Origin: Nitrosopumilus sp.
GTDB lineage: Archaea; Thermoproteota; Nitrososphaeria; Nitrososphaerales; Nitrosopumilaceae
Direction of reading: 5' to 3'
Length of the DNA: 64,000 nucleotides
NCBI GenBank assembly: GCA_963667665.2
Contig: OY763927.2
Location: 896,001-960,000, forward strand
Under the pieces are notes generated by a model. It did not search any database. It saw nothing but the letters and a program-made list of their open reading frames with translations, and was not told the DNA's origin. Made by a program: the position numbers and the translations under genes. Positions within the stretch are counted from its first letter, which is position 1, and every line of letters begins with the position of its first letter. Below are positions 1 through 64,000 of the stretch, in pieces.

Positions 1-1764
1 GCCGTTGAAGGATGAGGTGCCGTAGAACATGTATCCCGTGTCGTCGACATCGGACAGGTCCGGCGCGTCGGTTGCGCGGTACACCATATTGGTCGCCCCG
101 TCAAACGCCCTGTACATGGTGGTCCATCTCGTGTCGCCCCACTGGTCGATCGACTTGAGCTGGAGGACGTTTGGTTTATCGTCCGAGTCGTATATGAAGA
201 TACTCTTAAGGCCATCATCCAGTACGGTGACGGTGTAGTTTCCGGCGGTGCTGTACGTGTGCGACTGGGAGTCGCTGACATTTGTGCTGTTGGAGCCGTC
301 ACCCCATAGGATGGAGTACATGCCTTTCATGGGGAGGGTTATGCTCTTGTCGGAGTCGGTGGCAGTCCAAGTGGTGATAAACGGCCGGTGCTCCCCCTTG
401 ACGGTGACGATGAGCGTCCGGGTGTGGCCTTCCTCTTCGGCGTTAGGCTCGCCCAGTACGGCAGGAGCAGTTATGTCCAGAGGATACATGCCTACAGGTG
501 GCAGGTTTGTAGAGTTAAGCGAGAGTGTCTTGCCGTCCATGACAAACCTGGTGTCATCTATAGAATATGTGGACACAAGGCCGTCCAGGTAACTGTTCTG
601 CGCCCTGATGGGAAACATCGCGTTGGCAGTCAGGACGGGAGGGTCCTGCACCACGTACCATTCCCCGAGGTTCTGCGAGAACGCGGTGGCGAAATTGAAC
701 ATGTCATCCATGTTGGTCACGCGCGAGACGTTCCAGGAGTTGAGAGGCTGGTTGAAGTCGGTGGCGTCTGCGAACATGCCAGACATGTAGGTGACAGACG
801 AGACATCCCAGTCGTTGAGGGGCTGGTTGAAGGAGGTGGCGACTGCGAACATGTCGTTCATGTTGGTGACAGAGGAGACGTCCCAGGAGTTGAGAGGCTG
901 GTTGAAGACGGAGGCGTAATAGAACATGCCAGACATGTAGGTGACAGACGAGACATCCCAGTCGTTGAGGGGCTGGTTGAAGGAGTTGGCGACTGCGAAC
1001 ATGTCGTTCATGTTGGTGACAGAGGAGACGTCCCAGGAGGAGAGGTTGCCGTTGAAGTCGTAGGCGAAGATGAACATGTCGGACATGTCAGTCACCTTTG
1101 AGACGTCCCAGGAGGAGAGGTCGCCGTTGAAGGAGGAGGCGCTATCGAACATGTTGGACATGTCAGTCACGCCTGAGAGATCGGGCGCATCACCTGCGTT
1201 GTACACCATGTTGGAGGCGCCGCTAAAGGCGTTCTCCATCGAGGCCCATGAGGCGGTACCCCACTGATCCAGTGAGACCAGTTTGGACGCGTCGGCGGCA
1301 TTGTTCAGGTGAAACCATGTCAGGCCGCCGGTTATCTGGACGGTATAGTCGCCGGCAGTATTGTAGGTGTGGTCAACGGGTGTCGAGACGCCGGCGGTGG
1401 TGTTGCCGTCGCCCCAATTAATGGTGATGTCGGTTCCTACTAGCGGGAGGGTTATCGACTCGTCTGCAGAAGTCGTCCTCCACGTGGTCACAAACGCCCC
1501 GGCGGTCAGAGACGTGCTGTCTGGAGTCTGCGCAAACGCGTATCCTGACTGTGACGCAGACAAGTCCGGAATTGACCAAGTGTTACCGGTCAGATGGTAC
1601 GGTGCGGGGTCTGATGCAACTATTTGTCCCGGCTTGACTGTGTGTTGCACCTCTGCGCCACCCCCCACCCCAATCACCATGAGCGATACGGCAAATACGG
1701 CTACCAGCAGGAATATCTTTTCGTGGCGGCACCTGCAGGCTGTGCGGGACGAACCGCTGGACAA
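1..1764 (-). CDS. BspA-like / DUF285 repeat surface protein with PKD-like modules (runs off the left edge)
   Basis: Manual minus-strand translation (absent from the ORF track because there is no stop in the window): TTG start, hydrophobic N-terminus (KIFLLVAVFAVSLMVIGVG), 'AFVTTWRTT..ITLP..INWGDG', 'SIDQWG', and 25-aa repeats of the type 'FNQPLNSWDVSSVTNMNDMF'. Confidence 0.9.
   Translation of the reverse strand, partial: MSSGSSRTACRCRHEKIFLLVAVFAVSLMVIGVGGGAEVQHTVKPGQIVASDPAPYHLTGNTWSIPDLSASQSGYAFAQTPDSTSLTAGAFVTTWRTTSADESITLPLVGTDITINWGDGNTTAGVSTPVDHTYNTAGDYTVQITGGLTWFHLNNAADASKLVSLDQWGTASWASMENAFSGASNMVYNAGDAPDLSGVTDMSNMFDSASSFNGDLSSWDVSKVTDMSDMFIFAYDFNGNLSSWDVSSVTNMNDMFAVANSFNQPLNDWDVSSVTYMSGMFYYASVFNQPLNSWDVSSVTNMNDMFAVATSFNQPLNDWDVSSVTYMSGMFADATDFNQPLNSWNVSRVTNMDDMFNFATAFSQNLGEWYVVQDPPVLTANAMFPIRAQNSYLDGLVSTYSIDDTRFVMDGKTLSLNSTNLPPVGMYPLDITAPAVLGEPNAEEEGHTRTLIVTVKGEHRPFITTWTATDSDKSITLPMKGMYSILWGDGSNSTNVSDSQSHTYSTAGNYTVTVLDDGLKSIFIYDSDDKPNVLQLKSIDQWGDTRWTTMYRAFDGATNMVYRATDAPDLSDVDDTGYMFYGTSSFNG
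772..1039. repeat. Near-identical 150-bp-period tandem duplication inside the DUF285 gene
   Basis: gaacatgccagacatgtaggtgacagacgagacatcccag... begins at both 772 and 922. Confidence 0.9.
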
Positions 1765-1848
1765 ATATCGAAAAGGGGCACTAAAATTGTAATTAAAGGT
1801 CACTGTCCTTATTTATACCATTAAGTATTTATATTTGCCTTTATAGTT

Positions 1849-1990
1849 CTGTTGTACGGAAATTAGTTCTGTCCAAGTTTAATCGTACCATAAAGGATTA
1901 TTTTACACTGTACTAGTCATCTATTGTACAGAAATTAGTTCTGTCCAAGTTTAAGCGCACCATAAATGATCGTTTACACTGTACCGATCA
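1849..1990. repeat. Two imperfect ~72-bp tandem repeats upstream of the DUF285 gene
   Basis: ct(g/a)ttgtac(g/a)gaaattagttctgtccaagtttaa..accataaa..tttacactgtac at 1849-1920 and 1921-1990. Confidence 0.9.
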
Positions 1991-2418
1991 GGCCGCATGA
2001 TGCAAATCTGGAAATATTTGGCAGTTCTTTTAAAATATGCAGCATCAGATGTCAAATAAAAAGTGTCAGGAATCTGCCAAAAAATCACAGTGAACGGACC
2101 CAAACACCGCCTAGATGACAGGATTTGCACAGATCTTGGATGGTTTGCAGGTTTTGTGTGGATGTGGCAAAGGCAGAAATGGGAGTGGCATCAAATGGCT
2201 GGCAGACTGCTTCGGGCAAAGAGCATACACGTGGAACCTGAAAATGCTGCACAATCAGGTCAAACCCCGTCCGGCCCACTACAATAAGGAAGCTTTTATA
2301 GAATTTTTTTTATGTGTGTCACAACATGCAGGTTGGACGCTGAACGGAATTCCATATTCAGGTATGCGTGAAAATGAGCTAGTTCTTTGCTGCAGGTTAT
2401 TCCCGGCCCTTTATTGCC

Positions 2419-2826
2419 ATGGCAGTATTAGATTATGACTCATGTTACAAAATACTGCGTCCTGTGGAACAGGCAGATTTCAACGCACCTCCCAAAATCG
2501 TTCATATATTGAAGATGATCCCGTCTGACGGGCGCGTGGCATTTGAACATTTTAAGGATACCGGCAAACATACTGCCATCAGGGAGTCAAACATGCATGT
2601 TCCAACGGAATACTCAAAAGAATATCACCGTACGAGTGCGTATTGAGGCTTGGTTCAGTTAAATTCTGGCGCACACGGCTCAGCGAGTCCGGCCACAAGA
2701 ACTACGCGTCAGAACCTGGCACCGGGCAAGCATGTTTGAGATGCCTATCCAGGTTCGACGAGTGGCTGCCCGGTAGCTCATTCCATACTATTCGGATTAA
2801 AGATCCGGACAAAATCACTTTCGCCG
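2419..2826 (+). pseudogene. Frameshifted N-terminal fragment of a tyrosine integrase related to 24727-26412
   Basis: LGSVKFWRTRLSESGHKNYASEPGTGQACLRCLSRFDEWL aligns by eye with LKSIQYWQSQLRGNRQKNAKTAEDSTKKAYLRQLWNFNKWL of the intact integrase; truncated at the duplicated segment. Confidence 0.6.
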
Positions 2827-3697
2827 TTTTCAATTGAGTGTTCAATTAGGTGGATGGGTGTTAAGTAGGGTGATAAATGATTATGGGAGTGGTTCGTGTC
2901 CTCTTTTGTATCCTGAGAATTTTCTATATTCGTAATCAGTTAAAGGAGTTTGACATCCACATTTACAAAATGTTTTCATGTTTTCAATTTACACTGCACA
3001 TACAAAAAGATTAGGAATTCATCTTTAGCCAGCAACTGTCTTTTCCATTTGACAACCATGCAAATTTATGAAGTTTCAAAATATCATTAATCTCCCTCCA
3101 GATGTGTTTATCAATCCAATCCTTGGGAGTTATTTTGATAGAGTCACCCTTATTAACTATTGATACTTTTTTGATTCTCTTTCCAAGATTGTTTACAAAA
3201 TTTGGTTTGCTTCCAGCTTGTTTTATCAAATCTAGATATTTGTCATCACCAAGATTCAAGTTAATGTTTGCAGCTTGTGCAGGAGTCTTACCATTTAGCC
3301 CTTGATGTGGTTTTACAAAGTTATGGTTAATTTTCAACAATTCTGAAAATGTTTGTGCTGATTCATCATTTCCCAATCCACGTCTAGCTTTGAGTTTTTC
3401 TCTTATCTCATTATGGTATCTCTCAATAGGCCTATTCACAAAGCCATCTTTGAGTGATTTTGTTTTGATATGTGCAGTTTTATTTTCAAACTCTTTTCTA
3501 ATTGCTTCTTGGTAAGAGTTGAGACAATCAGTTAATACATAATTTGGATTCTGTGATACTATCTTTTTGCCACTTGTGATAATCTTTCTTGCATCTGAAA
3601 TTTTCCTTTTCTGTTGATTTGGGATATTTTTTTTGACAAAACTTGAAGACAGAGTCAAATCTAACATTATTTCTGAAATTAGAATCACTACATTTTA
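2827..3697. repeat. 871-bp direct repeat, copy 1 (copy 2 at 9485-10355)
   Basis: Constant offset of 6658 bp; only about 3 substitutions seen (near 3329-3352). Confidence 0.95.
3011..3688 (-). pseudogene. IS6-family-like DDE transposase, C-terminal part (N-terminus missing)
   Basis: Motifs 'VLTDCLNSY', 'NRPIERYHNEIREK..RRGL', 'HNFVKPHQGLNGKTPAQAA'; first catalytic Asp region absent. Confidence 0.8.
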
Positions 3698-3750
3698 GGT
3701 TCTGTAACGTTACCGGTTGGATCTTCTTCGTGTAACACATCGGTTGGTTT
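3698..3750 (+). mobile_element. ~50-bp mobile-element end or recombination site, copy 1
   Basis: ggttctgtaacgttaccggttggatcttcttcgtgtaacacatcggttggtttt; nearly identical at 15308 and inverted at 24581-24629. Confidence 0.8.
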
Positions 3751-3821
3751 TAGTGTAAAATCCCTGGAATATTTTGAGAAACATATTGACACCTTAACAA
3801 ATCCATATTTTTTCAACCATT

Positions 3822-4175
3822 TTACTTACGTGTCCTACGCCTAGAAGCCCCAAATGAGCCAGGTCCAAATCCTAGAAATTCATTAATCTTTCCACCCAAA
3901 GTCTTTGGTTCAAATTTCTTTTTGTAATAATTTCCACTTGAAGTACTCTTATCCAAATTACAATCAATACATGCTGGAACTAGATTCCGAAGGTAATTTG
4001 ATCCTCCTTTTGCACGAGCTTTGCTGTGATCTATATGCCATGCTCCACGATTTCCATATTTACCACGATTTCCATATTTACCATAATTGACAAATGCTAA
4101 TTGTTTTTCACAATAATAACAATGCCTATTATTTTTATCATAGACATAATTGACTTCTTCATCAGTAAACGTCAT
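3822..4175 (-). CDS. HNH endonuclease (zinc-binding, McrA-like)
   Basis: CYYC...HIDH...GGSN...NLVPACIDCNLDK; contains an 18-bp in-frame tandem duplication (GKYGNR x2). Confidence 0.9.
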   Translation of the reverse strand: MTFTDEEVNYVYDKNNRHCYYCEKQLAFVNYGKYGNRGKYGNRGAWHIDHSKARAKGGSNYLRNLVPACIDCNLDKSTSSGNYYKKKFEPKTLGGKINEFLGFGPGSFGASRRRTRK

Positions 4176-4191
4176 AATTTATCAACTATAT

Positions 4192-4551
4192 TCAGTATGG
4201 AAAAGTTATTGTGATTTCTTTTCCTTCTGGTGTGACTTCATTACATTCAGGAGTATATTTCTTGTAAAGAGTATGTTCTATGTTTTTTTGATCTTCTTCA
4301 TTATTTACATAGCAATATCTAAAATACAATGCTTTGTCTCCTACTCTGCTTTTAATACATTTGTTCTCTTCATCATTTGATAGATGTTTTAATAATCTAG
4401 TTTCCAAATATTTTGTTCTACCAACATACACTGGTCTGTATCCGCCTTTTTTGAGACCCACACTGATCAGATAGTTTCCACCTATATCGTTAACAACTTT
4501 TTTGACAGTTTCTTCATAATAATCAAAAAGGCCATGCCACTCTAATTCCAT
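4192..4551 (-). CDS. GIY-YIG nuclease
   Basis: GNY..VYVGRT..LETRLLKH..E(HTL)..PECN pattern. Confidence 0.8.
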   Translation of the reverse strand: MELEWHGLFDYYEETVKKVVNDIGGNYLISVGLKKGGYRPVYVGRTKYLETRLLKHLSNDEENKCIKSRVGDKALYFRYCYVNNEEDQKNIEHTLYKKYTPECNEVTPEGKEITITFPY

Positions 4552-4561
4552 ATCATCACCA

Positions 4562-4828
4562 TCAACATTTCCCCTGCAAACGCTTCCGTTTGTAGATTAC
4601 ATCAGCTACTACTCTTCCATATGATCTTGCTTTTGGTTTTACTGTTACTGTTTTCCCCTGAATTTGCCTTGCTAGTTTTTGCTTCGCAGACAAATATCCT
4701 GGTTGTCCTTTTTCAGGACAGTTCAAACCAGTTACGCGAACATATTGAGAGTTATTTACTTTATTTCGTATCTTGAAAGTATCACCATCAATTACTTTCT
4801 GAACTTTTCTACGGTAAACCTTTTTCAT
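4562..4828 (-). CDS. Minimal thermonuclease (SNase/OB-fold) family protein
   Basis: KVIDGDTF, VRVTGLNCPE, YGRVVADV motifs. Confidence 0.85.
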   Translation of the reverse strand: MKKVYRRKVQKVIDGDTFKIRNKVNNSQYVRVTGLNCPEKGQPGYLSAKQKLARQIQGKTVTVKPKARSYGRVVADVIYKRKRLQGKC

Positions 4829-4908
4829 TTTTTTCTCCCATATATCATTGGAGTTTCATCAGGTCCATCATCAAATTCTCTGATTATTCGTGGGTACATT
4901 TTATTCAT
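4825..4908 (-). CDS. Putative 27-aa first ORF of the nuclease operon (MNKMYPRIIREFDDGPDETPMIYGRKK)
   Basis: ATG about 30 bp downstream of an AT-rich TATA-like box; its TGA overlaps the SNase ATG (ATGA coupling). Confidence 0.5.
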   Translation of the reverse strand: MNKMYPRIIREFDDGPDETPMIYGRKK

Positions 4909-4947
4909 ATCATGCCTAGAACTTTACAATAATAATATATGATCAAG

Positions 4948-4972
4948 ATAGTCTTAATAATACTTAGACTAT
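4948..4972. promoter_or_regulatory. Palindromic operator ATAGTCT-N11-AGACTAT
   Basis: Dyad ends just before the ATG (4974) of the CARF-like regulator, in the divergent intergenic region. Confidence 0.65.
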
Positions 4973-4973
4973 A

Positions 4974-5708
4974 ATGACTAAACTGACAAGACTGCGTATA
5001 CACGTATGTCCAATAGGATATGAGATAGACCGAATTGTTGAATCTGCAAAAAAATTACAAGCTGATCGTGTATGGCTAATCATAGAACAGAATCCTTCAA
5101 AAGAAACAGCTTCTAAATTCATTAAGCAGGTAAGATCCCTTCTGAAAAAGAATGAAATCGATGTAAAACTAAAAGGCGTATCACGTGATGATCTTTTTGA
5201 CAATCTAAAAGGAATAAAAGAAATTTTCGAAGAAGAAAAAGGAAATGAACTTTATGTCAATGTTTCAGCTGGCTCAAAAATTCAAGCAATTGCAGGGATG
5301 ATGGCATGTATGATGTTTAAAGAGTATGAATCTATTCCATATTATGTTAATCCAAAAAAATATGAAAAGCCTTCGACATCACCACAATCATCAGGTGTAA
5401 AAGATATTGTTCCTCTTCCAGATTATACAATACAAAAACCCAACGCCGAATTAGTACAAACTCTCAAAATAATTAAAAATAATAATGAAAAATTAAATAA
5501 AAAGTCTTTAGGAAAAATTGCAATTCGTGAGGGATTAATAGATTCGAAAAATGATAAAGTAACTCAAAGTGATTATGCAAAACTAGACCATCACATTATC
5601 AAGCCGTTAGAAGAAATATGGAAATATATCACTGTAAAAAGAATTGGAACTAATCATTGGATTGAATTGACAGATGCAGGAAAAGATGCATGTAAATTTT
5701 TAATCTGA
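4974..5708 (+). CDS. CARF-like + winged-HTH regulator (DUF6293/HFX_2341-like)
   Basis: 'IHVCPIGYEIDRIV', 'ADRVWLI', 'YVNVSAGSKIQAIAGMMA'; C-terminal wHTH 'IIKPLEE..YITVKRIG..IELTDAGK'. Confidence 0.8.
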   Translation: MTKLTRLRIHVCPIGYEIDRIVESAKKLQADRVWLIIEQNPSKETASKFIKQVRSLLKKNEIDVKLKGVSRDDLFDNLKGIKEIFEEEKGNELYVNVSAGSKIQAIAGMMACMMFKEYESIPYYVNPKKYEKPSTSPQSSGVKDIVPLPDYTIQKPNAELVQTLKIIKNNNEKLNKKSLGKIAIREGLIDSKNDKVTQSDYAKLDHHIIKPLEEIWKYITVKRIGTNHWIELTDAGKDACKFLI

Positions 5709-6003
5709 TATATGTATATGGTAATTATTCATAAACACCACACAATTTTAACACGAGTATACATATTTTTACAATATATTTTTTGAGCAATTCCTGTTTT
5801 TAGTAACTTAAATTTGAATCTTGATTGATTTGTATTTTTGATAACATAATACCCTTCATTTTTCTAATCTCAAATCATAATAACTATCATTATATCAAAA
5901 ATTCGTCGTAGTGGAATCACTAATGAATTTGATGATACAGATGTGTCTGGAGATGAAATTGTCAAAAAATTAGATGATGCTTTGGAGGATTACAGGTGAA
6001 ATT

Positions 6004-6201
6004 GTGACAAAACAACACATCAAAGTCATCGTAGAAAACAACTCCTACATTGTTAATGTGACTGAATCTTCAGAAAGTGGATTTGTTGGAAACTGTATAG
6101 AATTACCCGCAGCAATAAGCCAAGGAGAATCAATTTCAGAACTAGAGAAAAATATCAAAGAGGCAATAATGCTAGTTTTACAAGAACATATGGACAAATG
6201 A
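6004..6201 (+). CDS. HicB-family antitoxin (no HicA partner evident)
   Basis: 'GFVGNCIELPAAISQGESISELEKNIKEAI' matches the HicB pattern. Confidence 0.75.
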   Translation: MTKQHIKVIVENNSYIVNVTESSESGFVGNCIELPAAISQGESISELEKNIKEAIMLVLQEHMDK

Positions 6202-6517
6202 TTCACAATCCCTAAATCATTCTGCTGTAAACTAGCAACATGTCACGTCGTTAATGACAAAAACAAGAATTCATGGAGCCAGAGTACCAAGAAACGCAAG
6301 GGTCAAACGACCTGTAAGCTGTGGTTTTGTGAAAAGAAAAAAGAGAGGTTACCAACATGTGATGACTCTTATCCAAAATACCAAAAAGCAAGGTGTCAAC
6401 AGATGCAAAATCTGCAAACATCATTTTCTTTCTTACTTGAAAACAGTTACAAATTTGATTAAAATACAAAATCACTGTTTTTACACAATCTTAATCTCTC
6501 AGTCTATCTCTTAGCCA

Positions 6518-7225
6518 TTGTTGCCAAATCTTTTTGTAGACATTGAAACTGCACCTCAATTCACCAAAGAAGAATACTTTAAAACAAAAGAGGCAATTGA
6601 TTCAGGAATATTACACAAGAATTCTGAGAACAAGGATTTGTTTTGGAGATTTGAGCGAGGGGGCCTTACACCATTTAATGGCAAAACTATCCTCATTACA
6701 TACAAAATCAACAATGGCCATGTCTTTCGACTCAAAGAATGGGAACTAGGAGAAAAAGAACTATTGCAAAAATTCTACAACGTTGTAGTTGATTTGCAGC
6801 GAGGAACAAGTGATGATAGACTAAAAATAATTGGTCACAACATCCTTCGATTTGACTTGTTTTTTCTGTATGGTAGAATGATTCATCACAATATTGAGGA
6901 TGAAAAATGGCTTCATCAATGGCTCATTAACAAACCTGAAGTAATTGATTTTCTTCAAATACATCTACCATTAAATAATTTCAAAACTAAAGGTCTCAAG
7001 CATGATGTTTTGGCATATGCGTATGATTTTCCTGTAAAATCAACTCTTGGTTCTGGTGAAATCCCACATTATTTTCAAGAGGATTATGATAAAATAATAG
7101 AATATTCTGAGCGTGAATTCATTTATCCAGAATTGTATGAGAAAATCATTACTAATGGAATGATTACATCAGAGATGTTACAAAAATCAATTAAACATTA
7201 TGATAATTTACAAAATGAAAATTAA
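6518..7225 (+). CDS. DEDD / RNase H-like 3'-5' exonuclease (PolB-exo/DnaQ-like)
   Basis: ExoI 'FVDIETAP', ExoII 'IIGHNILRFDLFFL'. Confidence 0.75.
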   Translation: MLPNLFVDIETAPQFTKEEYFKTKEAIDSGILHKNSENKDLFWRFERGGLTPFNGKTILITYKINNGHVFRLKEWELGEKELLQKFYNVVVDLQRGTSDDRLKIIGHNILRFDLFFLYGRMIHHNIEDEKWLHQWLINKPEVIDFLQIHLPLNNFKTKGLKHDVLAYAYDFPVKSTLGSGEIPHYFQEDYDKIIEYSEREFIYPELYEKIITNGMITSEMLQKSIKHYDNLQNEN

Positions 7226-7372
7226 TTTTAAAATGAACTAAAGATCATCTTTTTTCTCAGAACCCAAATCATTTAACAAATCAGAATATTTCTCAATAAT
7301 TTCATCTGTGATTTTCTCATCTATTATGTTCATAATGAATGACTCTTTTCATAGTATAAGTTGTAATCTATT

Positions 7373-7740
7373 TTAACAAGAATCTAAACTCATATCTCCA
7401 TTCTCATCAGTATTTACAGGTATTCGAATTTCCTTTCCAAAAAAATCCGTTATTGAATACTGTTTTGGAGTCACCATTCTAGCTGCACTTTGAATCAATG
7501 TCTTCCACTTGTCTTCTCCAAGAATGTTAATTCCTGCAATTTCAGCAGGAGTTTTACCTCCTAAACTGGTATGTGGCCTGAAATAGTTGTGATATAATTG
7601 ATATCCTGAAATCACGACTGAATCCTTCTTTTTTACGCCTCGTGTTGTCTTTTCTTTGTCTCGAAATTCACCGTTTAATCTCTCCATCATGTTGTTGTTG
7701 TGGTTTCCATCCATTCTAATGGTGTTAATGTGAATCGGAA
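7373..7740 (-). pseudogene. IS6-like DDE transposase C-terminal remnant (different lineage from 3011-3688)
   Basis: 'NNNMMERLNGEFRDKEKTTRGVKK..YHNYFRPHTSLGGKTPAEIAGI'. Confidence 0.8.
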
Positions 7741-7742
7741 TA

Positions 7743-8021
7743 TCATTTCCTTTTCCACGCATCAAATTCGATAATTTTCAGATTCTTGTCATTAGTTTTT
7801 TCCAAGTCCTTTTTTACTTTTTTGATTAATGTTGTTTTACCAGATCCCCATTCTCCATGAATTCCTATTGTAAAAGGAGGTTGTAATTTTTTATCAGTGA
7901 GAATGTTGGCAATTTGCTGAGAATACTTGACAAAATTAAATTGTAAATTCTCAATTTCAGGTTCATCTGTGATTAGTTTAAGTTTCTCAAGAATCTGTTG
8001 TTTATGATCACTTTCTGACAT
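7743..8021 (-). pseudogene. Truncated KAP-family P-loop NTPase
   Basis: 'PFTIGIHGEWGSGKTT..IIEFDAWK' followed by an abrupt stop at the transposase remnant. Confidence 0.8.
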
Positions 8022-8101
8022 ACACTTTCGATTTTCTTAATCGTATCTTATAATTTTGTATTGAATATTATCCAGTTACGATGTAACAACACCCTAAAAC
8101 A

Positions 8102-9377
8102 GGTTCTGTAAAGTTGGTGGTTTACGATTGACTTTAACTAACCTGTCAAAGATCGCCTCATTCACCGTCACGCCTAAAAGTAGGACATTTGAGGAACTGA
8201 TCAGAAATGTACAAACAAGGATTTGCATTAATAGGAACGGCTGCATTTCTGCACATTATTACACAAATATTTCAATTTATTCAAGACCAAACTCTCGACA
8301 TTTTTCGAAATGAGTCCCACGTATTTAGCATCATTATTCCAATTATTATTGGAATAATAGGTATAGTGTTGATTTTCAAAGATAAATTTGGGTGGTTCAA
8401 AAATAAAGATAATAGAAAACAATATGATGCAAAAAAACTCAATGAGACTGTTTTCAGAAAATTAATGCGAGTAGAATGTATAGAAGATGAATTTTTCTTT
8501 ATAGAAAAATTTGGGTTTTGTATACCTACAAATAAAATGGCATTTACAAACAAAAGCGAATCTGATTATTTATTTTGGGCTGTAGGAAGTAGAGATGCCA
8601 GATACATTCACAAAGAATTTGACATTATTGAGAGAATTATCCCAAATTTAGAAACAGGAGAACAATATTTGAAGATAGAATATTATGAAATTTATAAACA
8701 ATGGATTCAAATTAAAAAAGATTTGGAAGAATTAAATCTAAAAAGAAAATCTTTCTTTAATTCAATATCCAAACAAATTGGTAAGAAATTAAAAAAACAT
8801 TTCAACTGTGAATCTAAATTACTTTTACATCCATTTGGAGATGAATGTGTATTTTTTGAAGAAAATACAGAAAAGATTTTGCCGTATCAATTCAATACAC
8901 ATTATCTTGAATTAGATAATCCTTGTGAAAATCAATACTATGTAACATATAGGAGAAATAGGATTCTGGGCAGTAATAAAAACACAGCAGATTTGGATGT
9001 AGTTAAAGATGTATTCACTACTATTACAAATGATAGAAGAATAATAGACAAAAAAATTAACTTTGATATGGATAAAATAAACTTAAACAAAAGAATCTCA
9101 GATTTTTGTGATCAATTGGAACATAAGGTTGTACATGATATTGACGCTCAAATTACTTCCTAAGATATTCACTCATAATAACACGAATAGTCTCAGATAC
9201 AGTCCAACAATTCTTCATTACATTCTTTTTCTAATGTTTTTACCATATCAACAGAGGAAAGAAACAAAACTGTACTCGAGGAAGTAGACCATTCCAAGTT
9301 CAAATCTGTTGAGATTTGCACAAAAATCAACCGAAATGAGACAAGGAGAAGATATCAACCGAGCATGTTACAGAACC
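8102..9377. mobile_element. Putative non-autonomous element with short inverted ends GGTTCTGTAA, carrying one passenger gene
   Basis: ggttctgtaa at 8102 and ttacagaacc ending at 9377; same terminal word as at 3698 and 15308; no target-site duplication seen. Confidence 0.5.
8207..9163 (+). CDS. Hypothetical protein with two N-terminal transmembrane segments
   Basis: 318-aa ORF; hydrophobic stretches near residues 5-24 and 40-56. Confidence 0.7.
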   Translation: MYKQGFALIGTAAFLHIITQIFQFIQDQTLDIFRNESHVFSIIIPIIIGIIGIVLIFKDKFGWFKNKDNRKQYDAKKLNETVFRKLMRVECIEDEFFFIEKFGFCIPTNKMAFTNKSESDYLFWAVGSRDARYIHKEFDIIERIIPNLETGEQYLKIEYYEIYKQWIQIKKDLEELNLKRKSFFNSISKQIGKKLKKHFNCESKLLLHPFGDECVFFEENTEKILPYQFNTHYLELDNPCENQYYVTYRRNRILGSNKNTADLDVVKDVFTTITNDRRIIDKKINFDMDKINLNKRISDFCDQLEHKVVHDIDAQITS

Positions 9378-9435
9378 TCCTAACTGACCACTTCATCACC
9401 CGAATTGACCACTAGTTGAAAATCCGCCTAGTTTG

Positions 9436-9463
9436 GAACAGTGTATAAAATTATACACTGTTC
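9436..9463. other. Perfect 13-bp inverted repeat GAACAGTGTATAA-AA-TTATACACTGTTC
   Basis: Read directly; lies 21 bp before copy 2 of the 871-bp repeat. Confidence 0.8.
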
Positions 9464-9484
9464 AATCTTAGTGTCATTTCATGA

Positions 9485-10355
9485 TTTTCAATTGAGTGTT
9501 CAATTAGGTGGATGGGTGTTAAGTAGGGTGATAAATGATTATGGGAGTGGTTCGTGTCCTCTTTTGTATCCTGAGAATTTTCTATATTCGTAATCAGTTA
9601 AAGGAGTTTGACATCCACATTTACAAAATGTTTTCATGTTTTCAATTTACACTGCACATACAAAAAGATTAGGAATTCATCTTTAGCCAGCAACTGTCTT
9701 TTCCATTTGACAACCATGCAAATTTATGAAGTTTCAAAATATCATTAATCTCCCTCCAGATGTGTTTATCAATCCAATCCTTGGGAGTTATTTTGATAGA
9801 GTCACCCTTATTAACTATTGATACTTTTTTGATTCTCTTTCCAAGATTGTTTACAAAATTTGGTTTGCTTCCAGCTTGTTTTATCAAATCTAGATATTTG
9901 TCATCACCAAGATTCAAGTTAATGTTTGCAGCTTGTGCAGGAGTCTTACCATTTAGCCCTTGATGTGGTTTTACAAAGTTATGGTTGATTTTCAACAACT
10001 CTGAAAATGTCTGTGCTGATTCATCATTTCCCAATCCACGTCTAGCTTTGAGTTTTTCTCTTATCTCATTATGGTATCTCTCAATAGGCCTATTCACAAA
10101 GCCATCTTTGAGTGATTTTGTTTTGATATGTGCAGTTTTATTTTCAAACTCTTTTCTAATTGCTTCTTGGTAAGAGTTGAGACAATCAGTTAATACATAA
10201 TTTGGATTCTGTGATACTATCTTTTTGCCACTTGTGATAATCTTTCTTGCATCTGAAATTTTCCTTTTCTGTTGATTTGGGATATTTTTTTTGACAAAAC
10301 TTGAAGACAGAGTCAAATCTAACATTATTTCTGAAATTAGAATCACTACATTTTA
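9485..10355. repeat. 871-bp direct repeat, copy 2
   Basis: Matches 2827-3697. Confidence 0.95.
9669..10346 (-). pseudogene. IS6-like transposase C-terminal part (duplicate)
   Basis: Translation identical to 3011-3688. Confidence 0.8.
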
Positions 10356-10464
10356 CAAAGTAAAACAACGAAGAAATTCTTTGTAGTTCATCATCAGATG
10401 GATTTTCAGGATGAGTGACAATATCATCAATCTCTTTTGCCATCTGTTCTAATGGGTTATCCAA
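10186..10464 (-). CDS. Hypothetical protein, probably interrupted by the transposase remnant
   Basis: ORF crosses the repeat boundary at 10355 in frame. Confidence 0.35.
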   Translation of the reverse strand: MDNPLEQMAKEIDDIVTHPENPSDDELQRISSLFYFVKCSDSNFRNNVRFDSVFKFCQKKYPKSTEKENFRCKKDYHKWQKDSITESKLCIN

Positions 10465-11089
10465 GAATTTGATTTTATCATGGAATTTTTATCTTTAACG
10501 CTCCGCTCGGCCCCTTTGGGGGGCCTCGCTACGCTTTGATTTTCTCTTAGAAAATCTATCAGGATTTCCTTTCAGGAAATCATATGGAAAAATTAATAAT
10601 TTTTCTAAAGGGGCCTTGATGTTCCGTACGAACGTGCGTACCGTTACAGCGCGGCGTTCCGTACGGTTCCGTTACGACGTTCGTGCCGTCAGACGTTACG
10701 TTTTACGATTATGTTACGACATGTGATTCTTTGAATCACTAATGATCCATAAGACCATAAAATAGGGCGAATTCTACGAATCTTTGATTCGTTATAACGG
10801 TCTTTCAGACCGTAGTAATAGGGCGAAAATTACAATTAAAAATTTTCAAATCTAGATTATTGAATATTGTAATTTGGGATATCAAGATGAACGGAGGACT
10901 GACAAATTTCTCTCGAAATTAAAAAGACGGTTTTAACCAATTTGATGATTTGAATACAATGTGTTCTTTGTATAGATATCAACAAATCATCATCGATCAA
11001 CAAGAGAGATTTGAGTTGTTTTTTGTACACTCTGGATAAGGACCATTTCAGGACACAGGTTAAAGTAATTTAGAATTTCTCAAAAGAGA

Positions 11090-11368
11090 ATGAGTTCTGT
11101 TTTCTATGGTGATGGATACACTTACTCTCATGAGACAGTCAAAAAGTCAGAACTAATTCCAGAGAAGATATGTCCTCAATGTGGAAATGATGTAGATAAC
11201 AACTTTGAGATTCTTTCAGGAACAATGGAATTACTCATGAAGGATGAATTAGAGATGTTGATACTCAAAAAAGGTACAAAACACAATAGTACGATGTACC
11301 AGATGTGATATCCAGTTTATTCGACAGGAAACCAGGATTACAAGATATAATGTGAAATTCTATGAGTA
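11090..11368 (+). pseudogene. Small zinc-ribbon protein, apparently frameshifted
   Basis: CPQC in the ORF 11090-11308; second knuckle 'RCTRCD' in an alternative frame near 11292. Confidence 0.4.
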
Positions 11369-11711
11369 AACACATAGATTCTGAAAAATAAAGACCGAAG
11401 GTCAAAGCGTAGCGAGGTTTGAGCGAAGCGAAAACCGAGCGGAGCCTTAGAAAATAATTAATCATTCTTCAAACATAGTATTCTTCACCAATACCAATAA
11501 TCAGTATTCTTCACTAGTATTCTGAGTCATCATTCCATCTAGTCAATTCTAGAATTTTTATTTTTACTGTATATTTTGTTACCCTTTTTACTGAGGCCTT
11601 TTCTTTTTTTTCTTTTTTTGTTCGCCGATTCGCTGTTAGGGTATATTGCGAATAAAGTGTTTTCGTGCCTAGATTGAAATTATTCGCCAAAAGTTAGTTT
11701 TAGGAGTAAAT

Positions 11712-11765
11712 TGGGATCAATGGGATCAATGGGATCAATGGGATCAATGGGATCAATGGGATCAT
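11712..11765 (+). repeat. Six tandem 9-bp repeats TGGGATCAA (iteron-like; last copy TGGGATCAT)
   Basis: Read directly. Confidence 0.95.
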
Positions 11766-11802
11766 TTTGTGTCTGTTAAATAGAAAATGACAATCTAAAA
11801 TT

Positions 11803-12042
11803 GTGAAAAATAAATATTATAGAAAATGTGGTAGCCGAAGTAAAAATAGAAAACGTTGGATTATTGAACTTCCAATAAAATGGGTTAAAGAATTACAATT
11901 AGAAGAAGCAATGATGGAATTAGTTCTAAAAGGTAACACAATAACAATACGAAAAGTTGTAGAATCAAAATCAACAGATGAAAAGATACCCGAGAACAGT
12001 GTTGGAACCGCAGGTGATGGTCCGACTATTACAAGATATTAA
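11803..12042 (+). CDS. AbrB/MazE/SpoVT-like DNA-binding protein
   Basis: 'WIIELPIKWVKELQLEE..MELVLKGNTITIRK' swapped-hairpin pattern. Confidence 0.65.
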   Translation: MKNKYYRKCGSRSKNRKRWIIELPIKWVKELQLEEAMMELVLKGNTITIRKVVESKSTDEKIPENSVGTAGDGPTITRY

Positions 12043-12044
12043 TT

Positions 12045-15000
12045 CTAAACAACAAATATCTTAACTCCTATTTTTTCTTCTTCTGTAAGTGATTCATAAA
12101 CGTCTTGGATTTTTGGACTAATTGACCATACATGACACTCTTTGAATCCTAACTGTTTCCATTTTACCATATTTAGTTTGACATGACTTTTATGAGAATC
12201 GGACTCTGCGTTTGACTCTATTTCAACAGATATTGGAATTTCTTTTTCATAATCATAAGCTACAAAATCTGTTCGTAATTTGCCTTTCTTTACTTTTTGT
12301 GTAGCTACTGTGACAAAGTTTCCTTTTGAAACATAATGATCTGTTACCTTTTGAACCATCATTGGAATGTCTTTGGCACTTCCTACAGTCTCAGAAGAAT
12401 AATCAAATAATTGAGATTTTGTCTTATCTGTCAATGAATATACTCCCTTATGGCCTTCAGTTTTAGAAAGCATTTTTTTGTTTACCATGTTCTGCAGAAT
12501 GTCCTTAGACATGGTATCTCGATGAATTGTACCGCCTTTGAAGCTATCAACAATCTTTTGAAGTCCAAGTGGTGAATCTTTGAGAATACAACAAACCAAC
12601 CATTCATCTTCTGTTGGAGGCTCAAATGAGATATTCTTGAGCCATACATTGCTTTGAGAGGAATATTGCTTCATCAAAGAGTCGCCAACTACACCATGAC
12701 CGTATTTCTCCTTTTGAGATTCTATGAATTCATCTAGGAATTCCTTTGGCTGAGTATCTTTTTTAGGAAAAACTGGCCAAAACTGGATAGGTATTGGTTG
12801 GGTTTCCCCTGGAGCTGCAATTAATCTTACAGTCCAGGGATAGTATTCTTGTGTAGCTAGCTGCGATTCAATCTCTTTGGTATATGTTGGATCCCAAATT
12901 TGGCCAAATCTTTTACCATCTCTGCCAGAAACCTTTCCTACAAATTGAGTTCCTACATTTCCTGTAATAATTTCAAACAATTTATCATTAAGCTGAGTCG
13001 ATGTTTGATGTGCCAGTAACAATGATAGTTTGTATGATCTAGCTTGTGTCAACATTGATTCTATTATTGGCAGATTTGCAATATCTTGAAATTCATCTAA
13101 TGCCAAAACAACCTGTGTTCTGTCTTCTTCAATTTTGATTCTATCTGCTCTTTCTTGTATTACAAACCACAGCTTGATCACCAATGTTTGTTTAGCTAAA
13201 GTTATGATATGCTGAGGAATGTTTAGTGGTGATAATCTAATTATTGTGACATGTCCTGGTGAAATCAATTCATCAAAATTAATGGTTGATTCTCTGACAC
13301 AGAAAAGATGTCTCAGAATTGGGTCTGTTGCAAATTTCTCAACTCTATTCAATACTGGCTCATAAGCTTCTTTGGACATTCCTGCAATGGATTCAACTGC
13401 TTGTTGTAAAACAGCATCAGGCTTTCCTAATTCCTTGAACATTTTTGATAACATTTCTGTTCCATCTTCCTGGATAGAGATTATAATCTCATACAAATCA
13501 AGAAATGTTGGTTTGTCATTATTCAGATATAGATATTGTAGTAGTGTGTCTAGAATTCTTTTTAGTCTGACAAAAGAATCAGAGCCATTATACCAATATT
13601 CTATCATTGTCATAATATAACCAACATATTGTGAAACTACAGCTTCTCTGTTTTCTGGAAGATATGATGGAAGCTCCAAAATATTCATAGAGAATTTTGT
13701 TTGGATTGGATCCAAAAAGTGAACATTACCTTTTGCTAATGTTTCATTTTCGCATTGTCTTAGAAAATCATATGAATCAGATCCCTTTGGGTCAATTAGG
13801 ATGAAGGCATTTGGGAAATTTCCAGAAATATTTGAGAGCTCCAAATGTTTTGCAATTGCTCTGATTAGAGTGGTTTTTCCTGATTTGGTACCACCAACTG
13901 CATACATGTGAGTTGGAATATCCTCAGTGGATAGAACTATGCTCTTAGTTTCTGCTGAATGAATGAAATTACCATAGAAATTAGGTTCATCATAATTTAA
14001 CGTGGAATTTCTTGAATAATATCCAAGACAATAACCAATTTTGTTCATCTGTTGTTGTGGCATTGATTGTTTTCGGGTGATGGTTAGATGCTTTGTGGTG
14101 CTGTTAGGTAAATGAATGAACAATCCCAATTCACTTGGAATTAATAACAAAAATGGTGGCGATTTTCTTGTCTTATATTTTCCACTCCAAGATTTTGAAC
14201 AATAATCATTTACTATTTTTGGGAATTGATGTATAGGATCAGGAAGTAGTCTGTCTGGAAATATGTCTATCTTTTGTTTTTTTGTTTTCTCTGAATTTAT
14301 CTTGATGTATTGTGGATTTTTTTCTGAATAAAAATTATCATATTTGTAGATATTTTTGGTAACATGCTCAAAATTTGAGCGGATATTTTCAACTGGTAAG
14401 GATTCTATTTCTGAGAAATCTAAATCCAAATCAACATTTGATTCTACCAATCCTCTAACAGACAACAACACATGTGAGTCCTGAGTCTTCATAGTGCTGT
14501 GTTTTTCTAATACTTTGAAATTTGTTGCAAAGTCGTGAAACTTTTCTGGATGTTCTCGTCCTTCAGTTTTACTTGTGAATAGCATATCTGATGTACTGTA
14601 ATAGTCATTAGCTGTTACTGTCTTGTAATGGTTTTTGATATTAGTTGAATGAGATTGTAGTTCTTTCACAAAAGAATGGTTTTTGAATACTAGCTGAATC
14701 CATGCGTATTTTGAAAGCTGGATGGTATTTGCAATTTGTGTGATTAACAGATGTGCTTTTGCCTGATCAAAGACTGTTGTATAATGACCGTGCTTGTATC
14801 CTACATCAAATATTTGGTAATCCTTGTTTTTATCAAACCAGTCAGGAACCAAATAATCAATATCTTCAAAATCAATATTTTGATACATGTTGTAAAATGA
14901 CTGTTTTAGCTTGTCAAGATCGTGGGTTGATGCCACCAAAACTATGTGAAGTTGTTGTTTTTCTGAATCCCACCATAACTCCATTGAGCGAATTCCTGCA

Positions 15001-15161
15001 GAAATTATTCCCCCTACGTTGTTTATTGCGTTTTTTACGTCCATAGTTGTTGGAATTGAAATAAAACACGCCTTGAGTTCAGTATTTGTTCCTACAAATC
15101 TTTCTGTTTGGTCTAATAATCCTGGAATATTTTTAGAGTTTGAAAGCTTCCAATTAGCCAT
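12045..15161 (-). CDS. HerA/FtsK-superfamily (VirD4/TraD-like) ATPase with putative C-terminal wHTH and PD-(D/E)xK-like domains
   Basis: Walker A GGTKSGKT, 'LIDPKG', Walker B LALDEFQ, 'ARSYKLSLLLAHQ'; C-terminal 'RTDFVAYD..ISVEIE'. Confidence 0.8.
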   Translation of the reverse strand: MANWKLSNSKNIPGLLDQTERFVGTNTELKACFISIPTTMDVKNAINNVGGIISAGIRSMELWWDSEKQQLHIVLVASTHDLDKLKQSFYNMYQNIDFEDIDYLVPDWFDKNKDYQIFDVGYKHGHYTTVFDQAKAHLLITQIANTIQLSKYAWIQLVFKNHSFVKELQSHSTNIKNHYKTVTANDYYSTSDMLFTSKTEGREHPEKFHDFATNFKVLEKHSTMKTQDSHVLLSVRGLVESNVDLDLDFSEIESLPVENIRSNFEHVTKNIYKYDNFYSEKNPQYIKINSEKTKKQKIDIFPDRLLPDPIHQFPKIVNDYCSKSWSGKYKTRKSPPFLLLIPSELGLFIHLPNSTTKHLTITRKQSMPQQQMNKIGYCLGYYSRNSTLNYDEPNFYGNFIHSAETKSIVLSTEDIPTHMYAVGGTKSGKTTLIRAIAKHLELSNISGNFPNAFILIDPKGSDSYDFLRQCENETLAKGNVHFLDPIQTKFSMNILELPSYLPENREAVVSQYVGYIMTMIEYWYNGSDSFVRLKRILDTLLQYLYLNNDKPTFLDLYEIIISIQEDGTEMLSKMFKELGKPDAVLQQAVESIAGMSKEAYEPVLNRVEKFATDPILRHLFCVRESTINFDELISPGHVTIIRLSPLNIPQHIITLAKQTLVIKLWFVIQERADRIKIEEDRTQVVLALDEFQDIANLPIIESMLTQARSYKLSLLLAHQTSTQLNDKLFEIITGNVGTQFVGKVSGRDGKRFGQIWDPTYTKEIESQLATQEYYPWTVRLIAAPGETQPIPIQFWPVFPKKDTQPKEFLDEFIESQKEKYGHGVVGDSLMKQYSSQSNVWLKNISFEPPTEDEWLVCCILKDSPLGLQKIVDSFKGGTIHRDTMSKDILQNMVNKKMLSKTEGHKGVYSLTDKTKSQLFDYSSETVGSAKDIPMMVQKVTDHYVSKGNFVTVATQKVKKGKLRTDFVAYDYEKEIPISVEIESNAESDSHKSHVKLNMVKWKQLGFKECHVWSISPKIQDVYESLTEEEKIGVKIFVV

Positions 15162-15269
15162 AACTGCAAATACTGAGGAATTATTTAAGATGAAAAATGG
15201 CTAGTTCAGTGGCGAACTAATATCGATTGTCAGTCAATTTGTATACTGTTTTTTTCTAATTAAACATTG

Positions 15270-15298
15270 TGGACGGGTCGGGATTTGAACCCGAGACC
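15270..15298 (-). other. 3' fragment of a tRNA (probably tRNA-Ala); att-site scar
   Basis: Reverse complement GGTCTCGGGTTCAAATCCCGACCCGTCCA gives a T-arm with GTTCAAAT plus an acceptor 3' strand with U70 and A73; no D or anticodon arm upstream. Confidence 0.75.
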
Positions 15299-15307
15299 AA
15301 TCGACTG

Positions 15308-15361
15308 GGTTCTGTAACATCACCGGTTGGATCTTCTTCGTGTAACACATCGGTTGGTTTT
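15308..15361 (+). mobile_element. ~50-bp mobile-element end or recombination site, copy 2 (left end of the 15.3-24.6 kb block)
   Basis: ggttctgtaacatcaccggttggatcttcttcgtgtaacacatcggttggtttt. Confidence 0.8.
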
Positions 15362-15522
15362 TGTGCAAATCTACCAAAGTTTGGTCATTAAATCTCCCAT
15401 CGGGTTTTGTCAGATCAGCAATACTCCCCACTTTTGTTTATAACTCTAATCTTAATTTTCAAAAAATCATAAATTTTTTGTTGACTGTTAATATTATATT
15501 CTATCAAATCGTATAGTATTAC

Positions 15523-15777
15523 ATGCATTGGATAGGATGGTTAGCAGCTGGAGTACTTGCATGCATTGCTTATGACAAGTTACCTTCAGAAAATAAACAA
15601 AAATGGGAAACTGCAATTAAATCTCATCATGGTGAGTGGGGATTAGCTGGTGTTGCAGGTGGGTTAGCTACTGATAATCTTGGTTTAGCTGCATTTGGTG
15701 CAGGTCTAACTCTACACGATCTGCCTGACAAAAATAAATGGTTTACAGGCGATAAGAAAAACAACGTTTCATTCTAG
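15523..15777 (+). CDS. Small Gly/Ala-rich membrane protein
   Basis: 84-aa ORF with hydrophobic segments and HHGEWG / LHD motifs. Confidence 0.6.
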   Translation: MHWIGWLAAGVLACIAYDKLPSENKQKWETAIKSHHGEWGLAGVAGGLATDNLGLAAFGAGLTLHDLPDKNKWFTGDKKNNVSF

Positions 15778-15851
15778 TCTGCGTTCTTATTCATTTCAAA
15801 CTGAGTTAATTGACCACAGTATTTTTTGCATATGCATAATCTGTCAGTCTG

Positions 15852-16127
15852 ATGGTTTCAAAAAAAGCAGTTCACTTGCTAGAATTACTATTGCAAGGAG
15901 ATATTATGTTACGAGATGGAATGCTTGATCCATCAAAGAAATGGAACTCTGAGCATGATGCCTTTCACAGTCTAGTCCAAACATATGCTGGTCTTTTGGA
16001 TCAAAATATCCAAATCTTAGAAGCAATCCAAAAGGAACTTCATGTAAATTGCAAACATCCCAAGAAAATGAGGGATAGAACCTCTGATGGACAGTGGTAT
16101 TGTATGAATTGTAATCTTGATCTATAA
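15852..16127 (+). CDS. Hypothetical protein with C-terminal zinc ribbon
   Basis: CKH...WYCMNC. Confidence 0.65.
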   Translation: MVSKKAVHLLELLLQGDIMLRDGMLDPSKKWNSEHDAFHSLVQTYAGLLDQNIQILEAIQKELHVNCKHPKKMRDRTSDGQWYCMNCNLDL

Positions 16128-16211
16128 TCCTAATTGAATTAAAATGGTTTTAGTTTAACTAAACAATATCTGATTTAGTGAAAATAAATACTACTGATCT
16201 ATTCTAACTTT

Positions 16212-16766
16212 GTGCAGGGATTAGATGTTTTTGATACTTTAGGCTTAACCTTAGCGTCTAATGATAATAAAATTGTAGGACGCACAACCATTCAAAAACT
16301 AATTTATTTTGAAACTATTAAAATTCCAGAAATTAAATTAAATCAGCCTTATTTTGCCTATTTTTATGGTCCATTTAACAAAAATGTGGCAAAATCTCTT
16401 GAACAAATGGTAATTCTTGATATTTTCGAAGAACATAGAACATATGACAACCATGGAAGTTATGTCTATAAAGTATCAGCCAAGGGTAATCCTCTGATCA
16501 ATAAACTTGTAAAGAAATCTGGAAAAATATTTGATAAAATTGAAAATATTGTTCATACATGTAATGAATACTGTAAATTAGATCCTAACCCACTATCTTT
16601 TGCAGCCAAAGTTCATTTCATGATGAGTTCTCCAAAATCTAAAAAAACCATGACGAATAACGAATTAATGAAGTTAGGAAAATCATTAGGCTGGAAATTA
16701 TCCAGATCTGATATAAAGGGTGGATCTGAATTGTTAAATCAGCTTAACCTTGTTAAAATCCAGTGA
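16212..16766 (+). CDS. YwgA / SocA(Panacea, DUF4065)-like winged-helix protein
   Basis: 'GRTTIQKLIYF' and 'YFYGPF' motifs. Confidence 0.7.
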   Translation: MQGLDVFDTLGLTLASNDNKIVGRTTIQKLIYFETIKIPEIKLNQPYFAYFYGPFNKNVAKSLEQMVILDIFEEHRTYDNHGSYVYKVSAKGNPLINKLVKKSGKIFDKIENIVHTCNEYCKLDPNPLSFAAKVHFMMSSPKSKKTMTNNELMKLGKSLGWKLSRSDIKGGSELLNQLNLVKIQ

Positions 16767-18066
16767 TAAACAATATTTCTCTTACAAATCTATTAGAGAT
16801 CCATTATATGGCTTCATTAATTTATCCAAAAAAGAAACAGAAATTATTGACACGTATGCATTTAGAAGATTACAAAACATCAAACAGCTCTCACATGCAT
16901 ATGTAGTATATCCATCAGCAGTACATACTAGATTTGAACATTCGTTAGGTGCTTTACATGTTGCCGATAGAATGTGTCAACAGTTAGGACTAGAAAGAAA
17001 AAAAAGAGAACTTGTCAGACTATCCATTCTTTTACATGATATTGGTCATGGTCCATTTTCTCATTTATTTGAACAGGTTTTAAAAAAAATCAATAAGGAA
17101 CAATTTGAACATGAAGATATTTCTACCTGGATTATTAACGAAAATTCTGAAATATCTTCAATTGTCAAAAATTATAAAAAATCAATAATTGAAATTCTTA
17201 AAAAAGACGACAGAGTTCCAAAATGGGAGTCTTCTGGCAACTCTCTTTTATCAGATATTGTTTCTAGTGGTCTTGATGCAGATAAACTAGATTACTTGAG
17301 ACGAGATTCTTATCATATTGGTGTTGCTTATGGACAATTTGATTTAGAAAGAGTTATTCAAACAATTAGATCAAATCAAAATAAAACTCGTCTCTGCATT
17401 GATGGTAAGGGTAAAGATTCTGTAGAAAATTACCGATTGGGTAGATATCTAATGCATGCCCAAGTATACGAACACCATACCAGAATTGTAGCAGATTCAA
17501 TGTTTTTGAAAGCCTTAGATTTAGCAATTACAAAGGAAAAAATTCTTGATAAAAAATTACTTACTATATCAAAAAATTCTTCTCATAAACGGTTTCTAAA
17601 ATACTATTTAGAATTAGATGATAGAAACATCTATGATACTATTCTTAAAAAACCACGTTCCGAAGCTGCAAAACTTCTAACTGCCATAAAACAACGTAAA
17701 TTATTGAAAAGAGCTTGTGATTATCCTATAACCTCTATGGTTAATGCAGATGTAGCCGAAAAAATTATAAAAATGAATACAAACGAATTAGAAAAAGAGA
17801 TAGCCAAAAAAACAAAAATTAACATCAATCAAATCATTGTATATTTCTCAGAAATTAACATAAAGTTATACGACAAACGTGACATACTAGTTCTTTGGAG
17901 AGGACAGCTAAAAGATTTCAATGATCTTTCCCCAATTTCAGCTCAATCATCAGTTCAAAGACTTTTGGTTTTTGGACCTAGAGATGATAACAAACGGAAA
18001 AAAATCACACAAGAAGTAGCAAACTATCTTAATATTCCAATGAAAGAAATTCGTCCAATGAGTTAG
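16750..18066 (+). CDS. HD-domain dNTP triphosphohydrolase (SAMHD1/YwfO-like)
   Basis: IRDPLYG, RRLQNIKQL, HTRFEHSLG, LLHDIGHGPFSH, DADKLDYLRRD, VYEHH. Confidence 0.9.
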   Translation: MLKSSDKQYFSYKSIRDPLYGFINLSKKETEIIDTYAFRRLQNIKQLSHAYVVYPSAVHTRFEHSLGALHVADRMCQQLGLERKKRELVRLSILLHDIGHGPFSHLFEQVLKKINKEQFEHEDISTWIINENSEISSIVKNYKKSIIEILKKDDRVPKWESSGNSLLSDIVSSGLDADKLDYLRRDSYHIGVAYGQFDLERVIQTIRSNQNKTRLCIDGKGKDSVENYRLGRYLMHAQVYEHHTRIVADSMFLKALDLAITKEKILDKKLLTISKNSSHKRFLKYYLELDDRNIYDTILKKPRSEAAKLLTAIKQRKLLKRACDYPITSMVNADVAEKIIKMNTNELEKEIAKKTKININQIIVYFSEINIKLYDKRDILVLWRGQLKDFNDLSPISAQSSVQRLLVFGPRDDNKRKKITQEVANYLNIPMKEIRPMS

Positions 18067-18102
18067 AAAACACAAAAATAATTATGAATTTAACTAAAAA
18101 TT

Positions 18103-18510
18103 ATGAATTTTAAATCTGAAATTAACCGAGACGAATTAATTCAAAAAGCTAGGGAAGCAAAAGAATTTGCTTATTGTCCTCACTCCGACTTTAAGGTTGG
18201 TGCTGCACTACTCTTAGAAAATGGAAAAATCATACTAGGTTGTAATGTGGAGAATATTTCTTATGGTGCAACAAACTGTGCTGAAAGAACAGCAATCTTC
18301 AAAGCAATATCTAATGGAGAACAATCATTTCAAGCAATAGCTATCTCGTCTTCTAGTTCTCCTGATAAACCAATTTACCCATGCGGAATTTGTAGACAAG
18401 TCATGGCTGAATTTAATCCTGAAATGATTGTCTATGTTGACGGAGATGAAACTTCTTACAAATTATCAGAGTTATTACCAAAATCATTTGACGAAAATCA
18501 AATGAAATAG
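18103..18510 (+). CDS. cdd: Cytidine deaminase (homotetrameric type)
   Basis: AYCPHSDFKVGAAL, GCNVEN, CAERTA, PCGICRQ. Confidence 0.92.
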   Translation: MNFKSEINRDELIQKAREAKEFAYCPHSDFKVGAALLLENGKIILGCNVENISYGATNCAERTAIFKAISNGEQSFQAIAISSSSSPDKPIYPCGICRQVMAEFNPEMIVYVDGDETSYKLSELLPKSFDENQMK

Positions 18511-18595
18511 AATAATCTCTGTTAGACAGAAATTCAATATTTCATCTACATGAATAGAGATCAACTGATAAAATTATTCATAATAACTAACATTA

Positions 18596-18985
18596 TTAGA
18601 TCCTTTTTGAGCGTGGAAGTACAAATCCTGATTTCGTAGGAATGTCTTCGGGAACTGCCTCGTGATAACCATGCAATAATTGATACATAACCTTGTTGAA
18701 CAATGATATTTCAAATTTACTCTCTGAAAAATTATCATAAAACTCAAAAGAATCATCATCATTATAAAAAAACTCTACAACTGATTCATACCAATTCTCT
18801 CTGGGATTTTGATCGTAGATAATCATCTTCCTTAATTGTTCTAAATCTTGTTTTGCACATTCAAGAAATCCATAAATGCCTCGAAGATGTACTTCTGTTT
18901 CTCTAGCAAAACTTTCTGCTCTTTTAATATTATTTTCCAGTTGTTTTAATCGATATGTTAATGCACCAGCTTCTCTTTGATCCAT
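18596..18985 (-). CDS. Hypothetical protein
   Basis: 129-aa ORF in a tightly packed minus-strand operon. Confidence 0.6.
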   Translation of the reverse strand: MDQREAGALTYRLKQLENNIKRAESFARETEVHLRGIYGFLECAKQDLEQLRKMIIYDQNPRENWYESVVEFFYNDDDSFEFYDNFSESKFEISLFNKVMYQLLHGYHEAVPEDIPTKSGFVLPRSKRI

Positions 18986-18997
18986 TTTTTATGCCCT

Positions 18998-19138
18998 CTA
19001 AAGTTCCACTGTATCTAAAATTTTATGACCAAATTCTTTTGCATTTTCAATTGTTAATTGTGAATCTCCATCTACATAAATTGCAGAAACAATTCCAAGT
19101 AAGACTATAATTCCAAATAAAGTAAGAATAATACTCAT
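18998..19138 (-). CDS. Small single-TM protein
   Basis: MSIILTLFGIIVLLGIVSAIY; ATG overlaps the upstream stop codon. Confidence 0.5.
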   Translation of the reverse strand: MSIILTLFGIIVLLGIVSAIYVDGDSQLTIENAKEFGHKILDTVEL

Positions 19139-19374
19139 TTCTTTCCTCCTTGTGCTCTTTCTAGTTTTCTTGAAAAACTTGTTACTCTTTCGTTCCAATA
19201 TGGGAACATATTTTCTGCATGTTTCCATCTACCATATTCTCGATTAGAGAGATTTTCTCGAATCTTTGAACCATATACATCAACTACTCTTTTGTAGTAA
19301 GCAGTCATTGCAATTGCCTTATTCAGATTTGGTAAGACATAGAATTGAATAATCAGCCACGAAAATAGGCTCAT
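19135..19374 (-). CDS. Hypothetical protein
   Basis: 79-aa ORF with overlapping start/stop coupling. Confidence 0.55.
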   Translation of the reverse strand: MSLFSWLIIQFYVLPNLNKAIAMTAYYKRVVDVYGSKIRENLSNREYGRWKHAENMFPYWNERVTSFSRKLERAQGGKK

Positions 19375-19610
19375 TTCATCTCCTCCAATGTTTTATCAGA
19401 GAATTTCATTTGATTTTTTGAGAGAGTTTCTTTCCTGTCATCTTTGACTTCCTCTTCATTAATTTCCTTGAATTCTAGTAACAATTTCATTCGAAATTGC
19501 TTCTCTAGCATTTGCATGCATGGAACTGTAAATTCTTGCATTTGCATGCATAGAGGACAAAAATAATAATCCTCAGTATCTATAGTCATTTCTTGTTTTA
19601 CCTTATTCAT
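19371..19610 (-). CDS. Hypothetical protein with CxxC
   Basis: 79-aa ORF, CPLC, coupled to neighbours. Confidence 0.55.
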   Translation of the reverse strand: MNKVKQEMTIDTEDYYFCPLCMQMQEFTVPCMQMLEKQFRMKLLLEFKEINEEEVKDDRKETLSKNQMKFSDKTLEEMK

Positions 19611-20367
19611 TTTCTTTTTCCTCCTTTGATTTTGGGATAGACAATGGTTTATCAGTTAATCCATTTCCATCCTCAAAGCATCTTGTCTGGTATTTACAAA
19701 ACTTGCAGAGTCCAGATGTTTCTCCATTTGGAATTTTGTCATGTGTCTTACCATCTTCAATTTCCTGAATTCTAGTCTTTATCCAGTCTGTTAGATCTCT
19801 TTTTTCTACTTTGTATGTTACAATATCAGACATGTCTGCATAGACAATGTTTAGATTCTCTACTGGTACGTATTCTGAAAACATTGTATCATAGCATTGT
19901 AGTTGCAAGATATGTTCGAGTTTTGGCAAGAATCCTTGCTTTATTTGCCATCTAACAAACTTTGTAGTTTTTAGATCAATGATTGTCTTTGTTTTCCAAT
20001 CATACATGTCTAGTCTTCCTGCTAGTGTTGCTACTTTTCCATTCTTTAATGGAACATGATACTCAATATCCATCTCACGCCATTTGTAAGCATATGTCAT
20101 GTTGTGAAGAAAATCACCACGAACAGTAGCCCACATTGATTCAAGTGTTGTATCTGCTAGAAGTTCTTCTTGAGATATTCCTAGTTGTTTGTATAGAGAT
20201 TTTCTTTGACATCCAACTAGTTCAGTCACAGAATATCTAGACTTCCAGTTTTTGGTAAATACACCGTTTCGTTTTTGTAAAAAATTAATGATTCCTTCTG
20301 GTGCATCTATTTCTTTTGCTAAAGCGATTTGGCCGCTACCCATTTGTTTTGAAATCTTTTGTTTCAT
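19603..20367 (-). CDS. Solo Cas4-like PD-(D/E)xK exonuclease with Fe-S cluster ligands
   Basis: SVTELVGCQRK, GRLD, IIDLKT, QLQCY, CKFCKYQTRC. Confidence 0.85.
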   Translation of the reverse strand: MKQKISKQMGSGQIALAKEIDAPEGIINFLQKRNGVFTKNWKSRYSVTELVGCQRKSLYKQLGISQEELLADTTLESMWATVRGDFLHNMTYAYKWREMDIEYHVPLKNGKVATLAGRLDMYDWKTKTIIDLKTTKFVRWQIKQGFLPKLEHILQLQCYDTMFSEYVPVENLNIVYADMSDIVTYKVEKRDLTDWIKTRIQEIEDGKTHDKIPNGETSGLCKFCKYQTRCFEDGNGLTDKPLSIPKSKEEKENE

Positions 20368-20397
20368 ACATTATATAATGAATGATGTTTAGTAGGT

Positions 20398-20432
20398 TTA
20401 AATTTGGATTATACAAATAATATTTGTACTAA
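20398..20432. promoter_or_regulatory. 35-bp site copy A (TATA + TACAAA-N5-TTTGTA dyad) upstream of the Cas4-like operon
   Basis: ttaaatttggattatacaaataatatttgtactaa; 32/35 identical to 23415-23449. Confidence 0.8.
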
Positions 20433-20447
20433 ATAGTATTTTTACAC

Positions 20448-21194
20448 CTAGATCGTTCCAATTCTAACTTGAGTATCAATCCACACTTGTAAAATCTCAA
20501 TAAACTCATAAACTGAAAAAATTACTAAATTCGCCAAAGTGATATAATTTCCTGGATGATCAATTCCCGATATTGGTTCTGAGATCTTTCTTTTTGCAAG
20601 ATCAAACTTAGCACTGAAAAAAGGTTCTTCTTTATGTGTTTGAAAATTTCTCATGTTATTTAGAACGTCTATAACTCCTCCATAATATTCATATAATTCA
20701 TTTTTTGCTTTTCTCCAATCCATACTTTGTTTATTGTCTTTTCTGCTTCTTGTTGTATATGGATTATTTTGTACATTTTGATAACGAATTTTAATATTTT
20801 CCCGATTAAATTTTTCTAAGAGATTATGCAAAGAATCATCTGGTTCCAATGCATGTTCACAAGAATTTTTCAAATAACCTTTGAATAATTTTAAAAACAT
20901 ATCTTTTAGTGCATGAGGAATATTTCTCAATAATTCATTTTCAATCCGCTGTAATTCATCGAAATCTTTAGGTATTGGAAAGTCTGTAGGAAAAATACTT
21001 GGAATAATACCTTGAGATAAATCATCATATGCCTTTTTAATATTTTCACTCACGTCTGGTGTAATTTCTTCAGTTGTTTTCATTAACTCAATAATTTTAT
21101 CATTTAATGATTCCCAGATCAAAGTTTGTGTGTCTTTTACTCTAACTCTTAAAATCAGATAACGATCAAAATTTGAAATTTCTTTGTTTGTCAA
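20448..21194 (-). CDS. Helical protein with RxxxxH motif (HEPN-like)
   Basis: 'LNNMRNFQTH'; starts immediately after the stop of the R-M-like gene. Confidence 0.55.
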   Translation of the reverse strand: MTNKEISNFDRYLILRVRVKDTQTLIWESLNDKIIELMKTTEEITPDVSENIKKAYDDLSQGIIPSIFPTDFPIPKDFDELQRIENELLRNIPHALKDMFLKLFKGYLKNSCEHALEPDDSLHNLLEKFNRENIKIRYQNVQNNPYTTRSRKDNKQSMDWRKAKNELYEYYGGVIDVLNNMRNFQTHKEEPFFSAKFDLAKRKISEPISGIDHPGNYITLANLVIFSVYEFIEILQVWIDTQVRIGTI

Positions 21195-23384
21195 TTATTC
21201 CTCATAATCAAATTTGAAAAGATTTTGTTTTTCAGCTTTTAGTTGTTTTTCAAGTTTTTCTATGTTGTTTAATTTATTATCTAATGCTACTAACTTTTTC
21301 TTTTGTTGATTAAGTGGAGTTTTAGGAATGATCAAAGAATTGAGATTGTCCATATTTATTCTAGAAATAAAATTTGCTTTGCTTTTTATTTTTAATTGTT
21401 CCTGCACACTTTCTGAATTGAGCACATATGCTAGAAATTTAGGAATGATTTTTTTTGGATCTGCTCTAATTACAGCTATTTGTGGACTGGGTAAAATTCC
21501 TACGTCTTTTTTACGTGTAATTCCTATTTTTCCAACTGTTCCCTGGCATGATAATAAAATATCATTTTCTTTGATTAAAAAATCAGAGTACTGTTTAGGA
21601 TATTGTATATAGATAGTTTTTGAAACCACATCCTTTATGAAACCATTTTCTATGTCTTGTATTCTAAGATATGGAGTGGGTGTCTTCTTACTATCTAGTT
21701 CAGAATCAACTGGAGATGGTTTCCCAAACCAAATTTTTCCTAATTTTTCTAATTCAATACCGTTTAGATTTTCGATAATCTTTTGTAATTCTGGTGTTTT
21801 GTCTGATACTGTCCATGTTTTAATCAAATCATTTTGATGTACATGAAAACTTTCAGAAGATGCTTTGAATGATTTTCCTTGTTCAAATTTTTGGAAATCA
21901 TTTTTAATTTTTCTTAAAACATTTGTCCTTAATTTTTTATCTTGAAATACATCTGTAGAAATATCCGACAAGAATACTCTGTTCCAATTTTCCTTACCTT
22001 CTTTTCTTTTGAAATTTAGAATTATCAAACTCATAGATATTCCTGTTTGAGGTAAAGCAATTCCTTGAGGAAATTGAATTATGGCTCTTAGATATCCTGG
22101 ATGTGCTAAAGAAAGACGAAGTGATTCTAAATTTTTCATTGCAAGAAAACTTGGAGGTACTAATAATGCAACTTTGGATAGGTTTTTTTGATTTTGTAAT
22201 TTTTTGATAATATATGCTAATTGTGTTCTTCCATAATTCCCATAAATTTTTCTTATTTCATCTCTTGATGAAATATCTGCACCAATTGGAGGAAAACAAA
22301 AAATGTACTCAAAATCGTTCATTTCCTTAGAATTTAAAAACAAATAATCTTTATTGACTAATTTTATTTCTTTTTCGTATAATTTAGAAATGACTTCTAA
22401 AATTTCACATACATCAGTATTTACTTCAACGCCTGCCAGATTTTTGGTTACATAATCATTTAATTGACTTTTAGTAAGTTTGTATTTTTTTTCAAATATC
22501 TCTGGTAAATCAAAAAGTGGACCATATCTTGCATATGGAATAAGTATTTTTTTATTTTTTAATGGATCAATTAAATCAAATATGAGATTGGATAGTTCTT
22601 TTGGATAATCAATCCAATCGTCTCTTAACAATAATTTTAACATTATTTTCCTAATTGCTTCTTTGTCTGATTTTAATAACGAATATTCTTTCACTGTATC
22701 AAACAATTCATAAAATTTTATTCTAGATAGTTTTTCTTCTGTAACTCTATGTGTACCAAACAAATTTGGAAATGTTCTCTTTCCTAATTCAAACAATTCA
22801 TTTATTTTTTCTTCTTTTGATTTGTTTGTGTCTTCTTCGAATAATTTTCCTTTGAATTCTGTTTCATCTAAAATTTTTAATGTAACAATTTGTAAAAATG
22901 GAGTATATTGATAAAAATCTCTTCTAACTATATCTGCAAGTATTTTTATTTGATAATTAGTTGCAGCAAGGGGTTTGAATTCATTTAATATTTTTTGAAT
23001 TTTATCAAAAAATTCCTTTTTTGGAATATCTTTGATTGGTAAAAGACTATTTCCCTTTAACTGAAATGTCTTTTTTTCTTTTCCATTATATAATATTCCA
23101 TATTCTGCTTTTGATTCTTTTAGATATTCTGAAAGTTGATGTTCAAAAAGTGGTAAAACCAAATTTCCTGTTTTTACTTCTACAATAATTCTTGGTTTTT
23201 TCTTTTCATCAAATACAACGACATTTGCTCTTTTTCCAGAATCTTCTCCAAGAAAGACTTCTCTTCCAATCTGTTTTGGAGGGAATCCATAGTCCTTCTT
23301 CAAAATCTTGATAATTTTTTCAACAAGTTCCACCTCCTTGATCATATCATATTCTTCATTATCGTTGTTTTTATTCATGTTCAT
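21195..23384 (-). CDS. Type I R-M-like fusion (HsdR-N-like nuclease + N6-MTase-like + one TRD) with degenerate catalytic motifs
   Basis: 'KRANVVVF..IIVEVK'; 'ILIPYARYG' at motif I; 'IFCFPPIG' at motif IV; TRD 'PYLRIQDIENG..ENDILLSCQGTVGK..IPKTPLNQQ'. Confidence 0.8.
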   Translation of the reverse strand: MNMNKNNDNEEYDMIKEVELVEKIIKILKKDYGFPPKQIGREVFLGEDSGKRANVVVFDEKKKPRIIVEVKTGNLVLPLFEHQLSEYLKESKAEYGILYNGKEKKTFQLKGNSLLPIKDIPKKEFFDKIQKILNEFKPLAATNYQIKILADIVRRDFYQYTPFLQIVTLKILDETEFKGKLFEEDTNKSKEEKINELFELGKRTFPNLFGTHRVTEEKLSRIKFYELFDTVKEYSLLKSDKEAIRKIMLKLLLRDDWIDYPKELSNLIFDLIDPLKNKKILIPYARYGPLFDLPEIFEKKYKLTKSQLNDYVTKNLAGVEVNTDVCEILEVISKLYEKEIKLVNKDYLFLNSKEMNDFEYIFCFPPIGADISSRDEIRKIYGNYGRTQLAYIIKKLQNQKNLSKVALLVPPSFLAMKNLESLRLSLAHPGYLRAIIQFPQGIALPQTGISMSLIILNFKRKEGKENWNRVFLSDISTDVFQDKKLRTNVLRKIKNDFQKFEQGKSFKASSESFHVHQNDLIKTWTVSDKTPELQKIIENLNGIELEKLGKIWFGKPSPVDSELDSKKTPTPYLRIQDIENGFIKDVVSKTIYIQYPKQYSDFLIKENDILLSCQGTVGKIGITRKKDVGILPSPQIAVIRADPKKIIPKFLAYVLNSESVQEQLKIKSKANFISRINMDNLNSLIIPKTPLNQQKKKLVALDNKLNNIEKLEKQLKAEKQNLFKFDYEE

Positions 23385-23414
23385 AATATGAAAAGAATCT
23401 AAAAAGCAATAATC

Positions 23415-23449
23415 TTAAATTTGGATAATACAAATATTTTTTGTACTAA
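23415..23449. promoter_or_regulatory. 35-bp site copy B in the divergent promoter between the R-M-like and CARF-like genes
   Basis: ttaaatttggataatacaaatattttttgtactaa; its last base is the A of the ATG. Confidence 0.85.
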
Positions 23450-24348
23450 TGGCAATATTCATAGCACCGATAGGAACTCACACTGAACATGTAAAGGGAT
23501 GGCTCAAAGAAGAATCTAGAGATGTAGATACTCTATGGCTGATTCATAGTAAAAAAAACATAAAGTTTGATTTTCCAAAGATTGCAAAAAAATTAGAAAA
23601 AGATCTAAATGCAGCATATCCACAAATCACAATAAAGAAAAAAATAATTGAAAGTGCATTTTCTGAAGACCCCACAATTGATGCTATACTTGAAATTATT
23701 CGCAAAGAGGAAGATGATGATTCCTCTATTATTCGAAAAGACTTTGTTGTAAATATCACAGGTGGTACTAACATTATTGCAGCAGCCACAATTCTTGCAG
23801 CAACATTTTATGGAACAAGAGCTCATTATGTTAAAGAACCACAAAAAGGTGATCCAAGGGGAACAAAATATGTTTACGAATTACCAATTCAACCAATAGG
23901 AATTGCTAGATTAAATCAAAATCAGTTAGATGTTTTAAAAATTATTGCAGACTCTACTTATGAAATAAATGATGTACCTAAAGGACTAGATAATAAAAAA
24001 ACACCTGGTTCTATTACACGATTTAAGTTACTCCAAAAACTTGGATGGGCAAAACCAGTAAAAGGATCAAAATTTCCAAGAAGAGAAGGAGGAACCAGAT
24101 TACTTGGAATCACAAAGAAATTAAGAGATGCTGGTTTAGTTGAACAAATAGATTTTATTGAATTTTATAAGGATCAAAATGAATCTAAAAAATCAAAAAT
24201 AGTATATCAGGATGGTTATGCAAAAAAAGTTGAAAATAAAAAATATGTTTCTGACTGGAAAATTTTAAGAAATGAAAGAGAAGTAAGATATGAGATAACT
24301 GCTGCAGGCAAACGTAAAGCAAGAGATGCCCTTATGTTTGATATTTAG
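23449..24348 (+). CDS. CARF-like (Csa3/DUF6293-like) + winged-HTH regulator
   Basis: 'IFIAPIGTH', 'LWLIHS', 'VVNITGGTNIIAAA..HYV', C-terminal 'KKLRDAGLVE..YEITAAGKR'. Confidence 0.75.
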   Translation: MAIFIAPIGTHTEHVKGWLKEESRDVDTLWLIHSKKNIKFDFPKIAKKLEKDLNAAYPQITIKKKIIESAFSEDPTIDAILEIIRKEEDDDSSIIRKDFVVNITGGTNIIAAATILAATFYGTRAHYVKEPQKGDPRGTKYVYELPIQPIGIARLNQNQLDVLKIIADSTYEINDVPKGLDNKKTPGSITRFKLLQKLGWAKPVKGSKFPRREGGTRLLGITKKLRDAGLVEQIDFIEFYKDQNESKKSKIVYQDGYAKKVENKKYVSDWKILRNEREVRYEITAAGKRKARDALMFDI

Positions 24349-24376
24349 TACAAAAAATATTTGTATTATCCAAATT
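24345..24376. promoter_or_regulatory. Site copy C, a perfect 32-bp inverted repeat of 23418-23449 overlapping the stop codon
   Basis: ttagtacaaaaaatatttgtattatccaaatt. Confidence 0.85.
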
Positions 24377-24580
24377 CAAAGATAACTTGTAGTTTCTCTA
24401 ACTATTTTCATGACACAAAAATGCCCTCAAAAGAAACGATGCGTGCAAGAGATATTTTGAGATGGTTTGTGGTGTTTGTTATTGGCTACTAAAAGAATGC
24501 AAATCCCAAAAAATTGCAATTCCTGGGGGCTACAAATTATCTAAATTAATTCAAAATGAAGGATTTGTGATAAAATACCC

Positions 24581-24629
24581 AAAACCAACCGATCTGTTAC
24601 ACGGAAAAGATCCCACCGGTGATGTTACA
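24581..24629 (-). mobile_element. ~50-bp mobile-element end or recombination site, copy 3 (inverted)
   Basis: Reverse complement tgtaacatcaccggtgggatcttttccgtgtaacagatcggttggtttt. Confidence 0.8.
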
Positions 24630-24726
24630 CTATGACAATTTTTCATTTAACCGTTTTGAACTGGATCCACTTTTGGGAATAGATCGCAGAGAATCAGGTG
24701 TGAAATTGAGGCTAGTTTATGGTCTT

Positions 24727-26412
24727 TTATTCATAAATTCTTCTGATTTTGGAACCACAATTAGGGCATTGCTCTTTTGTATGAATAATTGAGCAGTCAG
24801 CACAGCAAAACTCGATTGGGGTAGATGCTGAGACGTTTTGTGGTTTCTGTTTTATCTCTGTGAGTTCCTTTTTAATGTCTGCAAATTCTTCTTGTTGCTG
24901 TTTTAGGATTATTTCATGTCTTGCAAGGGCTGATTTTTGTGATTTTTCTTCGGATTCTTTTTGTTTTAGTGTTGCAAGTGCATCATTTAGTTCTGCCTTC
25001 AGAACATCAGAATCATCAGTGCCATTAACTATTGATGTGAATTTTGTAAATATGTTAAGTCTTTTTGATGCCTTGGAGTATTCTTTTCGCAGATTTTCAG
25101 GAAATAATTTTGCTTGTTTTTTGTAAGAGTTTTTTGGTTTATGTCCTACTGATTCTTCAATTACATCTTCTCTACACCCACAATCAGTTAACACAGATAC
25201 CAATACGTCACGAATTTCATGTGAATCCATGTTGTAGATATTTTTGCCATTAGCTGTTTTGCCTATTATTTTTAATATTCCTGCTCTTTGTGCAATTTTA
25301 TGGAAGGAGTGGCTCACCCATGAATCTGTAACGGGGTTTCCAAATTTATTTAGAAATATTGGATCTCCCATTTGGATATTCTGTTTTGTTTGTTTTTTTC
25401 TAAAATCCAAATATCTTTGTAACTCATAAACTGCATCTCTGTCTAGAAATCCAATATGCTTGTAATCTACTTTAATTCTTACAAGAGTAATTGGTACAGG
25501 GCACTTGTCTAAATCCCATGAATTGTGATTCTCCGAGCCAAAATATTTCACTAATTGTTCCCATGCCTCAAAATTGAATCTGTCCACCAAGGTTGTTCTA
25601 TCCAATCCTCTTTGAAATTTACACAAAAATAATGCTTTTTCCATCATTGATGGCTTTCCAACAGTTAAAAATTTCATCAAATCAGATAATGACATGCTTT
25701 GTTCTTCGATCTCGTTATTATGAGTAATTGTAGGATCATACTGAAAATTAATCTCCTGTTCATTTCTTTCAAAATATGATATTATTGCAGATTTGATTAG
25801 TGTTAACGAATTTGCTTTAAAATTGATATGTTTCTCATCAAGAAGATATTGCTTTATGATTCGTATGATTGTTTTTTGTTCTATAAATGGTCCTTCTAAT
25901 ATGTCAAGAATTTCTTCTACGTTTTGAAATTTTTTATATTCTGTTTTTTGTACAAATGTGTTTTTATTGGTTCTATGGAGTAATGATATTTTGAATCTTC
26001 TTTCATTGTTTTCAATGTCGGGGGATGTAAGCCATTTGTTAAAATTCCACAATTGACGCAAATATGCTTTTTTGGTACTATCTTCTGCAGTTTTTGCGTT
26101 CTTTTGCCTGTTTCCTCTTAATTGTGATTGCCAATATTGTATTGATTTTAGATCTGTAAACCAGGCAGGGATGTAATTCTCATCAACTCTTTCAATCATT
26201 TTATGATCTTTTGCAAATTTTATCATCTTTTGACTTTTAATGAGGGCATTTTTCTTTTCGTTCTTGCATATTTTTAGAAGAAATTTTTTATTATTTTCAA
26301 ATAATGAGTTTACTGAAACGGTCTCACCTGTTTGTGGAAAGTGAATTTCTTCAAATAATTGCGGAAATTCTAGATTATTTTTGACAACTTTGTACAGGTA
26401 TGACTGTTTCAC
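24727..26412 (-). CDS. Tyrosine recombinase/integrase with C-terminal coiled coil and zinc ribbon
   Basis: FQRGLD, RIKVD, HEIRD (HxxR), VGH...Y; CADC..CPNC. Confidence 0.85.
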   Translation of the reverse strand: MKQSYLYKVVKNNLEFPQLFEEIHFPQTGETVSVNSLFENNKKFLLKICKNEKKNALIKSQKMIKFAKDHKMIERVDENYIPAWFTDLKSIQYWQSQLRGNRQKNAKTAEDSTKKAYLRQLWNFNKWLTSPDIENNERRFKISLLHRTNKNTFVQKTEYKKFQNVEEILDILEGPFIEQKTIIRIIKQYLLDEKHINFKANSLTLIKSAIISYFERNEQEINFQYDPTITHNNEIEEQSMSLSDLMKFLTVGKPSMMEKALFLCKFQRGLDRTTLVDRFNFEAWEQLVKYFGSENHNSWDLDKCPVPITLVRIKVDYKHIGFLDRDAVYELQRYLDFRKKQTKQNIQMGDPIFLNKFGNPVTDSWVSHSFHKIAQRAGILKIIGKTANGKNIYNMDSHEIRDVLVSVLTDCGCREDVIEESVGHKPKNSYKKQAKLFPENLRKEYSKASKRLNIFTKFTSIVNGTDDSDVLKAELNDALATLKQKESEEKSQKSALARHEIILKQQQEEFADIKKELTEIKQKPQNVSASTPIEFCCADCSIIHTKEQCPNCGSKIRRIYE

Positions 26413-26487
26413 GTTGGTTTTTGGGAGTTTTCATAAATAAATATGCCGAAAACCAACCACGATAAGCTCATTAGTTAAATTAATTCT

Positions 26488-27942
26488 TTGAATTCTAGTT
26501 TGAGTAAAGAAGACAAAGGGATCACAGTTTCAAAAAAAGAAGATTTTAGTGAATGGTACACACAGATAGTTCTTAAAGCCAAACTTGCAGATTATGCACC
26601 AGTTAAAGGACTAATTGTTCTTAGACCTGATGGATATTCTATTTGGGAATCATTAAGAAACACATTTGATAAAAAATTTGCAAATAATGGAATCAGAAAT
26701 GGGTTTCTGCCTATTTTAATTCCAGAGTCATTGTTAAGTAAAGAGCAAAAACACTTTGCTGGATTTAATCCAGAAGTATTTTGGGTAACTCATTCAGGGA
26801 ATAATGAAATTGGAGACAGGCTTGCATTAAGACCTACATCTGAAACTTTAGCATACACAATGTATGCCAAATGGATTCAAAGTTGGAGAGATTTACCATT
26901 AAAGATTAATTTTTGGAATACAGCACTTAGAGCAGAGATCAAAGGAACAAAACCATTTCTTAGAACATCCGAATTTTTGTGGCAAGAAGGTCATACAGTA
27001 CATGCAACACAAGAAGAAGCGGAAGAAGAAGTGATGAAAATATTAGAGATTTATAAAAAAACTGTTGAAGAAGAGTTGGCAATTCCAGTAACAACAGGAA
27101 GGAAAAGTGAGAAAGAAAAGTTTGTAGGTGCAGTATACACAACCACTATGGAATCCATTATGCCAGATGGGAAGGCATTACAAATGGGCACATCACATTT
27201 TCTAGGACAAAATTTTTCAAAACCATTTGAAGTAAAATTTGCAGACAAAGACAATGTAGAGCATTTTGCATGGCAAACATCATGGGGAGTTTCTTGGAGA
27301 CTAATTGGTGCAATGATAATGATTCATGGTGATGATCAAGGTCTTGTGTTACCACCAAAGATAGCACCAATGCAAGTTGTAATTGTACCAATTTACAAAA
27401 ATGATGAAGGCAAAGATAAGGTATTACCCAAAGTAGAAGAAATTAGAAAAAATCTAGAGTCAAAAGAAATCAGAGTACATGTTGATGATAGAAGTGAATT
27501 ATCTCCAGGATACAAATTCAATGATTGGGAACTAAAAGGAGTTCCTATACGAATAGAGATAGGCCCTAAAGACATAGAAAAGAAGAGCATAGTTCTTGCA
27601 AAAAGATACAATCGTGAAAAGTCAAGTTTAGGTTTTTCTGAAATTGAAAAAATCCCCCCTATCTTAGATGAAATACAAAATGACATGTTAAAAACTGCTA
27701 GAGAACAAACGAAAGCAAATACCATAGATATTTCAGACTATACTGAATTCAAATCAAAAATTGAGAAAGGGGGTTTCTTTAGTGCTCCTTGGTGTGGAAA
27801 ATTAGAATGTGAGGAAAAAATTAAAGAGGAAACAGGTGCAGATATCAGAGTAATTCCATTTGGTAGTGAAAATACAGAGAAAAAATGCATGTATTGCCAA
27901 GAACAAAGTATTTCAATCCCGATTTTTGCGAGAGGATACTAA
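26488..27942 (+). CDS. proS: Proline--tRNA ligase
   Basis: DFSEWY, LRPTSET, FLRTSEFLWQEGHT, TSWGVSWR. Confidence 0.97.
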   Translation: MNSSLSKEDKGITVSKKEDFSEWYTQIVLKAKLADYAPVKGLIVLRPDGYSIWESLRNTFDKKFANNGIRNGFLPILIPESLLSKEQKHFAGFNPEVFWVTHSGNNEIGDRLALRPTSETLAYTMYAKWIQSWRDLPLKINFWNTALRAEIKGTKPFLRTSEFLWQEGHTVHATQEEAEEEVMKILEIYKKTVEEELAIPVTTGRKSEKEKFVGAVYTTTMESIMPDGKALQMGTSHFLGQNFSKPFEVKFADKDNVEHFAWQTSWGVSWRLIGAMIMIHGDDQGLVLPPKIAPMQVVIVPIYKNDEGKDKVLPKVEEIRKNLESKEIRVHVDDRSELSPGYKFNDWELKGVPIRIEIGPKDIEKKSIVLAKRYNREKSSLGFSEIEKIPPILDEIQNDMLKTAREQTKANTIDISDYTEFKSKIEKGGFFSAPWCGKLECEEKIKEETGADIRVIPFGSENTEKKCMYCQEQSISIPIFARGY

Positions 27943-27954
27943 TCTATTTTTAAA

Positions 27955-29265
27955 ATGACCTCAAATCCAGAATTAGAGCAAAGAGAACCATTGCTAGAAC
28001 AGTTTAGAGAGACTAGAAGTAGAACATTAGAACTTGTAAAAACATTAGGAAAAGATGATTTTGTTGTTCAGACTGCATTTTTCATGAGTCCACCAAAATG
28101 GCATATTGGTCATGTTAGTTGGATTTATGAAGCAATAATGAGTAAATTGGATAAAAATTATGAATTTTATTCAAATGAATTTTCAGAATATCTTAATTCC
28201 TATTATCAACAATTTGGGATTCCACAAGATAAGGGACTAAGAGGAGTAAGTTCAAGACCCACAGTTGAGCAGATATTCCAATACTTTAACACAATTAATC
28301 AAAGAGTAGAGCATTTTATTGAATCTCAAACTTTGAGTGAGGATTCGGTAAGATTAATCACCATGGGATTTCATCATGAATATCAACATCAAGAGCTTCT
28401 AGTGTATGATTTACAACATCTTCTTGCAGAGCAATATAGACCAGTAAAAAGAAATGAGATTCCAAAACAAAATGAGATTGAGAAAAAATCAACCAAGATC
28501 AAAGGAGGTTTATACACAATGGGTTACAACGGAAAAGATTATTGTTATGACATTGAACTTCCAGAACACAAAGTCTACCTTAATGATTATAAATTAGATA
28601 TTTTCCCAGTTACAAATCAACAATATTTAGAATTTATTGATGATGGAGGATATGAGACATACAAATATTGGTTATCAGATGGTTGGGAGAAAGTTAAAGA
28701 AAATAAATGGATAGCACCCATGTACTGGGAAAAAATAGATGGTAAATGGAATGTAAGAGACTTTTTAGGAATTAGAAAAATCAATCCGAATGAACCTGTA
28801 TGTCATGTAAGTTATTTTGAAGCTGACGCATATTGTAAATGGGCTGGAAAAAGACTCCCTACAGAAGCAGAATGGGAAAAAGCTGCGTGTTGGAATGAAG
28901 AAACGCAAGTAAAAACAATCTATCCGTGGGGGAATGAGAAACCAACAGAAGAAAAATGCAATATTCTGGAATCATATTTTTGGGGATGTACTGAAATTGG
29001 GACATTTCTAAATGGCACTAGTCCTTCAGGATGTCAACAGATGATTGGAGATGTTTGGGAATGGACATCATCAGAATTTACTGGATATCCAGGATTCAAA
29101 ACAGGATTTGATGAATATAATGATAAATGGTTTTCAAACCAAAAAGTATTGAAAGGAGGTTCGTTTGCCACTCCAAAAATGTCAATTAGAGGAAGTTACA
29201 GGAATTTCTTTAGAACAGATGAAAGATGGTTATTCTCAGGTTTTAGATGTGCAGAAGATATCTAA
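27955..29265 (+). CDS. egtB: Ergothioneine biosynthesis sulfoxide synthase
   Basis: SPPKWHIGH, HHEYQHQEL, FGE-sulfatase domain RLPTEAEWEKAA. Confidence 0.9.
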   Translation: MTSNPELEQREPLLEQFRETRSRTLELVKTLGKDDFVVQTAFFMSPPKWHIGHVSWIYEAIMSKLDKNYEFYSNEFSEYLNSYYQQFGIPQDKGLRGVSSRPTVEQIFQYFNTINQRVEHFIESQTLSEDSVRLITMGFHHEYQHQELLVYDLQHLLAEQYRPVKRNEIPKQNEIEKKSTKIKGGLYTMGYNGKDYCYDIELPEHKVYLNDYKLDIFPVTNQQYLEFIDDGGYETYKYWLSDGWEKVKENKWIAPMYWEKIDGKWNVRDFLGIRKINPNEPVCHVSYFEADAYCKWAGKRLPTEAEWEKAACWNEETQVKTIYPWGNEKPTEEKCNILESYFWGCTEIGTFLNGTSPSGCQQMIGDVWEWTSSEFTGYPGFKTGFDEYNDKWFSNQKVLKGGSFATPKMSIRGSYRNFFRTDERWLFSGFRCAEDI

Positions 29266-30284
29266 TTTTTGGATATCAAAGTTAGTGAAAAATGCTTGTC
29301 ATCATCAAGCCACGTATGTTTAATTTCAAATCCAATACTATCAAACAGTTCATAAATTTGTGATAATTGATATTTGTGTGAATGTTCAGTATGAATTAGT
29401 TCATCCTTTTCCAAATTCAACAAAAGATCTGATTTTGATACTATAACTGATTGATGTACAAGAGATTTTAGATACATCTCAATTCTTTGTTTCTCTTCGT
29501 TGTAAATTGCATGATGTGAAAAATTTTTCAAATTAAAATCAGCATCAAGTTCAGCATTAATTCTAGAAAGAACATTGAGATTAAACTTGGCAGTCACACC
29601 TTGTGTATCATCATATGCAGATTCCAAAATCGGTTTTTCTTTTACCAAATCTAATCCAATCAAAAAGAGATCACCAGATTTCATTGTAGAATGTATTTTC
29701 TGTAAAAATTTGAAACCATCACTTGGAGAAAAATTGCCAAAACTGGAACCCAAAAAGATTATCAGATTTTTCTTGTCGTCGAAATTTTTAAGAAATTCTA
29801 AACCACCTTCATAAGTGTCAATTATGCCTGTGATATACAATCCATCATAATTTTTCAGTAATTCCTCAGAACTTTCAGTCAGAATTTCAGAGATATCAAT
29901 TGGAAAGTACTCTATAGTTTCTTGTAATTGTGTCAAAATATCAAGAATCAGTCTAGTTTTTACAGATGTACCACTTCCAAGTTCAACTAATCGAAAATTT
30001 TTATCAATGTAAGAGGATAATTCAGGTTGTAACTTCCTCAGAATAGAAATTTCAGTTCTTGTAGGATAATATTCAGGTAAAGAACAAATTTTTTCAAACA
30101 AATCTGAGCCCTTTTTATCATAAAAGAATTTGGGGTTGATAAATTTAGAATCTCGATTCAAACTAGAAGATATTTCTTCTGAAAATGTTTTCTCAATTTT
30201 AGTAGCATGTGGTTTAAAGTATCGAAGTTTGGGAGATACCACATATTTTTTGTAATCAAGATTTTTTTGAATTGTGTTACTCAA
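29262..30284 (-). CDS. egtD: L-histidine N-alpha-methyltransferase
   Basis: PKFFYD.GS.LFEKIC.LPEYYPTRTE, ELGSG, AYDD.QGVTA.FNLN. Confidence 0.92.
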   Translation of the reverse strand: MSNTIQKNLDYKKYVVSPKLRYFKPHATKIEKTFSEEISSSLNRDSKFINPKFFYDKKGSDLFEKICSLPEYYPTRTEISILRKLQPELSSYIDKNFRLVELGSGTSVKTRLILDILTQLQETIEYFPIDISEILTESSEELLKNYDGLYITGIIDTYEGGLEFLKNFDDKKNLIIFLGSSFGNFSPSDGFKFLQKIHSTMKSGDLFLIGLDLVKEKPILESAYDDTQGVTAKFNLNVLSRINAELDADFNLKNFSHHAIYNEEKQRIEMYLKSLVHQSVIVSKSDLLLNLEKDELIHTEHSHKYQLSQIYELFDSIGFEIKHTWLDDDKHFSLTLISKN

Positions 30285-30380
30285 GAATTAAAACCAGATT
30301 CATTAAACATAAATTCTTTCTCCCAATTCTTTACGCATAAATCATATTTCTTGATATACTTCTTCATTCAACAATAGTAA

Positions 30381-31343
30381 GTGAATGAAATACTCAGAGT
30401 AGAACATTTAAAAAAATACTTTATCAAAAAAGGATTATTTGCTTCAAAATCCATAGTAAGAGCAACAGATGATGTTTCATTTTCTCTTAAAAAAGGGGAA
30501 GTTTTTGTGTTAGCCGGTGAATCAGGTTCTGGAAAGTCAACTATAGCAAAATTAATCTTAAAATCAATTGAACCAGATTCTGGAAAAATTTTTTTCGAAG
30601 ATCTTGAGATCAATAATGAACAAAAGAAGTTAAAAAAAATTAGAATGAATTGTCAGATGATCCACCAAGATCCATATGATTCGATAAATCCAAGAATGAG
30701 AGTTATAGATATTGTATCAGAGCCTCTTGAAATCCACAATGTTGGAAATAAAGATGAAAGATTAAGAAGAGTGATTGAAGTTTTGCACGAAGTAAAATTA
30801 GAGCCTGTTGATGAAATGATAAAGAAATATCCACACATGTTATCAGGAGGTCAAAGACAGAGAGTTGTCTTGGCAAGAGCATTGGCACTAAAACCAAAAA
30901 TAATTCTAGCAGACGAGCCAGTTTCAATGCTAGATGTTTCAATTAGAGCAGAGGTGCTCGAACTAATGCAAGAATTACAGAAAAAATATGACATTTCTTT
31001 TATCTATATCACTCATGATTTGGCAACAGCCAGATATTTTGGTCAAAGAATAGGAATTTTGTATCTAGGTAAAATCGTAGAAATGGGTCCAATTAATCAA
31101 GTTTTAGTAAATCCAAAGCATCCATACACACAAGCACTAATTGATGCAATTTCAGAACCAGACCCAGATAACCTTCACAGAGAGAAGAAAATTCGAATAA
31201 ATGATCCATCAGATGTCGATGTTTATCAAGGATGTAGATTCAGGGCTAGATGTCCTTATGTCATAGAGAAATGTAAAGAAGAACCTAACTTGGAAAAAGT
31301 AGATGACGAGCATTTTGTTGCATGTTATGTAAAACTAGACTAG
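30381..31343 (+). CDS. Oligopeptide ABC transporter ATP-binding protein
   Basis: GESGSGKST, LSGGQRQR, HPYTQAL, C-terminal Cys cluster. Confidence 0.92.
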   Translation: MNEILRVEHLKKYFIKKGLFASKSIVRATDDVSFSLKKGEVFVLAGESGSGKSTIAKLILKSIEPDSGKIFFEDLEINNEQKKLKKIRMNCQMIHQDPYDSINPRMRVIDIVSEPLEIHNVGNKDERLRRVIEVLHEVKLEPVDEMIKKYPHMLSGGQRQRVVLARALALKPKIILADEPVSMLDVSIRAEVLELMQELQKKYDISFIYITHDLATARYFGQRIGILYLGKIVEMGPINQVLVNPKHPYTQALIDAISEPDPDNLHREKKIRINDPSDVDVYQGCRFRARCPYVIEKCKEEPNLEKVDDEHFVACYVKLD

Positions 31344-34300
31344 GAGTTTCTAACAGAGGGCATTCGTTTATCTTTGTAAGTAACAACATGTGAAACACCA
31401 TTCTTTGGAAAAACACCATAGATCAGTTTTGCTTTTTGTATAACAGAATCTTTTAGAGATACCAAAATAAATTGACTTTCTTTAGATCGTTCCTCTAAAA
31501 TCTTTGCAAGTCTTTTAGAATTTGGAGCATCAAGATGTGCATCAACCTCATCAAACAAGTAAAATGGTGAAGGTTTTAGTTTTTGAAGTGCAAGTACAAA
31601 TACAATTGCAGCCAATGTCTTTTCACCACCACTAATTGAGGTTGATTCTCTTTTTGGTTTATTTGGGAATTGGATTAAATAAGAAATTCCAGAATCAAAT
31701 ATATCATCTTCATTTTGTAATTCTAACCAAGCATTACCATCAGTCATTTTATTGAAAATTAAACGAATTTCTTTATCTACCGTATCAAATGCATCCAAAA
31801 ATGTTTGGCGTTTATCTTTATCAACATCATCAAGGAATTTAATTATTGAATTTCTTTCCTCTTCAAGAGAATTCTTTCTTGTAGACATTGAACGATATCC
31901 GTAAGAGACTTCAAGATATGTTTCAGGAGCTTTAGCATTTAATGCATTAAGGGAATTAAATTCAGCAGTCAATCCCTGGATAATGGGTTCAACATCAAAG
32001 GTTTCCATATTTTTATCAAATCCAAAAGCTGAAAGAATTTGCTGTAATTTTGATTCATTTTCTTTTAAATCATGTAAATCATGATTTAGTGAATCAGATT
32101 GACGTTCCAATGTAGTAATTTGTTTTGTTATGTTCACTTTCTTTTCATTTAAGATTTTGAGTTTATCATCATATTCTTTGAGTTGCCCAATTAATGAACC
32201 AGAAGTAGCTATAAGCTCTTGTTCTTTTTCTCTCAATTTTTCAAGGATTTCTCTTTTTGGTTCTTTTTGTTTTTCTAATTCTTGAATCTTTGTTTCTATT
32301 TCTTGACGTTCTAAATTCAAAGAACTTTCTTCCTCATGAAGTCGATTAGACTGAGATTTTTCTTGATTAGATTTAGTTTGCAATGCTGTTAATTCAGATG
32401 ACTTATCACGATATTCATTTGTAATTGTAGTGTATAATTTTTCAATATCCATTTTTTTTATGTTAATTTTATGCATCTCATTTGCAATACGAGTTTGTTC
32501 TCCACTTGCATAATTTTTCTCAACAATGGAAATACGATCATTTAGTGAATCAATGTGGGATTCAGTTGTAATCATTTCTGATTCAATATGCATATTTCTT
32601 GAAGAAAGTTCAGAATTTCTTTTAGTCAGTTGTTCTTTTACACGCATTACAGAAGTAATACTTGATTTCAAATTAGAATAATTTTCATTTGCGGAGGTCA
32701 AAGATTTTTCTGAAACAGAAAGTCTTTCAACATATGATTGAATTGAATCATCTAATTTTTTCAAAGAATGTTTTTTCTGTAGTAAATATTTTTTAATCAT
32801 ACTAATAGATTGAAACAAACTATCAATATCACCACTCATTGAAATCAGTTTTGTAAGTTTTGAAATTTTTGAATTGATATCAATTACAACAGTACCACCT
32901 TTTGCTGCAAAGTATTCGCCATCCAGAGTTACTGCTTTGTATCCTAGTTGTGACACATTATAGGCAGATTCTCGATTTTGGGTGAGTATAATATTTCCAA
33001 ATAGGAAGGTTTTGAGCGTAGAATACGCAGGATTACAGGTTACATAATCACCAAGTACACCAATTACTCCAGATTCTTTTGGCATACTAATCTTAAATTT
33101 TGGAATGGCATCAAGAGGAATAATTTTTAGCTTTGGAAGTTTCTTGCTTCTTGCAACTTCGGCAATTCCAATCAACGTGGCAAAGTCTTTAACAACAATT
33201 GCCTTGATCCAATCAGAACTTACAGCTAAAACAGAACGTTCGTATTGTTTATCCCATGAAATCATTTCATATACTAAACCTTCAATGCCAAGTTTGTCTG
33301 CATCTTCCATTAATTTTGCAACAGTATAATCTTCATGCATGAATCCTTTTACAGTTTTGATTTTTGATTGATATTTAATTGCAGAGTTACTTGCTGTTTC
33401 TAAAATCACTGCCCATTCTTCCATGTCATCATTTATTTTTAATTTTTTTGTTTGTAATTTTTTGATTCGAGATTTTAATTCAGTAATAGTTGCAATATTA
33501 TTTTTCATTATGGATATAAATTTGGATTTAGATTCAGATAATTCAACAATACCTTGTTCTTGTTCAATTAATTTTGTAGAATTTATTTTAATTTTGTTTT
33601 TAGAGTCTTCTTTTTCATGTTGAATTTTAGAAAGTTTGAGTTCAGCGTCATTTAATTGATTAGTAAGAATTTTAATTTTGTCATCTATTTCAGATTTTTT
33701 TGCTGCAACATTTGATTGTTCTGTTAGAATTGTATTTCTTTCAATATCAACAATTTCTACATCTTTATTGATTTTATTTTTCTTTAGATTTGTCTCGTCA
33801 ATTGATTTTTTAATTTTTAAAATTTGACTATCAATATCACTTGCAGTATCTTTAAAACTTTCTAACTCTATTTTAATTTCTGGAATTCTTTTATCAATTT
33901 GTTCTATTCTTTTCTTTGATGCAGAAATTGCACTATTGTCAATTTCATATTGTTCCATTGCAGAACTTAGTTCGGCATCAATTGTTGCTTTTGCTTGATT
34001 GTAATCATTAGCATCACTCATTGATTTTGCCTTTTCAGTATCTAATACACTAATTTCAGTTTCTAACACACTTCGTTCACCACCAAATTGTGTGATTTCA
34101 GTAGTAGTGGAGTGTAAAGTAGACTCTATTGAATCTTTTTTGCTTGAAACAATCTTCATTTTATTGGCAGCATCTATTGCCTTGTATCGATTAAGTTCAC
34201 GTTCAAGAATATCATGGCGTAGTTTTTGATTTCTTTCTTCCTCAAGTTCATCAATTCTTTTTTTAATTTCACCCATTTTTGCTGCTGCAATCTCAAATCT

Positions 34301-34867
34301 TCTATCAGCCTCATCTAGTTGTTTTAGAGCTTCAGTCTTTTTTTCATCAAAATAAGACAATCCAATCAAATCTTCAATTGTTTGTCTTTTTTCGTCAGAA
34401 GTAAATTCAGAAATTCTAGTTACTGTTCCTTGTTGAACAACATTGAGTTGTCCTAACCCTGCATTTGCCATATCAAGTAAATCAAGAATTTGGTTTCGAG
34501 TTGTTTTCTTTTTGTTAAGATAGTATATGCTTTCACCATGTTCACTCATTTCTCTTGTAATCTCAACAGTATCAGAATCAACAGGGATCTTTCTATCGGA
34601 ATTATCAAAATGTACACTTGCCCTAGTCATTTTTACTGATCCATGACGATTGCCTTCAATATCATGAATTAGCGATCGTAATTTGTCAACCCTCAAAATT
34701 TTTGTTTTATTTTCTCCCAATGCAAACATAATGGCATCCAAGATGTTGCTCTTGCCAGATCCATTTGGGCCAGAGATCGATACAAGACCTGGTTCAAACT
34801 GAACAGTGGTATTCTTAAATCCAAATGATTTGAATCCAAAGATATCAACTTTTTTAATATGAACCAA
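31340..34867 (-). CDS. smc: Chromosome segregation protein SMC
   Basis: GFKSF, GPNGSGKSN, coiled coils with hinge, SGGEK, FDEVDAHLD. Confidence 0.96.
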   Translation of the reverse strand: MVHIKKVDIFGFKSFGFKNTTVQFEPGLVSISGPNGSGKSNILDAIMFALGENKTKILRVDKLRSLIHDIEGNRHGSVKMTRASVHFDNSDRKIPVDSDTVEITREMSEHGESIYYLNKKKTTRNQILDLLDMANAGLGQLNVVQQGTVTRISEFTSDEKRQTIEDLIGLSYFDEKKTEALKQLDEADRRFEIAAAKMGEIKKRIDELEEERNQKLRHDILERELNRYKAIDAANKMKIVSSKKDSIESTLHSTTTEITQFGGERSVLETEISVLDTEKAKSMSDANDYNQAKATIDAELSSAMEQYEIDNSAISASKKRIEQIDKRIPEIKIELESFKDTASDIDSQILKIKKSIDETNLKKNKINKDVEIVDIERNTILTEQSNVAAKKSEIDDKIKILTNQLNDAELKLSKIQHEKEDSKNKIKINSTKLIEQEQGIVELSESKSKFISIMKNNIATITELKSRIKKLQTKKLKINDDMEEWAVILETASNSAIKYQSKIKTVKGFMHEDYTVAKLMEDADKLGIEGLVYEMISWDKQYERSVLAVSSDWIKAIVVKDFATLIGIAEVARSKKLPKLKIIPLDAIPKFKISMPKESGVIGVLGDYVTCNPAYSTLKTFLFGNIILTQNRESAYNVSQLGYKAVTLDGEYFAAKGGTVVIDINSKISKLTKLISMSGDIDSLFQSISMIKKYLLQKKHSLKKLDDSIQSYVERLSVSEKSLTSANENYSNLKSSITSVMRVKEQLTKRNSELSSRNMHIESEMITTESHIDSLNDRISIVEKNYASGEQTRIANEMHKINIKKMDIEKLYTTITNEYRDKSSELTALQTKSNQEKSQSNRLHEEESSLNLERQEIETKIQELEKQKEPKREILEKLREKEQELIATSGSLIGQLKEYDDKLKILNEKKVNITKQITTLERQSDSLNHDLHDLKENESKLQQILSAFGFDKNMETFDVEPIIQGLTAEFNSLNALNAKAPETYLEVSYGYRSMSTRKNSLEEERNSIIKFLDDVDKDKRQTFLDAFDTVDKEIRLIFNKMTDGNAWLELQNEDDIFDSGISYLIQFPNKPKRESTSISGGEKTLAAIVFVLALQKLKPSPFYLFDEVDAHLDAPNSKRLAKILEERSKESQFILVSLKDSVIQKAKLIYGVFPKNGVSHVVTYKDKRMPSVRNS

Positions 34868-35036
34868 TAAAGATCTTTTCTCAATCTGTAGGATAATCGA
34901 ATACTAACAAGTTTTGTTGACATAATTGCATAATTTTTCTTGTTGTATTATGAAATTTTTGAGTGCTTAAAATTTAATCCATGTTTTTCACACAAAAAGA
35001 TTGGAATTGTGCGTGAATAAAATACAAATTAATCGA

Positions 35037-36131
35037 TTAGTCACCAGCAACAAACTTTTCACATGCAGTTTTTGCTGCAACATCAGAAGTTTGTTCTATT
35101 GGATGTTTCATCAAATATGCACTTGCTGGTTTAATTGGTCCACCTACACCTCTATCAAGAGCAATTTTTGCCAATCTAATGGCATCAATTACAATTCCAG
35201 CAGAATTTGCTTTGTCATCAACTTCTAAGCGAACTTCCATATTGTAAGGGATGTTTGCCCATTGACGACCTTCGATTCTCATAAACATGAGTTTAGTATT
35301 ACCCAAAAATGGAATGAAATCAGAAGGACCTACATAAATTTGATCATCATCTAGTCTTTCAGCAAGTTGACTTTGAACACTTTCTGTTTTAGAAATTCTC
35401 TTCGAGACAAGTCTATCTTGTTCTTTCATGTTTAGAAAATCAGTATTTCCCCCAACATTGATTTGATATGTTTTTTCAATTTTGGTTCCTCTGTCACTAC
35501 ATAATTTAGCTAATGTTCTATGAACTATGGTTGCACCAACTTGACCTTTGATATCATCACCAATACAAGGAATATTTTTTTCTTCAAATTTTTTGGCCCA
35601 TTTTTCATCTGAGGCAATAAACGAAGGTATACAATTCACAAATGCAATATTTGTGTCTAGACAAATCTGTGCCCAATATTCAGTTACCTTATCAGAGCCT
35701 ACGGGTAAATAAGATACAATAATTTCAACACCAGTATCTTTGAGTACTTTTTTTACGTCTTCAGTAATCTGTTCAGCAGTTTTAGGGTTTTTAATTGGAT
35801 TTATTCTGTTTTCCACCCAGATGCCAACGCCATCTAAAATTGGACTTTCATAGACTTTGGCATCTGTTTTTGGCATTTCATCTTTTGAAATCCAATCAAC
35901 CATGTTAGGATATTCATAAATTGCCTCATTGAGTGGTTTGCCAACTTTATTTTCAGCAACATCAAATCCACACACAAAATCAATGTCATGAATTCCATAT
36001 CCAGCTAATTTGTCATGAATAATTCCAGTAACCTCTTGAGATGGGTTTTTTCTATAATATTCAATTCCTTCAATTAATCCAGAAAAACAATTACCTATAC
36101 CTACTAAACCAACTTTAATCCTACCTGCCAT
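35037..36131 (-). CDS. ino1: myo-Inositol-1-phosphate synthase
   Basis: GIGNC, GDDIKGQVGAT, NVGGNTDFLNM, DKANSAG. Confidence 0.92.
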   Translation of the reverse strand: MAGRIKVGLVGIGNCFSGLIEGIEYYRKNPSQEVTGIIHDKLAGYGIHDIDFVCGFDVAENKVGKPLNEAIYEYPNMVDWISKDEMPKTDAKVYESPILDGVGIWVENRINPIKNPKTAEQITEDVKKVLKDTGVEIIVSYLPVGSDKVTEYWAQICLDTNIAFVNCIPSFIASDEKWAKKFEEKNIPCIGDDIKGQVGATIVHRTLAKLCSDRGTKIEKTYQINVGGNTDFLNMKEQDRLVSKRISKTESVQSQLAERLDDDQIYVGPSDFIPFLGNTKLMFMRIEGRQWANIPYNMEVRLEVDDKANSAGIVIDAIRLAKIALDRGVGGPIKPASAYLMKHPIEQTSDVAAKTACEKFVAGD

Positions 36132-36337
36132 TCAAACAGTGGTTTCATTGAGCGAATTAATAGTTTTCCAAGTTGAGTAATAAAATAATTTCAATTAAGA
36201 CAGGTTATAAAACTCAATAGTTTTAGAGAGTAAATCTTTCTGATATTTTCCGTTGGCATATTTTATGATAAATGCTAAAATTATAACTATGACTTTTATT
36301 CAAACTGGAAATTTGAGATTAAGACAGAAATTTATAC

Positions 36338-37300
36338 TTGCATTCAACGATTGAAAGGATGATAGAACCTGGCCGTCCAGTCAAAGATATTGAGATTGAT
36401 TCAAACACATCTATAGAAAAAATATTTGAAGAGTTATCTCAATCAGGAGGGTTTGAATCAGTAAATCTATCAGATGGATTGAAGATTTTAACGGAAATGA
36501 TTTCAGATGAACAATGTCTTAGATTTGTTTCATGTGTAGCAGCTGTAATGTCAACAGGATTAAGAGGAATTTTCAAAGATATGATCAAAAACAAATGGTT
36601 TGATGTAGTCATGACTACCTGTGGAGCATTAGATCATGACATTGCAAGACATTTCTCACATTACAAAGAGGGGTCGTTTACAATGGATGACAAAGAATTG
36701 GCTGAACAAAACATCCACAGATTAGGTAACGTACTTGTACCTATGGAAAGTTATGGGCCAATTATTGAAGAAAAGATGCAGGAATTTTTAGAGGAAGAAT
36801 ATCAGAACGGAACAAGAGAAATGACTACAGCAGAAATATGCAAAATGATTGGAAAACATTTAGGAGAAGATTCATTTCTTTATTGGGCATACAAAAACAA
36901 TATCAATGTGGTAGTTCCAGGAATTGTGGATGGCGCTGTAGGAAGTCAAATTTGGTTATTCACACAAAAACACAATGATTTCAAATTAAACATAATAGGA
37001 GATGCCGAATTAATTTCAGGTTTAATTTTCAAAGCTAAAAAATCAGGTGCATTTATGATTGGAGGGGGAATTTCAAAACACCATACATTATGGTGGAATC
37101 AATACAGAGAAGGATTAGATTATGCATTTTACATTACAACTGCACAAGAATTTGACGGAAGTCTCAGTGGAGCATTAGTCAAGGAAGCAATTTCATGGGG
37201 AAAAGTAACGCAGGAAGCAAAACAAACAACTCTTCATGCAGAAGTAACAACAATATTACCATTCATCTATGCAGCACTTTTATCAAAACTAAAAAAATAA
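36338..37300 (+). CDS. dys: Deoxyhypusine synthase
   Basis: HRLGNV, GGGISKHH, DGSLSGA..EAISWGK. Confidence 0.93.
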   Translation: MHSTIERMIEPGRPVKDIEIDSNTSIEKIFEELSQSGGFESVNLSDGLKILTEMISDEQCLRFVSCVAAVMSTGLRGIFKDMIKNKWFDVVMTTCGALDHDIARHFSHYKEGSFTMDDKELAEQNIHRLGNVLVPMESYGPIIEEKMQEFLEEEYQNGTREMTTAEICKMIGKHLGEDSFLYWAYKNNINVVVPGIVDGAVGSQIWLFTQKHNDFKLNIIGDAELISGLIFKAKKSGAFMIGGGISKHHTLWWNQYREGLDYAFYITTAQEFDGSLSGALVKEAISWGKVTQEAKQTTLHAEVTTILPFIYAALLSKLKK

Positions 37301-37348
37301 ATGTAGAATTAGCAAAAATTATTATTCTATTAAAATTAAAATTATTCA

Positions 37349-38062
37349 TTGTTTCCTAGAATCACAATTAAAGAGTTAAAGAAAATTAATTTAGAAGGAG
37401 GATATCTAGTTGATGGTTTCCCATCAGTAGGATTTAGCAGTGCAATTGCAACTGAGTCAATGATACATACATCACAATTTGAGTTAGCTGGAATTATTGA
37501 TTCACCTAGTTTTCCACCAATCAGTATAGTCAAAGATGGTAAACCCAATTTTGCCTCCAGAATTTTTGTTAACGAAGATTTGAAAGTTGGAGTGTTTTTG
37601 TCATATATCACACTAGAGCAATCATTGCACAAAGCTGCAGCTAAAACAATGCTAAAGTGGGCAAAAAAACACAAAATAGGATTAATTGTTAGCAGCGTTG
37701 CAGTAAAATCTCAAGACGGTAGTGAAGAAGTAAGAGGGATTGGAAATTCAGATTCTGCAAGAGAAAAAATTAGAGCAGCAGGTTTGGAGGTGTTAGATCA
37801 TGGGACAATACCAGGAATTCCAGCAAGGTTGCTAAATGAAGGAAGTATGTCAGGCCAAGATGTAATTGTAATAATTTTTTACACAGATGGGAAAGGTCCA
37901 GATTTTAAATCAAGTGTTCAAATTTGTGATGCAATGTCTAAATTAATTCCCGGAGTGTCATGCGACATTCCAGTATTAGAAAAACAAGCTGAAAAAGCGG
38001 AAATAATTATGAAAGAAACAGAGAAAGAATCAAAACAGCTTAAAGATTCTATGTATAGATAA
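37349..38062 (+). CDS. PAC2 family proteasome assembly chaperone-like protein
   Basis: LVDGFPSVG..AIA, GIPARLL, GPD motifs. Confidence 0.8.
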   Translation: MFPRITIKELKKINLEGGYLVDGFPSVGFSSAIATESMIHTSQFELAGIIDSPSFPPISIVKDGKPNFASRIFVNEDLKVGVFLSYITLEQSLHKAAAKTMLKWAKKHKIGLIVSSVAVKSQDGSEEVRGIGNSDSAREKIRAAGLEVLDHGTIPGIPARLLNEGSMSGQDVIVIIFYTDGKGPDFKSSVQICDAMSKLIPGVSCDIPVLEKQAEKAEIIMKETEKESKQLKDSMYR

Positions 38063-38114
38063 AATTTTTGATTATGTTTATTTCATAACTAAAAAGTAGG
38101 AATATCAGAAAACA

Positions 38115-38735
38115 ATGGTTCAGATTCTTGAATTTGCAGTATTAGTAATAGTAATTTCAGCATCAGGAGTTATGGCACCAGGACCTCTTTTTGCAGCAAA
38201 CATATCATATGGATTAAGAGAAGGTGTAAGAGCAGGTATCAAGATGGCAATTGGTCATACAATTGTCGAATTACCATTAGTAATTTTGTTAGGAGTTGGA
38301 GTATTTTCCCTAGAATCATTTCCAGAATTTAGGACAGTAATTTCTATTTTTGGAGCAATTACACTTTTTGCATTTGCAGCAATACAAATTAGAACGATAT
38401 TTAGAAGCAAAAATCTTGTTTCATCTAATCCAAAACAAGGCCCATTAATTGCAGGAATTGTATTAAGTGCATTAAATCCATTTTTTATAATTTGGTGGTT
38501 GGCTATTGGATTCAAATTAATTTCAGATGCAATGTTAATTTGGTCATTTGCAGGCATACTAATCGTGTTTGGTTTACACATTTGGATGGATTTTGCATGG
38601 TTAGGAACAGTTTCATTTCTTGCATCAAAAAGTTTGAAAATTCTTTCTAACAAAAATTACAAAATATTAATGATAGGACTAAGTTTAATGTTAATTTATT
38701 TTGGAATTACATTTTTGATAGACATATTGCCTTAA
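38115..38735 (+). CDS. LysE family transporter
   Basis: SGVMAPGP, LNPFFIIWW, multiple TM segments. Confidence 0.85.
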   Translation: MVQILEFAVLVIVISASGVMAPGPLFAANISYGLREGVRAGIKMAIGHTIVELPLVILLGVGVFSLESFPEFRTVISIFGAITLFAFAAIQIRTIFRSKNLVSSNPKQGPLIAGIVLSALNPFFIIWWLAIGFKLISDAMLIWSFAGILIVFGLHIWMDFAWLGTVSFLASKSLKILSNKNYKILMIGLSLMLIYFGITFLIDILP

Positions 38736-39004
38736 CCACAATCTAAAATTTCTATTTGAGGTTCACAGTTATCATTAAACAAATCAATTTTTTCAACTAT
38801 GATTTCACAAAATTCAGGTTCAAGAGATTTTTCATATGAAGAAATTTCATTTAAAATTATCATATGTTGCAGTCCACATGAATTATCAATTGAGTAAATT
38901 AAAATTCCAACAATAGAAATTCCAATTGCAATTAGAATTAAATTTCTTAAACTAAGTTTTTGAAAGATCAATTTCCATGGTAGAAACATTACGCTGCTTT
39001 CCAT
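38732..39004 (-). CDS. Small membrane-anchored hypothetical protein (start uncertain)
   Basis: TM segment followed by a Cys-containing tail. Confidence 0.5.
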
Positions 39005-39927
39005 CTTGAGAAGTAAGAGAATCAGATGAAATTCTTACATCGCTGATAACATAGCCTACTAAATCCATTCTTTTCATAATCATTTGAGATACATCAACGG
39101 CTTGTGTAATTCGTTTTCCTCTAGCTTTGATAGTAACTGTCTGTCTTGTTGAAAGTTGTGTTAAGGTTGCAGAAACATAAGTCATAATTGGTTTTGTTCC
39201 AACATAAATCACATCACGTTCTTCTAATTTTTTAGGAGAATCTGAAGTTTCACTAGTAGTTTCAGGTGTTGGTTCTGGTGTTGGTTCAGGTTCTGGTGTT
39301 GGTTCAGGTTCTGGTGTTGGTTCAGGTTCTGGTGTTGGTTCTGGTGTTGGTTCTGGTGTTGGTTCTGGTGTTGGTTCTGGTGTTGGTTCTGGTGTTGGTT
39401 CTGGTGTTGGTTCTGGTGTTGGTTCAGGTGTCTGGTGTTGGTTCTGGTGTTGGTTCTGGTGTTGGTTCTGGTGTTGGTTCTGGTGTTGGTTCTGGTGTTG
39501 GTTCTGGTGTTGGTTCTGGTGTTGGTTCTGGTTCTGGTGTTGGTTCAGGTTCTGGTGTTGGTTCAGGTTCTGGTGTTGGTTCTGGTGTTGGTTCTGGTGT
39601 TGGTTCTGGTGTTGGTTCAGGTTCTGGTGTTGGTTCAGGTTCTGGTGTTGGTTCAGGTTCTGGTGTTGGTTCTGGTGTTGGTTCTGGTGTTGGTTCAGGT
39701 TCTGGTGTTGGTTCAGGTTCTGGTGTTGGTTCAGGTTCTGGTGTTGGTTCTGGTGTTGGTTCTGGTGTTGGTTCAGGTTCTGGTGTTGGTTCTGGTGTTG
39801 GTTCAGGTTCTGGTGTTGGTTCTGGTGTTGGTTCAGGTTCTGGTGTTGGTTTAGGTTCTGGTTTAGTTCGAGAATCAAATTCTGATAAAATATCTTCTGC
39901 GTCTTTTGATTTTTTAGAGTCACTCAA
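38952..39927 (-). CDS. alba: Alba-family DNA/RNA-binding protein with long N-terminal (PEPT)n tract; frameshift near 39430
   Basis: C-terminal '[33 protein letters not shown]'; N-terminal half in ORF 39424-39927. Confidence 0.8.
39262..39862. repeat. 12/18-bp tandem repeat array (ggttctggtgtt / ggttcaggttctggtgtt) encoding [10 protein letters not shown]
   Basis: Read directly. Confidence 0.95.
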
Positions 39928-39967
39928 TTTTAATACCTTTTATAACAAAACATTCTCTGGCTTTTAT

Positions 39968-40216
39968 TTAATTTTTGAGATTTTCCCCTTGGACATAATC
40001 TTCAAATAATTTTTCAAGTTCATCGTCATTATCACATTTTCTAATTTTCTCGACTAAATCTTCTTGCTCAATTTCATAACAATTCATGACATCTTGGGAA
40101 TCTTTGAAAACCAAAAATGCCTTATTTTTAAATATACAATGATATAGTTTTTCTTTTTCCATTTTTTCAGGTTTTAAATTTACACCATTTTCATCAGCAG
40201 ACACAGGATAATCCAT
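39968..40216 (-). CDS. Hypothetical protein
   Basis: 82-aa ORF with ATG and an upstream TATA-like box. Confidence 0.65.
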   Translation of the reverse strand: MDYPVSADENGVNLKPEKMEKEKLYHCIFKNKAFLVFKDSQDVMNCYEIEQEDLVEKIRKCDNDDELEKLFEDYVQGENLKN

Positions 40217-40288
40217 GAAAAGAGTGAATCTGTTTAGTATTTAGATGAATACACAATATAGTAATAATCAAAAGAGATTAGAAGAATA

Positions 40289-41383
40289 TTGGAAACAAGA
40301 GTAGTTTTCCACATAGATTTTGATTATTTCTATGCTCAATGTGAAGAGATCAGATTACCAGAACTAAAATCAAAGCCAGTATGTGTTTGTGTATATTCGG
40401 ATAGAGGAGGAGATAGTGGAGCTATTGCTACAGCAAATTATACAGCAAGGAAATATGGAGTAAAGTCAGGAATACCAATAATCTTTGCGAAAAAAAGGCT
40501 AGAGGAAAGGAAAGATGCAGTGTTTTTACCTGTAGATTTTGATTATTATTTTGAAATGTCAGAAAAGGCAATGAAAATTATGGAAAGTGATGCAGATATT
40601 TTTGAATATGTAGGAAAAGACGAAGCATATTTGGATGTAACAAAAAGAGTGGAGGGGGATTATAAAAAAGCTAGTCATCTTGCACAACAAATTAAAAATT
40701 CAATTAGAGATCAAGTAAAACTTAGTTGTTCAATAGGAATTTCACCAAACAAGTTAATTTCAAAAATAGCATCAGACTTTCAGAAACCTGATGGTCTTAC
40801 TATTGTATCTCCAGAGAAAATTAATGAATTCTTAGAACCATTAGAAATCAGAGTAATACCAGGTATTGGAAAAAAGACAGAGAATAAATTTTCAGAAATG
40901 AATCTAAAAACAATTCAAGATTTAAAAAAATTAGATGTTTTTTCTTTGAATAAAGAATTTGGAAGAAAAAATGGGACGTATATCTATAATGCAGTTAGAG
41001 GAATTAACAATGAACCTGTAAAAGAAAGAGAAGCAAGAATACAATACAGTAAAATCACAACATTGAAAAAAGATTCAAAAGATTATCAGTTTCTATCTGA
41101 AAACATTATTGAATTATGTAAAGAAGTTCATGATGTTGTTATAAAAAATAATAGAATGTTCAAATCAATTGGCATACATTTTGTTCAGTCAGATTTATCA
41201 AATAAATCTAAATCAAGAATGCTAAGAAGTCCAACTGCAAATCTGGATGAATTGCAAAAAAATGCCATTCAATTACTAAAAGAAGCACTAGAAAACCAAA
41301 CAATCACAATTAGAAGGTTGGGTGTTAAAGTTACAGAGCTCTCAGAAGTTCAAGGACAAAGCGACATTACTCATTATTTCTAG
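40289..41383 (+). CDS. dinB: Y-family DNA polymerase IV
   Basis: HIDFDYFYAQCE, ANYTARKYGVKSG, DEAYLD, KIASDFQKPDG. Confidence 0.93.
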   Translation: METRVVFHIDFDYFYAQCEEIRLPELKSKPVCVCVYSDRGGDSGAIATANYTARKYGVKSGIPIIFAKKRLEERKDAVFLPVDFDYYFEMSEKAMKIMESDADIFEYVGKDEAYLDVTKRVEGDYKKASHLAQQIKNSIRDQVKLSCSIGISPNKLISKIASDFQKPDGLTIVSPEKINEFLEPLEIRVIPGIGKKTENKFSEMNLKTIQDLKKLDVFSLNKEFGRKNGTYIYNAVRGINNEPVKEREARIQYSKITTLKKDSKDYQFLSENIIELCKEVHDVVIKNNRMFKSIGIHFVQSDLSNKSKSRMLRSPTANLDELQKNAIQLLKEALENQTITIRRLGVKVTELSEVQGQSDITHYF

Positions 41384-42314
41384 AAGGTGCATTACCTTTA
41401 GATTCTAGCTTTTTTAGACGTCTCGATTCTATTAGTATAACAACTAGGATGAACCCAAATAGCCACGGTAAAAACATAATTTCACCGGCAATTTGATGAA
41501 ATTCTTCCCATGCGGTAGGATCTGTAGTAACTTTCAGGGCATACCAAGACAACGAGAAAATTCGGATTAAATTAACAATGATTGTGCCAATAATTCCTAA
41601 AACAAAATACATAGCTTTTCGGTTTCTAGGTATGTTCAATTTTAACATGAATGCACCAATTACTAAAGAGAAAATTATAATACTATGAACCCCTGCAGAT
41701 GGCCAAAACACTTGAAGAGCTATTGAACCATGATCACCACGTAAGAACATTACATTATCTTTAGCTACAGCAGTTCCAAGATCAAGTACTGTAATCAACC
41801 ATACATTTGCTTGAATAAAGTAAGGAACAACATATTGTAATGGACCAAGAGTGTCATATGGAAAAAATGCATCAAGCGAAAGTATTATTGCAGTTCCAGT
41901 TAGAAAGATAGGTCCTGCAGGTGCAATCCTAATCCATCGTTTTCCAAAGAAGATAGACAATGCTGCAACGATGAAAATTGCCATAACAACAAAGTCCCAC
42001 ATCCATGTCCAAGAATAAATTAATTGTACACCAAATTGTTCTGCAGATTCAATAATGTAATCTCTTAATCCATATTCTAATGAAATTAGATATGAAATGG
42101 TAACAAGTGCCATAGGAATTACTGCAAGTAAACGTTTTTTTGAAATGACAATTTTGAGTCCAATAAGTTCAGCTACCACAAAAACAAGTGCAAAAAGATA
42201 GCCCCCTCTTCCTTCATTCCAACTCCAAGATATTGAATCTGGAAATGCGATCATTGCAAAAAGAATAGGACTGGAAATAATCAAAATTCCAAAAATGAGA
42301 TTCTTATTCTGCAT
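41367..42314 (-). CDS. Archaeosortase/exosortase-family membrane protein (thaumarchaeosortase-like)
   Basis: Multi-TM; WNEGRGG, VFWPSAGVHS, NLIRI, FHQIAGE. Confidence 0.75.
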   Translation of the reverse strand: MQNKNLIFGILIISSPILFAMIAFPDSISWSWNEGRGGYLFALVFVVAELIGLKIVISKKRLLAVIPMALVTISYLISLEYGLRDYIIESAEQFGVQLIYSWTWMWDFVVMAIFIVAALSIFFGKRWIRIAPAGPIFLTGTAIILSLDAFFPYDTLGPLQYVVPYFIQANVWLITVLDLGTAVAKDNVMFLRGDHGSIALQVFWPSAGVHSIIIFSLVIGAFMLKLNIPRNRKAMYFVLGIIGTIIVNLIRIFSLSWYALKVTTDPTAWEEFHQIAGEIMFLPWLFGFILVVILIESRRLKKLESKGNAPSRNNE

Positions 42315-42558
42315 TATGTTTAACCTAAAAAATGGTAAATAAATATCTCAACTTTTCAAGGTTTGAAAATTCATCAGATTGAATAAATTTGGAAAAAGAT
42401 GCTAATCTTCTGCATCTTCTAATTCATCAGCGTCAGGATCTCTCCTACTAGGTCTAATTGGAACATAAATTACTGTCACAATAACAGTTCAAAAGACTTT
42501 AAGATACACTCCAAGGTTGCAAAAGTTTGTCTAATTGGTAATTTCTAATACATCAAAG

Positions 42559-43038
42559 TTAAGAATTTAGATTACATTCAACTTTGAGTGATTTTATTGT
42601 TGTAAAATATGTGACAATTAGAATTGCAATAGCAATTATTCTAATTGGGATCTCGTAATTAGTTAGAAATGCAGTAGCAGTAGCCCCAACAGAACCAAAT
42701 GTAGAGATTACTGCAAATCCAATCTGTCCACAGCTACATGCACCTGCGGCAGTTCCAATAATTGAACCAAGAATTCCTCCACCCATTTTTTGTTTTGAAC
42801 TTTTGAGGATATTTATTCGGAATATATTCATTGGAATGACCAGTGCAGACAATGCTGAAAGTATTACAATAAGGACAAAACCTAATTCACTTCCAGAAGG
42901 AAGATGTGCAACAACATAAGGTTCTAAAAAGATATACTCTGACAATATCAATAAACCAATAGTCATCAATACAAAAATTCCAGATGCTAAAAGAAAATAT
43001 TTTGGATTAGAATATACAAGTTTGATTGGGCGTACCAT
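42559..43038 (-). CDS. Membrane protein with CSC motif, DsbA neighbour
   Basis: Four TM segments, GACSCG. Confidence 0.65.
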   Translation of the reverse strand: MVRPIKLVYSNPKYFLLASGIFVLMTIGLLILSEYIFLEPYVVAHLPSGSELGFVLIVILSALSALVIPMNIFRINILKSSKQKMGGGILGSIIGTAAGACSCGQIGFAVISTFGSVGATATAFLTNYEIPIRIIAIAILIVTYFTTIKSLKVECNLNS

Positions 43039-43698
43039 TTAGATCATAGAATCCAAGATTTGCTTAAAGACTGAGAAGGGTTGTGCTCCGCCAATTTTTT
43101 GTTGTCCATCAGGACCCACAATGAAGAATCCAGGGGTTCCCCTTACACTATTATCTCTTGCTTGTTGTATATTATACTGTACACGCTTGGAATATTTTCC
43201 AGAATCAAGACAACTTTCAAACAGTTCCATATCAAGGTCTAAGCTATTTGCAAAAGCTTTGAGTCTTTCAGAATTTGCCCATCCATTATCTACATGTTCT
43301 TGAAAATTGTATAGAAGGTCGTGGTATTCCCAATACATTCCTTGGTCTTCAGCACAATAGGTTGCCATAGATGCAGGAATGGAATCTCTTCCCAAAAATG
43401 CCAAATCAACAAACACCAAATTTGCTTTTCCAGTATCAATATAATTTTGAACTATTGTTGGTTTTGTTGCATGAAACCATGCAAAACATTGTTCGCATTG
43501 ATAATCACCAAATTCTACAATAGTAATTGGAGCAAAAGGATCACCTAAAATCGGGGAACCCATAGCCGTAGAAATGGTACCATGAGTTCTCCCCATATCG
43601 AGATTTACTGTTTCTGATGGAGTTGATGAGTATGATGCGACTATTCCAACAACAATCGCTACAACAATGACGCCTAAAATTAGGCCTTTTTTGTTCAT
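43039..43698 (-). CDS. DsbA-family thioredoxin-fold oxidoreductase
   Basis: EFGDYQCEQC, GTPGFF. Confidence 0.88.
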   Translation of the reverse strand: MNKKGLILGVIVVAIVVGIVASYSSTPSETVNLDMGRTHGTISTAMGSPILGDPFAPITIVEFGDYQCEQCFAWFHATKPTIVQNYIDTGKANLVFVDLAFLGRDSIPASMATYCAEDQGMYWEYHDLLYNFQEHVDNGWANSERLKAFANSLDLDMELFESCLDSGKYSKRVQYNIQQARDNSVRGTPGFFIVGPDGQQKIGGAQPFSVFKQILDSMI

Positions 43699-43730
43699 AA
43701 TTTAAAACAGTAAAAATCGATTAAAAAAAC

Positions 43731-43928
43731 TTACTCCAAATTACGAGAAGAGTTTCTTTTAAACATATTTAGAAATTTTGCAATGACGGTATCAATTGGA
43801 CACACCTCACAAACAACTTTTGATGAATGACTATCAAGATGCTTTTCAAATTTTTCTCTGGATTCAAAAATTAAATCACATGTAACACAATAAACTTTTG
43901 TTACATTATTTTTTGATGGTTTATTCAC
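43731..43928 (-). CDS. C2H2 zinc-finger protein
   Basis: CVTC...FEKHLDSH. Confidence 0.65.
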   Translation of the reverse strand: MNKPSKNNVTKVYCVTCDLIFESREKFEKHLDSHSSKVVCEVCPIDTVIAKFLNMFKRNSSRNLE

Positions 43929-44013
43929 AATTATTTTGTGTAATTAGTGCTTATAAAGATCCTGTTGAAAACCAAATATACAAAATCATAATTTTCAGAA
44001 GTTCTAAATATTT

Positions 44014-44382
44014 TCAAAGATAATGTATTCGCATATGAACATTAAGTTCAACTTCATATCTTGTCACAAATCCACAATGGGTACATGAAAACATATCAGA
44101 TTGAGGGGCAGCATCTCGTTCTATTATCTTACCAGAGATTGCTTTGATACTTATTGTATCATTATTAGAAATTACAGCAAAATTTGAACCCTCACCAATT
44201 GAGTTCAGGAATTCCTTGATGGATGTGACAACTAAATTAGTATCAATGACTTCATCATCATCAAAAGTAGATAGAGTAAATTGGTGATGTTTTAGAGTAG
44301 GGATAGCTGCAACTTCATCTGACACATAAACAAGTAATTCATTTTTTATCGATAAAACTTCCTTGCAATCAATTGTAATCAT
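44014..44382 (-). CDS. Protein with C-terminal C2H2 zinc finger
   Basis: CTHCGF...HMRIH. Confidence 0.75.
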   Translation of the reverse strand: MITIDCKEVLSIKNELLVYVSDEVAAIPTLKHHQFTLSTFDDDEVIDTNLVVTSIKEFLNSIGEGSNFAVISNNDTISIKAISGKIIERDAAPQSDMFSCTHCGFVTRYEVELNVHMRIHYL

Positions 44383-44464
44383 GAAAATTCATGGTCAAAT
44401 CGCTATTTTAGTTTAACAATGAGTTGAAAATGATTATTATGGTTAGATATAGAAACTTCGGTAT

Positions 44465-44851
44465 ATGGGAATTTCAGAAACTTTTGGTGTTGAGAAAGGT
44501 CATGGAGAAGAAGTCATCACATGGCTAAATGAGAAAGCAGAATCCCAAGGCAGTAAACTTGAAGCAAGATTATACGGTTATGACATCTCTACTGAAAATT
44601 TTGGAGATTTTGAAATGTTTTCATGGATGGGTGATGTACAAATTGCAAGAAAATTGATCATTAAAGCAAGTAAAAGATTCAAGATAAAAATTATTGAAGG
44701 AGGATACAAACCAAAAGAAAAAATATTTAGAATGAAAAAATTAGATTTTGCAAAAGTCAAAAAAGGTGATAAAACAATAGGACAGTTAGAATTTACAGTA
44801 TCAAGATTTAGAAATAAACAATGGGAAATTCAAAATGAAGAACGTCATTAA
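44465..44851 (+). CDS. Hypothetical protein
   Basis: 128-aa ORF in an operon with the following dehydrogenase. Confidence 0.7.
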   Translation: MGISETFGVEKGHGEEVITWLNEKAESQGSKLEARLYGYDISTENFGDFEMFSWMGDVQIARKLIIKASKRFKIKIIEGGYKPKEKIFRMKKLDFAKVKKGDKTIGQLEFTVSRFRNKQWEIQNEERH

Positions 44852-44863
44852 ACTAACAATTGT

Positions 44864-45757
44864 ATGGAATCAACAAAGATGATGAAAATAGGAATTATAG
44901 GACTTGGAATGTTAGGAAATGCAGTTGCCATACATTTACTAGATTCAGGTTTTGAAGTAACAGTATACAATAGGACAAAAGAAAAAACAACACAAGCAAA
45001 AGAAAAAGGTGCCAAAGTTGCCACATCACCAAAAGAAATTGCAGAGAACTCAGAATTAATTATTACAATAGTCAAGGATGCAAATGCAGTAAAAGAAATC
45101 TCTTTTAAAAAAGATGGAATTGTTGAAGGAAGTCATGCAAAATTAATTGTGGCAGATATGAGTACTATTGATCCTTCAGAATCTAAAAATATCACAAAAA
45201 AATTTCTAGAGTATGATATCCATAAATTAGACATACCAGTAATGGGAGGTCCAAATGTCGCCATAACAGGTAATTTAGTTATGATGGCATCAGGGAACAA
45301 AGAAATCTTTGATTATTGTAAAAAGATCTTTGAAAAGATTGCAAACAAAGTATTTTTTCTAGGAGAAAGTGGAGTTGCTAATTCTATCAAACTAGCCATG
45401 AATTTACAAATAACCATGCTTGCACTTTCATTATCTGAAGGAATTACTCTTGTCAAAAATGCAAATGTAGACCCAAAAATTTTTCTTAAAATTTTAAACT
45501 CAACATATTTCAAAACAGGGATGAGTGAAAAAAAGGCATACAGGATGATTGATGGTAAATATGATACAACATTCACACTTGCCAATTTAAAAAAAGACAT
45601 CAGCACCATAACAAACGCTGCAAAATCTTTAGGAATTGAACTTCCAATGATTAAAAAAGCAGAAGAAGTGTATGAAAATGCAGTTAAAGACGGATTTGGA
45701 GACACAGATTACACTGGAATTATTGAATACATCGAGAAAATTAACGATTCCAAATAA
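44864..45757 (+). CDS. 3-hydroxyisobutyrate dehydrogenase-family NAD(P) oxidoreductase
   Basis: IGLGMLG, YNRT, DMSTI, DIPVMGG, KLAMN. Confidence 0.88.
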   Translation: MESTKMMKIGIIGLGMLGNAVAIHLLDSGFEVTVYNRTKEKTTQAKEKGAKVATSPKEIAENSELIITIVKDANAVKEISFKKDGIVEGSHAKLIVADMSTIDPSESKNITKKFLEYDIHKLDIPVMGGPNVAITGNLVMMASGNKEIFDYCKKIFEKIANKVFFLGESGVANSIKLAMNLQITMLALSLSEGITLVKNANVDPKIFLKILNSTYFKTGMSEKKAYRMIDGKYDTTFTLANLKKDISTITNAAKSLGIELPMIKKAEEVYENAVKDGFGDTDYTGIIEYIEKINDSK

Positions 45758-45818
45758 AATCAAATTTACGAATGAAACTAATCAAAAATTCTATAAGTTA
45801 TGACAATAATATGATTTC

Positions 45819-46580
45819 ATGCGATTATCTGACAAAGTTGCAATTGTTACAGGAGCATCAAGTGACATAGGTAAAGGAATTGTAAAGAGATTTGCAGAAG
45901 AAGGTGCCAAAGTTGTCCTAATTGCAAGAAATCTAGAAGGATTAGAAAAAACCAGAAAAGAGATTGGAAACAAAGAAACAACGGTATCAATAACATGTGA
46001 TTTGACTGATGAGTCACAGGTATTGCAAGCTGTAAATCAAATTATGGACACATATGGTAAAATCGACATTTTAGTAAATAGTGCAGGTGCAATTAATGAT
46101 CCTGTACATTTTCACAAGATGCAAGATTCAGAAATTAAAAAACTCATAGACATAAACTTGTTAGGTGCATTTCACATGACAAAGGCTGTTCTTTCAAAAA
46201 TGTCAGATGTCAAAAGTGGTGCAATTGTAAATATTGGTTCTATTTCAAGTGAAAGAGCAATCCCACGAGTTCATCTGGCAGTATATTCTGCTACAAAAGC
46301 AGCAATTTCGATGTTTACAAAATCAATCGCAGTAGAATATGCAAGAAAAAACATCAGATGTAATTGTGTTAATCCAGGAATTATTAATTCAGGAATGATA
46401 AAGCCATATCTTGATGATCCTCAAGCAAGAAAAGTTCTGGAAGAAAGATTACCGCTGGCCAGAATAGGAGAGCCACTAGATGTTGCAAATGCAGCACTTT
46501 ATTTAGCGTCAGACGAGTCAAATTGGGTCACAGGAATAATTCTAAATGTTGATGGCGGTAAAACAGCTTCAGAAGGATAA
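45819..46580 (+). CDS. Short-chain dehydrogenase/reductase
   Basis: [19 protein letters not shown]. Confidence 0.92.
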
Positions 46581-47150
46581 TCATTTTAAAAGTAATGTTT
46601 TTGCAAGTAGTTGAGACACACGTATAGGTTCTGGAATAGAACCATGCAATGTTAATTCATCTAAAAGATGAGTTACATCACTTAATGTACAACCTTCTTT
46701 TCTAACAAAAACATCATGAGACGTACTTAGAGTAATTTTTTCTCGTTTACCTAATTTTCTATATGCAGAAATTTTTGATTCAAATGAATTTGGAAAATGA
46801 TGTTTAAGTGCAGATTCAATCCCCAAAGAATCATTGTAAGATATTCCAATTATTGGAATTTTAAGTGAATCATATAATTTTTTAATATTTATTATATTAT
46901 ACATAGATACTATCAAACCAGAAATCAAAACATAACTAATATCTGGTCTCTGAAGTTCATCATACATCTTCAAGATTGTATCTGTTGCATCATCACCCTC
47001 TAATGTTGCACTACCAAAAACAAACCCGTCAATGATAAAATCTCGCCGCATTACAATTCCAGAAAAAACTGATTTTTGAGAATTTGGTCTGAAGCTTTCA
47101 GCAATTGCAAGCCCACGTAACCCCTTTTTTTCAAGATGAAGCGATCTCAT
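46581..47150 (-). CDS. DUF99 (endonuclease V-like) family protein
   Basis: GDDATD, IPEPIR motifs. Confidence 0.75.
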   Translation of the reverse strand: MRSLHLEKKGLRGLAIAESFRPNSQKSVFSGIVMRRDFIIDGFVFGSATLEGDDATDTILKMYDELQRPDISYVLISGLIVSMYNIINIKKLYDSLKIPIIGISYNDSLGIESALKHHFPNSFESKISAYRKLGKREKITLSTSHDVFVRKEGCTLSDVTHLLDELTLHGSIPEPIRVSQLLAKTLLLK

Positions 47151-47256
47151 GATTCTTTTTCCTCAAATACACACGATAACTCAGTCCAGTAATTATCATA
47201 ACGATTCCAGTAACTACAGACCACATTAGAAAAGATGTGATTTCAGATTCATCCAT
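47131..47256 (-). CDS. 41-aa single-TM protein (MDESEITSFLMWSVVTGIVMIITGLSYRVYLRKK...)
   Basis: Manual translation; below the ORF-track length cutoff. Confidence 0.5.
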   Translation of the reverse strand: MDESEITSFLMWSVVTGIVMIITGLSYRVYLRKKNHEIASS

Positions 47257-47350
47257 AATGAATAATGAATTCCTAAACATCTAAAGTTTCGGTTCAAAAA
47301 TACTTTGAATGTAGAATTTTCAGGAGAAAACCTGAAACATCTAAATAGAT

Positions 47351-47578
47351 TTGATACAGATTGATTTTATGCCTGAAATCATATGCCCCGATTGTGGAAA
47401 ACGCATATTTCATGAAAATGAAACTACATTAAAGATAGAAGAAACAATTCATTCAAAATTCTGTAGAAAAAAAGAAGGAGAAACTCACAGTTACATGCAC
47501 AGAGACCCCGCACATATGCAAACTTTTGATGTAGAAAGAGAAAACGATATGGCAGGTACAGCTATTTTAAAAAAATAA
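47351..47578 (+). CDS. Small zinc-binding protein
   Basis: CPDCG...HSKFC. Confidence 0.6.
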   Translation: MIQIDFMPEIICPDCGKRIFHENETTLKIEETIHSKFCRKKEGETHSYMHRDPAHMQTFDVERENDMAGTAILKK

Positions 47579-47629
47579 TCCCCATAACACCCCTCAAAAT
47601 TATATCCTAGGTCTGCTGATTCAAGTCAA

Positions 47630-48844
47630 TTGTCAGAAGAACATTATTATGATTTAGTAGTTGTAGGTGGAGGTCCAGCAGGTTCATCTGCAGCATTTGC
47701 AGCTGCAAAAAATGGAATTAAAGTGGCACTGCTTGAAAAAGAAAATTCAATTGCAGAGACAGTTAGAACAAGTGGTGTAACATGGATTCAAAGTATCAAA
47801 GAATTTGGAATTCCAGATGATTGTTTTAATCCAATTAGAAATTTTTCATTTTGTTCACCAAATAATGAAATCACGATCAGTGACTCAATTCCAAGAGCTG
47901 CAGTATTAGATGTAAGAAAAACATACAGGTGGTTAGCAAATGAAGCAAAGAAAGCTGGTGCAGATATTTTTATTAAAATTAATGTTAACGAAGTAATCAA
48001 AAATGACAAAGGAGACATCATTGGAATAAGAGGGAGTGGGCCTAATGGAAAGATAACATTTCATGCCAAAGTGGTAATTGATGCAAGTGGATTCCAATCT
48101 ACTGTTTGTAAAGCAATGGGTTTTGTTACTCAATGGAAAAGATTTGGAGCAGGAGCAGAGTATGAAGTGGAAGTAGAGAATGTAGATGCGGAAACATGGT
48201 GGTTAATGGTTGGACAACAATATTCTCCTGCAGGATATGCATGGATTTTTCCATTAGGGAATAATATTGTAAGAATTGGTGTAGGAATAGGGAAACCAGA
48301 ATCAAACGTAGATCCTACTCAAAGACTAGAAGAATTAATGAAATCAAAATTAGGTCCAATTAAAAAACTAGGGAAAATTACACCAATAGAATTTCACTAT
48401 GGACTAATTCCTAATGATGGATTATCAAGAAAAACAGTCTTTAACAATTTGATACTTGTTGGAGATTCAGCTGGACAAGCAAACCCACTAGTTTTAGAAG
48501 GAATCAGATACGCAATAAAATTTGGAAGAGTAGCAGGAAAAGTGTCATCAAATGCCATAAAAACTGGAAAGACAGATGAATCTGAACTTTATCCATACGA
48601 AGAAAACTGGAGAAAAGAGATTGAATCAAAAATTAACTCTGCAGGAAAAGTTCAGGACAGATGGATTGGATTATCAGATGAAGAATGGGATAAAGAATTA
48701 GATATCATCAAAGAATTAAAAGCTGAAGAATTTATTGATTTTATAAAAGCTGATTTTGGATTATCAAACATGATTAAACTGGCAACACGTCATCCAAAAC
48801 TTGCTGTAAGACAACTTTTTAGTTTAGTGAAGGGAAAAAAATAA
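47630..48844 (+). CDS. Geranylgeranyl reductase-family FAD oxidoreductase
   Basis: GGGPAG, IDASG, GYAWIFP, VGDSAG..NPL..EGI. Confidence 0.88.
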   Translation: MSEEHYYDLVVVGGGPAGSSAAFAAAKNGIKVALLEKENSIAETVRTSGVTWIQSIKEFGIPDDCFNPIRNFSFCSPNNEITISDSIPRAAVLDVRKTYRWLANEAKKAGADIFIKINVNEVIKNDKGDIIGIRGSGPNGKITFHAKVVIDASGFQSTVCKAMGFVTQWKRFGAGAEYEVEVENVDAETWWLMVGQQYSPAGYAWIFPLGNNIVRIGVGIGKPESNVDPTQRLEELMKSKLGPIKKLGKITPIEFHYGLIPNDGLSRKTVFNNLILVGDSAGQANPLVLEGIRYAIKFGRVAGKVSSNAIKTGKTDESELYPYEENWRKEIESKINSAGKVQDRWIGLSDEEWDKELDIIKELKAEEFIDFIKADFGLSNMIKLATRHPKLAVRQLFSLVKGKK

Positions 48845-51802
48845 TTATCTTACATTAAAAAAGTCAGTAACTATCACATCATGATATTGTAACTGTACTA
48901 CATAAACACCAGAGTCAAAGGGTTGTGATAATACTTCAGTAAATAATCCTGAAGAATTGTCTTTTAGAGCAATCTCTTCAATCAAATTCCCTCGTTGATC
49001 ATAGATATCAATAAAAAGATCCTCTCTAAATGCAATAGTCTTTTGAACAACACCAGTTAGTATCAACTTATCATTGTCATAGAGAGCTTCAACTACTGCT
49101 ACATGTGATCTAATAGGAAGATATCTTTCAATAATCATCTTGAGTTCGTTTAGATTATCATTAACACTATCAGCATTTCTATCAGTAAAACCAAATTTGA
49201 TTTCATTAATTACAGATGCAAATCTAGGATTTTCATCAAAACTATCTCTACCAAATTCTTTTGCAAATGACTTTAATTCTTTAAATTCACGTGCTAGGTC
49301 TACCATATTTAGATTAGATTGAGTGTATTTGTAATCAAATTCAGCCTCAACATGAACAATCTGAGAGGCTTTTGAATTCTGATATTGCAACATTACAACA
49401 TAAAGACCAGGATCTGTGGGTGCAATCCATTGAGTGTAAAAGTTGCCCTGTTTAGTGTCAGTAAATTCCAAACTACTATGAGTACTTCCATCCATATTGT
49501 AAATTGTGACATACAAATTTTCTCTTCTATCAAATATTGGTTTGTCAGTGGCGCCTTTGATAACCCAAATATCTTTTTCAGCATCAAATGAGATATCATA
49601 AATAATTTTAGGATTATCTAGAACCAAATATTCACTAAGATAACTACCAATTTCTATAATCTTAGATTCAGCATCAACAAAGTTTGCAATATCAATTAAC
49701 TCATAGGCATCATCCATCATTTGATTATAACCATCAACATGTGCAGAAAATTCATTGTTATAGAAAGTAGATACCATGTTTGAAAATGTCTCTAGTTTTT
49801 TACGGAAATCAATTCGTTTTATTTCATCTACAGTATATCCAACATCAGAACCACGAGGATCATCAGAATATGCTTGGGAAACAAGAGTCCATTCATCAAA
49901 CAAATCACGAACTAGTTTATCTGCTTGATCAAGATCATTTTTGATTACAAGATCTCGTACATTATCAATTTTTTCATTAAATTTTTCAGTAAATTCAATA
50001 TAGTTTGGCAAGAAACGGTTCTTAGTTAAACTCAGTTCAACTAAATTTTCAAGAGATTTTGCTCTTTGTAAAACATCACTTGCACGAATTTTGAAAGAGT
50101 CTTTATTATAAGAATCCAAATCTGTTTTAATTTGAGGTGCTTTTTCACTTACCCATGTTAATAAAACTTCAATTCTATCAATTCGCATAATAGATGGATT
50201 ACCAGATTCCATTTGTTTGGCAGTACCTAGAATTTTCAAGGCATTATCAATCAAAAATAAATTTTCATAGTCTGCTTGAATTTCAGCTTTCATTTTCATA
50301 GTTTTATATTGAAATTCCAAAACTACCAAAGGATTTCGTTTCTCTCTTAGTTCAGTCATGGACTGATCAAACTCTGAAATAATTTCTAAAACCTCACCTA
50401 CGGATTTGGCGTTTTCAACTCTTTCTAAAAGAAATTCCCAATCAGATACAAGACTAGAATCAGCACCAGTTGCTTGTGAAATCTCAACACTCTTGCTAAT
50501 TCTTGATGAAATATCTATAATCTGAGACATTTGGTAAATTTCAGATTCTGATTCCAAAATATCCTTAACTGAAGTTGCTAATGCCAAATCAGATTCTAAA
50601 TTATTCCAATCAGGTATTATCAGGTTTGCAAGATCATTATTTTCTTCAGAATTAGAAGAAATGAATCTCTCAACGCCATCTAGTTCTCGTAAAAGAATAG
50701 ATGCTTGATGTAATTCAGATACACGTGTCTTTTTTTCAATTAATTCTTCGATTGAGTCTGCCTTCATTAAAGAAGGTTTGAGTGATTCCCAATCATTTTG
50801 GACTAGTCTATAAAGATCACTTTGCTTTCTGGAGATTATATCAAGATATCTTGATTTTGAAAGGATGTCAATGAGTTCAGTAATTTCATCAGAGTAAATA
50901 GGAGCAGTTCCCCTAGCAAAGATAAATCCAACTTCATGTTTAACATCTCTGCTCATTACTGTATCAGATTTTTTCATCAAGTTTAGTAATGTATCTTCTA
51001 ATTCATCAAAAGTTGGAGCTCTTTGGTTAGCAGTCTTGTCAGGATTTACATTTCTAATATCAATAAAGGCATCAGTTAACAAACCAATTGCTTTGGTTTT
51101 ATCACCAATTTCATAATGAAATACTGCTGCAAAAATTATTCTATCAATGGACTTTGCAATATTAAAAGATATTTCATCTTCATCTAATAATTGTTGTACA
51201 GAATCTAATGAGGAAGATACTGCAGGTCTAATTAATGGTTCAATTTCAACAATTAAATCATCTACAAAGAATTTATTCCACAAATCAACATAAACAGATT
51301 CTAATTCTGATAAATTATTAGAAGTTTGGTTTGATATTGGATATGAGATATCAAATGTTGTACTAATTAATGATGCATGATCAGATACCAAGTTTTGTGC
51401 TAAAGAAATTTTTTGATCAATGTTTGATTCAGAAAAATGATCAGAAGAAACATTGAAGGTAGTAGATTTTGAATAGTCACCATAGAATAATTTTATTTCA
51501 TATTCACCAGAAAGACCACAAATTCTACCTTTCAGTGGAATTACGTCGGTGATAAAAACTCCATTTACTAATGGTGTAAGTTGTTGAATTTGACATAGAT
51601 CACCACGAGGATTAATAATTTGCATTATCAGAAAAGAATCATCTAAAATATTTGCAACTTGACCATAAATGAATAGTGGTTCTCCTTGATCATAATTACC
51701 AAAGTTTTCAAGAATTGTGATTCTATCTGGGCTTTGAGCAGAAGCATAAACAGGCATCAAAAGAATAACAATTAAGCTCAAAACAACAAGAATTTGTCTC
51801 AT
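48845..51802 (-). CDS. Large secreted hypothetical protein
   Basis: 985-aa ORF with signal peptide. Confidence 0.8.
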   Translation of the reverse strand: MRQILVVLSLIVILLMPVYASAQSPDRITILENFGNYDQGEPLFIYGQVANILDDSFLIMQIINPRGDLCQIQQLTPLVNGVFITDVIPLKGRICGLSGEYEIKLFYGDYSKSTTFNVSSDHFSESNIDQKISLAQNLVSDHASLISTTFDISYPISNQTSNNLSELESVYVDLWNKFFVDDLIVEIEPLIRPAVSSSLDSVQQLLDEDEISFNIAKSIDRIIFAAVFHYEIGDKTKAIGLLTDAFIDIRNVNPDKTANQRAPTFDELEDTLLNLMKKSDTVMSRDVKHEVGFIFARGTAPIYSDEITELIDILSKSRYLDIISRKQSDLYRLVQNDWESLKPSLMKADSIEELIEKKTRVSELHQASILLRELDGVERFISSNSEENNDLANLIIPDWNNLESDLALATSVKDILESESEIYQMSQIIDISSRISKSVEISQATGADSSLVSDWEFLLERVENAKSVGEVLEIISEFDQSMTELREKRNPLVVLEFQYKTMKMKAEIQADYENLFLIDNALKILGTAKQMESGNPSIMRIDRIEVLLTWVSEKAPQIKTDLDSYNKDSFKIRASDVLQRAKSLENLVELSLTKNRFLPNYIEFTEKFNEKIDNVRDLVIKNDLDQADKLVRDLFDEWTLVSQAYSDDPRGSDVGYTVDEIKRIDFRKKLETFSNMVSTFYNNEFSAHVDGYNQMMDDAYELIDIANFVDAESKIIEIGSYLSEYLVLDNPKIIYDISFDAEKDIWVIKGATDKPIFDRRENLYVTIYNMDGSTHSSLEFTDTKQGNFYTQWIAPTDPGLYVVMLQYQNSKASQIVHVEAEFDYKYTQSNLNMVDLAREFKELKSFAKEFGRDSFDENPRFASVINEIKFGFTDRNADSVNDNLNELKMIIERYLPIRSHVAVVEALYDNDKLILTGVVQKTIAFREDLFIDIYDQRGNLIEEIALKDNSSGLFTEVLSQPFDSGVYVVQLQYHDVIVTDFFNVR

Positions 51803-51877
51803 AAGGATCCAAATCTACGCCTATCTTACTTAAGATTTAAGTAGCTATGATACTAGGAAATATCGAATTTGATATAA

Positions 51878-52093
51878 TCAAGCCAGAGCAACTACCAAAG
51901 AATAGTTGTCTGACTTGATTGTTGGTACAGTGTTGGTCTGGTGAGCATTATGAGAAATGCAAGTTGAATGAAATTGTTCTATTGTACAAAGTGCACATTC
52001 CATACAAATCATGCTATTTGGCTTCATGCATTGAAAACATTTAGTATTATCAAGTAATTTTCCACCGCAGTTTCGACAGGATTCATCAGGCAA
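51878..52093 (-). CDS. Small Cys-rich zinc-binding protein
   Basis: CRNCGG..CFQC..CMEC..HSTC. Confidence 0.65.
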   Translation of the reverse strand: MPDESCRNCGGKLLDNTKCFQCMKPNSMICMECALCTIEQFHSTCISHNAHQTNTVPTIKSDNYSLVVALA

Positions 52094-52202
52094 TTCTTTT
52101 CAAATCAAATTAATAAAAATTGAATATAAGCAGCACGTAGAAGTCGTACAGCTCAAAGCTCAGCAAGACGAAGATTATAAGGGAACAAAAAAACAAAAAA
52201 TC

Positions 52203-52832
52203 ATGAATGGTGTTAAAAAAACTTTTGATAAATGGGCTCAAATTGGTAGAGCAGAATTAATGGAGAACGAACATGAAAATAATGTTTCAAAATTTTTACA
52301 GAAGATATCATTTGACAAACCATTTACATTTCTTGATGTTGGATGTGGAAATGGATGGGTTGTAAGAAAAATTGCAAAAGAAAATAATTGTAAAAAATCA
52401 ATAGGTATTGACATAAGCAAGAAGATGATCATTCAAGCCAAAAAGAAATTAGGTAATAAAAAAGAAGAATTTTTTCATACTGATATTGAATCTTGGGATT
52501 ACAAAGAAAAGTTTGATTTTATTTTTTCAATGGAGTCAATTTACTATGCAGATTCGATTGAAATAGCACTTGGAAAAATATACAAATTACTAAAACATGG
52601 GGGGCAATTTTTCTGTGGAACAGATTTTTACACAGAAAACAAGTCAACTGCAAGATGGGCAAATATTATGAAAATACAAATGCACTTACATTCAGAAAAA
52701 GAGTGGAGACAATTTTTTAAAAATGCAGGATTTCAAGTAAAAACAAAACACATCAAAGATTCAAAAAATAAAAAGAAATGGAAAAGAGAATTTGGGACTT
52801 TATTCATTACAGGCATAAAACCTGAAAAGTAA
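52203..52832 (+). CDS. Class I SAM-dependent methyltransferase
   Basis: FLDVGCGNG, GIDIS. Confidence 0.88.
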   Translation: MNGVKKTFDKWAQIGRAELMENEHENNVSKFLQKISFDKPFTFLDVGCGNGWVVRKIAKENNCKKSIGIDISKKMIIQAKKKLGNKKEEFFHTDIESWDYKEKFDFIFSMESIYYADSIEIALGKIYKLLKHGGQFFCGTDFYTENKSTARWANIMKIQMHLHSEKEWRQFFKNAGFQVKTKHIKDSKNKKKWKREFGTLFITGIKPEK

Positions 52833-52863
52833 AACTCAAATTCAAGAACAACATATTATTGCC

Positions 52864-53147
52864 ATGTGAGCTGGAGCACGACACGCTGCTACGGCAGAGG
52901 AAACTCCTCCCTCCATACAGGAAATGTGATCTGGAGATAGATAATCAGAGATGATTGGCAACGGAGCAGAAAAAAATCCAATATGGCGCACAATGATGGC
53001 AAAACCTGAGATTTCCATAAAAGGAATGAAAAAAGCCGACCCACATGGAGCAAGGCCAAACAGAACTCAAGGTTCCTGTACCAAGTTCAGGTAGGCTGCA
53101 AAGCGGAATATCGTGAAAACAGAAGGAGGGTTACTCCCAGCACACAT
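52864..53147 (+). ncRNA. rnpB: RNase P RNA
   Basis: GAGGAAACTCC and AAAACAGAAGGAGGGTTA conserved P4 strands; complementary ends (atgtg..gctgg / ccagc..cacat); GC-rich intergenic island followed by a T-run. Confidence 0.9.
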
Positions 53148-53185
53148 AATTTTTTTTAATAATAAAATTGTAATTTGAATTATTA

Positions 53186-54583
53186 TTACAATTGTCCTAC
53201 AGCTTCTTTACAAACATCAGTTGTACATTTGCAATCAGCACTACAAATACAATGACCTTGCATTGCACAATCACATGAGTAATCAGGATCGCCACAATCT
53301 GCTTCGCAACCACATGCTTGATCTACCATGTTAGGGGTTGCTGCTTGTGGTGGAGGACTCTGTTGTTCTAGAGGAGGACTTTGTTGTTGTGTTCCCTCAT
53401 AAACACTTCGAGTTTTTTGATAATCAGAATCATCTTTTAATTGAGCCTCACCTCTATTGGTTTGATAACCACCAGAAGATGCGCTAGTGGTATAACCCAC
53501 TAGTTGATCAGGTGCAATTCCTTGTTGTCCTTGTGCTTCTTTTTTGAGTGATCTATTGCTATAAATAAAAAATCCAATTCCTCCAAGAGCTGCCATTCCT
53601 GCCATGCCATAAACTATCATAACTGGAAATCCACCTGTTGAAGTTTGTGAATATCCCTCTGGTGGAGTTGGAGTTATTCCTACAATTTCAAGTCCTTCTA
53701 ATGTATCCAATGCACCAAAACCAATTGCAGATAGATTAGCTTGATCAGAGGATTGTACACTTCTAACAATATATTTTTCATCAGACATTATTTCTGCTTC
53801 ATAGATTTTTTCAATTTGAATTCCTTCTCTAATACTGCTTTCACCCATAGTCCAGCTAGAGATGACAAATCCTGCAATGCTTTCATCTAATCCAAATGTT
53901 GCAGCATCAGATGTAATTCCAGTTGGATCAAACAAAAAGTGCCAGTTAGTCATTGGTTGCTCTAAGATAAAGTCTGCATTAATGAGAGGGGTGTTAAGAA
54001 TGTCTTCTGCTTCAGTTCCAACAAAGAAGGTATAAGCTTCTGGCTCTTCAGATTTTAAAAGATTTAAAGGAATGTTGATATCCACACCATCAATTAAAAT
54101 TTCACCATCAACTGATAGCCCCCTCCAACCCAAATCAACCAAAGTTCTCTGAGTATCTTTTGTAATAACATAATTAGTTAATGTGCCTTCAATGATTACT
54201 TTGTAATCAACGGATGTACTGATGTTTCTTGCTTTAAGATGAAAATCATAAGATACATTCAAGTCTGAGATTCTTGCCTGACTTCCATCAGAAATAATTT
54301 TTTGATTAAGTTTAGCTAAAAGGTCTTTAACTCCAGGATTGGATAAATCAGCAGTACCAGAAACAGTCCATTGGTGTCCACGCAATTCATCAAATAGATT
54401 TCCACCATTTGGGTATTCAATAAAGATGGTTTTTTGATAATTCATTTTAAATGGAGATGAACCTTCATTTGGGTTAATTCTAGCATCCAGTTGGGCAGCC
54501 CAAACAGGTGTAGTAGTTCCTATAACAATTAGTCCTACAAGCATAACCGATAAAATTATAGCCCTAGACACGCAAAAAATCAT
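53186..54583 (-). CDS. Membrane-anchored protein with metallothionein-like Cys-rich C-terminal tail
   Basis: Signal peptide, TM near the C-terminus, CGC..DC..CDC..HCIC..CKC..C tail; start reassigned to ATG 54583. Confidence 0.75.
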   Translation of the reverse strand: MIFCVSRAIILSVMLVGLIVIGTTTPVWAAQLDARINPNEGSSPFKMNYQKTIFIEYPNGGNLFDELRGHQWTVSGTADLSNPGVKDLLAKLNQKIISDGSQARISDLNVSYDFHLKARNISTSVDYKVIIEGTLTNYVITKDTQRTLVDLGWRGLSVDGEILIDGVDINIPLNLLKSEEPEAYTFFVGTEAEDILNTPLINADFILEQPMTNWHFLFDPTGITSDAATFGLDESIAGFVISSWTMGESSIREGIQIEKIYEAEIMSDEKYIVRSVQSSDQANLSAIGFGALDTLEGLEIVGITPTPPEGYSQTSTGGFPVMIVYGMAGMAALGGIGFFIYSNRSLKKEAQGQQGIAPDQLVGYTTSASSGGYQTNRGEAQLKDDSDYQKTRSVYEGTQQQSPPLEQQSPPPQAATPNMVDQACGCEADCGDPDYSCDCAMQGHCICSADCKCTTDVCKEAVGQL

Positions 54584-54686
54584 GGTTATTAAAGTAATAA
54601 ACTTATCCAAAATTATTGATCGATATTTTTTGAAAAAGTAATATGGAGTGATGCAAGTACACTTTACAGTTTTAGGAGAAAATGGC

Positions 54687-55607
54687 ATGATTACAGTTTT
54701 AGCAGGAGGGACAGGTTCAGTCAAGATAGTAAGAGGTTTAATATCTCATGAACCCAAAGTCAATGTAATTAGTAATGTTGGAGATAATTATTGGCTTTAT
54801 GGACTCTATATTTGCCCAGACATAGATACTATTGTTTATGGTTTAGCTGACTTGCTTGATCAAGAAAGAGGATGGGGAATTAAAAAAGACACATTCAACT
54901 TTTTGCGTCAAATGGAAGTTTTTGGAGAAGAAACTTGGTTCAGAATAGGGGATAGAGATGCTGCAACAAATTTGATTAGAACAAATATGCTAAAAAATGG
55001 AAAAAATTTAAGTGACATTACAAAATGGATGTGTGAAAAATTTGCAGTTACAGCAAACATAATTCCAGTTACAGATAACACTATTGAAACAAGAATAACT
55101 ACAAACAAAGGAGAATTACATTTACAAGAATACTGGGTCAAACACAGAGGAAAAGATCCTATTGAAGGGATTCAATATATTGGAGCAGAGAAAGCTCGCC
55201 CAAATCCTGAAGCTGTAAATGCAATACATGATGCAGACATGGTAATTTTAGCTCCTGGAAATCCACTAACATCAATTGGACCAATGCTTCAGATTAAAGG
55301 GATCAGAAAAGAACTATCAAAGATGAAGAAAAAAGTAGTAGCAATCAGCCCATTGATTGGAGATAATGCAATTAGTGGACCTGCAGCAAAATATATGCAG
55401 GCTGCAGGAATAGAATCAAATGCATATGGATTAGCAAAAATGTATTCTGATGTATGTTCCAACATTATTGTAGATTCAAAAGACAAAACGTTAATTAAAA
55501 AAATTCAGAGTTTAGATATGAAAGTTTATGAAACAAAAATTACTATGAAAAACAAAATAGCTGAAGATGCATTAGCAAATTTCATCTTAAAACAAGTACA
55601 CGTGTAA
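54687..55607 (+). CDS. cofD: 2-phospho-L-lactate transferase (F420 biosynthesis)
   Basis: LAGGTG, NVGD, ICPDIDT, GDRD, LQEYWV. Confidence 0.92.
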   Translation: MITVLAGGTGSVKIVRGLISHEPKVNVISNVGDNYWLYGLYICPDIDTIVYGLADLLDQERGWGIKKDTFNFLRQMEVFGEETWFRIGDRDAATNLIRTNMLKNGKNLSDITKWMCEKFAVTANIIPVTDNTIETRITTNKGELHLQEYWVKHRGKDPIEGIQYIGAEKARPNPEAVNAIHDADMVILAPGNPLTSIGPMLQIKGIRKELSKMKKKVVAISPLIGDNAISGPAAKYMQAAGIESNAYGLAKMYSDVCSNIIVDSKDKTLIKKIQSLDMKVYETKITMKNKIAEDALANFILKQVHV

Positions 55608-55608
55608 T

Positions 55609-56247
55609 TTGAAAATAGCTGCAATAATTCCTGTAAAGACTTTCTCTAATGCAAAAACTCGTTTAGATTTATCTCCACATCAAATAGAAGATTTGTGTAT
55701 GGTAATGTTAGAAGAGATCCTACACATTATATCAATATCTCCACAAATTGAAAAAACAATCATGATAACAAAAGAAGAAAAAGCAATTGAGATTGGAAAA
55801 AAATTCAATACAATCACCATAATTGATGAAAAAGAAGAAAGTGTCAATAGTGCAGTGGCGCTTGCAGACAAGTATCTTTTAGATAATGGTTTTGATGCAT
55901 CAATCGTATTTCCACAAGATATCCCATACATCAAAACTCAAGATATTGACTTTATGTTAAACTATAAGATGCCACCAAATTTTGCAATAATTGTACCATC
56001 AAGAAGATTTGATGGCACTAATGCACTTGTAAGAATGCCAATAGATCTAATGGAGACACATTATGATGAAGATAGCTACAAAATTCACATGAATACAGCT
56101 AAAGAACACACACTAAATGTTGCAATGGTTTTTGTAAAAAGAATCATGTGGGATGTGGATAATTTCGAAGATTTGAAATTTCTATTAGAACAAAATGAAA
56201 AACCACAGATTGCTGAAAAAATCAAGAAAATTTTAGGAACAAACTAA
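55609..56247 (+). CDS. cofC: 2-phospho-L-lactate/PEP guanylyltransferase
   Basis: IIPVK..AKTRL, DGTNAL, DVD..EDL. Confidence 0.9.
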   Translation: MKIAAIIPVKTFSNAKTRLDLSPHQIEDLCMVMLEEILHIISISPQIEKTIMITKEEKAIEIGKKFNTITIIDEKEESVNSAVALADKYLLDNGFDASIVFPQDIPYIKTQDIDFMLNYKMPPNFAIIVPSRRFDGTNALVRMPIDLMETHYDEDSYKIHMNTAKEHTLNVAMVFVKRIMWDVDNFEDLKFLLEQNEKPQIAEKIKKILGTN

Positions 56248-56350
56248 CAAAATATTTCAAAAAGTAACAAAATAGAAATTTTACTTATGAGATCATCAGC
56301 AAACTTATAAGGGATTAATTAGAAAACATTAAATATTATCAGAAAAGGTT

Positions 56351-57274
56351 TTGGTGAATATAAACATGGTGAATACAATTAACACAAAGGAAAAATGCCC
56401 TAGATGTGGAAAAGGCAATCTAGTTACAGATGCCAGCACGGGAGAAAATTTTTGTGGGAAATGTGGATTTGTGATTACTGATAAAGTAGAAGAATCAGGA
56501 CCAGAGTGGAGATCATTTTCAAACGAAGGTGAAAATAAAAGTAGAGCAGGCGTTCCAACTTCACTTGCAATGCACGATATGGGATTAGCAACAGTCATCA
56601 ATCCTCAAAATAGAGATGCAACTGGAAAACCACTTACTGCAGCAATGAAAAGTACTATTGAAAGACTAAGAACATGGGATAGCAGAAGTCAAGTTCACGA
56701 ACCAGTAGACAGAAACTTTAGACAAGCATTTAGTGAATTAGATAGACTGAAAGACAAACTTGCAGTAGGAGATGCAGTTGTGGAAAAAGCTGCATACATT
56801 TACAGAAAAGCATTAGAAAAAGGACTTGTCAGAGGACGTTCCATTTCAGCATTGATTGCATCAGCACTATACGCAGCATGTAGAGACACAGAAACACCTA
56901 GAACACTAAAAGATATTGCGCAAGGAAGCAATATTAAACGAAAAGATATTGCTCGATGTTATCGTCTTTTACTAAGAGAATTAAATTTGAGAATGCCAGT
57001 AGTTGATCCAGTTAAATGTATTTCAAGAATTGCAAGTAAAGCTGGATTATCTGAAAAAACAAAAAGAAAAGCAACAAAAATTTTACAGACTGCTGAAGAA
57101 CTAAAAATTTCTGCAGGAAAAGATCCGATGGGGTTGGCAGCTGCTGCACTTTATGTTGCATGTGTAACAAATGGAGAAAATAAAACACAAAGAGATGTAG
57201 CTGAAGCAGCAGGAGTAACTGAGGTTACAATTAGAAATAGATACAAAGGCTTGAAAGTAGCATTAAATCTCTAA
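56351..57274 (+). CDS. tfb: Transcription initiation factor IIB
   Basis: Zinc ribbon CPRC..CGKC, GPEWRSF, two cyclin repeats, GVTEVTIRNRY. Confidence 0.96.
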   Translation: MVNINMVNTINTKEKCPRCGKGNLVTDASTGENFCGKCGFVITDKVEESGPEWRSFSNEGENKSRAGVPTSLAMHDMGLATVINPQNRDATGKPLTAAMKSTIERLRTWDSRSQVHEPVDRNFRQAFSELDRLKDKLAVGDAVVEKAAYIYRKALEKGLVRGRSISALIASALYAACRDTETPRTLKDIAQGSNIKRKDIARCYRLLLRELNLRMPVVDPVKCISRIASKAGLSEKTKRKATKILQTAEELKISAGKDPMGLAAAALYVACVTNGENKTQRDVAEAAGVTEVTIRNRYKGLKVALNL

Positions 57275-58252
57275 ATCAGACACTTTTTTAGAATAGAATC
57301 TGTGTACAATCAACATAGAAAGTGATAGAACGCCAGTAACCAAAAATAATATCTCTAATGAGGACATTAAGGAATGAGAAAATGCATCTTCAATTGAAAT
57401 AAAATTTAGATGAGAAATAAAATTTGCATATGAAAATACAAAATAATTTGTAGCCCAATGAATCAAAAGAGAAGCTACAAAACCATATCTAAGGTAAACC
57501 CATCCTAAAATAATCCCACTTACTGCAGCTTGAGCAAATTTACCTTCACTCCAAGATTCACCTAGAGCAATATGTGCAAATCCAAAAACAAGTCCAACCA
57601 AAATAATCAAGAAAATAGCTTTTTTAGAATCATGAATATCTAAAGTACCAGGATTCCACAAGCATCTGATAAAATATTTTATTGAAGATTTGTGAGAATA
57701 AATAAAAAATAACGGAATCCCAATTAAGATTAATCTAAACCCAAATTCTTCTATTATTGGAGCAAGACTGACATAAAAAAATTGGATGAGATCGTTATCA
57801 GTAGAAGGCGGAATAGTTACAATTCCAAATCCCTCTTGAATGAAATTAATCAATGCAGAAATTAAAATTAAAATTGAAAACCACGCTGTCACTCCAAATA
57901 GATAGTTAGACTTTGAGTCATATTTTCCAAAAGATATTATCGATGAAAGAGATTTCAAAAACCCATGTTTTGGACCCAGCAATGCAATTACAAAAATTAC
58001 AAGATAAAAAGTCCACAATATAACAAACATATCACCAATACTGATATCAATTTCTGCTCGATACATTTCTGTTCCATCAAAAATATCTAAATGAGTAAGA
58101 GGATATTCATAATTGATATCTCCACCAATTTCACTTTCAAAAACAACAAAAAGTCCTATCGGAAAAGAAACAAGAAGTAAACCAAAAATTACAGACAATA
58201 ATGCAGTGAAAGGAATTCCAAGAGCTTGAATAATTTTGTTTGAATTTTGCAA
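57263..58252 (-). CDS. CPBP (CAAX/Abi) intramembrane metalloprotease
   Basis: EEFGFR, FGFAH, HWATN. Confidence 0.85.
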   Translation of the reverse strand: MQNSNKIIQALGIPFTALLSVIFGLLLVSFPIGLFVVFESEIGGDINYEYPLTHLDIFDGTEMYRAEIDISIGDMFVILWTFYLVIFVIALLGPKHGFLKSLSSIISFGKYDSKSNYLFGVTAWFSILILISALINFIQEGFGIVTIPPSTDNDLIQFFYVSLAPIIEEFGFRLILIGIPLFFIYSHKSSIKYFIRCLWNPGTLDIHDSKKAIFLIILVGLVFGFAHIALGESWSEGKFAQAAVSGIILGWVYLRYGFVASLLIHWATNYFVFSYANFISHLNFISIEDAFSHSLMSSLEILFLVTGVLSLSMLIVHRFYSKKVSDLEI

Positions 58253-58258
58253 TTCGTT

Positions 58259-58567
58259 CTAATGTAATTCTATGCTATCTTCAGAAAATCCCAATCCAAT
58301 CAAAGTATCTTTAATGGTATCTCTATGATCACCCTGTAAGAAGATGTACCCTTCTTTTGCTGTTCCGCCACAAGCGTATTTATTTTTAAGATCTCTGGCA
58401 ACACTTTCTAAGTTGTTTAGTTTAGGATCTAATCCCTCAATCATAGTGCCTTTTTTTCTAAATCGTCTGGTTTCTAATCGAATTATAATTTTTGTACTGT
58501 CTTTGGCAAGTTCACCACAAGCACACAAGTCATCTGGAAGACCACAAGTATTACAAATTACTGCCAT
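58259..58567 (-). CDS. Translation initiation factor SUI1/aIF1
   Basis: LKNKYACGGT, LQGDHR. Confidence 0.92.
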   Translation of the reverse strand: MAVICNTCGLPDDLCACGELAKDSTKIIIRLETRRFRKKGTMIEGLDPKLNNLESVARDLKNKYACGGTAKEGYIFLQGDHRDTIKDTLIGLGFSEDSIELH

Positions 58568-58671
58568 ACGTTCGATAGAAATTCACTATTACGCACTATT
58601 AAGCCTTGTTTGAATATCAATTAAAAATTAAAAATAATGATATTTTTTAGATAGAAAATCAAAGAGAAATA

Positions 58672-58998
58672 GTGTCAAAAGATCTCACAAAAAAAGCTGC
58701 TGAAATATTGCTCAAAGGCGGAACATTACTCAGTGAACATTGCCCATATTGTAAAGGAGTGAGAGTGATGAAAGACGGTCATGCATTATGTATCAATTGT
58801 GGACGTGAACCTGAAAAAAAAGACATTCCAAATGAAAAAACCCCACAAAAAACAAAATCAAATTTAGAAGAAACTTTAGAAAGAAAGATAGAATCATTAT
58901 CAAAAGAACTTGAACAAGAAAACAATCATGAAAAACAGCAAGAGATACTAAAATCGATCAATTCATTATTGGAAACTATGAAAAAAGCAAAGAATTGA
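58672..58998 (+). CDS. Sjogren/scleroderma autoantigen 1 (UPF0148) zinc-finger protein
   Basis: LLKGGTLLSEHCPYC..CINC. Confidence 0.8.
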   Translation: MSKDLTKKAAEILLKGGTLLSEHCPYCKGVRVMKDGHALCINCGREPEKKDIPNEKTPQKTKSNLEETLERKIESLSKELEQENNHEKQQEILKSINSLLETMKKAKN

Positions 58999-59039
58999 CA
59001 ATAAGGTTTTTATGTTAAAATCCGTGTTTTTGAATTGTA

Positions 59040-59204
59040 ATGGCCGATAAAAAATCAGCACCACTTCCAGCATCAAGTGGCGGTCTCATGAGATTCTTTG
59101 AAGATGAGACTAAAGGATGGAAAATAGATCCAAAAATCGTAGTATCAGTTCCTATCAGTTTAATTATTGTTTCATGGTTAATTGATATCTTTCTAGCTCC
59201 GTGA
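59040..59204 (+). CDS. secG: Preprotein translocase subunit Sec61beta
   Basis: Manual translation MADKKSAPLPASSGGLMRFFEDETKGWKIDPKIVV + TM. Confidence 0.85.
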   Translation: MADKKSAPLPASSGGLMRFFEDETKGWKIDPKIVVSVPISLIIVSWLIDIFLAP

Positions 59205-59211
59205 AAAGACA

Positions 59212-60951
59212 ATGCAAAAAGCTCCAGATGATGTTTCAAATATACACAACAGATTTTCTCTTACTCTAATCAATCCATCATCACATTACTTTTCCTTAGT
59301 TGGATCATTAATTGTCGCAACAGTAATTACAGTTATAACATATTTGGGATATCTTAATTCAGAAGAATTCCTATTTAGAATTCCCTTAGTAGTTGGAGTT
59401 TTAGTAATTACACAATTAATTGATTCTAGATTTACAAAAAAGAAAGAATACTCCAAAGCACTTCATGCATCACTTTTTTCAAACCTGTTATGGATAGCAA
59501 CTCTGCTTATGGGGTTATTAGCAAGTTTTGTATTATCAAAAGAAACATCTTTGTTTTTTGTGACATTTGGAATGTTTTTGTTTGCAAGTTTAAGAATTGG
59601 TCTTTTTACAACTGTGCTGGGAGCAAATATCAAAAAGGCGTGGGCAATTTGTTTTGTACAACCACTTGCAATGTTTCTAGTATTAATTCCACAAGATATG
59701 TGGATGCCAATGCTTACAAACCCAATGTCATTAGGGTACGGAATAGTATTTTTGATCATTGCCAGTGTGTGGTCCATAGTTACAGATAGAGCTGGAAGAC
59801 CAGGAATGGAAAGTACACACAAAACAATTCAAGCATATTTAGCTTCACAAAAAAATGACTTTACAGAAGCGGAAGAGTTGATGGAGCAACGCTCAAGCAA
59901 GACCAAAGTATCTACATCTCAAATTAGACTACTATCATCTAATGAAAATACAGAATTTAGAATGATTTTGCCAGAAATTCATCCAGGACCATATCATCCA
60001 GTAGGAGGAAGTAACATACCCTATCTAATTTACAAAAATTTTAATTCATCAGCCATGGTAATGCACAGTATTTCAGACCATGCACTAAATCTACCCTCAA
60101 AAAACGAAGTAGATAACTATCTAAAAAATTTAGAAAATAGTGTAGTCAAGGAAGAAGGATTACAATGTACAGAACCAGTAACAGTTCAGATAAACAAAGC
60201 AAGAGTAACAGGATTATTATTTGGAAAAAGTCCATTATTGTTTTTGTCTTTAGCACCACATGGAATGGAAGATATTCCAAGTTACATGAAGACAGAAATC
60301 GAACAATACGCAAAGAACCGAAGTTATGTTAGAGCAATCATAGTAGATTGCCACAATGCTATGGGAAAAGAAATTTCAAAAGACAATGGAGAAGATATGT
60401 TAAAGGCCGCAAAATCTTGCTTAGACACTCTAATAACAAAAGACAGTTTTCCAATTGAATTTGGATATGCAAATTCTGATGACATGGATGTATGGACTGA
60501 AGATCTAGGTATGGGAGGAATAGGAATTATTTGTCTTAAAATTAATGATAAAAAATATTTTCTTGGATGGGCAGATGCCAATAATATGGAAAATGGTGTA
60601 AGAGAGAAGATAATAGATAGTTTAGCAGAGAGGAATTTTCAATTACTTGAAATTTGTACATCAGACACACATTATGCTCCAGTTAAAGCTAGAAACAAAA
60701 ACGGATACTATCAATTAGGTTTGATTACAGGAGCTGAGAAATTATCGAAATGGTTTTTGGACATTGCTAAGATTGCTGAAACAAAAATAACATTTGCAAA
60801 ATATGAAATTTTAGAAAACCAAACATATGTGAAAATAATGGGACAGGGAATATTTGAGGATTATTCTAAAGCACTTGATAACTCTTTGAAAATAACAAAA
60901 GGGTTTATGATTGGCGGAGTATGTCTTTTCATAACTAGTCTGTTTCTATAG
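59212..60951 (+). CDS. DUF2070 family membrane protein
   Basis: N-terminal TMs, HPGP, GGSN, DCHN, DANNM, TSDTH. Confidence 0.8.
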   Translation: MQKAPDDVSNIHNRFSLTLINPSSHYFSLVGSLIVATVITVITYLGYLNSEEFLFRIPLVVGVLVITQLIDSRFTKKKEYSKALHASLFSNLLWIATLLMGLLASFVLSKETSLFFVTFGMFLFASLRIGLFTTVLGANIKKAWAICFVQPLAMFLVLIPQDMWMPMLTNPMSLGYGIVFLIIASVWSIVTDRAGRPGMESTHKTIQAYLASQKNDFTEAEELMEQRSSKTKVSTSQIRLLSSNENTEFRMILPEIHPGPYHPVGGSNIPYLIYKNFNSSAMVMHSISDHALNLPSKNEVDNYLKNLENSVVKEEGLQCTEPVTVQINKARVTGLLFGKSPLLFLSLAPHGMEDIPSYMKTEIEQYAKNRSYVRAIIVDCHNAMGKEISKDNGEDMLKAAKSCLDTLITKDSFPIEFGYANSDDMDVWTEDLGMGGIGIICLKINDKKYFLGWADANNMENGVREKIIDSLAERNFQLLEICTSDTHYAPVKARNKNGYYQLGLITGAEKLSKWFLDIAKIAETKITFAKYEILENQTYVKIMGQGIFEDYSKALDNSLKITKGFMIGGVCLFITSLFL

Positions 60952-61588
60952 TCTTCATTTGATCAATGTTTCCATAAAATTCATCAATAAATGAAGAAAA
61001 TTGGAAGATAGGCACTATTGGGACATTTTCAATGAAATCAACTTTATCTTGATACAATGTAACAATTACAGGTACAGATATGGCTCCAGGTGTTTTTTTA
61101 ACATAGTGTTTTGTTCTTTCAATTTGTTTTTTGACTACAGTTGATAATGATGAAACACTATAACGCTTCCAATGTTTACAATCAATTAAAATTGCAACAC
61201 CCAATCTAATACCAATTACATCAATCTCCATTCTAGGTTTAGTCAACATCAAATTCTTGATTACTGCAAAATTTTTTGATGTTAAAATTGCTGCAGTCAA
61301 TCCTTCAAAATCTTTCCAATCTAATGCAATGGAAACTTCATCAATAGGAAGTCCTCTTTCAAGTAATTTGACTGCGATTTTTAACTTATCACCGTCCTCA
61401 AAATAATATGAATTGTCTTGTTGGGTTCCAATATTATTTTTTATGAATTCATCCAAAATTGTTTTTGAATCAACGATATTCAGTTTTGTAACAGCTGAAA
61501 AATCTTCAACGGATATTCCACCTACAAGAATTCCGGGTAATCCAACAATCATTTTAGAGTGAATTTTCAACTGAATATTTTGATTCAT
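60935..61588 (-). CDS. Mrr-like PD-(D/E)xK nuclease domain protein
   Basis: WKDFEGL, EIDVIG, IDCKHW. Confidence 0.75.
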   Translation of the reverse strand: MNQNIQLKIHSKMIVGLPGILVGGISVEDFSAVTKLNIVDSKTILDEFIKNNIGTQQDNSYYFEDGDKLKIAVKLLERGLPIDEVSIALDWKDFEGLTAAILTSKNFAVIKNLMLTKPRMEIDVIGIRLGVAILIDCKHWKRYSVSSLSTVVKKQIERTKHYVKKTPGAISVPVIVTLYQDKVDFIENVPIVPIFQFSSFIDEFYGNIDQMKTIETD

Positions 61589-61669
61589 GTGAACGATATA
61601 GGTTTTAGGAGATATGAATCTCAGGGTATTATAACATAGATTTTATTACAAGCGTTTTAAATTATGATT

Positions 61670-64000
61670 ATGAAAAAATTGCTAGTTGCCATACTAGCTC
61701 TTTCAATTGCAACAATCATGTATAATGAATCATTTGCAGAAAAAGGTACATTTTTTGATTCGGTAAAATTCATTCAATATCTTGATGAAAATACAGCATT
61801 AGAAGAAGTACGAAATGGGAATCTAGATGTTTATTATTATAGAATTTCATCAGATAGATTAGAGAATTTTCAGGCAAGAGAAGGATTACAAGTTTTTGAT
61901 TCTACAGGTGGATCATATAGTATTCTAGTAAATCCTGCAGAGTCTGAAGAATTTAATCCATTTTCAAATAAGGATATCAGATTTGCACTAAACTATCTAG
62001 TTGATAGAAAGTTAATTGTAAATGAATTGATGGGAGGATTTGGATCTCCAATCATTTCTTACTATAGCCCATCAGATCCAGAATACCTTACAGTTATTGA
62101 AGAATTAGAGACATTTAATTTCAAATACAATCCCACACTAGCAGAAAAAATCATCTCCCAGGTACTAAAAGAAGAAGGAGCTGTTAAAATTGATGAGAAA
62201 TGGCAATTTGATTCAAAACCAATAGTAATTACAATTTTTATCAGAAGTGATGATCCAGTAAGAAAATCAATAGGGGAAATCCTAGCAGTTGAATTACAAA
62301 AAATTGGATTTACAGTCAAAAAGGATTTTGGAGATCTGAACAAAGCATTTGTTATAGTGTATGGTTCAGACCCATCTGATTTGAAGTGGAGTTTATACAC
62401 TGAGGGCTGGGCACGTTCTGCATTTGTAAGATATGATTCTGTAGGATTAGGTCAAATGTATTCTCCTTGGTTTTCAAATATGCCAGGATTCAATGACCCA
62501 TCTTATTGGAATTACAAAAATGATAGATTAGATGAACTCACACAGAAAATATACACTGGTGATTTTGAGTCATCAGAAAAAAGATCAGAATTGATTCAAG
62601 AGGCAGTTGTTGAAGGAGTAAATGAGGCAGTTAGAATTTTTTTGGCAAGCAAGATTGATCAATATGTTGCAAATGAAAATGTGAAGGGAATTATAAATGA
62701 CTTTGGTGCAGGAGTTCCAAGTAGATTTACTCCGATTAATGCAAAAAGCAATAGTAATGAGTTTGTAATTGGTGTAAAGCAAATCTATCAAGGAGCATGG
62801 AATCCAGTCATGGGATTATCTGATAGTTATAGTAGACACATTTGGGGAATAATTTCAGATCCTGCAACATTCAAGCATCCATTTACAGGAGAAACATTTC
62901 CTGTCAGAGCAAAATGGCAAGTTGAAACTGCAGGGCCAAGTGAAAAACTAAGTGTTCCTCAAGATGCAAAAATTTGGAACCCAACATTACAGAAATGGGA
63001 AAATATTTTGCCAGATACATTTGCAACAAGTAAGGTAACATTTGATTTTGAATTTAGTAATTGGCATAATGGACAAATGATGGATATTAATGACATTTTA
63101 CACTCGTTATATTTCACAATAGAGTGGGGAACTCAAACAGATGACAATGATAGAACTTTTGATACAGAATTCACACCAAGAGCATCACAAGTTATTAAAA
63201 CAATTATCGGAGTGACCCAAATTGATGAAGACACAATAGAAGTTTATGTTGATTATTGGCATTTTGATGAAGGTGAGATTGCAGATTGGGCAGTACTATG
63301 GAATTCAATGCCATGGGAAATTTCATCGGCAATGGAGAAAGCAGTCATGGATGGAAAAGTATCATTTTCAAGATCTGGAGCTACAAGTAAAAATGTAAGC
63401 TGGTTATCATTGATTATTCCAAAAGATGCAAACATCATCAAAGATTATTTGCAAGAATTCAAGGATTCAAACTATGTTCCTGCGCCATTAAAAGAAAATT
63501 ATCAAAATTTAGAATATTTTCAAAATAGATATGATTCTTCAATAAAATGGATTGATAACAACAATCATGCAGTGATTAGTAACGGTCCATTTTATTTGAA
63601 ATCATATGCACCAGAATCACGGACAATAACAGTAAGCGCATTCAATGATGATTCATATCCATTTAAGATTGGGAAATGGTCACAATTTGAAAAAGCAAAA
63701 GAACCAATCATCACAAACATAGAAATGAAAAACATCATTCAGCAAGGAGAAAAATTAGAAATTAGAGTAGAGACGGAACATGCAGATTCTATTCTATACT
63801 TTTTAACAAATAGTGAAGGGAAGATGATATCATCAGAGACACTCAACATAACAGAAAATATTATTACCATCGACATACCTTCAGAAAATACAAACTATTT
63901 AGGGATAGGTGCAAACAATGTCAAGATATTTGCAATTTCAAATTCTGTTCTAAAACCTGATTTTTATGAATCAAGTTTTATCGTAACTAACTATAAAGAA
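61670..64000 (+). CDS. Peptide/nickel ABC transporter substrate-binding protein (family 5); runs off the right edge
   Basis: Manual reading: signal peptide MKKLLVAILALSIA, 'FNPFSNKDIRFALNYLVDR', 'WHNGQMMDINDI'; no stop seen. Confidence 0.85.
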   Translation, partial: MKKLLVAILALSIATIMYNESFAEKGTFFDSVKFIQYLDENTALEEVRNGNLDVYYYRISSDRLENFQAREGLQVFDSTGGSYSILVNPAESEEFNPFSNKDIRFALNYLVDRKLIVNELMGGFGSPIISYYSPSDPEYLTVIEELETFNFKYNPTLAEKIISQVLKEEGAVKIDEKWQFDSKPIVITIFIRSDDPVRKSIGEILAVELQKIGFTVKKDFGDLNKAFVIVYGSDPSDLKWSLYTEGWARSAFVRYDSVGLGQMYSPWFSNMPGFNDPSYWNYKNDRLDELTQKIYTGDFESSEKRSELIQEAVVEGVNEAVRIFLASKIDQYVANENVKGIINDFGAGVPSRFTPINAKSNSNEFVIGVKQIYQGAWNPVMGLSDSYSRHIWGIISDPATFKHPFTGETFPVRAKWQVETAGPSEKLSVPQDAKIWNPTLQKWENILPDTFATSKVTFDFEFSNWHNGQMMDINDILHSLYFTIEWGTQTDDNDRTFDTEFTPRASQVIKTIIGVTQIDEDTIEVYVDYWHFDEGEIADWAVLWNSMPWEISSAMEKAVMDGKVSFSRSGATSKNVSWLSLIIPKDANIIKDYLQEFKDSNYVPAPLKENYQNLEYFQNRYDSSIKWIDNNNHAVISNGPFYLKSYAPESRTITVSAFNDDSYPFKIGKWSQFEKAKEPIITNIEMKNIIQQGEKLEIRVETEHADSILYFLTNSEGKMISSETLNITENIITIDIPSENTNYLGIGANNVKIFAISNSVLKPDFYESSFIVTNYKE

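Follow-up and report, generated by a model that had tools for sequence, protein, structure and literature searches.

The window, a 64-kb stretch of Nitrosopumilus DNA (64,000 nucleotides), carries between positions 3822 and 5708 a tight minus-strand operon of four cistrons, which encode in order a 27-aa open reading frame (ORF), a mini-SNase, a GIY-YIG protein and an HNH protein. The operon diverges from a gene for a CARF-wHTH regulator. The features of the locus are the following.

2827..3697, minus strand: 871-bp repeat with an IS240-type DDE transposase ORF (Pfam DDE_Tnp_IS240, 2.8e-7)
3822..4175, minus strand: minimal HNH endonuclease, 117 aa, last gene of the operon (Pfam HNH)
4047..4082, minus strand: in-frame 18-nt tandem duplication (6 aa) within the HNH gene
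4192..4551, minus strand: stand-alone GIY-YIG nuclease domain protein, 119 aa, third cistron (borderline Pfam match plus family profile)
4562..4828, minus strand: mini-SNase, 88 aa, second cistron (sub-threshold Pfam match plus fold)
4825..4908, minus strand: 27-aa leading ORF, first cistron, whose stop overlaps the SNase start (ATGA)
about 4928..4941, no strand: AT-rich TATA-like block seen in the sequence, about 27 nt from the ATG of the small ORF
4948..4972, no strand: dyad ATAGTCT-N11-AGACTAT, putative operator of the CARF-wHTH regulator, ending 1 nt before the CARF ATG (4974)
4974..5708, plus strand: CARF-wHTH transcription factor, 244 aa, HFX_2341/DUF6293 family (Pfam, PADLOC CARF3)

The preliminary description of this DNA had proposed three small nucleases of unrelated folds (88–119 aa) in a tight operon, led by a coupled 27-aa ORF and divergent from a DUF6293-like CARF-wHTH gene. 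All of these ORFs are in place, the nuclease folds are supported, and the regulator matches Pfam HFX_2341_N and DUF6293_C as well as PADLOC CARF3. The intercistronic gaps measure 10 nt between the SNase and GIY-YIG genes, where a GGTGAT Shine-Dalgarno-like motif precedes the latter, and 16 nt between the GIY-YIG and HNH genes. Two related loci were fetched, and the gene order is kept in one of them. This locus, L001, from a Nitrosopumilus metagenome-assembled genome (MAG), is the sole syntenic relative of the cassette: homology covers exactly window positions 3826–5704, from the HNH stop to the CARF stop, and the block of ∼1.88 kb shows 78.7% nucleotide identity, while outside it the two loci have IS fragments alone in common. 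The genes follow the same order with the same 10-nt and 16-nt gaps, the GIY-YIG and SNase proteins are 76% and 91% identical, and dS lies between 0.75 and 1.4 across all five ORFs with dN/dS between 0.07 and 0.19 (HNH 0.07, SNase 0.07, CARF-wHTH 0.105, GIY-YIG 0.17 and the 27-aa ORF 0.19, the last from few sites). Judging by these alignments, the four genes and the small ORF are one unit that moved as a block, and all five ORFs are under purifying selection. The expected conservation of gene order held for the whole block in L001 and failed in the second locus, L002, where a GIY-YIG homologue occurs without SNase, HNH or CARF partners.

Unequal family sizes (9 relatives found for GIY-YIG, 42 for SNase and 33 for HNH) indicate that the three nucleases are not obligate partners. 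It could be argued from this, from the solitary homologue in L002 and from the abundance of broken genes and IS fragments in the region that three independent small nuclease genes merely share a junkyard island, with a regulator whose sole targets are its own gene or remote ones. This is highly improbable, as order, gaps and the start/stop overlap have been kept at dS ∼0.8–1.4, the block has sharp edges, and the sole operator-like site of the window, like that of L001, falls in the divergent spacer. The leading ORF itself follows the same pattern: its L001 counterpart, 28 aa long and 75% identical, carries an in-frame 3-nt indel and keeps the start/stop overlap with the SNase gene. It is probably translated, to judge from this conservation, and its mRNA is probably leaderless or nearly so. 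RNA structure signal is absent from the ORF (z=-0.02), and neither Rfam nor Pfam gave a match.

The mini-SNase scores 19.3 bits against Pfam SNase, under the cut-off of 21 and over profile positions 2–64 of 107 only, and matches a PHROG endonuclease at 5.7e-11. Its AlphaFold2 model (pLDDT 92.7) aligns in Foldseek with Staphylococcus aureus nuclease and the SN domains of SND1 at TM 0.76–0.80; the family profile found none among PDB sequences at E<=0.01. The protein comprises the OB-fold core of staphylococcal nuclease and lacks the helices at the C terminus. A truncated remnant was considered and ruled out, since all 42 of the 42 relatives found are 83–98 aa long. Residues D14, G15, P38 and R72 are invariant in the family and D16, T17, R31 and E39 nearly so. 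The catalytic set of the fold is presumably Asp21, Arg35, Asp40, Glu43 and Arg87; the position that we take to match the calcium-binding Asp40 is Asn in most family members, a substitution that could lower activity. SNase-like nucleases of ∼120 aa from Staphylococcus phages are 33–38% identical to the mini-SNase over ∼80 residues and are ∼30 aa longer.

The GIY-YIG protein scores 21.9 bits with Pfam, just under the cut-off of 22.6, and its family profile matches the N-terminal GIY-YIG domain of UvrC (1ycz) in the PDB at E=1.3e-4. Only nine relatives, of 118–125 aa, were found in a set of 5.8 billion proteins, and Y27, Y42, G44, R52, H56, E92 and N104 are invariant among ten sequences. Membership of the superfamily, for which we assume GIY and YIG motifs with a conserved Arg, Glu and Asn to be diagnostic, is indicated by the invariant Y27, Y42-x-G44, R52, E92 and N104 together with the UvrC-domain match. 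The HNH protein passes the Pfam HNH cut-off (30.7 bits against 21.4) and matches a PHROG HNH endonuclease at 4.6e-18. It has two CxxC pairs and the catalytic His, and its C-terminal tail, basic and rich in Gly, is conserved; the closest 22 of its 33 relatives are 109–118 aa and the others 76–121 aa. Across 28 aligned sequences C19, C22, H50, N64, C69, C72, N73 and K76 are invariant, so that the catalytic His, conserved Asn residues and Cys4 zinc site (C19/C22/C69/C72) of the beta-beta-alpha-metal fold are all found. The 18-nt duplication is missing in the other 27 aligned sequences.

In all three alignments the conserved columns coincide with what we take to be the catalytic positions of each fold. 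These residues and the dN/dS values of 0.07–0.19 argue that the nucleases are not inactive remnants, a concern attached to the preliminary description; they look intact and are predicted to be active. Viruses often carry small HNH and GIY-YIG genes. Among 50,697 phage records the GIY-YIG protein had no match, and the cassette DNA had none in phage and plasmid records. Translations read by eye begin with no long hydrophobic stretch suggestive of export in any of the three nucleases.

The regulator satisfies both domains of its family with ample scores, HFX_2341_N at 1.3e-34 (119.6 bits against a gathering score of 30) and DUF6293_C at 5.2e-20 (72.2 bits against 27), and further matches Csa3_N at 6.8e-8, CARF_Card1 at 2.3e-7 and the stand-alone PADLOC model CARF3--CARF at 9.9e-70. 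The NCBIfam Csa3 model scores 33.9 bits, under its cut-off of 60.2. The signature of CARF domains, which we take to be [DN]x[ST]xxx[RK] after the fourth strand, occurs as N-V-S-A-G-S-K at residues 96–102 and aligns with N-I-T-G-G-T-K of Card1; the family profile matches the CARF domains of Card1 and Can2 with the NVS(A/T)GSK motif aligned, and across 50 members N96 is invariant and G100 nearly invariant. The retention of this motif and its alignment to the Card1 ligand site argue that the CARF domain has a ligand. For the wHTH part the family profile matches the wHTH protein AF_1382, and model residues 158–243 fold as helices and a beta hairpin. On these profiles and this model the regulator is a Csa3-like CARF-wHTH protein. 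Its family has 581 cluster representatives at E<=1e-3 and is named by a single paper in the literature searched.

The AlphaFold2 model of the regulator (pLDDT 95.4) finds Sis0811, Sso1393, Csm6 and Csa3 as its best Foldseek matches; these best matches bind cyclic oligoadenylates, and the likeness to cA4 binders is one of fold and motif. As Sis0811 and Sso1393 are themselves CARF-wHTH ring nucleases, the protein might be chiefly a ring nuclease that degrades cyclic oligoadenylates rather than a switch for the nuclease genes, giving the element a signal-quenching or anti-defence function. The likelihood of this seems to us slight in the extreme: TM scores to the two enzymes are just 0.48–0.56, and the loop after the first strand, in our reading, runs P-I-G-Y-E, without a Ser at the place of Sis0811 S12. 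A wHTH domain and a conserved operator beside its own gene argue instead for DNA binding, and HFX_2341, a member of the same family, is reported to alter transcription (PMC11434293).

Between the divergent genes the TATA-like block at 4928–4941 may serve both promoters. A 19-nt block around it is 17/19 identical in L001, and the 18 nt between this block and the small ORF are poorly kept. The preliminary description had also pointed to a dyad between the TATA-like box and the CARF ATG. It is present, downstream of the AT-rich block on the CARF-gene side, with arms that persist in L001, but it carries no significance by itself: shuffling the 65-nt spacer 2000 times gave an equal or better dyad in 366 cases, and 2000 shuffles of the 145-nt spacer did so in 598, so that alone it is within chance. 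In L001 a dyad occupies the same place, with 13 of 14 arm positions and 5 of the 11 spacer positions identical. The full dyad is unique in the window at up to 2 mismatches, and the looser ATAGT-N11-17-ACTAT occurs once in the 64-kb window and once in the 16 kb of L001, each time in the divergent spacer.

A search by tblastn matched annotated DUF6293 family proteins on 30 haloarchaeal plasmids (identity 26–36%). Upstream of 15 haloarchaeal DUF6293 genes the core ATAGT/ACTAT motif is perfect in 3 and within one mismatch in 8; none of 1000 shuffled sets reached either count (means of 0.07 and 1.34), and in low-G+C control windows the figures are 1/352 and 14/352, although the test is partly post hoc because the 5-nt core was picked after three of the 15 loci had been viewed. 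Conservation in L001 and upstream of haloarchaeal genes makes the dyad credible as an operator; it behaves like a conserved one, and we infer that the regulator binds it.

The setting of the cassette is, by its gene content, a defence and mobile-element island. The 871-bp repeat recurs as a direct copy at 9485–10355 with 99.66% identity over 871 nt, and the two IS240-type copies bracket the cassette together with ∼3.8 kb of further cargo. No terminal inverted repeats are found at the ends of the repeat. In L001, too, IS fragments abut the cassette. The first ∼26 kb of the window hold an integrase, a TraG/HerA-like ATPase, a dGTPase-like HD protein, a DarG-like macro domain, type I specificity and HSDR_N domains and a broken KAP NTPase. 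The region as a whole is rich in broken genes and IS fragments. A second, distant gene of the CARF3 class (23449–24348) is divergent from an operon that ends in a Cas4-like nuclease. L002 offers another kind of neighbourhood, with its GIY-YIG homologue 280 nt downstream of a gene for a Cap15 cyclic-nucleotide receptor (E=3.1e-31), where the contig ends.

Independence from CRISPR and the lack of a named system, both suggested beforehand, agree with the searches. Neither Pfam nor PADLOC detects a cas operon in the 64-kb window, the single such match being a lone Cas4-like nuclease ∼14 kb off, and the window contains no CRISPR-like repeat array. Models of PADLOC-DB v2 return no named anti-phage system, and for the nucleases they give weak hits of a generic kind (HNH to PDC-M01B or PtuB at E>=1.8e-4, SNase at 3.8e-3, GIY-YIG at 0.011). 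No nucleotide cyclase, Cas10 or CD-NTase appeared among the ORFs scanned with Pfam, namely those beside the cassette as far as 9163 and, past position 9000, every ORF of 90 aa or longer save six.

The explanation that we prefer, held tentatively and with somewhat less than even confidence, is that the regulator acts through the operator both to repress its own gene and to gate the nuclease operon, and that the whole is a cassette for defence or conflict, lodged in an integrated island full of IS elements. A self-contained unit of 1.9 kb would move among Nitrosopumilus genomes within IS-rich variable regions. Its dimeric CARF-wHTH protein would bind the ATAGT-N15-ACTAT operator, which covers the point where transcription of the regulator gene is predicted to begin and lies immediately upstream of the AT-rich TATA block, and in the resting state would repress its own gene and hold the four-cistron operon low. 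A nucleotide-type ligand in the CARF domain would then alter DNA binding, so that the three minimal nucleases are made together. As these have no targeting domains, they would degrade DNA non-specifically, with the result that invading DNA is cleared, the infection aborts or rival mobile elements are kept out.

It is unlikely, in our estimation, that the nucleases are instead toxic cargo under a plain local repressor that answers to no infection signal, in the manner of a controller protein in restriction-modification, the unit serving the mobile element through rival exclusion or addiction and the CARF domain being structural or metabolite-sensing. The position between two IS240-type copies, the IS fragments that abut the cassette in L001, its movement as a block, the lack of a signal generator among the scanned window ORFs and the frequent occurrence of haloarchaeal homologues on plasmids and beside integrases would all fit such an arrangement. 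It accords less well with the maintenance of the CARF motif, with N96 invariant and G100 nearly so in 50 members and aligned to the Card1 ligand site, and loss of the cassette would remove nucleases and repressor together, which is a poor design for addiction.

Housekeeping turnover of nucleic acids, in which the operon supplies DNases that salvage nucleotides or phosphate or take part in repair and is switched on by a nucleotide-pool signal that the CARF domain reads, appears quite improbable. SNase-type enzymes are classic bulk nucleases and the nearest solved relative of the GIY-YIG protein is the UvrC repair domain, both of which speak for it. So does the regulation attributed to HFX_2341, which mainly affects transport and metabolism genes (PMC11434293). 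Against it stand the patchy distribution, the mobile, IS-flanked location and the different context in each of the three loci (window, L001 and L002), the defence-type or mobile nature of the neighbouring genes, the mere nine relatives of the GIY-YIG protein in 5.8 billion and the lack of a long hydrophobic start, by eye, in any of the nucleases.

The switchable cassette that we favour may be set beside several known systems. HFX_2341 of Haloferax mediterranei, the one studied member of the regulator's family, shares with it the HFX_2341_N and DUF6293_C domains and a location unlinked to CRISPR; it is described as a chromosomal, vertically inherited, global repressor acting mostly on transport and metabolism genes with modest effects only on cas genes, whereas the cassette regulator is mobile and has its sole operator-like site within 64 kb in its own spacer (PMC11434293). 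That pattern of targets implies that the family is not dedicated to defence (PMC11434293). Csa3a and Csa3b, encoded beside type I-A CRISPR-Cas in Sulfolobales, likewise combine an N-terminal CARF domain with a C-terminal wHTH and have a palindrome just upstream of the BRE/TATA of divergent or adjacent targets (PMC8699464). Csa3a binds cA4, and its binding to the palindrome in vitro is described as non-specific and cA4-independent, so that even in the model system operators of this type are not proven switches (PMC8699464). Unlike these proteins, the cassette has neither cas operon nor CRISPR array in the window, its operator differs in sequence and spacing, and its predicted targets are three nucleases rather than adaptation or interference genes.

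BrxR and CapW are WYL-domain repressors, ligand-sensing regulators of defence islands. The concept of such regulators in defence islands was put forward by Makarova et al. 2014 (PMC4012209). The cassette regulator resembles the BrxR/CapW type in its fusion of sensor and wHTH, in its divergence from variable defence cargo and in a predicted de-repression on an infection cue, and differs in sensing through CARF rather than WYL. Card1/Can2, Can1, NucC and Cap4 are cyclic-nucleotide-activated nuclease effectors in which sensor and nuclease form one protein or complex and respond allosterically within minutes. They share with the proposed cassette the coupling of a CARF-type sensor to DNA degradation; in the cassette, the sensor has a gene of its own, apart from those of the nucleases, and transcription would link the two. 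To our knowledge, CARF sensors have been studied almost only as effector-fused parts of type III CRISPR-Cas. The cassette, read from its sequence, resembles an unnamed switchable defence module, and if this is true a CARF sensor would be wired to effectors by transcription, outside CRISPR, with three unrelated minimal nucleases as the output. Few cells in the ocean are as abundant as ammonia-oxidising archaea, and we know of little work on their resistance to viruses.

The haloarchaeal relatives widen the comparison. On plasmids of these organisms DUF6293 regulators are usually divergent from variable cargo: a divergent neighbour is present in 13 of the 15 loci, and an integrase adjoins the DUF6293 gene in three. 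Domain-checked E2/E1(/JAB) operons form the cargo in four loci, a Mre11-like phosphoesterase with an AAA ATPase in one, and an AAA ATPase, a hypothetical protein, a nucleotide pyrophosphohydrolase and a DUF2075 protein in another. The shared operator motif and this divergent cargo suggest that pairing of regulator and cargo is a general rule in this family, which has no fewer than 581 cluster representatives. In its broadest form, which we regard as doubtful, the HFX_2341/DUF6293 proteins would be pan-archaeal ligand-gated local switches that use an ATAGT-N13-15-ACTAT grammar from Nitrosopumilus to haloarchaea and control interchangeable conflict cargo (the nuclease trio, E1/E2/JAB ubiquitin-like operons or Mre11/SbcC-like pairs), the Nitrosopumilus cassette being a CARF pathway independent of CRISPR. 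A nucleotide second messenger from another part of the cell, produced for instance by a CBASS-type cyclase, would then induce transcription of the nuclease trio, which would destroy either the invader's DNA or that of the infected cell. At 88–119 aa the three proteins are also attractive as minimal nuclease scaffolds for biochemistry, and clusters of small stand-alone proteins of the same nuclease kinds are widespread.

The cassette comprises a nuclease operon and a divergent regulator gene, and its reading frames and layout are exactly as the preliminary description had given them:

4825–4908, minus strand, 27-aa ORF
4562–4828, minus strand, SNase-like gene (88 aa)
4192–4551, minus strand, GIY-YIG gene (119 aa)
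3822–4175, minus strand, HNH gene (117 aa)
4974–5708, plus strand, CARF-wHTH regulator gene (244 aa)

The stop codon of the 27-aa ORF overlaps the SNase start in the sequence ATGA, and the later genes of the operon are separated by gaps of 10 nt and 16 nt, the shorter of which holds GGTGAT, presumably a Shine-Dalgarno-like sequence. Scanning genomes with the GIY-YIG alignment gave two loci. Of the relatives fetched, the one closest to the cassette resides in the chromosome of a Nitrosopumilus MAG (locus L001), where the regulator, a 28-aa ORF and the SNase, GIY-YIG and HNH genes are arranged in the same order as in the window, with identical intercistronic gaps. By blastn the homology between window and L001 is restricted to 3826–5704, from the HNH stop to the regulator stop; the flanks are unrelated except for IS fragments, and transposase fragments directly adjoin the L001 cassette. 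A conserved and mobile cassette that links three nucleases to a regulator does exist.

The second locus, L002, comes from another thaumarchaeal MAG, as a contig of 5 kb; its GIY-YIG gene, 60% identical, is accompanied by none of the SNase, HNH and regulator genes. The expectation that the gene order is conserved elsewhere thus holds in the close relative L001 but not in L002, where the GIY-YIG gene occurs alone (one of two loci). At positions 1–1174 of L002 the GIY-YIG homologue is preceded at a distance of 280 nt by a Cap15-type gene, which encodes TM helices and a cyclic-dinucleotide receptor domain (E = 3.1e-31) and within which the contig ends.

Among the three nucleases, HNH exceeds its Pfam cut-off, and GIY-YIG and SNase fall slightly under theirs. 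A profile built from the GIY-YIG protein and nine relatives matches the N-terminal GIY-YIG domain of UvrC in the PDB (E = 1.3e-4), and the YIG, Arg, Glu and Asn positions of the family align with that domain. The SNase-like protein matches an endonuclease family in PHROGs (5.7e-11), and its AlphaFold model (42 sequences, pLDDT 92.7) displays three strands, one helix and two strands, for which Foldseek retrieves staphylococcal nuclease and the SN domains of SND1 (TM 0.76–0.80 across the whole query). As the mini-SNase family profile gives no match to PDB sequences at E ≤ 0.01, the evidence for the SNase assignment is its fold and motifs.

The relatives of each nuclease are uniform in size: the 42 found for SNase all measure 83–98 aa, the nine for GIY-YIG 118–125 aa, and the closest 22 for HNH 109–118 aa. 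Invariant or nearly invariant positions are D16, R31, E39 and R72 in the SNase alignment, Y27, Y42, G44, R52, E92 and N104 in GIY-YIG, and H50, N64, N73 and four Cys in HNH, all of which we take to be the catalytic columns of the respective families. The SNase column that we equate with Asp40 bears Asn instead of Asp. Relative to L001, dN/dS amounts to 0.07 for HNH, 0.17 for GIY-YIG, 0.07 for SNase, 0.105 for the regulator and, over few sites, 0.19 for the 27-aa ORF, with dS ranging from 0.75 to 1.4 across the cassette ORFs. The preliminary description had considered that the nucleases might be inactive remnants; the uniform sizes, the conserved columns and the low dN/dS (0.07–0.17) argue against this, and on such sequence comparisons the three proteins are judged not to be remnants. 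A truncated or frameshifted SNase, with the 27-aa ORF as its lost N-terminus, was likewise rejected, since all 42 relatives share the same start as well as the short length. The HNH gene of the window contains a private in-frame 18-nt tandem duplication. Small stand-alone clusters of SNase (89–96 aa) and of GIY-YIG (~120 aa) occur widely in the ESM Atlas; each nuclease singly is therefore ordinary and it is the combination that is unusual. In a complex prediction for SNase, GIY-YIG and HNH that took HNH as the partner and had no controls, the score was 0.00 and the mark 0.32, which argues neither for nor against a hetero-complex.

The regulator matches HFX_2341_N (1.3e-34) and DUF6293_C (5.2e-20) in Pfam, Csa3_N and Card1-CARF more weakly, and the stand-alone CARF3 model of PADLOC (9.9e-70); its family numbers 581 representatives at E ≤ 1e-3 (50%-identity clusters). 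In the PDB, its structure model (50 sequences, pLDDT 95.4) is matched best by the CARF-wHTH ring nucleases Sis0811 and Sso1393, followed by Csm6 and Csa3. Searched against the PDB as a single sequence, the regulator retrieves nothing meaningful; the 50-sequence family profile matches the CARF domains of the cA4-sensing Card1 and Can2, in alignments that include the N-V-S-x-G-S-K motif. Within the family N96 is invariant and G100 nearly so. In the one paper of the searched literature that names the family (PMC11434293), the homologue HFX_2341 of Haloferax mediterranei is portrayed as a Csa3a-like global repressor without CRISPR linkage.

A spacer of 65 nt separates the regulator gene from the divergent 27-aa ORF and accommodates the putative operator:

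4948–4972, dyad ATAGTCT-N11-AGACTAT, ending 1 nt before the regulator ATG

Equally good dyads appear in 18–30% of spacer shuffles, so the dyad alone proves nothing. It gains credibility from its conservation in L001, its uniqueness and the enrichment of its core in haloarchaea. In L001 it occupies the same place, with 13 of 14 arm positions and 5 of 11 spacer positions identical; the AT-rich 19-nt block beside it is identical at 17 of 19 positions, and conservation is poor over the 18 nt that follow. No second ATAGT-N11-17-ACTAT site occurs in either the 64-kb window or the 16 kb of L001. For the haloarchaeal comparison, 15 of the 30 plasmid records that carry a DUF6293 homologue were inspected, and the 130 nt around their start codons were searched for ATAGT-N0-20-ACTAT. 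Perfect sites were present in three of the 15 and sites with at most one mismatch in eight, against means of 0.07 and 1.34 in composition-matched shuffles, none of whose 1000 sets reached either count; this test is partly post hoc, the 5-nt core having been chosen after ATAGT arms were seen in three of the 15 loci. Other low-G+C windows of the same loci yielded 1/352 perfect sites and 14/352 with at most one mismatch. The spacers of the haloarchaeal sites are mostly 13–15 nt long. The proposed link between regulator and operator is thereby supported comparatively, at the level of sequence.

The geometry of the spacer suggests how such an operator might act. An AT-rich block at ~4928–4941 is centred ~27 nt from the ATG of the 27-aa ORF, and ~27 nt is the usual distance between an archaeal TATA box and the transcription start. 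Judged from this distance, the operon mRNA would be leaderless or nearly so; read in the opposite direction, the same block would place the start of the regulator transcript inside the dyad. A regulator dimer bound to the dyad would then block the regulator's own promoter and would sit directly upstream of the TATA/BRE of the operon. The Csa3a palindrome lies 12 bp upstream of BRE/TATA according to PMC8699464, in which Csa3a binding in vitro is non-specific and independent of cA4, so that even this model case is unsettled. A structured RNA leader or riboswitch at 4800–4915 was rejected (RNA structure z = −0.02, no Rfam match at E ≤ 1).

Divergent cargo is a frequent companion of this regulator family. 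Of the 15 haloarchaeal loci, 13 have a gene upstream of DUF6293 that is transcribed divergently from it; the exceptions are L013, with no gene listed within 1 kb, which incomplete PLSDB gene tables may explain, and L016, whose upstream gene is on the same strand. The cargo consists of E2/UBC or JAB together with a ThiF-type E1 in four loci (L009, L012, L017 and L019), three of which include a KTSC protein and two of which lie beside integrases; these gene sets look like a regulator-linked ubiquitin-like conflict cassette. The remainder comprise an Mre11-like phosphoesterase with an AAA ATPase (one locus), an AAA ATPase with a hypothetical protein, a nucleotide pyrophosphohydrolase and a DUF2075 protein (one), small wHTH proteins (two), a NEW3-domain protein (one) and operons led by hypothetical proteins (four). 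An integrase adjoins three of the 15 loci. The window itself contains a second arrangement of this kind:

19603–24380, second CARF gene with its divergent operon
23449–24348, very distant CARF3-class gene (PADLOC 4.7e-22)
23415–23449, 35-nt repeat, ending at the ATG of this gene
24345–24379, 35-nt repeat, inverted, at its stop
20397–20435, 35-nt repeat, third copy

The divergent operon encodes a 729-aa HSDR_N and type I specificity protein, a 248-aa protein of no assigned function and a Cas4-like nuclease. The two CARF-type proteins of the window have no detectable likeness by BLASTP (E = 2.4), the 35-nt repeat differs from the ATAGTCT dyad, and no ATAGT-type site occurs upstream of the second gene. 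Judging from the haloarchaeal cargo and this second operon, the pairing of a sensor-regulator with exchangeable cargo appears to be a design that recurs, with the nuclease trio as one cargo.

As the preliminary description anticipated, PADLOC assigned no named system. Neither a cyclase nor Cas10 was present among the window ORFs scanned with Pfam, and no CRISPR-like array was detected in the window. A viral cassette is unsupported: in 50,697 phage records, which include few archaeal viruses, GIY-YIG is unmatched and SNase and HNH have distant matches only. The cassette DNA has no match in phage or plasmid collections; Staphylococcus phages carry distant SNase-like genes of ~120 aa. Literature searches retrieved no description of the gene combination, and a term search of the article text of a thaumarchaeal mobile-element survey (PMC6563490) returned no GIY-YIG, thermonuclease or micrococcal nuclease, and CARF in the reference list only. 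We read the cassette as CARF/Csa3-type regulation of conflict genes that would here be independent of CRISPR and have a nuclease trio as its output. The observations of the preliminary description are confirmed and its regulator–operator link has gained comparative backing; its interpretation as a signal-inducible, CRISPR-independent nuclease cocktail for defence or abortive infection is partly supported, and it is by inference that we ascribe to the cassette a defence function, inducibility and a ligand.

The cassette is surrounded by repeated elements:

2827–3697 and 9485–10355, 871-bp direct repeats, 99.7% identical, with an IS240-type DDE transposase ORF
3698–3759, 15308–15369, 9312–9377 (inverted) and 24581–24629 (inverted), 50–65-nt element, four copies, 82–94% alike

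Between the 871-bp repeats, at whose ends no terminal inverted repeats were found, lie 5.8 kb with the cassette and, besides it, genes for HicB-like and PolB-exonuclease-like proteins, fragments of an IS and of a KAP NTPase, and a 318-aa ORF that belongs to no family. One copy of the short element adjoins the IS repeat and another lies directly beyond the stop of the integrase gene; the element may represent the end of an IS, an att-like site or what is left of sequence coding for a transposase N-terminus. Downstream of the regulator, 5974–7225 encodes a 75-aa protein weakly matching HicB, for which no HicA partner was seen, and a 235-aa protein weakly resembling PolB-type 3'-5' exonucleases (23.1 bits, cut-off 24); both genes are outside the block common to window and L001. 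At 7373–8021, a 92-aa N-terminal fragment of a KAP-family P-loop NTPase, PifA/QatA-like in PADLOC, is truncated by a transposase fragment (7373–7765) and is a broken defence gene.

On a larger scale, the first ~26 kb of the AT-rich window (~31% G+C) resemble an integrated mobile or defence island, beyond which, past 26.4 kb, mostly ordinary core genes follow:

12045–15161, TraG/VirD4-HerA-like ATPase (1038 aa)
24727–26412, tyrosine-integrase-like gene (561-aa protein; weak phage-integrase domain, 26.7 bits against a cut-off of 27.1)
52866–53145, archaeal RNase P RNA

At the right end of the island the integrase-like gene adjoins a prolyl-tRNA synthetase gene; together with the ATPase it suggests an integrated conjugative or cryptic element with its right edge near 26.4 kb. 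The island also contains the Cas4-like nuclease, the HSDR_N and type I specificity protein, IS copies and the broken KAP NTPase. A single run at 16212–18510 encodes a DarG-like macro-domain protein, an HD_assoc_2-bearing HD protein (PADLOC dGTPase, 1.4e-13) and a protein of the cytidine/dCMP deaminase family; together these may be a defence set based on nucleotide depletion. The left end of the window (1–2500) looks foreign to the genome because of its G+C content of 52–56%, against ~31% elsewhere, and its open-ended 601-aa protein, which combines five DUF285 repeats with a PKD domain. An intergenic stretch at 11703–11773 consists of ~7 tandem repeats of the 9-nt unit TGGGATCAA. Farther along, at 38952–39923, an Alba-domain protein carries a long, strongly G/C-skewed repeat extension of 12-nt periodicity, in which 48 overlapping copies were found (42.5% G+C, GC skew 0.41).

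Follow-up and report, generated by a model that had tools for sequence, protein, structure and literature searches.

Three 35-bp sites that surround the gene of a CARF-type regulator (REG) in the DNA of the ammonia-oxidising archaeon Nitrosopumilus sp. most probably represent operator-promoter modules of this very gene. The sites lie within a stretch of 64,000 nucleotides (the window; contig OY763927.2, positions 896,001 to 960,000), and the sequence evidence for this reading consists of the sites themselves, their fixed geometry, their conservation in related loci and their co-variation with the regulator protein.

Structure and promoter geometry of the three sites

Site A (20398..20432) and site B (23415..23449) are direct repeats with 91% identity (32/35), as the earlier note had proposed, and site C (24345..24379) is an inverted copy of B; no strand is assigned to any of them. 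The perfect 32-bp inverted repeat was recovered, since positions 23418-23449 are the exact reverse complement of 24345-24376 (32/32), and over 35 nt B and C are 97% complementary. Their claimed bracketing of the CARF ORF (23449-24348) is equally exact: the last base of B is the A of the ATG at 23449, and site C abuts the other end with its first base one before the TAG stop codon (24346-24348). The dyad TACAAA-N5-TTTGTA is present in all three sites (20412-20428, 23429-23445 and 24349-24365), accompanied by a TTAAA box and a TTTGGA element in A and by a shared central TATA-like box in B. With up to one mismatch the dyad occurs five times in the window, compared with 0.75 expected matches, and five were reached in none of 100 shuffles. 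The exact dyad occurs three times in the whole genome (1,891,871 bases), namely at sites A, B and C only, and the 35-mer has no further match elsewhere in the 1.89-Mb genome even if up to eight mismatches are allowed. Three exact copies per genome are not extreme by themselves, because scrambling the palindrome without altering its composition yielded 1.2 copies on average and up to six in 29 versions; what lies beyond chance is that the sites cluster within 4 kb, extend over 35 bp and occupy these positions.

The TTAAA-like box, previously placed about 30 bp from the start codons, is located 31-34 nt from those at 20367, 23384, 23449 and 24410. The outward order at each site is dyad, TCCAAA (BRE-like), TATA-like box, 29 nt and ATG, and the distance from the end of the dyad to the outward ATG is 44 nt in all three cases (20367 on the minus strand, 23384 on the minus strand, 24410 on the plus strand); the distance to the REG ATG at 23449 is 3 nt. 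At site B the start codons of REG (23449) and of the divergent R-M-like gene (23384) are 64 nt apart and share a single central TTAAAT. Read leftwards, site A appears to be the promoter-operator of the Cas4-like gene (ATG 20367), and its equivalents precede Cas4-like genes in three related loci (L015, position 12223; L019, 8249; L021, 7362). The TATA-like box of site C is degenerate (TTCAAAG). Positions 24343-24406 show 81.5% identity over 65 nt to positions 2232-2296 of locus L054, and the gene that follows this site in L054 and L052 is hsdM. Site C is evidently a promoter-operator left orphaned by the loss of its hsdM gene. The 16-codon open frame 24410..24460 (plus strand), which stands where the hsdM of the relatives begins, is a remnant and no gene, and no similarity to any related locus was found past about position 24407.

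Conservation and co-variation beside homologous regulators

Our comparison comprised 79 homologous loci, with lineages defined as clusters at 90% identity. With its centre placed 9.5-14.5 nt before the REG ATG, a perfect 6+6 dyad was found in 25 of 48 lineages, and if one mismatch is allowed the number rises to 38; the corresponding numbers for background ORF starts of the Nitrosopumilus genome are 18 and 195 of 1082. The lineages are related and their counts overstate independence, but perfect dyads were still found in 10 and dyads with at most one mismatch in 15 of the 19 clusters that are left at 70% identity. The test detected no dyad before the REG start in 10 of the 48 lineages, and the group L067-L072 harbors a Shine-Dalgarno-like AGGAGG in its place. 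The dyad of the respective locus recurs within 130 nt past the REG stop codon in 17 of the 37 lineages tested and is missing there in the other 20, compared with an expectation of 0.06 per interval from the rate elsewhere in the same loci. Nine loci inspected in their genomes contain one to four dyads each (three or four in seven of them), which are nearly all intergenic and mostly located directly before genes (hsdM, hsdR, Cas4-like and 145-aa genes). Of 20 outward start codons, 14 lie at 44-45 nt from the dyad, and all eight REG start codons lie at 3-4 nt. Among the 30 lineages with a divergent gene within 160 nt of the REG ATG, the spacing is 64-66 nt in 19; it persists in homologs of 28-35% identity and would fit one TATA box that serves both directions.

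The half-sites differ between lineages (TACAAA/TTTGTA, CTACAA-N7-TTGTAG, TACGAA/TTCGTA, TCCAAA/TTTGGA and GTAAAA/TTTTAC), and the sites within one locus share the same type. CG-containing half-sites occur in three lineages that do not group together on the protein tree (L016 group, L113/L099 and L019), and only these have a recognition helix starting with [TS]-L-N, whereas R-L or N-L is found in the others. Half-sites and recognition helix accordingly shift together, in line with the suggested co-variation of dyad and wHTH near homologous genes; this pattern rests on three lineages and a quick tree, the careful tree search being unfinished.

The second CARF gene of the window (4974) had been credited with the same layout. 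Its product (P0002) is a canonical DUF6293 protein with a DUF6293_C match and has no detectable BLASTP similarity to the REG protein (E 0.53). A dyad, ATAGTCT-N11-AGACTAT, is indeed located directly before the ATG (4948-4972), but in one copy only, and with up to two mismatches allowed it was matched at least once in 18 of 100 shuffles.

The regulator and the genes under its putative control

REG (P0001, 299 aa; 23449..24348, plus strand) combines a Csa3-like CARF domain with a winged-helix DNA-binding domain. Its score with the Pfam model HFX_2341_N is 27.5 bits, below the cut-off of 30, DUF6293_C gave no match, the Csa3 sequence model reached only 17 bits (cut-off 60.2) and PADLOC CARF3 77 bits; PF19810 is precomputed for the cluster of P0001. 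Foldseek retrieved Csa3 (6wxq_A, E 2.8e-7) as the top match of the AF2 model (pLDDT 85.1, pTM 0.60), and the TM values with 2wte_A are 0.48/0.63. Residues N102, T104, G105, G106 and T107 do not vary among 38 aligned homologs, and the CARF signature ends in N108, a position that is occupied by R or K in the published signature (PMC4012209). REG is predicted to dimerise through its CARF domain: the homodimer score is 0.66 compared with 0.01 for the best control, the interface comprises residues 103-120 and 145-151, at least 91% of the contacts agree between runs and the partner pLDDT is not below 84. Of 30 solved pairs of one chain, 20 reach the mark for this score, as does one of 23 proteins solved as single chains, but the pass of REG may reflect likeness only, because Csa3 dimers have already been solved.

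The gene left of site A encodes a solo Cas4-like nuclease (P0084, 254 aa; 19603..20367, minus strand) with one N-terminal Cys and a C-x2-C-x5-C motif. It matches Pfam Cas_Cas4 (27.7 bits) and PDDEXK_1 (40 bits) as well as PADLOC Cas4 (50.9 bits), and reaches 49.5 bits with NCBIfam cas4, below the cut-off of 65. Such a gene is present in 29 of 72 related loci and is the commonest partner of REG. Between sites A and B lie the fused R-M-like protein (P0086, 729 aa; 21195..23384, minus strand), consisting of an N-terminal PD-(D/E)XK domain (HSDR_N_2), a methyltransferase-like middle part with the unusual motif FPPI and one type I S-type target-recognition domain, and directly behind it the co-directional HEPN-like gene (P0085, 248 aa; 20448..21194, minus strand). 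The latter has no match in Pfam, PADLOC or NCBIfam; its motif R-[NH]-x3-H is invariant in six of six aligned homologs, and an Atlas search returned a weak HEPN lead. The labels R-M-like and HEPN-like of the earlier note can be retained as leads. The putative REG-controlled genes of relatives include hsdMSR. With the models searched, neither Cas1 nor Cas10 was detected in the Nitrosopumilus genome, which by this measure lacks CRISPR-Cas.

Comparison with known systems

The closest equivalents are Csa3a and Csa3b of Sulfolobales, which share the two-domain fold, provide the best structural match and form dimers, as predicted for REG. Csa3b represses from palindromes that it binds directly upstream of BRE/TATA (site TTTTC-N8-GAAAA; PMC5389559), a position like that of the dyads around REG. 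The motif of Csa3a is located 12 bp upstream of BRE/TATA at a cas4-cas1-cas2 cassette (PMC8699464), just as a Cas4-family gene is the main putative target of REG. However, in the Nitrosopumilus genome, CRISPR-free by the models searched, REG would control a solo Cas4-like nuclease together with R-M and HEPN-like genes, the dyad sequence is distinct, the Csa3 sequence model stays far below its cut-off, and the REG gene has sites of its own at both ends and a divergent promoter of shared TATA box and fixed 64-66-nt span. A second relative is HFX_2341 (DUF6293), the global repressor of Haloferax mediterranei: eight of nine homologs from the genome loci exceed the HFX_2341_N cut-off, and HFX_2341 is likewise unlinked to CRISPR in its genome and represses transcription in vivo (PMC11434293). 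The main text of this paper does not contain the term 'binding site', and 'motif' appears in its reference list only (PMC11434293). P0001 itself scores below the cut-off and lacks DUF6293_C, and HFX_2341 is vertically inherited and global, whereas the REG clade is local and island-borne.

Bacterial R-M controller (C) proteins are encoded inside the R-M cluster, bind a palindromic operator at their own promoter and combine autoregulation with control of the restriction genes. They are small Xre-type HTH proteins of bacteria without a sensor domain; their working is analogous to that proposed for REG, which is no member of this group. BrxR and CapW also fuse a ligand-sensing domain to a wHTH and stand beside diverse defence systems (PMC9122601, PMC11662680), but they are bacterial and their sensor is a WYL instead of a CARF domain. 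In the archaeon Pyrococcus furiosus, a single TATA box has been described to drive transcription in both directions, the two start sites lying about 50 bp from each other (PMC6640164), and the 64-nt gap at site B fits this BRE-TATA-BRE arrangement if both leaders are short. The second transcript is there mostly a non-functional antisense RNA, whereas in the window genes extend in both directions and the operator occupies one side.

Alternative readings of the sites

The dyads could be bound by another factor or represent plain core-promoter copies, with the CARF-wHTH gene as a mere neighbour; the repeat covers the region from the TATA box to the start site and hence the core promoter. The binding of purified Csa3a to its palindrome was non-specific in vitro (PMC8699464), and a conserved palindrome beside a CARF-wHTH gene is therefore no proof of simple direct recognition. 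We nevertheless regard this explanation as improbable: the dyad tracks the regulator gene across genera, even down to homologs with 28-35% identity, and its half-sites are specific to the lineage; the remaining genome lacks it, and helix and half-sites changed together in three lineages. An interpretation as RNA hairpins at gene ends, i.e. terminators or processing signals, is scarcely credible. The dyad is able to form a stem of 6-9 bp, and for the two strands of site C the folding energies are -7.3 and -7.8 kcal/mol (z -2.4 and -2.7), but A and B reach only -5.0 and -3.1 kcal/mol (z -1.1 and -0.7), the stems consist of A-T pairs except for one G-C pair, no terminator-like call was obtained at any of the three sites, and the spacing is fixed relative to start codons and not to stops.

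The earlier note alternatively envisaged recombination sites, and this proposal is not supported as a programmed switch but survives in part as evolutionary history, in which, as relatives show, modules were gained, lost or moved exactly at the sites. A switch operated by the neighbouring tyrosine recombinase would invert the REG gene via B and C and excise the R-M-like/HEPN-like pair via A and B. The perfect 32-bp inverted pair B/C, the direct repeats A/B and an integrase-like gene 350 nt from C are compatible with it, as is the variable position of the Cas4-like gene, which precedes the same regulator divergently in L051 and follows it in tandem in L055-L057, the L051 arrangement being the exact product expected of an A/B deletion. 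Yet the far flanks of L051 and L055-L057 lack similarity, and these arrangements are therefore not simple inversions. Of nine scanned genome loci, one has an integrase-family gene near the regulator, the window being the only other case, and the integrase-like gene of the window has its own candidate target, a 49-62-bp repeat in four copies, one of them 98 nt from its 3' end. Fixed distances between dyad and start codon at one to four gene boundaries per locus would not be expected of recombination sites, nor would variation along with the regulator helix; moreover, the segment bracketed by B and C has no promoter of its own, and two outward-facing promoter modules already account for their inverted relation. 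A programmed switch is thus very unlikely.

It is clear that evolution has rearranged gene modules at these sites. Whether the operators doubled as passive joints, whose sequence identity let homologous recombination insert, delete or move cassettes and gave rise to the A/B duplication, is a possibility to which we assign a minor but appreciable weight. Locus L051 (REG 78% identical) consists of the Cas4-like gene, one site and REG, with the left flank of this site the same as in site A, and the window differs by the R-M-like/HEPN-like pair and a second site, which are inserted precisely where the site adjoins the REG ATG. Cargo order varies with a site kept before each cargo (L018 and L020, L051 and L057). 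The Cas4-like proteins are 82-86% identical to that of the window where REG shows 35-78%, and about 50% where REG shows 46-49%; this discordance documents different histories of the two genes, but rate differences and gene transfer that left no breakpoint at the sites could produce it as well, and the sequence between dyad and cargo ATG is mostly unrelated between loci, which leaves the joint poorly defined.

Proposed mode of regulation

The interpretation of the earlier note is partly supported as a whole, and its remaining proposal, operators of the CARF-wHTH dimer, is supported by dyads that occupy the same positions beside homologs and vary with the protein. We infer that REG binds these operators and would influence the outward genes in one sense or the other, and that the conserved pocket of its CARF domain may respond to a small ligand. 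One dimer would sit on the 17-bp dyad with a winged helix on each hexamer. Rightwards from B, the dyad fills the space from the TATA-like box (-34 to -29) to the REG start codon, and bound REG should therefore block RNA polymerase, resulting in autorepression. In the outward direction, REG would be placed just upstream of the basal promoters of the Cas4-like gene (A), of the R-M-like/HEPN-like pair (B) and of the now-lost hsdM operon (C). Bound on its own side of B, it would shut the REG direction and leave or favour the outward one. The sites would thereby wire a small cluster of nuclease and restriction genes to a single switch.

Three outward-facing copies of a probable promoter module

The three copies of the 35-bp site with the dyad TACAAA-N5-TTTGTA are located precisely where the earlier note had placed them, around the gene of the Csa3-like CARF–winged-helix protein P0001 (299 aa; 23449-24348, plus strand), which is designated the regulator in the following. 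Site A (20398-20432) is the probable promoter of a Cas4-like gene, and equivalent sites precede the Cas4-like genes of the related loci L015, L019 and L021. The last base of site B (23415-23449) is the A of the regulator's ATG at 23449, and site C (24345-24379) begins 1 nt ahead of the TAG stop codon. Sites A and B are direct repeats (32/35 identical), while B and C are inverted repeats (34/35 complementary) with a perfect core of 32 bp (32/32) that bracket the regulator ORF from the A of its ATG to the stop codon, as had been described.

The exact dyad occurs three times in the entire genome, always at A, B and C, and the 35-mer has no further match there with up to 8 mismatches allowed. Three exact dyads per genome are unremarkable on their own, as scrambled palindromes give up to 6, and the notable property of the sites is their clustering, 35-bp extent and position rather than their copy number. 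The genome contains 39 dyads with at most one mismatch; scrambled palindromes average 34 and reach up to 91, hence there is no sign of regulon sites outside the island.

All sites share the same outward order, i.e. reading away from the regulator gene: dyad, 3 nt, TCCAAA or TACAAA, TATA-like box, 29 nt and ATG, with a distance of 44 nt between dyad and outward ATG at each of the three. Towards the regulator the order is TATA-like box, 8 nt, dyad, 3 nt and ATG. That B and C are inverted to each other is explained by two outward-facing promoter modules flanking the regulator gene, which makes recombination unnecessary. Judged from the related loci, site C represents a promoter whose gene has been lost, namely hsdM in the relatives. 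Its region matches 65 nt ahead of the hsdM gene of L054 with 81.5% identity, and hsdM is the next gene after the equivalent of site C in L054 and L052, whose regulators are 77% and 82% identical to P0001. Downstream of site C the window contains a 16-codon frame only, and the similarity to all relatives ends near 24407.

Two other readings of the repeats were rejected. The folds expected of an RNA hairpin or terminator are weak, with zero terminator calls at the sites, and the iterons of a replication origin would be tandem direct repeats, in contrast to these palindromic sites, which are dispersed and located at gene starts.

The regulator is a divergent relative of the DUF6293 family

A Rossmann-like N-terminal CARF fold was found for P0001 with the AF2 model (pLDDT 85.1), structure matches and PADLOC, which assigns the protein to its CARF3 set (77 bits; CARF3--CARF, E 4.7e-22). 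Foldseek counted 105 of 500 matches with E <= 0.001; the 32 matches listed are all CARF proteins, headed by Csa3 (6wxq), and the full-length structural alignments with Csa3 comprise 245-304 columns. The CARF signature consists of a polar S/T after strand 1 and [DN]x[ST]xxx[RK] after strand 4 (PMC4012209). The corresponding residues of P0001 are T10/T12 and N102-I-T104-G-G-T107-N108; the last position is N instead of R/K in P0001 and its close clade, and K in L018, L020 and L021. The N-I-T-G-G-T motif is invariant across 38 homologs and lies at the interface (103-120, 145-151) of a homodimer predicted via the CARF domain with a score of 0.66 versus 0.01 for the best control, a contact agreement of at least 91% and a partner pLDDT of at least 84; the score mark is attained by 20/30 solved homomers and 1/23 monomers. 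Since Csa3 dimers have already been solved, this prediction may reflect the likeness of P0001 to them; the modelled protein is predicted to form a two-fold dimer whose CARF domains would build the putative ligand pocket. The model further comprises helices 157-168, 191-198 and 215-227 followed by beta strands, in line with a C-terminal winged-helix domain. A Pfam HTH match is absent for P0001 itself, and the homologs of L022 and L023 match MarR/HTH_24 models in the region of these helices.

The Csa3 model TIGR01884 (cas_HTH, NCBIfam) yields 17 bits for P0001, below its cut-off of 60.2. The Pfam model HFX_2341_N yields 27.5 bits (cut-off 30) and DUF6293_C gives no match, which places P0001 outside the canonical family; its homologs score 28-54 bits with HFX_2341_N. 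P0001 is a divergent sister clade of DUF6293/HFX_2341 rather than a canonical member. The other CARF protein of the window, P0002 (4974-5708), is a canonical DUF6293 protein (HFX_2341_N above the cut-off, plus DUF6293_C) and one of four canonical paralogs besides P0001 in the 1.89-Mb genome (window position 4974; C1:124707, C1:192767 and C1:1047034). The copy at C1:192767 contains an in-frame TGA. The gene of P0002 is preceded by a perfect dyad of its own, ATAGTCT-N11-AGACTAT, that ends 1 nt ahead of the ATG, and two other paralogs share an identical dyad, ACTAT-N4-ATAGT, directly before the first ATG. These putative operators agree with the general design proposed in the earlier note.

CARF sensors are mainly known as receivers of the cyclic oligoadenylates of type III CRISPR systems. 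The models searched detected neither Cas1 nor Cas10 (TIGR02577) in the genome, and the sole CD-NTase (SMODS) match had 22 bits, below threshold. The designation “CRISPR-less” thus holds as far as tested, and P0001 differs in this respect from Csa3, which goes with cas genes.

Conservation of the putative operator in related loci

Among 400 further genomes drawn from the class, 10 encode homologs of the regulator, and the related loci come from Nitrosopumilaceae and other Nitrososphaeria; no relatives were detected in viral contigs with the patterns used. From a metagenome scan 80 of 105 confirmed loci were kept, and with start codons fixed by alignment 80 loci form 48 clusters at 90% and 19 clusters at 70% protein identity. 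A dyad centred about 12 nt ahead of the regulator's ATG is perfect (6+6) in 25 of the 48 clusters, and allowing one mismatch raises the count to 38. The same test at the background ORF starts of the present genome gives 18/1082 and 195/1082, respectively. The dyad of a given locus recurs within 130 nt past the regulator's stop codon in 17 of the 37 clusters tested, about 4 of the 17 being weak, whereas 0.06 occurrences per interval would be expected from the remainder of these loci; nine further clusters without a callable upstream dyad were left out. In the window's own clade this dyad abuts the stop codon as at site C.

The genome loci contain one to four dyads each, nearly all of them intergenic and most directly ahead of hsdM, hsdR, Cas4-like genes and genes of a 145-aa family. 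The distance from the dyad end to the regulator's ATG is 3-4 nt in all eight cases, and that to the outward ATG is 44-45 nt in 14 of 20 (52, 63, 68, 105, 111 and 111 nt in the remaining ones). A divergent gene is located within 160 nt of the regulator in 30/48 clusters, 19 of which exhibit an ATG-to-ATG spacing of 64-66 nt that is kept even with homologs of only 28-35% identity.

The half-sites vary by lineage (CTACAA-N7-TTGTAG, TACGAA/TTCGTA, TCCAAA/TTTGGA, GTAAAA/TTTTAC), and the sites within one locus agree with each other. Half-sites with CG occur in three lineages that are apart on the protein tree (the L016 group, L113/L099 and L019), and only in these three does the recognition helix open with [TS]-L-N. 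This is the co-variation of dyad and wHTH that the earlier note had suggested looking for, and it is suggestive rather than proof, as it comprises three lineages on a tree from a quick search (the fragmentary L119 was left out).

Genes under the predicted outward promoters

The gene behind site A, P0084 (19603-20367, minus strand), encodes a protein that exceeds the cut-off of Cas_Cas4 (27.7 versus 22.7 bits), remains below that of TIGR00372 (49.5 versus 65 bits) and harbors four cysteines, one N-terminal Cys plus C-x2-C-x5-C. It represents a solo Cas4-like gene and not a CRISPR Cas4. Equivalents occur in 29 of the 72 related loci, a set with many short contigs. Their identity to P0084 amounts to 82-86% in loci of several genera whose regulators share 35-78%, and to about 50% where the regulators share 46-49%; this sequence comparison suggests a history of the nuclease separate from that of the regulator, or gene transfer. 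The Cas4-like genes and the unrelated-looking 145-aa family start with nearly identical 33 nt, ATGAAACAACAAaTTTCAaAaCAAATGGGTG, which in the window occupy 20337-20367 (reverse) and are also found at the sites of L015 and L017-L020. Different genera have kept its DNA sequence, which contains a second in-frame ATG and a small dyad, TGAAA..TTTCA, both arms of which are altered in L017. The stretch could encode a shared N-terminal peptide or represent a second regulatory element.

The gene behind site B, P0086 (21195-23384, minus strand), encodes a restriction-modification (R-M)-like fusion that combines a PD-(D/E)XK domain with a methyltransferase-like segment, whose FPPI motif is unusual, and with a single S-type recognition domain. 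The fusion is present in 6/72 related loci, and type I hsdMSR genes occur in 5/9 genome loci. At the position of methyltransferase motif IV (residues ~362-367 of P0086) the sequence is FPPI in the window, FPPL in L059 and QPPF in L015, and methyl-transfer activity may have been lost in this clade. The adjacent P0085 (20448-21194, minus strand) has no family match; an Atlas search provided nothing stronger than a HEPN_RiboL-PSP lead with a 15% share at rank 9. Its R-[NH]-x3-H motif is invariant in 6/6 homologs, and the previous label “HEPN-like” therefore stands as a lead, albeit not as a family assignment.

Structure of the surrounding island

Bounded by a high-G+C ORF with repeats and the gene for prolyl-tRNA synthetase, the region at 2-26 kb has the appearance of a mobile or defence island that has integrated here. 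The G+C content of the window is about 27-35% except for the first 4 kb (the genome of 1.89 Mb consists of two contigs), and its only high-G+C part (54%) harbors a 75-nt tandem repeat at 604-1203, recorded as six overlapping copies of a 225-nt unit with 75-nt spacing, within an open-ended 601-codon frame on the minus strand. The island is IS-ridden: two IS copies with a DDE_Tnp_IS240 transposase (ORFs 3011-3688 and 9669-10346) are 100% identical over the 300 nt reported (2827-3126 and 9485-9784), and a KAP-NTPase fragment (7743-8021) adjoins an rve_3 fragment (7373-7765). Small HNH, GIY-YIG and SNase-like genes are located at 3822-4828, and a 1038-aa protein (12045-15161, minus strand) carries HerA/DUF87 and TraG/VirD4-type coupling-protein signatures.

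A different repeat of 49-62 bp is present in four island copies (3698-3759; 9312-9353, reverse; 15308-15369; 24581-24629, reverse). One copy lies 98 nt from the 3' end of an integrase-like gene, and that at 15308 follows a stretch resembling a tRNA 3' half (GGGTCGGGATTTGAACCCGAG, ~15275-15295), although ARAGORN predicted no tRNA anywhere in the window. The whole regulon lies in a 9.2-kb segment framed by the inverted copies 15313-15361 and 24581-24629 (92%). The repeats may be attachment or target sites of the integrase.

Programmed switch or history of rearrangement

The alternative proposed in the earlier note, i.e. that the 35-bp sites constitute a programmed DNA switch, inverted or excised by the nearby integrase, draws on the near-perfect inverted repeats that flank the regulator segment, but it is not supported by the context of the sites. 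Among the window and nine genome loci an integrase-family match was found only in the window (26.7 bits, cut-off 27.1) and in L015; the integrase is thus not conserved near the regulator, its gene has a separate candidate target in the 49-62-bp repeat with four copies, and the strict promoter geometry of the 35-bp sites would serve no purpose in recombination. In k-mer (Logan) contigs of four runs, compared over 19000-26500, one piece ends at 23447 and the next begins at 23420; a second break extends from 24374 (24361 in one run) to 24413. The pieces end inside the repeats because the 32-bp repeat is longer than the k-mer. The joints listed in these repeat-broken contigs concern the integrase region or have sides of 21-30 nt, and none joins A, B or C.

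The loci nevertheless retain traces of past exchange. L051 has the order Cas4-like gene, site and regulator, with the same left flank as at site A, which is the form expected if A and B had collapsed. Moreover, the Cas4-like gene is found on either side of the regulator in close relatives, always reading outward, and the cargo order of L018 differs from that of L020. Together with the discordant identities of nuclease and regulator, these observations indicate that modules have been rearranged at or near the sites, likely as a side-effect of conserved 35-bp modules and not as their function.

Predicted mode of regulation

The first hypothesis of the earlier note is right in kind: the sites are predicted to form a local regulon in which a Csa3-like CARF-wHTH protein controls its own gene and the neighbouring ones, in a genome where no CRISPR-Cas genes were found. 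The operators are supported by the conserved dyad positions and the co-variation of the helix. Bound to the dyad, a regulator dimer would occupy the DNA from the TATA box to the start of its own transcript, and we therefore infer autorepression. At the outward genes the bound protein would sit directly upstream of BRE/TATA. This is the position of the Csa3b sites, for which repression and footprints are documented (PMC5389559), and of the Csa3a motif before a cas4-cas1-cas2 cassette (PMC8699464). HFX_2341, the founding member of its Pfam family, represses in vivo (PMC11434293). Given the repression by Csa3b and HFX_2341, the proposed activation of the outward promoters was not adopted.

Initiation in both directions from one TATA box has been shown for Pyrococcus, where the transcript starts are 49-50 bp apart (PMC6640164), and the 64-66-nt divergent spacing with one central TATA-like box would fit this pattern. 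An operator on one side of a shared TATA box would be expected to bias the direction of transcription. A further-reaching proposal, which we consider improbable, is that the 35-bp module serves as regulatory plug and junction box at once. Each defence cassette would carry or acquire the operator-promoter at the fixed 44 nt, and cassettes with the solo Cas4-like, R-M or HEPN-like genes would be swapped, inserted or flipped by recombination at the modules, so that any cassette landing at a module would immediately be wired to one CARF sensor. At the divergent 64-66-nt promoter the bound sensor would turn the polarity of the one shared TATA box from its own gene to the cargo gene. In these CRISPR-less archaea the sensor would react to a signal from a source other than Cas10, for instance products of the nucleases that it controls, be they HEPN-like or Cas4-like.

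We did not find the regulon or operators of this family described in the literature, although the 2020 CARF classification paper or supplementary files may list the clade. The publications found on Thaumarchaeota with Cas4, CARF and R-M contain nothing describing the regulon, and the term “binding site” is absent from the main text of the one paper found on the DUF6293/HFX_2341 family (PF19810; PMC11434293). The system, whose DNA binding is predicted, represents a variant of the known CARF-wHTH kind of regulator, defined with unusual precision.

Its relevance results from a CARF clade that apparently controls R-M, a solo Cas4-like nuclease and a HEPN-like protein in archaea where neither Cas1 nor Cas10 was found. 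To our knowledge, there is no known archaeal counterpart of the bacterial C proteins. With the operator, its exact geometry and its lineage variants now defined, short DNA probes and one purified protein suffice to test what a CRISPR-less CARF domain senses, how archaeal restriction systems are regulated and whether a regulator can determine which way transcription runs from an archaeal TATA box that two genes share.

Follow-up and report, generated by a model that had tools for sequence, protein, structure and literature searches.

A restriction-type fusion with degenerate methyltransferase motifs and its HEPN-like partner in Nitrosopumilus: a possible archaeal form of restriction-linked suicide defence

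INTRODUCTION

The HEPN anticodon nuclease PrrC is held latent under the type I enzyme EcoprrI, so that an RNase is restrained by a restriction-modification (R-M) protein (PMC3710099). A survey of HEPN proteins links at least 16 HEPN clades to R-M systems, and there the R-M-linked HEPN domains are described as fused to nuclease, helicase or ATPase subunits and not to methylases (Anantharaman et al. 2013, PMC3710099). In Ronin, composed of HsdM, HsdS and RonA in E. coli ECOR55, HsdMS restrains a death effector without methyltransferase (MTase) catalysis, and a mutant of the NPPF motif IV remains active (bioRxiv 10.1101/2023.04.06.535777). As for archaea, few defence systems are recognised beyond R-M and CRISPR (PMC12988326).

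Here, we describe a locus of Nitrosopumilus sp. (assembly GCA_963667665.2) in which a restriction-type fusion with degenerate MTase motifs, P0001, is directly followed by a gene for a HEPN-like protein, P0002. The window, that is, the whole stretch of DNA analysed, comprises 64,000 nt of contig OY763927.2 (positions 896,001 to 960,000, forward strand). The pairing has the look of a restriction-linked suicide defence in a new, archaeal form, and in the literature searched we found no account of an R-M-S fusion that is dead in its MTase and has a HEPN gene as its partner. The locus offers a testable four-part module made of a new HEPN-like family, a methylation-dead restriction scaffold under selection, a non-CRISPR CARF-type regulator and a conserved Cas4-like gene.

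RESULTS AND DISCUSSION

Table 1. Features of the locus, with coordinates given as positions in the window
Feature	Coordinates	Strand	Evidence
R-M*-S fusion P0001, 729 aa	21195..23384	-	ORF and translation, Pfam, six-frame PF02384, AF2, Foldseek
PD-(D/E)xK nuclease domain of P0001, N-terminal, residues 23-121	23022..23318	-	Pfam HSDR_N_2, alignment
N6-MTase-fold domain of P0001	21816..22604	-	six-frame PF02384 match, alignments with relatives
Single target-recognition domain (TRD) of P0001, residues 544-717, and C-terminal helix	21234..21755	-	Pfam Methylase_S
HEPN-like partner P0002, 248 aa	20448..21194	-	ORF, family, AF2, VIA matches
Rx4H motif RNFQTH of P0002, residues 182-187	20634..20651	-	conservation in family alignments
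CARF-like (HFX_2341_N) protein P0004, 299 aa, divergent	23449..24348	+	PADLOC CARF3, Pfam
Cas4-like PD-(D/E)xK nuclease with Cys cluster, P0003, 254 aa	19603..20367	-	NCBIfam cas4, PADLOC Cas4
Tyrosine-recombinase-like integrase, right end of strain-specific island	24727..26412	-	Pfam Phage_integrase

Domain architecture of the fusion

Pfam, PF02384 and Foldseek agree in presenting P0001 as a BpuSI-like single chain, in which a nuclease, an N6-methylase fold and a TRD follow one another. In particular, hmmscan against Pfam recognised HSDR_N_2 (E 1.5e-12) and Methylase_S (E 3e-12), with no match of N6_Mtase at E ≤ 1, and the middle of the protein was matched by PF02384 in a six-frame search of the genome (45.7 bits, E 3.4e-12). 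The TRD also matched PADLOC Specificity_I (E 1.5e-19) and the HsdS chains 5ybb_D and 3okg_A of the PDB. For the AlphaFold (AF2) model, which has a pLDDT of 83.1, the best Foldseek match was the type IIG enzyme BpuSI (3s1s, E 2.4e-23, 844 alignment columns), and the next was a type I MTase of V. vulnificus whose structure was determined with Ocr. The likeness to enzymes of the BpuSI type thus covers the domain order, the fold, the N-terminal PD-(D/E)xK nuclease, the gamma-class N6-MTase fold and the single TRD.

In the reading that we favour, P0001 derives from the active R-M-S (type IIG-like) fusions of about 730 aa that are common in the same archaeal family. Fragments found in several assemblies carry exactly the P0001 sequence, and a pattern scan built from the alignments found no relatives in viral contigs and genome contigs. 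Automated pipelines would label the protein as type IIG or as a type I specificity/methylase subunit, and it would be counted as a working R-M system.

Degeneration of the methyltransferase motifs

Different from the BpuSI type, P0001 and its clade have lost the GxG of motif I and the (N/D)PP(Y/F/W) signature of motif IV. In P0001, motif I reads ILIPYARYG (P283 to G288, with IPYARYG at residues 282 to 288) and motif IV reads CFPPIG (FPPI, F364 to I367), so that neither the (D/E)xxxGxG nor the (N/D/S)PP(Y/F/W) pattern by which type IIG enzymes are recognised is present. The same holds for motif I throughout the clade considered here (P0001, P0006 to P0009, P0024, P0025 and the G193 protein), since the acidic residue and GxG are absent in all eight members, and their motif IV reads FPPI, FPPI, MPPI, LPPV, DPPL, LPPI, FPPI and QPPF. 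By comparison, the fusions with an intact motif I have NPPF or HPPF as motif IV, and three of them (L038 to L040), together with other relatives, show DxACGxG as motif I. Among the seven more distant relatives, six combine a motif I of the DPACGxGGF type with NPPF, and the seventh (P0010) is degenerate in a way of its own. The degeneracy of the clade thus exceeds what chance would give.

The reading frames of the clade are open over 718 to 756 codons, in DNA of about 30% GC and at 23 to 61% identity, which argues for purifying selection. Since the degeneracy is common to all eight members, it points to a conserved pseudo-methylase and not to a decayed gene; a loss of methyl transfer with retention of the MTase fold is the best explanation of these sequence features. 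Binding of S-adenosylmethionine (SAM) may nevertheless persist, as all 11 proteins aligned have an acidic residue in motif II, and one glycine of motif I is nearly invariant. The TRD is the best conserved domain of the clade, with a mean identity of 55.6%, compared to 47.8% for the MTase core, 46.3% for the linker at residues 140 to 260 and 43.1% for the C-terminal helix, which places the core among the least conserved parts. At 23 to 61% identity, synonymous sites are saturated between orthologues, and within the close cluster all members share one sequence.

A preliminary description of this DNA, made from its letters, had listed the variant motifs RANVVV, LIPYARYG and FPPI within an intact 729-aa frame with its TRD, and a next gene that starts without a gap and carries RNFQTH; every one of these sequence statements holds. 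The conserved loss of catalytic residues for which it proposed to check was found in the MTase motifs (8/8) and not at the nuclease Asp, which seven of the eight members keep.

The partner P0002 as a probable HEPN-like protein

The TTG start codon of P0002 lies immediately 3' of the TAA stop codon of P0001 and aligns with the ATG of the homologues. The family is rare (57 representatives), and P0002 has no match in Pfam, NCBIfam, PADLOC or PHROG. No HEPN model of Pfam matched any of 30 family members, and the family profile returned only coiled-coil noise against the PDB sequences. However, RNFQTH conforms to the Rx4-6H motif of HEPN proteins: R182, N183, F184 and H187 are invariant in 11 sequences of the family, and over 44 sequences H187 is invariant and R182 is conserved in at least 90%. 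A polar Asn after the Arg is common in HEPN motifs, and the helix that bears the Rx4H of P0002 has a relative position close to that of the HepT motif.

The AF2 model of P0002 is all-alpha (pLDDT 90.0). In VIA, it matched HEPN toxins with Z of 6.7 to 8.6, with 90 to 100% of the HEPN chains aligned and with the lowest rmsd in the lists. These matches include HepT (6m6u_D, Z 8.0, 3.4 A, 126 residues of a 131-residue chain), TM0613 (1o3u, Z 7.6, 3.2 A, 120 of 120 aligned), 5yep_B, 8xdj, 2hsb, 7ae2, 1ufb, 4nqf and HepS (9oik); in total, 15 or more different entries with a HEPN domain occur in the two top-50 lists of structure matches, and the alignment spans almost the whole of each. Rhodopsins reached Z of 8.0 to 8.7, on par with the HEPN toxins, and Foldseek against the PDB returned nothing at E ≤ 0.001, with Csm6 at rank 3 (E 0.48). 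An Atlas cluster with HEPN_RiboL-PSP in 15% of its members scored 0.90, to be taken as a lead only. Because HEPN toxins and generic helix bundles match the model about equally well, a HEPN fold is probable and not proven, and we consider P0002 as probably a HEPN-like protein and a predicted RNase. The HEPN assignment first suggested for this gene has the conserved Rx4H and the toxin matches in its favour, and the equal scores of rhodopsins and the Foldseek result against it.

The same data could be read differently, with P0002 as a structural or regulatory subunit of helical build, such as an adaptor that links the R-M and CARF proteins, in which Rx4H is a coincidence and which is not an RNase toxin. 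The failure of sequence models and profile to detect HEPN and the Z-scores equal to those of unrelated helix bundles fit such a subunit, whereas the invariance of H187, the near invariance of R182, the HEPN entries aligned almost end to end and a place beside R-M operons, which is typical of HEPN genes (PMC3710099), do not; we regard it as rather improbable.

Longer proteins of the family (316 to 394 aa) carry N-terminal extensions without a Pfam match. Neither for these extensions nor for a neighbouring protein of 145/146 aa did we find a family or a counterpart in the window.

Pairing and gene neighbourhood

In all four sequenced contexts (the window, L001, L002/L003 and G193), the partner gene lies directly downstream of a degenerate fusion, and equal lengths of the contigs that carry them suggest the same pairing for P0006/P0017 and P0007/P0020. 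Three other fusions (L038 to L040), in which motif I is intact, have no partner of this family. On the other hand, three genomes (G024, G074 and G157) have the HEPN-like gene and lack any RMS-like protein, which shows that the partner family as a whole can do without the pseudo-enzyme. Moreover, all the paired cases fall within one clade, and few independent events therefore stand behind the correlation of dead MTase and partner. When P0001 and P0002 were folded together, the best score was 0.31 against a mark of 0.32, in a run without controls, and this weighs neither for nor against binding.

Of the 401 genomes of the class, five were found to contain the partner family. In each of these five, it has CARF-wHTH and Cas4-like genes as neighbours, and a complete type I hsdM-hsdS-hsdR set adjoins it in four (G024, G074, G157 and G193); a type I hsdMSR locus also lies beside the pair in L002. 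By analogy, the type I neighbourhood of the family is a PrrC-like position, which fits the comparison with PrrC made in the preliminary description. The further statement that hsdR and an active hsdM are missing is correct for the window, which contains no other N6_Mtase match and no HSDR_N match; it does not extend to the relatives, which adjoin canonical type I systems, nor to the rest of the genome, where hsdS and hsdR stand as an orphan pair and an hsdM-like frame occurs. A shared specificity of the fusion with the adjacent HsdS was considered and rejected, the TRDs being only 24 to 28% identical.

P0004 is probably a ligand-sensing transcription regulator, as judged from its matches to PADLOC CARF3 (E 4.7e-22) and Pfam HFX_2341_N (E 4.7e-06; 27.5 bits, under the curated cut-off of 30). 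Its gene and that of P0001 diverge from an intergenic region of 64 bp (23385-23448). In L002, L028, L029, L030 and L037, a homologue of P0004 is encoded beside the HEPN-like gene or beside the pair of RMS-like and HEPN-like genes. P0003 matches NCBIfam cas4 (E 4.3e-13), and copies 66 to 84% identical to it lie at most about 4.5 kb from the HEPN-like gene in G024, G074, G157 and G193. These two conserved neighbours, the one CARF-wHTH and divergent, the other Cas4-like, had been passed over in the preliminary description.

In the AbiU2, AbiJ, ApeA and EC042_2821 clades, among others, HEPN-type genes likewise stand in conserved R-M neighbourhoods as a proposed second line of defence. Different from these R-M-linked clades, the P0002 family is matched by none of their Pfam models and is found in one archaeal family.

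The nuclease domain and the case for a working nuclease

The nuclease motif of P0001 reads KRANVVVF, followed by IIVEVK. N54 stands at the position of the catalytic Asp, with E69 and K71 retained, so that the triad is N54-E69-K71 in place of a complete D...(D/E)xK, and RAN recurs in every fragment of the P0001 cluster that covers the motif. The Asp is kept in seven of the eight clade members and the full D..E.K triad in six, the two losses being N54 in P0001 and the Lys in the G193 protein. The change from Asp to Asn is specific to the lineage of the window and not family-wide.

A triad kept in 6/8 members is easier to explain if DNA cleavage matters, and it is possible to hypothesize that proteins of the P0001 type are working restriction nucleases that do not methylate. 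The dead MTase and the TRD would position the nuclease on modified or foreign DNA, in the manner of type IV enzymes, or on sites protected by the neighbouring type I methylase, perhaps with SAM as a cofactor; the HEPN-like protein would be an independent second layer, and the window copy, with N54, a nuclease-dead derivative. SAM is required for cleavage by many type IIG enzymes, and the motif II acid and the motif I glycine are compatible with its binding. The canonical type I systems adjoining in L002 and G193 and the closest fold, that of an active type IIG enzyme, agree with this explanation as well. The low TRD identity to the adjacent HsdS, however, makes a shared specificity unlikely, the strict abutting or overlapping of the paired genes suggests a complex over two independent layers, and a triad residue is lost in two of the eight proteins. 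Overall, we hold a working nuclease to be unlikely, although it is the most substantial of the competing explanations.

Proposed function of the pair

We tentatively favour, at somewhat less than even confidence, a restriction-linked module for abortive infection in Nitrosopumilaceae-type archaea, with the pseudo-enzyme as both the sensor and the restrainer of an RNase. P0002 would be the latent HEPN-type effector. P0001, in which the MTase fold and the TRD are retained, as is the nuclease triad in most relatives, would act as a DNA-shaped sensor and restrainer, much as EcoprrI does for PrrC and HsdMS for RonA in Ronin. The abutting stop and start codons would allow the two proteins to be translated as a pair, whose transcription is probably set by the divergent CARF-wHTH protein. 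An invader that disturbs the pseudo-enzyme would free the RNase and thereby stop translation; candidate disturbances are a DNA mimic or another anti-restriction factor, unmodified or unusual DNA at the TRD, and the loss of SAM. The RNase activity, the contact between the two proteins, the trigger and the part played by the CARF protein are all inferred. If the model is true, the PrrC/Ronin type of logic would extend to Archaea, with an R-M enzyme turned sensor.

Compared to PrrC-EcoprrI, the likeness lies in a probable HEPN effector gene in or beside type I hsdMSR. However, PrrC has an ABC-type NTPase N-terminal to its HEPN domain, and the all-helical P0002 lacks an NTPase domain; where the type I enzyme would act, one sub-clade has an R-M-S fusion that is dead and dedicated to this place; and here the host is archaeal and CARF-wHTH and Cas4-like genes are constant neighbours. 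With Ronin, the pair would share an R-M-like DNA-binding module that has no working restriction, does not depend on MTase catalysis and restrains a death effector, the restraint being proposed here by analogy. The HsdM of Ronin has an intact NPPF, whereas in the window clade motif IV is naturally lost and M-S is fused with a nuclease domain, and RonA is a membrane peptide of 61 aa, different from the soluble helical HEPN-like P0002. From the BpuSI type, the pair is further set apart by the nuclease Asp lost in the window copy and by the obligate pairing with a HEPN-like gene. That R-M-linked HEPN domains fuse to nuclease, helicase or ATPase subunits and not to methylases, as noted by Anantharaman et al., counts against the proposed module.

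More specifically, the fusion could be a built-in decoy, mimicking the surface with which a type I or type IIG enzyme binds DNA and SAM, so that an anti-restriction strike would release the new HEPN RNase; we consider this doubtful. The strike might be a DNA-mimic protein, or a depletion of SAM sensed via the retained motif II pocket, and through the CARF-wHTH protein the module would respond to a small-molecule signal. We know of no reports on anti-restriction warfare in ammonia-oxidising archaea. If correct, this would be the first decoy/guard immunity described in Archaea, with a methyltransferase that has become a pure sensor.

The island and the state of the window copy

The pair is present in none of the 83 same-genus genomes searched. 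In its own genome, it belongs to a strain-specific island of about 47.6 kb (C1:874890-922457; window positions 1 to 26457), whose right end is marked by the integrase (Phage_integrase E 5.5e-06; 26.7 bits, just under the curated cut-off of 27.1). No tRNA or other RNA was found at the island ends.

The orphan hsdS-hsdR pair and the hsdM-like frame of this genome both lie outside the window, and the latter continues into an IS240-type transposase domain; the type I system of the genome looks broken. The genome also encodes MmeI-like and Eco57I-like MTases. Together with the lost nuclease Asp, the broken look of that type I system means that the window copy might be partly decayed. A stronger version, in which the pair is a remnant in decay that serves no function today, would draw on the dead MTase, N54, the absence of a cognate type I system, the hsdM-like frame that continues into a transposase domain and the orphan hsdS-hsdR, the mobile-gene-rich island and the 0/83 distribution. 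It has to be set against two intact frames, a P0001 sequence that is the same across several assemblies, an RNFQTH motif retained in close P0002 variants (82 to 94% identity), and an MTase degeneracy that is ancient, being common to proteins 23 to 61% identical, and hence not a recent decay. We thus judge a functionless remnant very improbable and retain the abortive-infection module as the preferred reading.

The island is rich in mobile genes, and its edge could be placed by comparison, since in two same-genus genomes ProRS is joined directly to the segment corresponding to C1:874516-874889 of the present genome.

Degenerate catalytic motifs in the R-M-S fusion

The R-M-S fusion P0001 (RMS-like protein) and the gene next to it read as the preliminary description had stated, in the motifs, the 729-aa frame, the gapless start of the second gene and its RNFQTH motif. 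Pfam hmmscan assigned HSDR_N_2 to residues 23 to 121 and Methylase_S to residues 544 to 717 and did not report N6_Mtase; in a six-frame search of the genome, PF02384 matched within the gene at 45.7 bits. The AlphaFold model (pLDDT 83.1) presents a well-ordered Rossmann-fold region, and BpuSI, a type IIG enzyme, is its best fold match (3s1s, E 2.4e-23), followed by an M-S methylase of type I from Vibrio vulnificus, solved with Ocr, and then by CamA, M.TaqI, DrdV and BsaXI.

Four homologues share 45 to 60% identity with P0001, two share 34% and 26%, and one, in genome G193, about 25%. The loss of MTase motifs noted for the window protein is common to this clade: the alignments revealed degenerate motifs I and IV in all eight members, with the motif I acidic residue and GxG missing and motif IV reading FPPI, FPPI, MPPI, LPPV, DPPL, LPPI, FPPI and QPPF. 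Most other relatives (L004, P0041, P0044, P0038, P0011 and P0012) carry a DPACGxGGF-type motif I together with NPPF, and in the further relative P0010 the motifs are degenerate, but differently from those of the clade. Motif I is intact in three fusions of about 730 aa from related genomes (L038 to L040), with NPPF or HPPF and N6_Mtase scores of 103 to 112 bits. HPPF replaces NPPF in those of L039 and L040 despite the intact motif I; one of these two adjoins McrBC-like genes, and the neighbor of the second is a type I system that comes with a YgjP-like peptidase. Since the motif II acidic residue is kept in 11 of 11 aligned proteins and one motif I glycine is nearly invariant, cofactor binding may survive in the degenerate MTase domain.

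The degeneracy described for the nuclease motif stands for the window protein, where Asn occupies the position of the Asp, and for its 90% cluster, in which every fragment covering that part, from several assemblies, reads RAN; it does not extend to the other seven clade members, which retain the Asp. The nuclease Lys is lost in the G193 protein, and the triad is retained in six of the eight members. This retention favors the main rival explanation, which we consider somewhat less likely than the module proposed below, namely, a fusion working as a nuclease independently of methylation, with the partner as a separate second layer; the poor match of the TRD to the adjacent HsdS (24 to 28% identity) and the tight coupling of the fusion and partner genes speak against it. 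The frames of 718 to 756 codons are open in AT-rich DNA despite the divergence of the clade, and the TRD is the best-conserved domain (mean identity of 55.6%, versus 47.8% in the MTase core), features of the sequences that argue for a maintained, non-methylating protein; that the window copy of the pair is a remnant seems improbable to us.

Features of the window, of the host genome and of related loci
Feature	Location	Strand	Remarks
GC-rich region	1-2000		
Element of ~110 nt	2873-2984		
HD/dGTPase-like and deaminase genes	16750-18510		
Cas4-like gene (P0003)	19603-20367	-	
HEPN-like partner (P0002)	20448-21194	-	
R-M-S fusion (P0001)	21195-23384	-	729 aa; KRANVVVF...IIVEVK (N54, E69, K71), ILIPYARYG (282-288), CFPPIG (364-367)
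PF02384 match	21816-22604		
CARF-wHTH gene (P0004)	23449-24348	+	
Tyrosine-recombinase-like gene	24727-26412		island right end
ProRS gene	26488 onward		
Archaeal RNase P RNA	52866-53145		
Window	C1:896001-960000		own genome's contig
Strain-specific island	C1:874890-922457		~47.6 kb; window 1-26457
hsdM-like/transposase frame	C1:403772-405247		L018, host genome
hsdS-hsdR	C1:1490110-1494323		L017, host genome
R-M-S fusions with HPPF	L039:6028-8244; L040:6174-8366		
Integrase and AIPR genes	L037:14230-17816		G193
ORFs of 145-146 aa	L029:10602-11039; L030:7799-8236; L002:12979-13419; L003:2833-3273		

The HEPN-like partner

The gene of the partner, P0002, starts with a TTG directly after the TAA stop of P0001, in alignment with the ATG of its homologues. 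The protein carries RNFQTH at residues 182 to 187, and scans against Pfam, NCBIfam, PADLOC and PHROGs returned nothing for it. Searching 1.84 billion representatives with a profile yielded a family of 57 proteins, and no HEPN model matched in the 30 members scanned against Pfam. In the 44-sequence alignment, R137 and H187 are invariant, and R182, F129, R202 and Q236 reach 90% conservation or more.

The model of P0002 is all-helical (pLDDT 90.0, pTM 0.88), and the HEPN fold expected of it found divided support. Foldseek returned nothing significant, whereas VIA-align listed many HEPN domains, nearly the whole length of each being aligned, in particular Roquin (Z 8.6), HepT/SO_3166-type toxins (Z 7.4 to 8.0, rmsd 3.4 to 4.4 Å) and TM0613 (Z 7.6, 120 of 120 residues), together with AF_0298, TT1696, 4nqf, HepS and YutE; rhodopsins and GPCRs obtain equal Z-scores, and the tool cautions that arrangement alone can bring helical bundles to such values. 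We regard P0002 as a probable HEPN protein, and a partner without an RNase function seems improbable to us. In P0015 and P0016, near-identical close relatives of P0002, columns 145 to 172 of the alignment hold one or two extra tandem copies of a unit of about 14 residues, QNNPYTTRSRRNNN, which falls in the loop of lowest model confidence.

Gene neighborhoods

A broad profile detected the partner family in 5 of the 401 genomes of the class; these belong to a single family, and no copy came up in the 83 other same-genus genomes searched. The corresponding count for relatives of the fusion (34 of 401) consists mostly of TRD-level matches and includes G282, an unpublished genome that underlies none of the statements made here.

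In G074, Cas4-like and HEPN-like genes lie on one strand and CARF-wHTH, HsdM, HsdS and HsdR on the other. In G024, one strand bears HsdS, HsdR, HsdS, HsdM and CARF, and the other bears a HEPN-like protein of 388 aa and an ORF of 145 aa, with the Cas4-like gene about 4.3 kb beyond, while G157 presents Cas4-like, a 145-aa ORF and CARF on one strand and a 371-aa HEPN-like protein, HsdM, HsdS, HsdR and HsdS on the other. In G193, the strand of CARF also bears HsdR, HsdS in split form and two HsdM genes, and the opposite strand bears a degenerate RMS-like protein, a HEPN-like protein of 285 aa (RNMTDH motif, profile E 1.8e-59) and Cas4-like; the genes of metagenome contig L002 are arranged alike. 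The window locus, in which the Cas4-like, HEPN-like and RMS-like genes share a strand and CARF lies on the opposite one, is without hsdMSR, in agreement with the earlier remark that no hsdR or active hsdM is present there. These neighborhoods indicate that the partner family accompanies type I R-M loci as an accessory, as PrrC does, and that in one sub-clade the dead R-M-S fusion has been acquired directly upstream of the partner. The partner is present beside the degenerate fusions in four of four sequenced contexts and lacking beside all three fusions with intact motif I; two further degenerate fusions are probably also paired, judged by equally long contigs. The paired cases are related, so the number of independent events is small.

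Across partner-bearing genomes, copies of the Cas4-like gene share 66 to 84% identity, compared to 28 to 37% for the HEPN-like proteins, and the rarity of this gene (5 of the 121 genomes in the family) points to an island gene and not to the core genome. In G193 it is followed by an integrase gene and an AIPR (abortive-infection) gene, and this island copy also looks mobile and stacked with defense genes. ORFs of 145 to 146 aa, grouped by size and position, recur in four contexts as neighbors of the HEPN-like or CARF gene, with no match in Pfam or PHROG and no window counterpart by tblastn.

Proposed role of the pair

The best-supported reading, which we propose tentatively, is an R-M-linked abortive-infection module, in which the dead fusion would be both sensor and restrainer for a HEPN-type RNase. 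Such an arrangement has precedents in PrrC-EcoprrI and the many R-M-linked HEPN clades (PMC3710099), and in Ronin, in which HsdMS keeps a death effector in check with no need for methyl transfer (bioRxiv 10.1101/2023.04.06.535777). The literature searched held no description of a dead R-M-S fusion paired with a HEPN-like protein, and for thaumarchaeal integrated elements the cited sections of PMC6563490 report type I R-M cargo and not this module. We file the pair as a kind of R-M-coupled HEPN defense, known in general; what is unusual is the naturally dead MTase scaffold, the new HEPN-like family and the constant CARF-wHTH and Cas4-like neighbors in Archaea.

Host genome and strain-specific island

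The genome (1.89 Mb, 99.97% complete) has hsdS-hsdR adjoining a DDE transposase (DDE_3), without hsdM alongside, and elsewhere an hsdM-like N6_Mtase frame that continues into an IS240-type DDE transposase domain; hence, IS elements seem to have disrupted the canonical type I system of the host, and the window module stands by itself. MmeI-like and Eco57I-like enzymes are also encoded.

The window has a GC content of about 31% and is archaeal, as its archaeal RNase P RNA attests. The ProRS gene of two same-genus genomes adjoins the counterpart of C1:874516-874889, a junction that delimits a strain-specific island. The tyrosine-recombinase-like gene reaches 26.7 bits with Pfam Phage_integrase, just below the 27.1 cut-off, and the other island genes include a TraG/HerA-like ATPase, an HNH endonuclease, an HD/dGTPase-like gene and a deaminase gene. 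The HD plus HD_assoc_2 (dGTPase-like) gene directly precedes that of the cytidine/deoxycytidylate deaminase, a pair that we take to resemble nucleotide-depletion defense genes. The GC-rich region (54%), with overlapping ORFs, matches 69 places in the same-genus genome G076 at 64 to 83% identity and looks like a large repeat-protein gene family. ARAGORN and Rfam found no tRNA or RNA family at the element of about 110 nt, which shares 87 to 89% identity with a single site in G008 and with two sites in G100.
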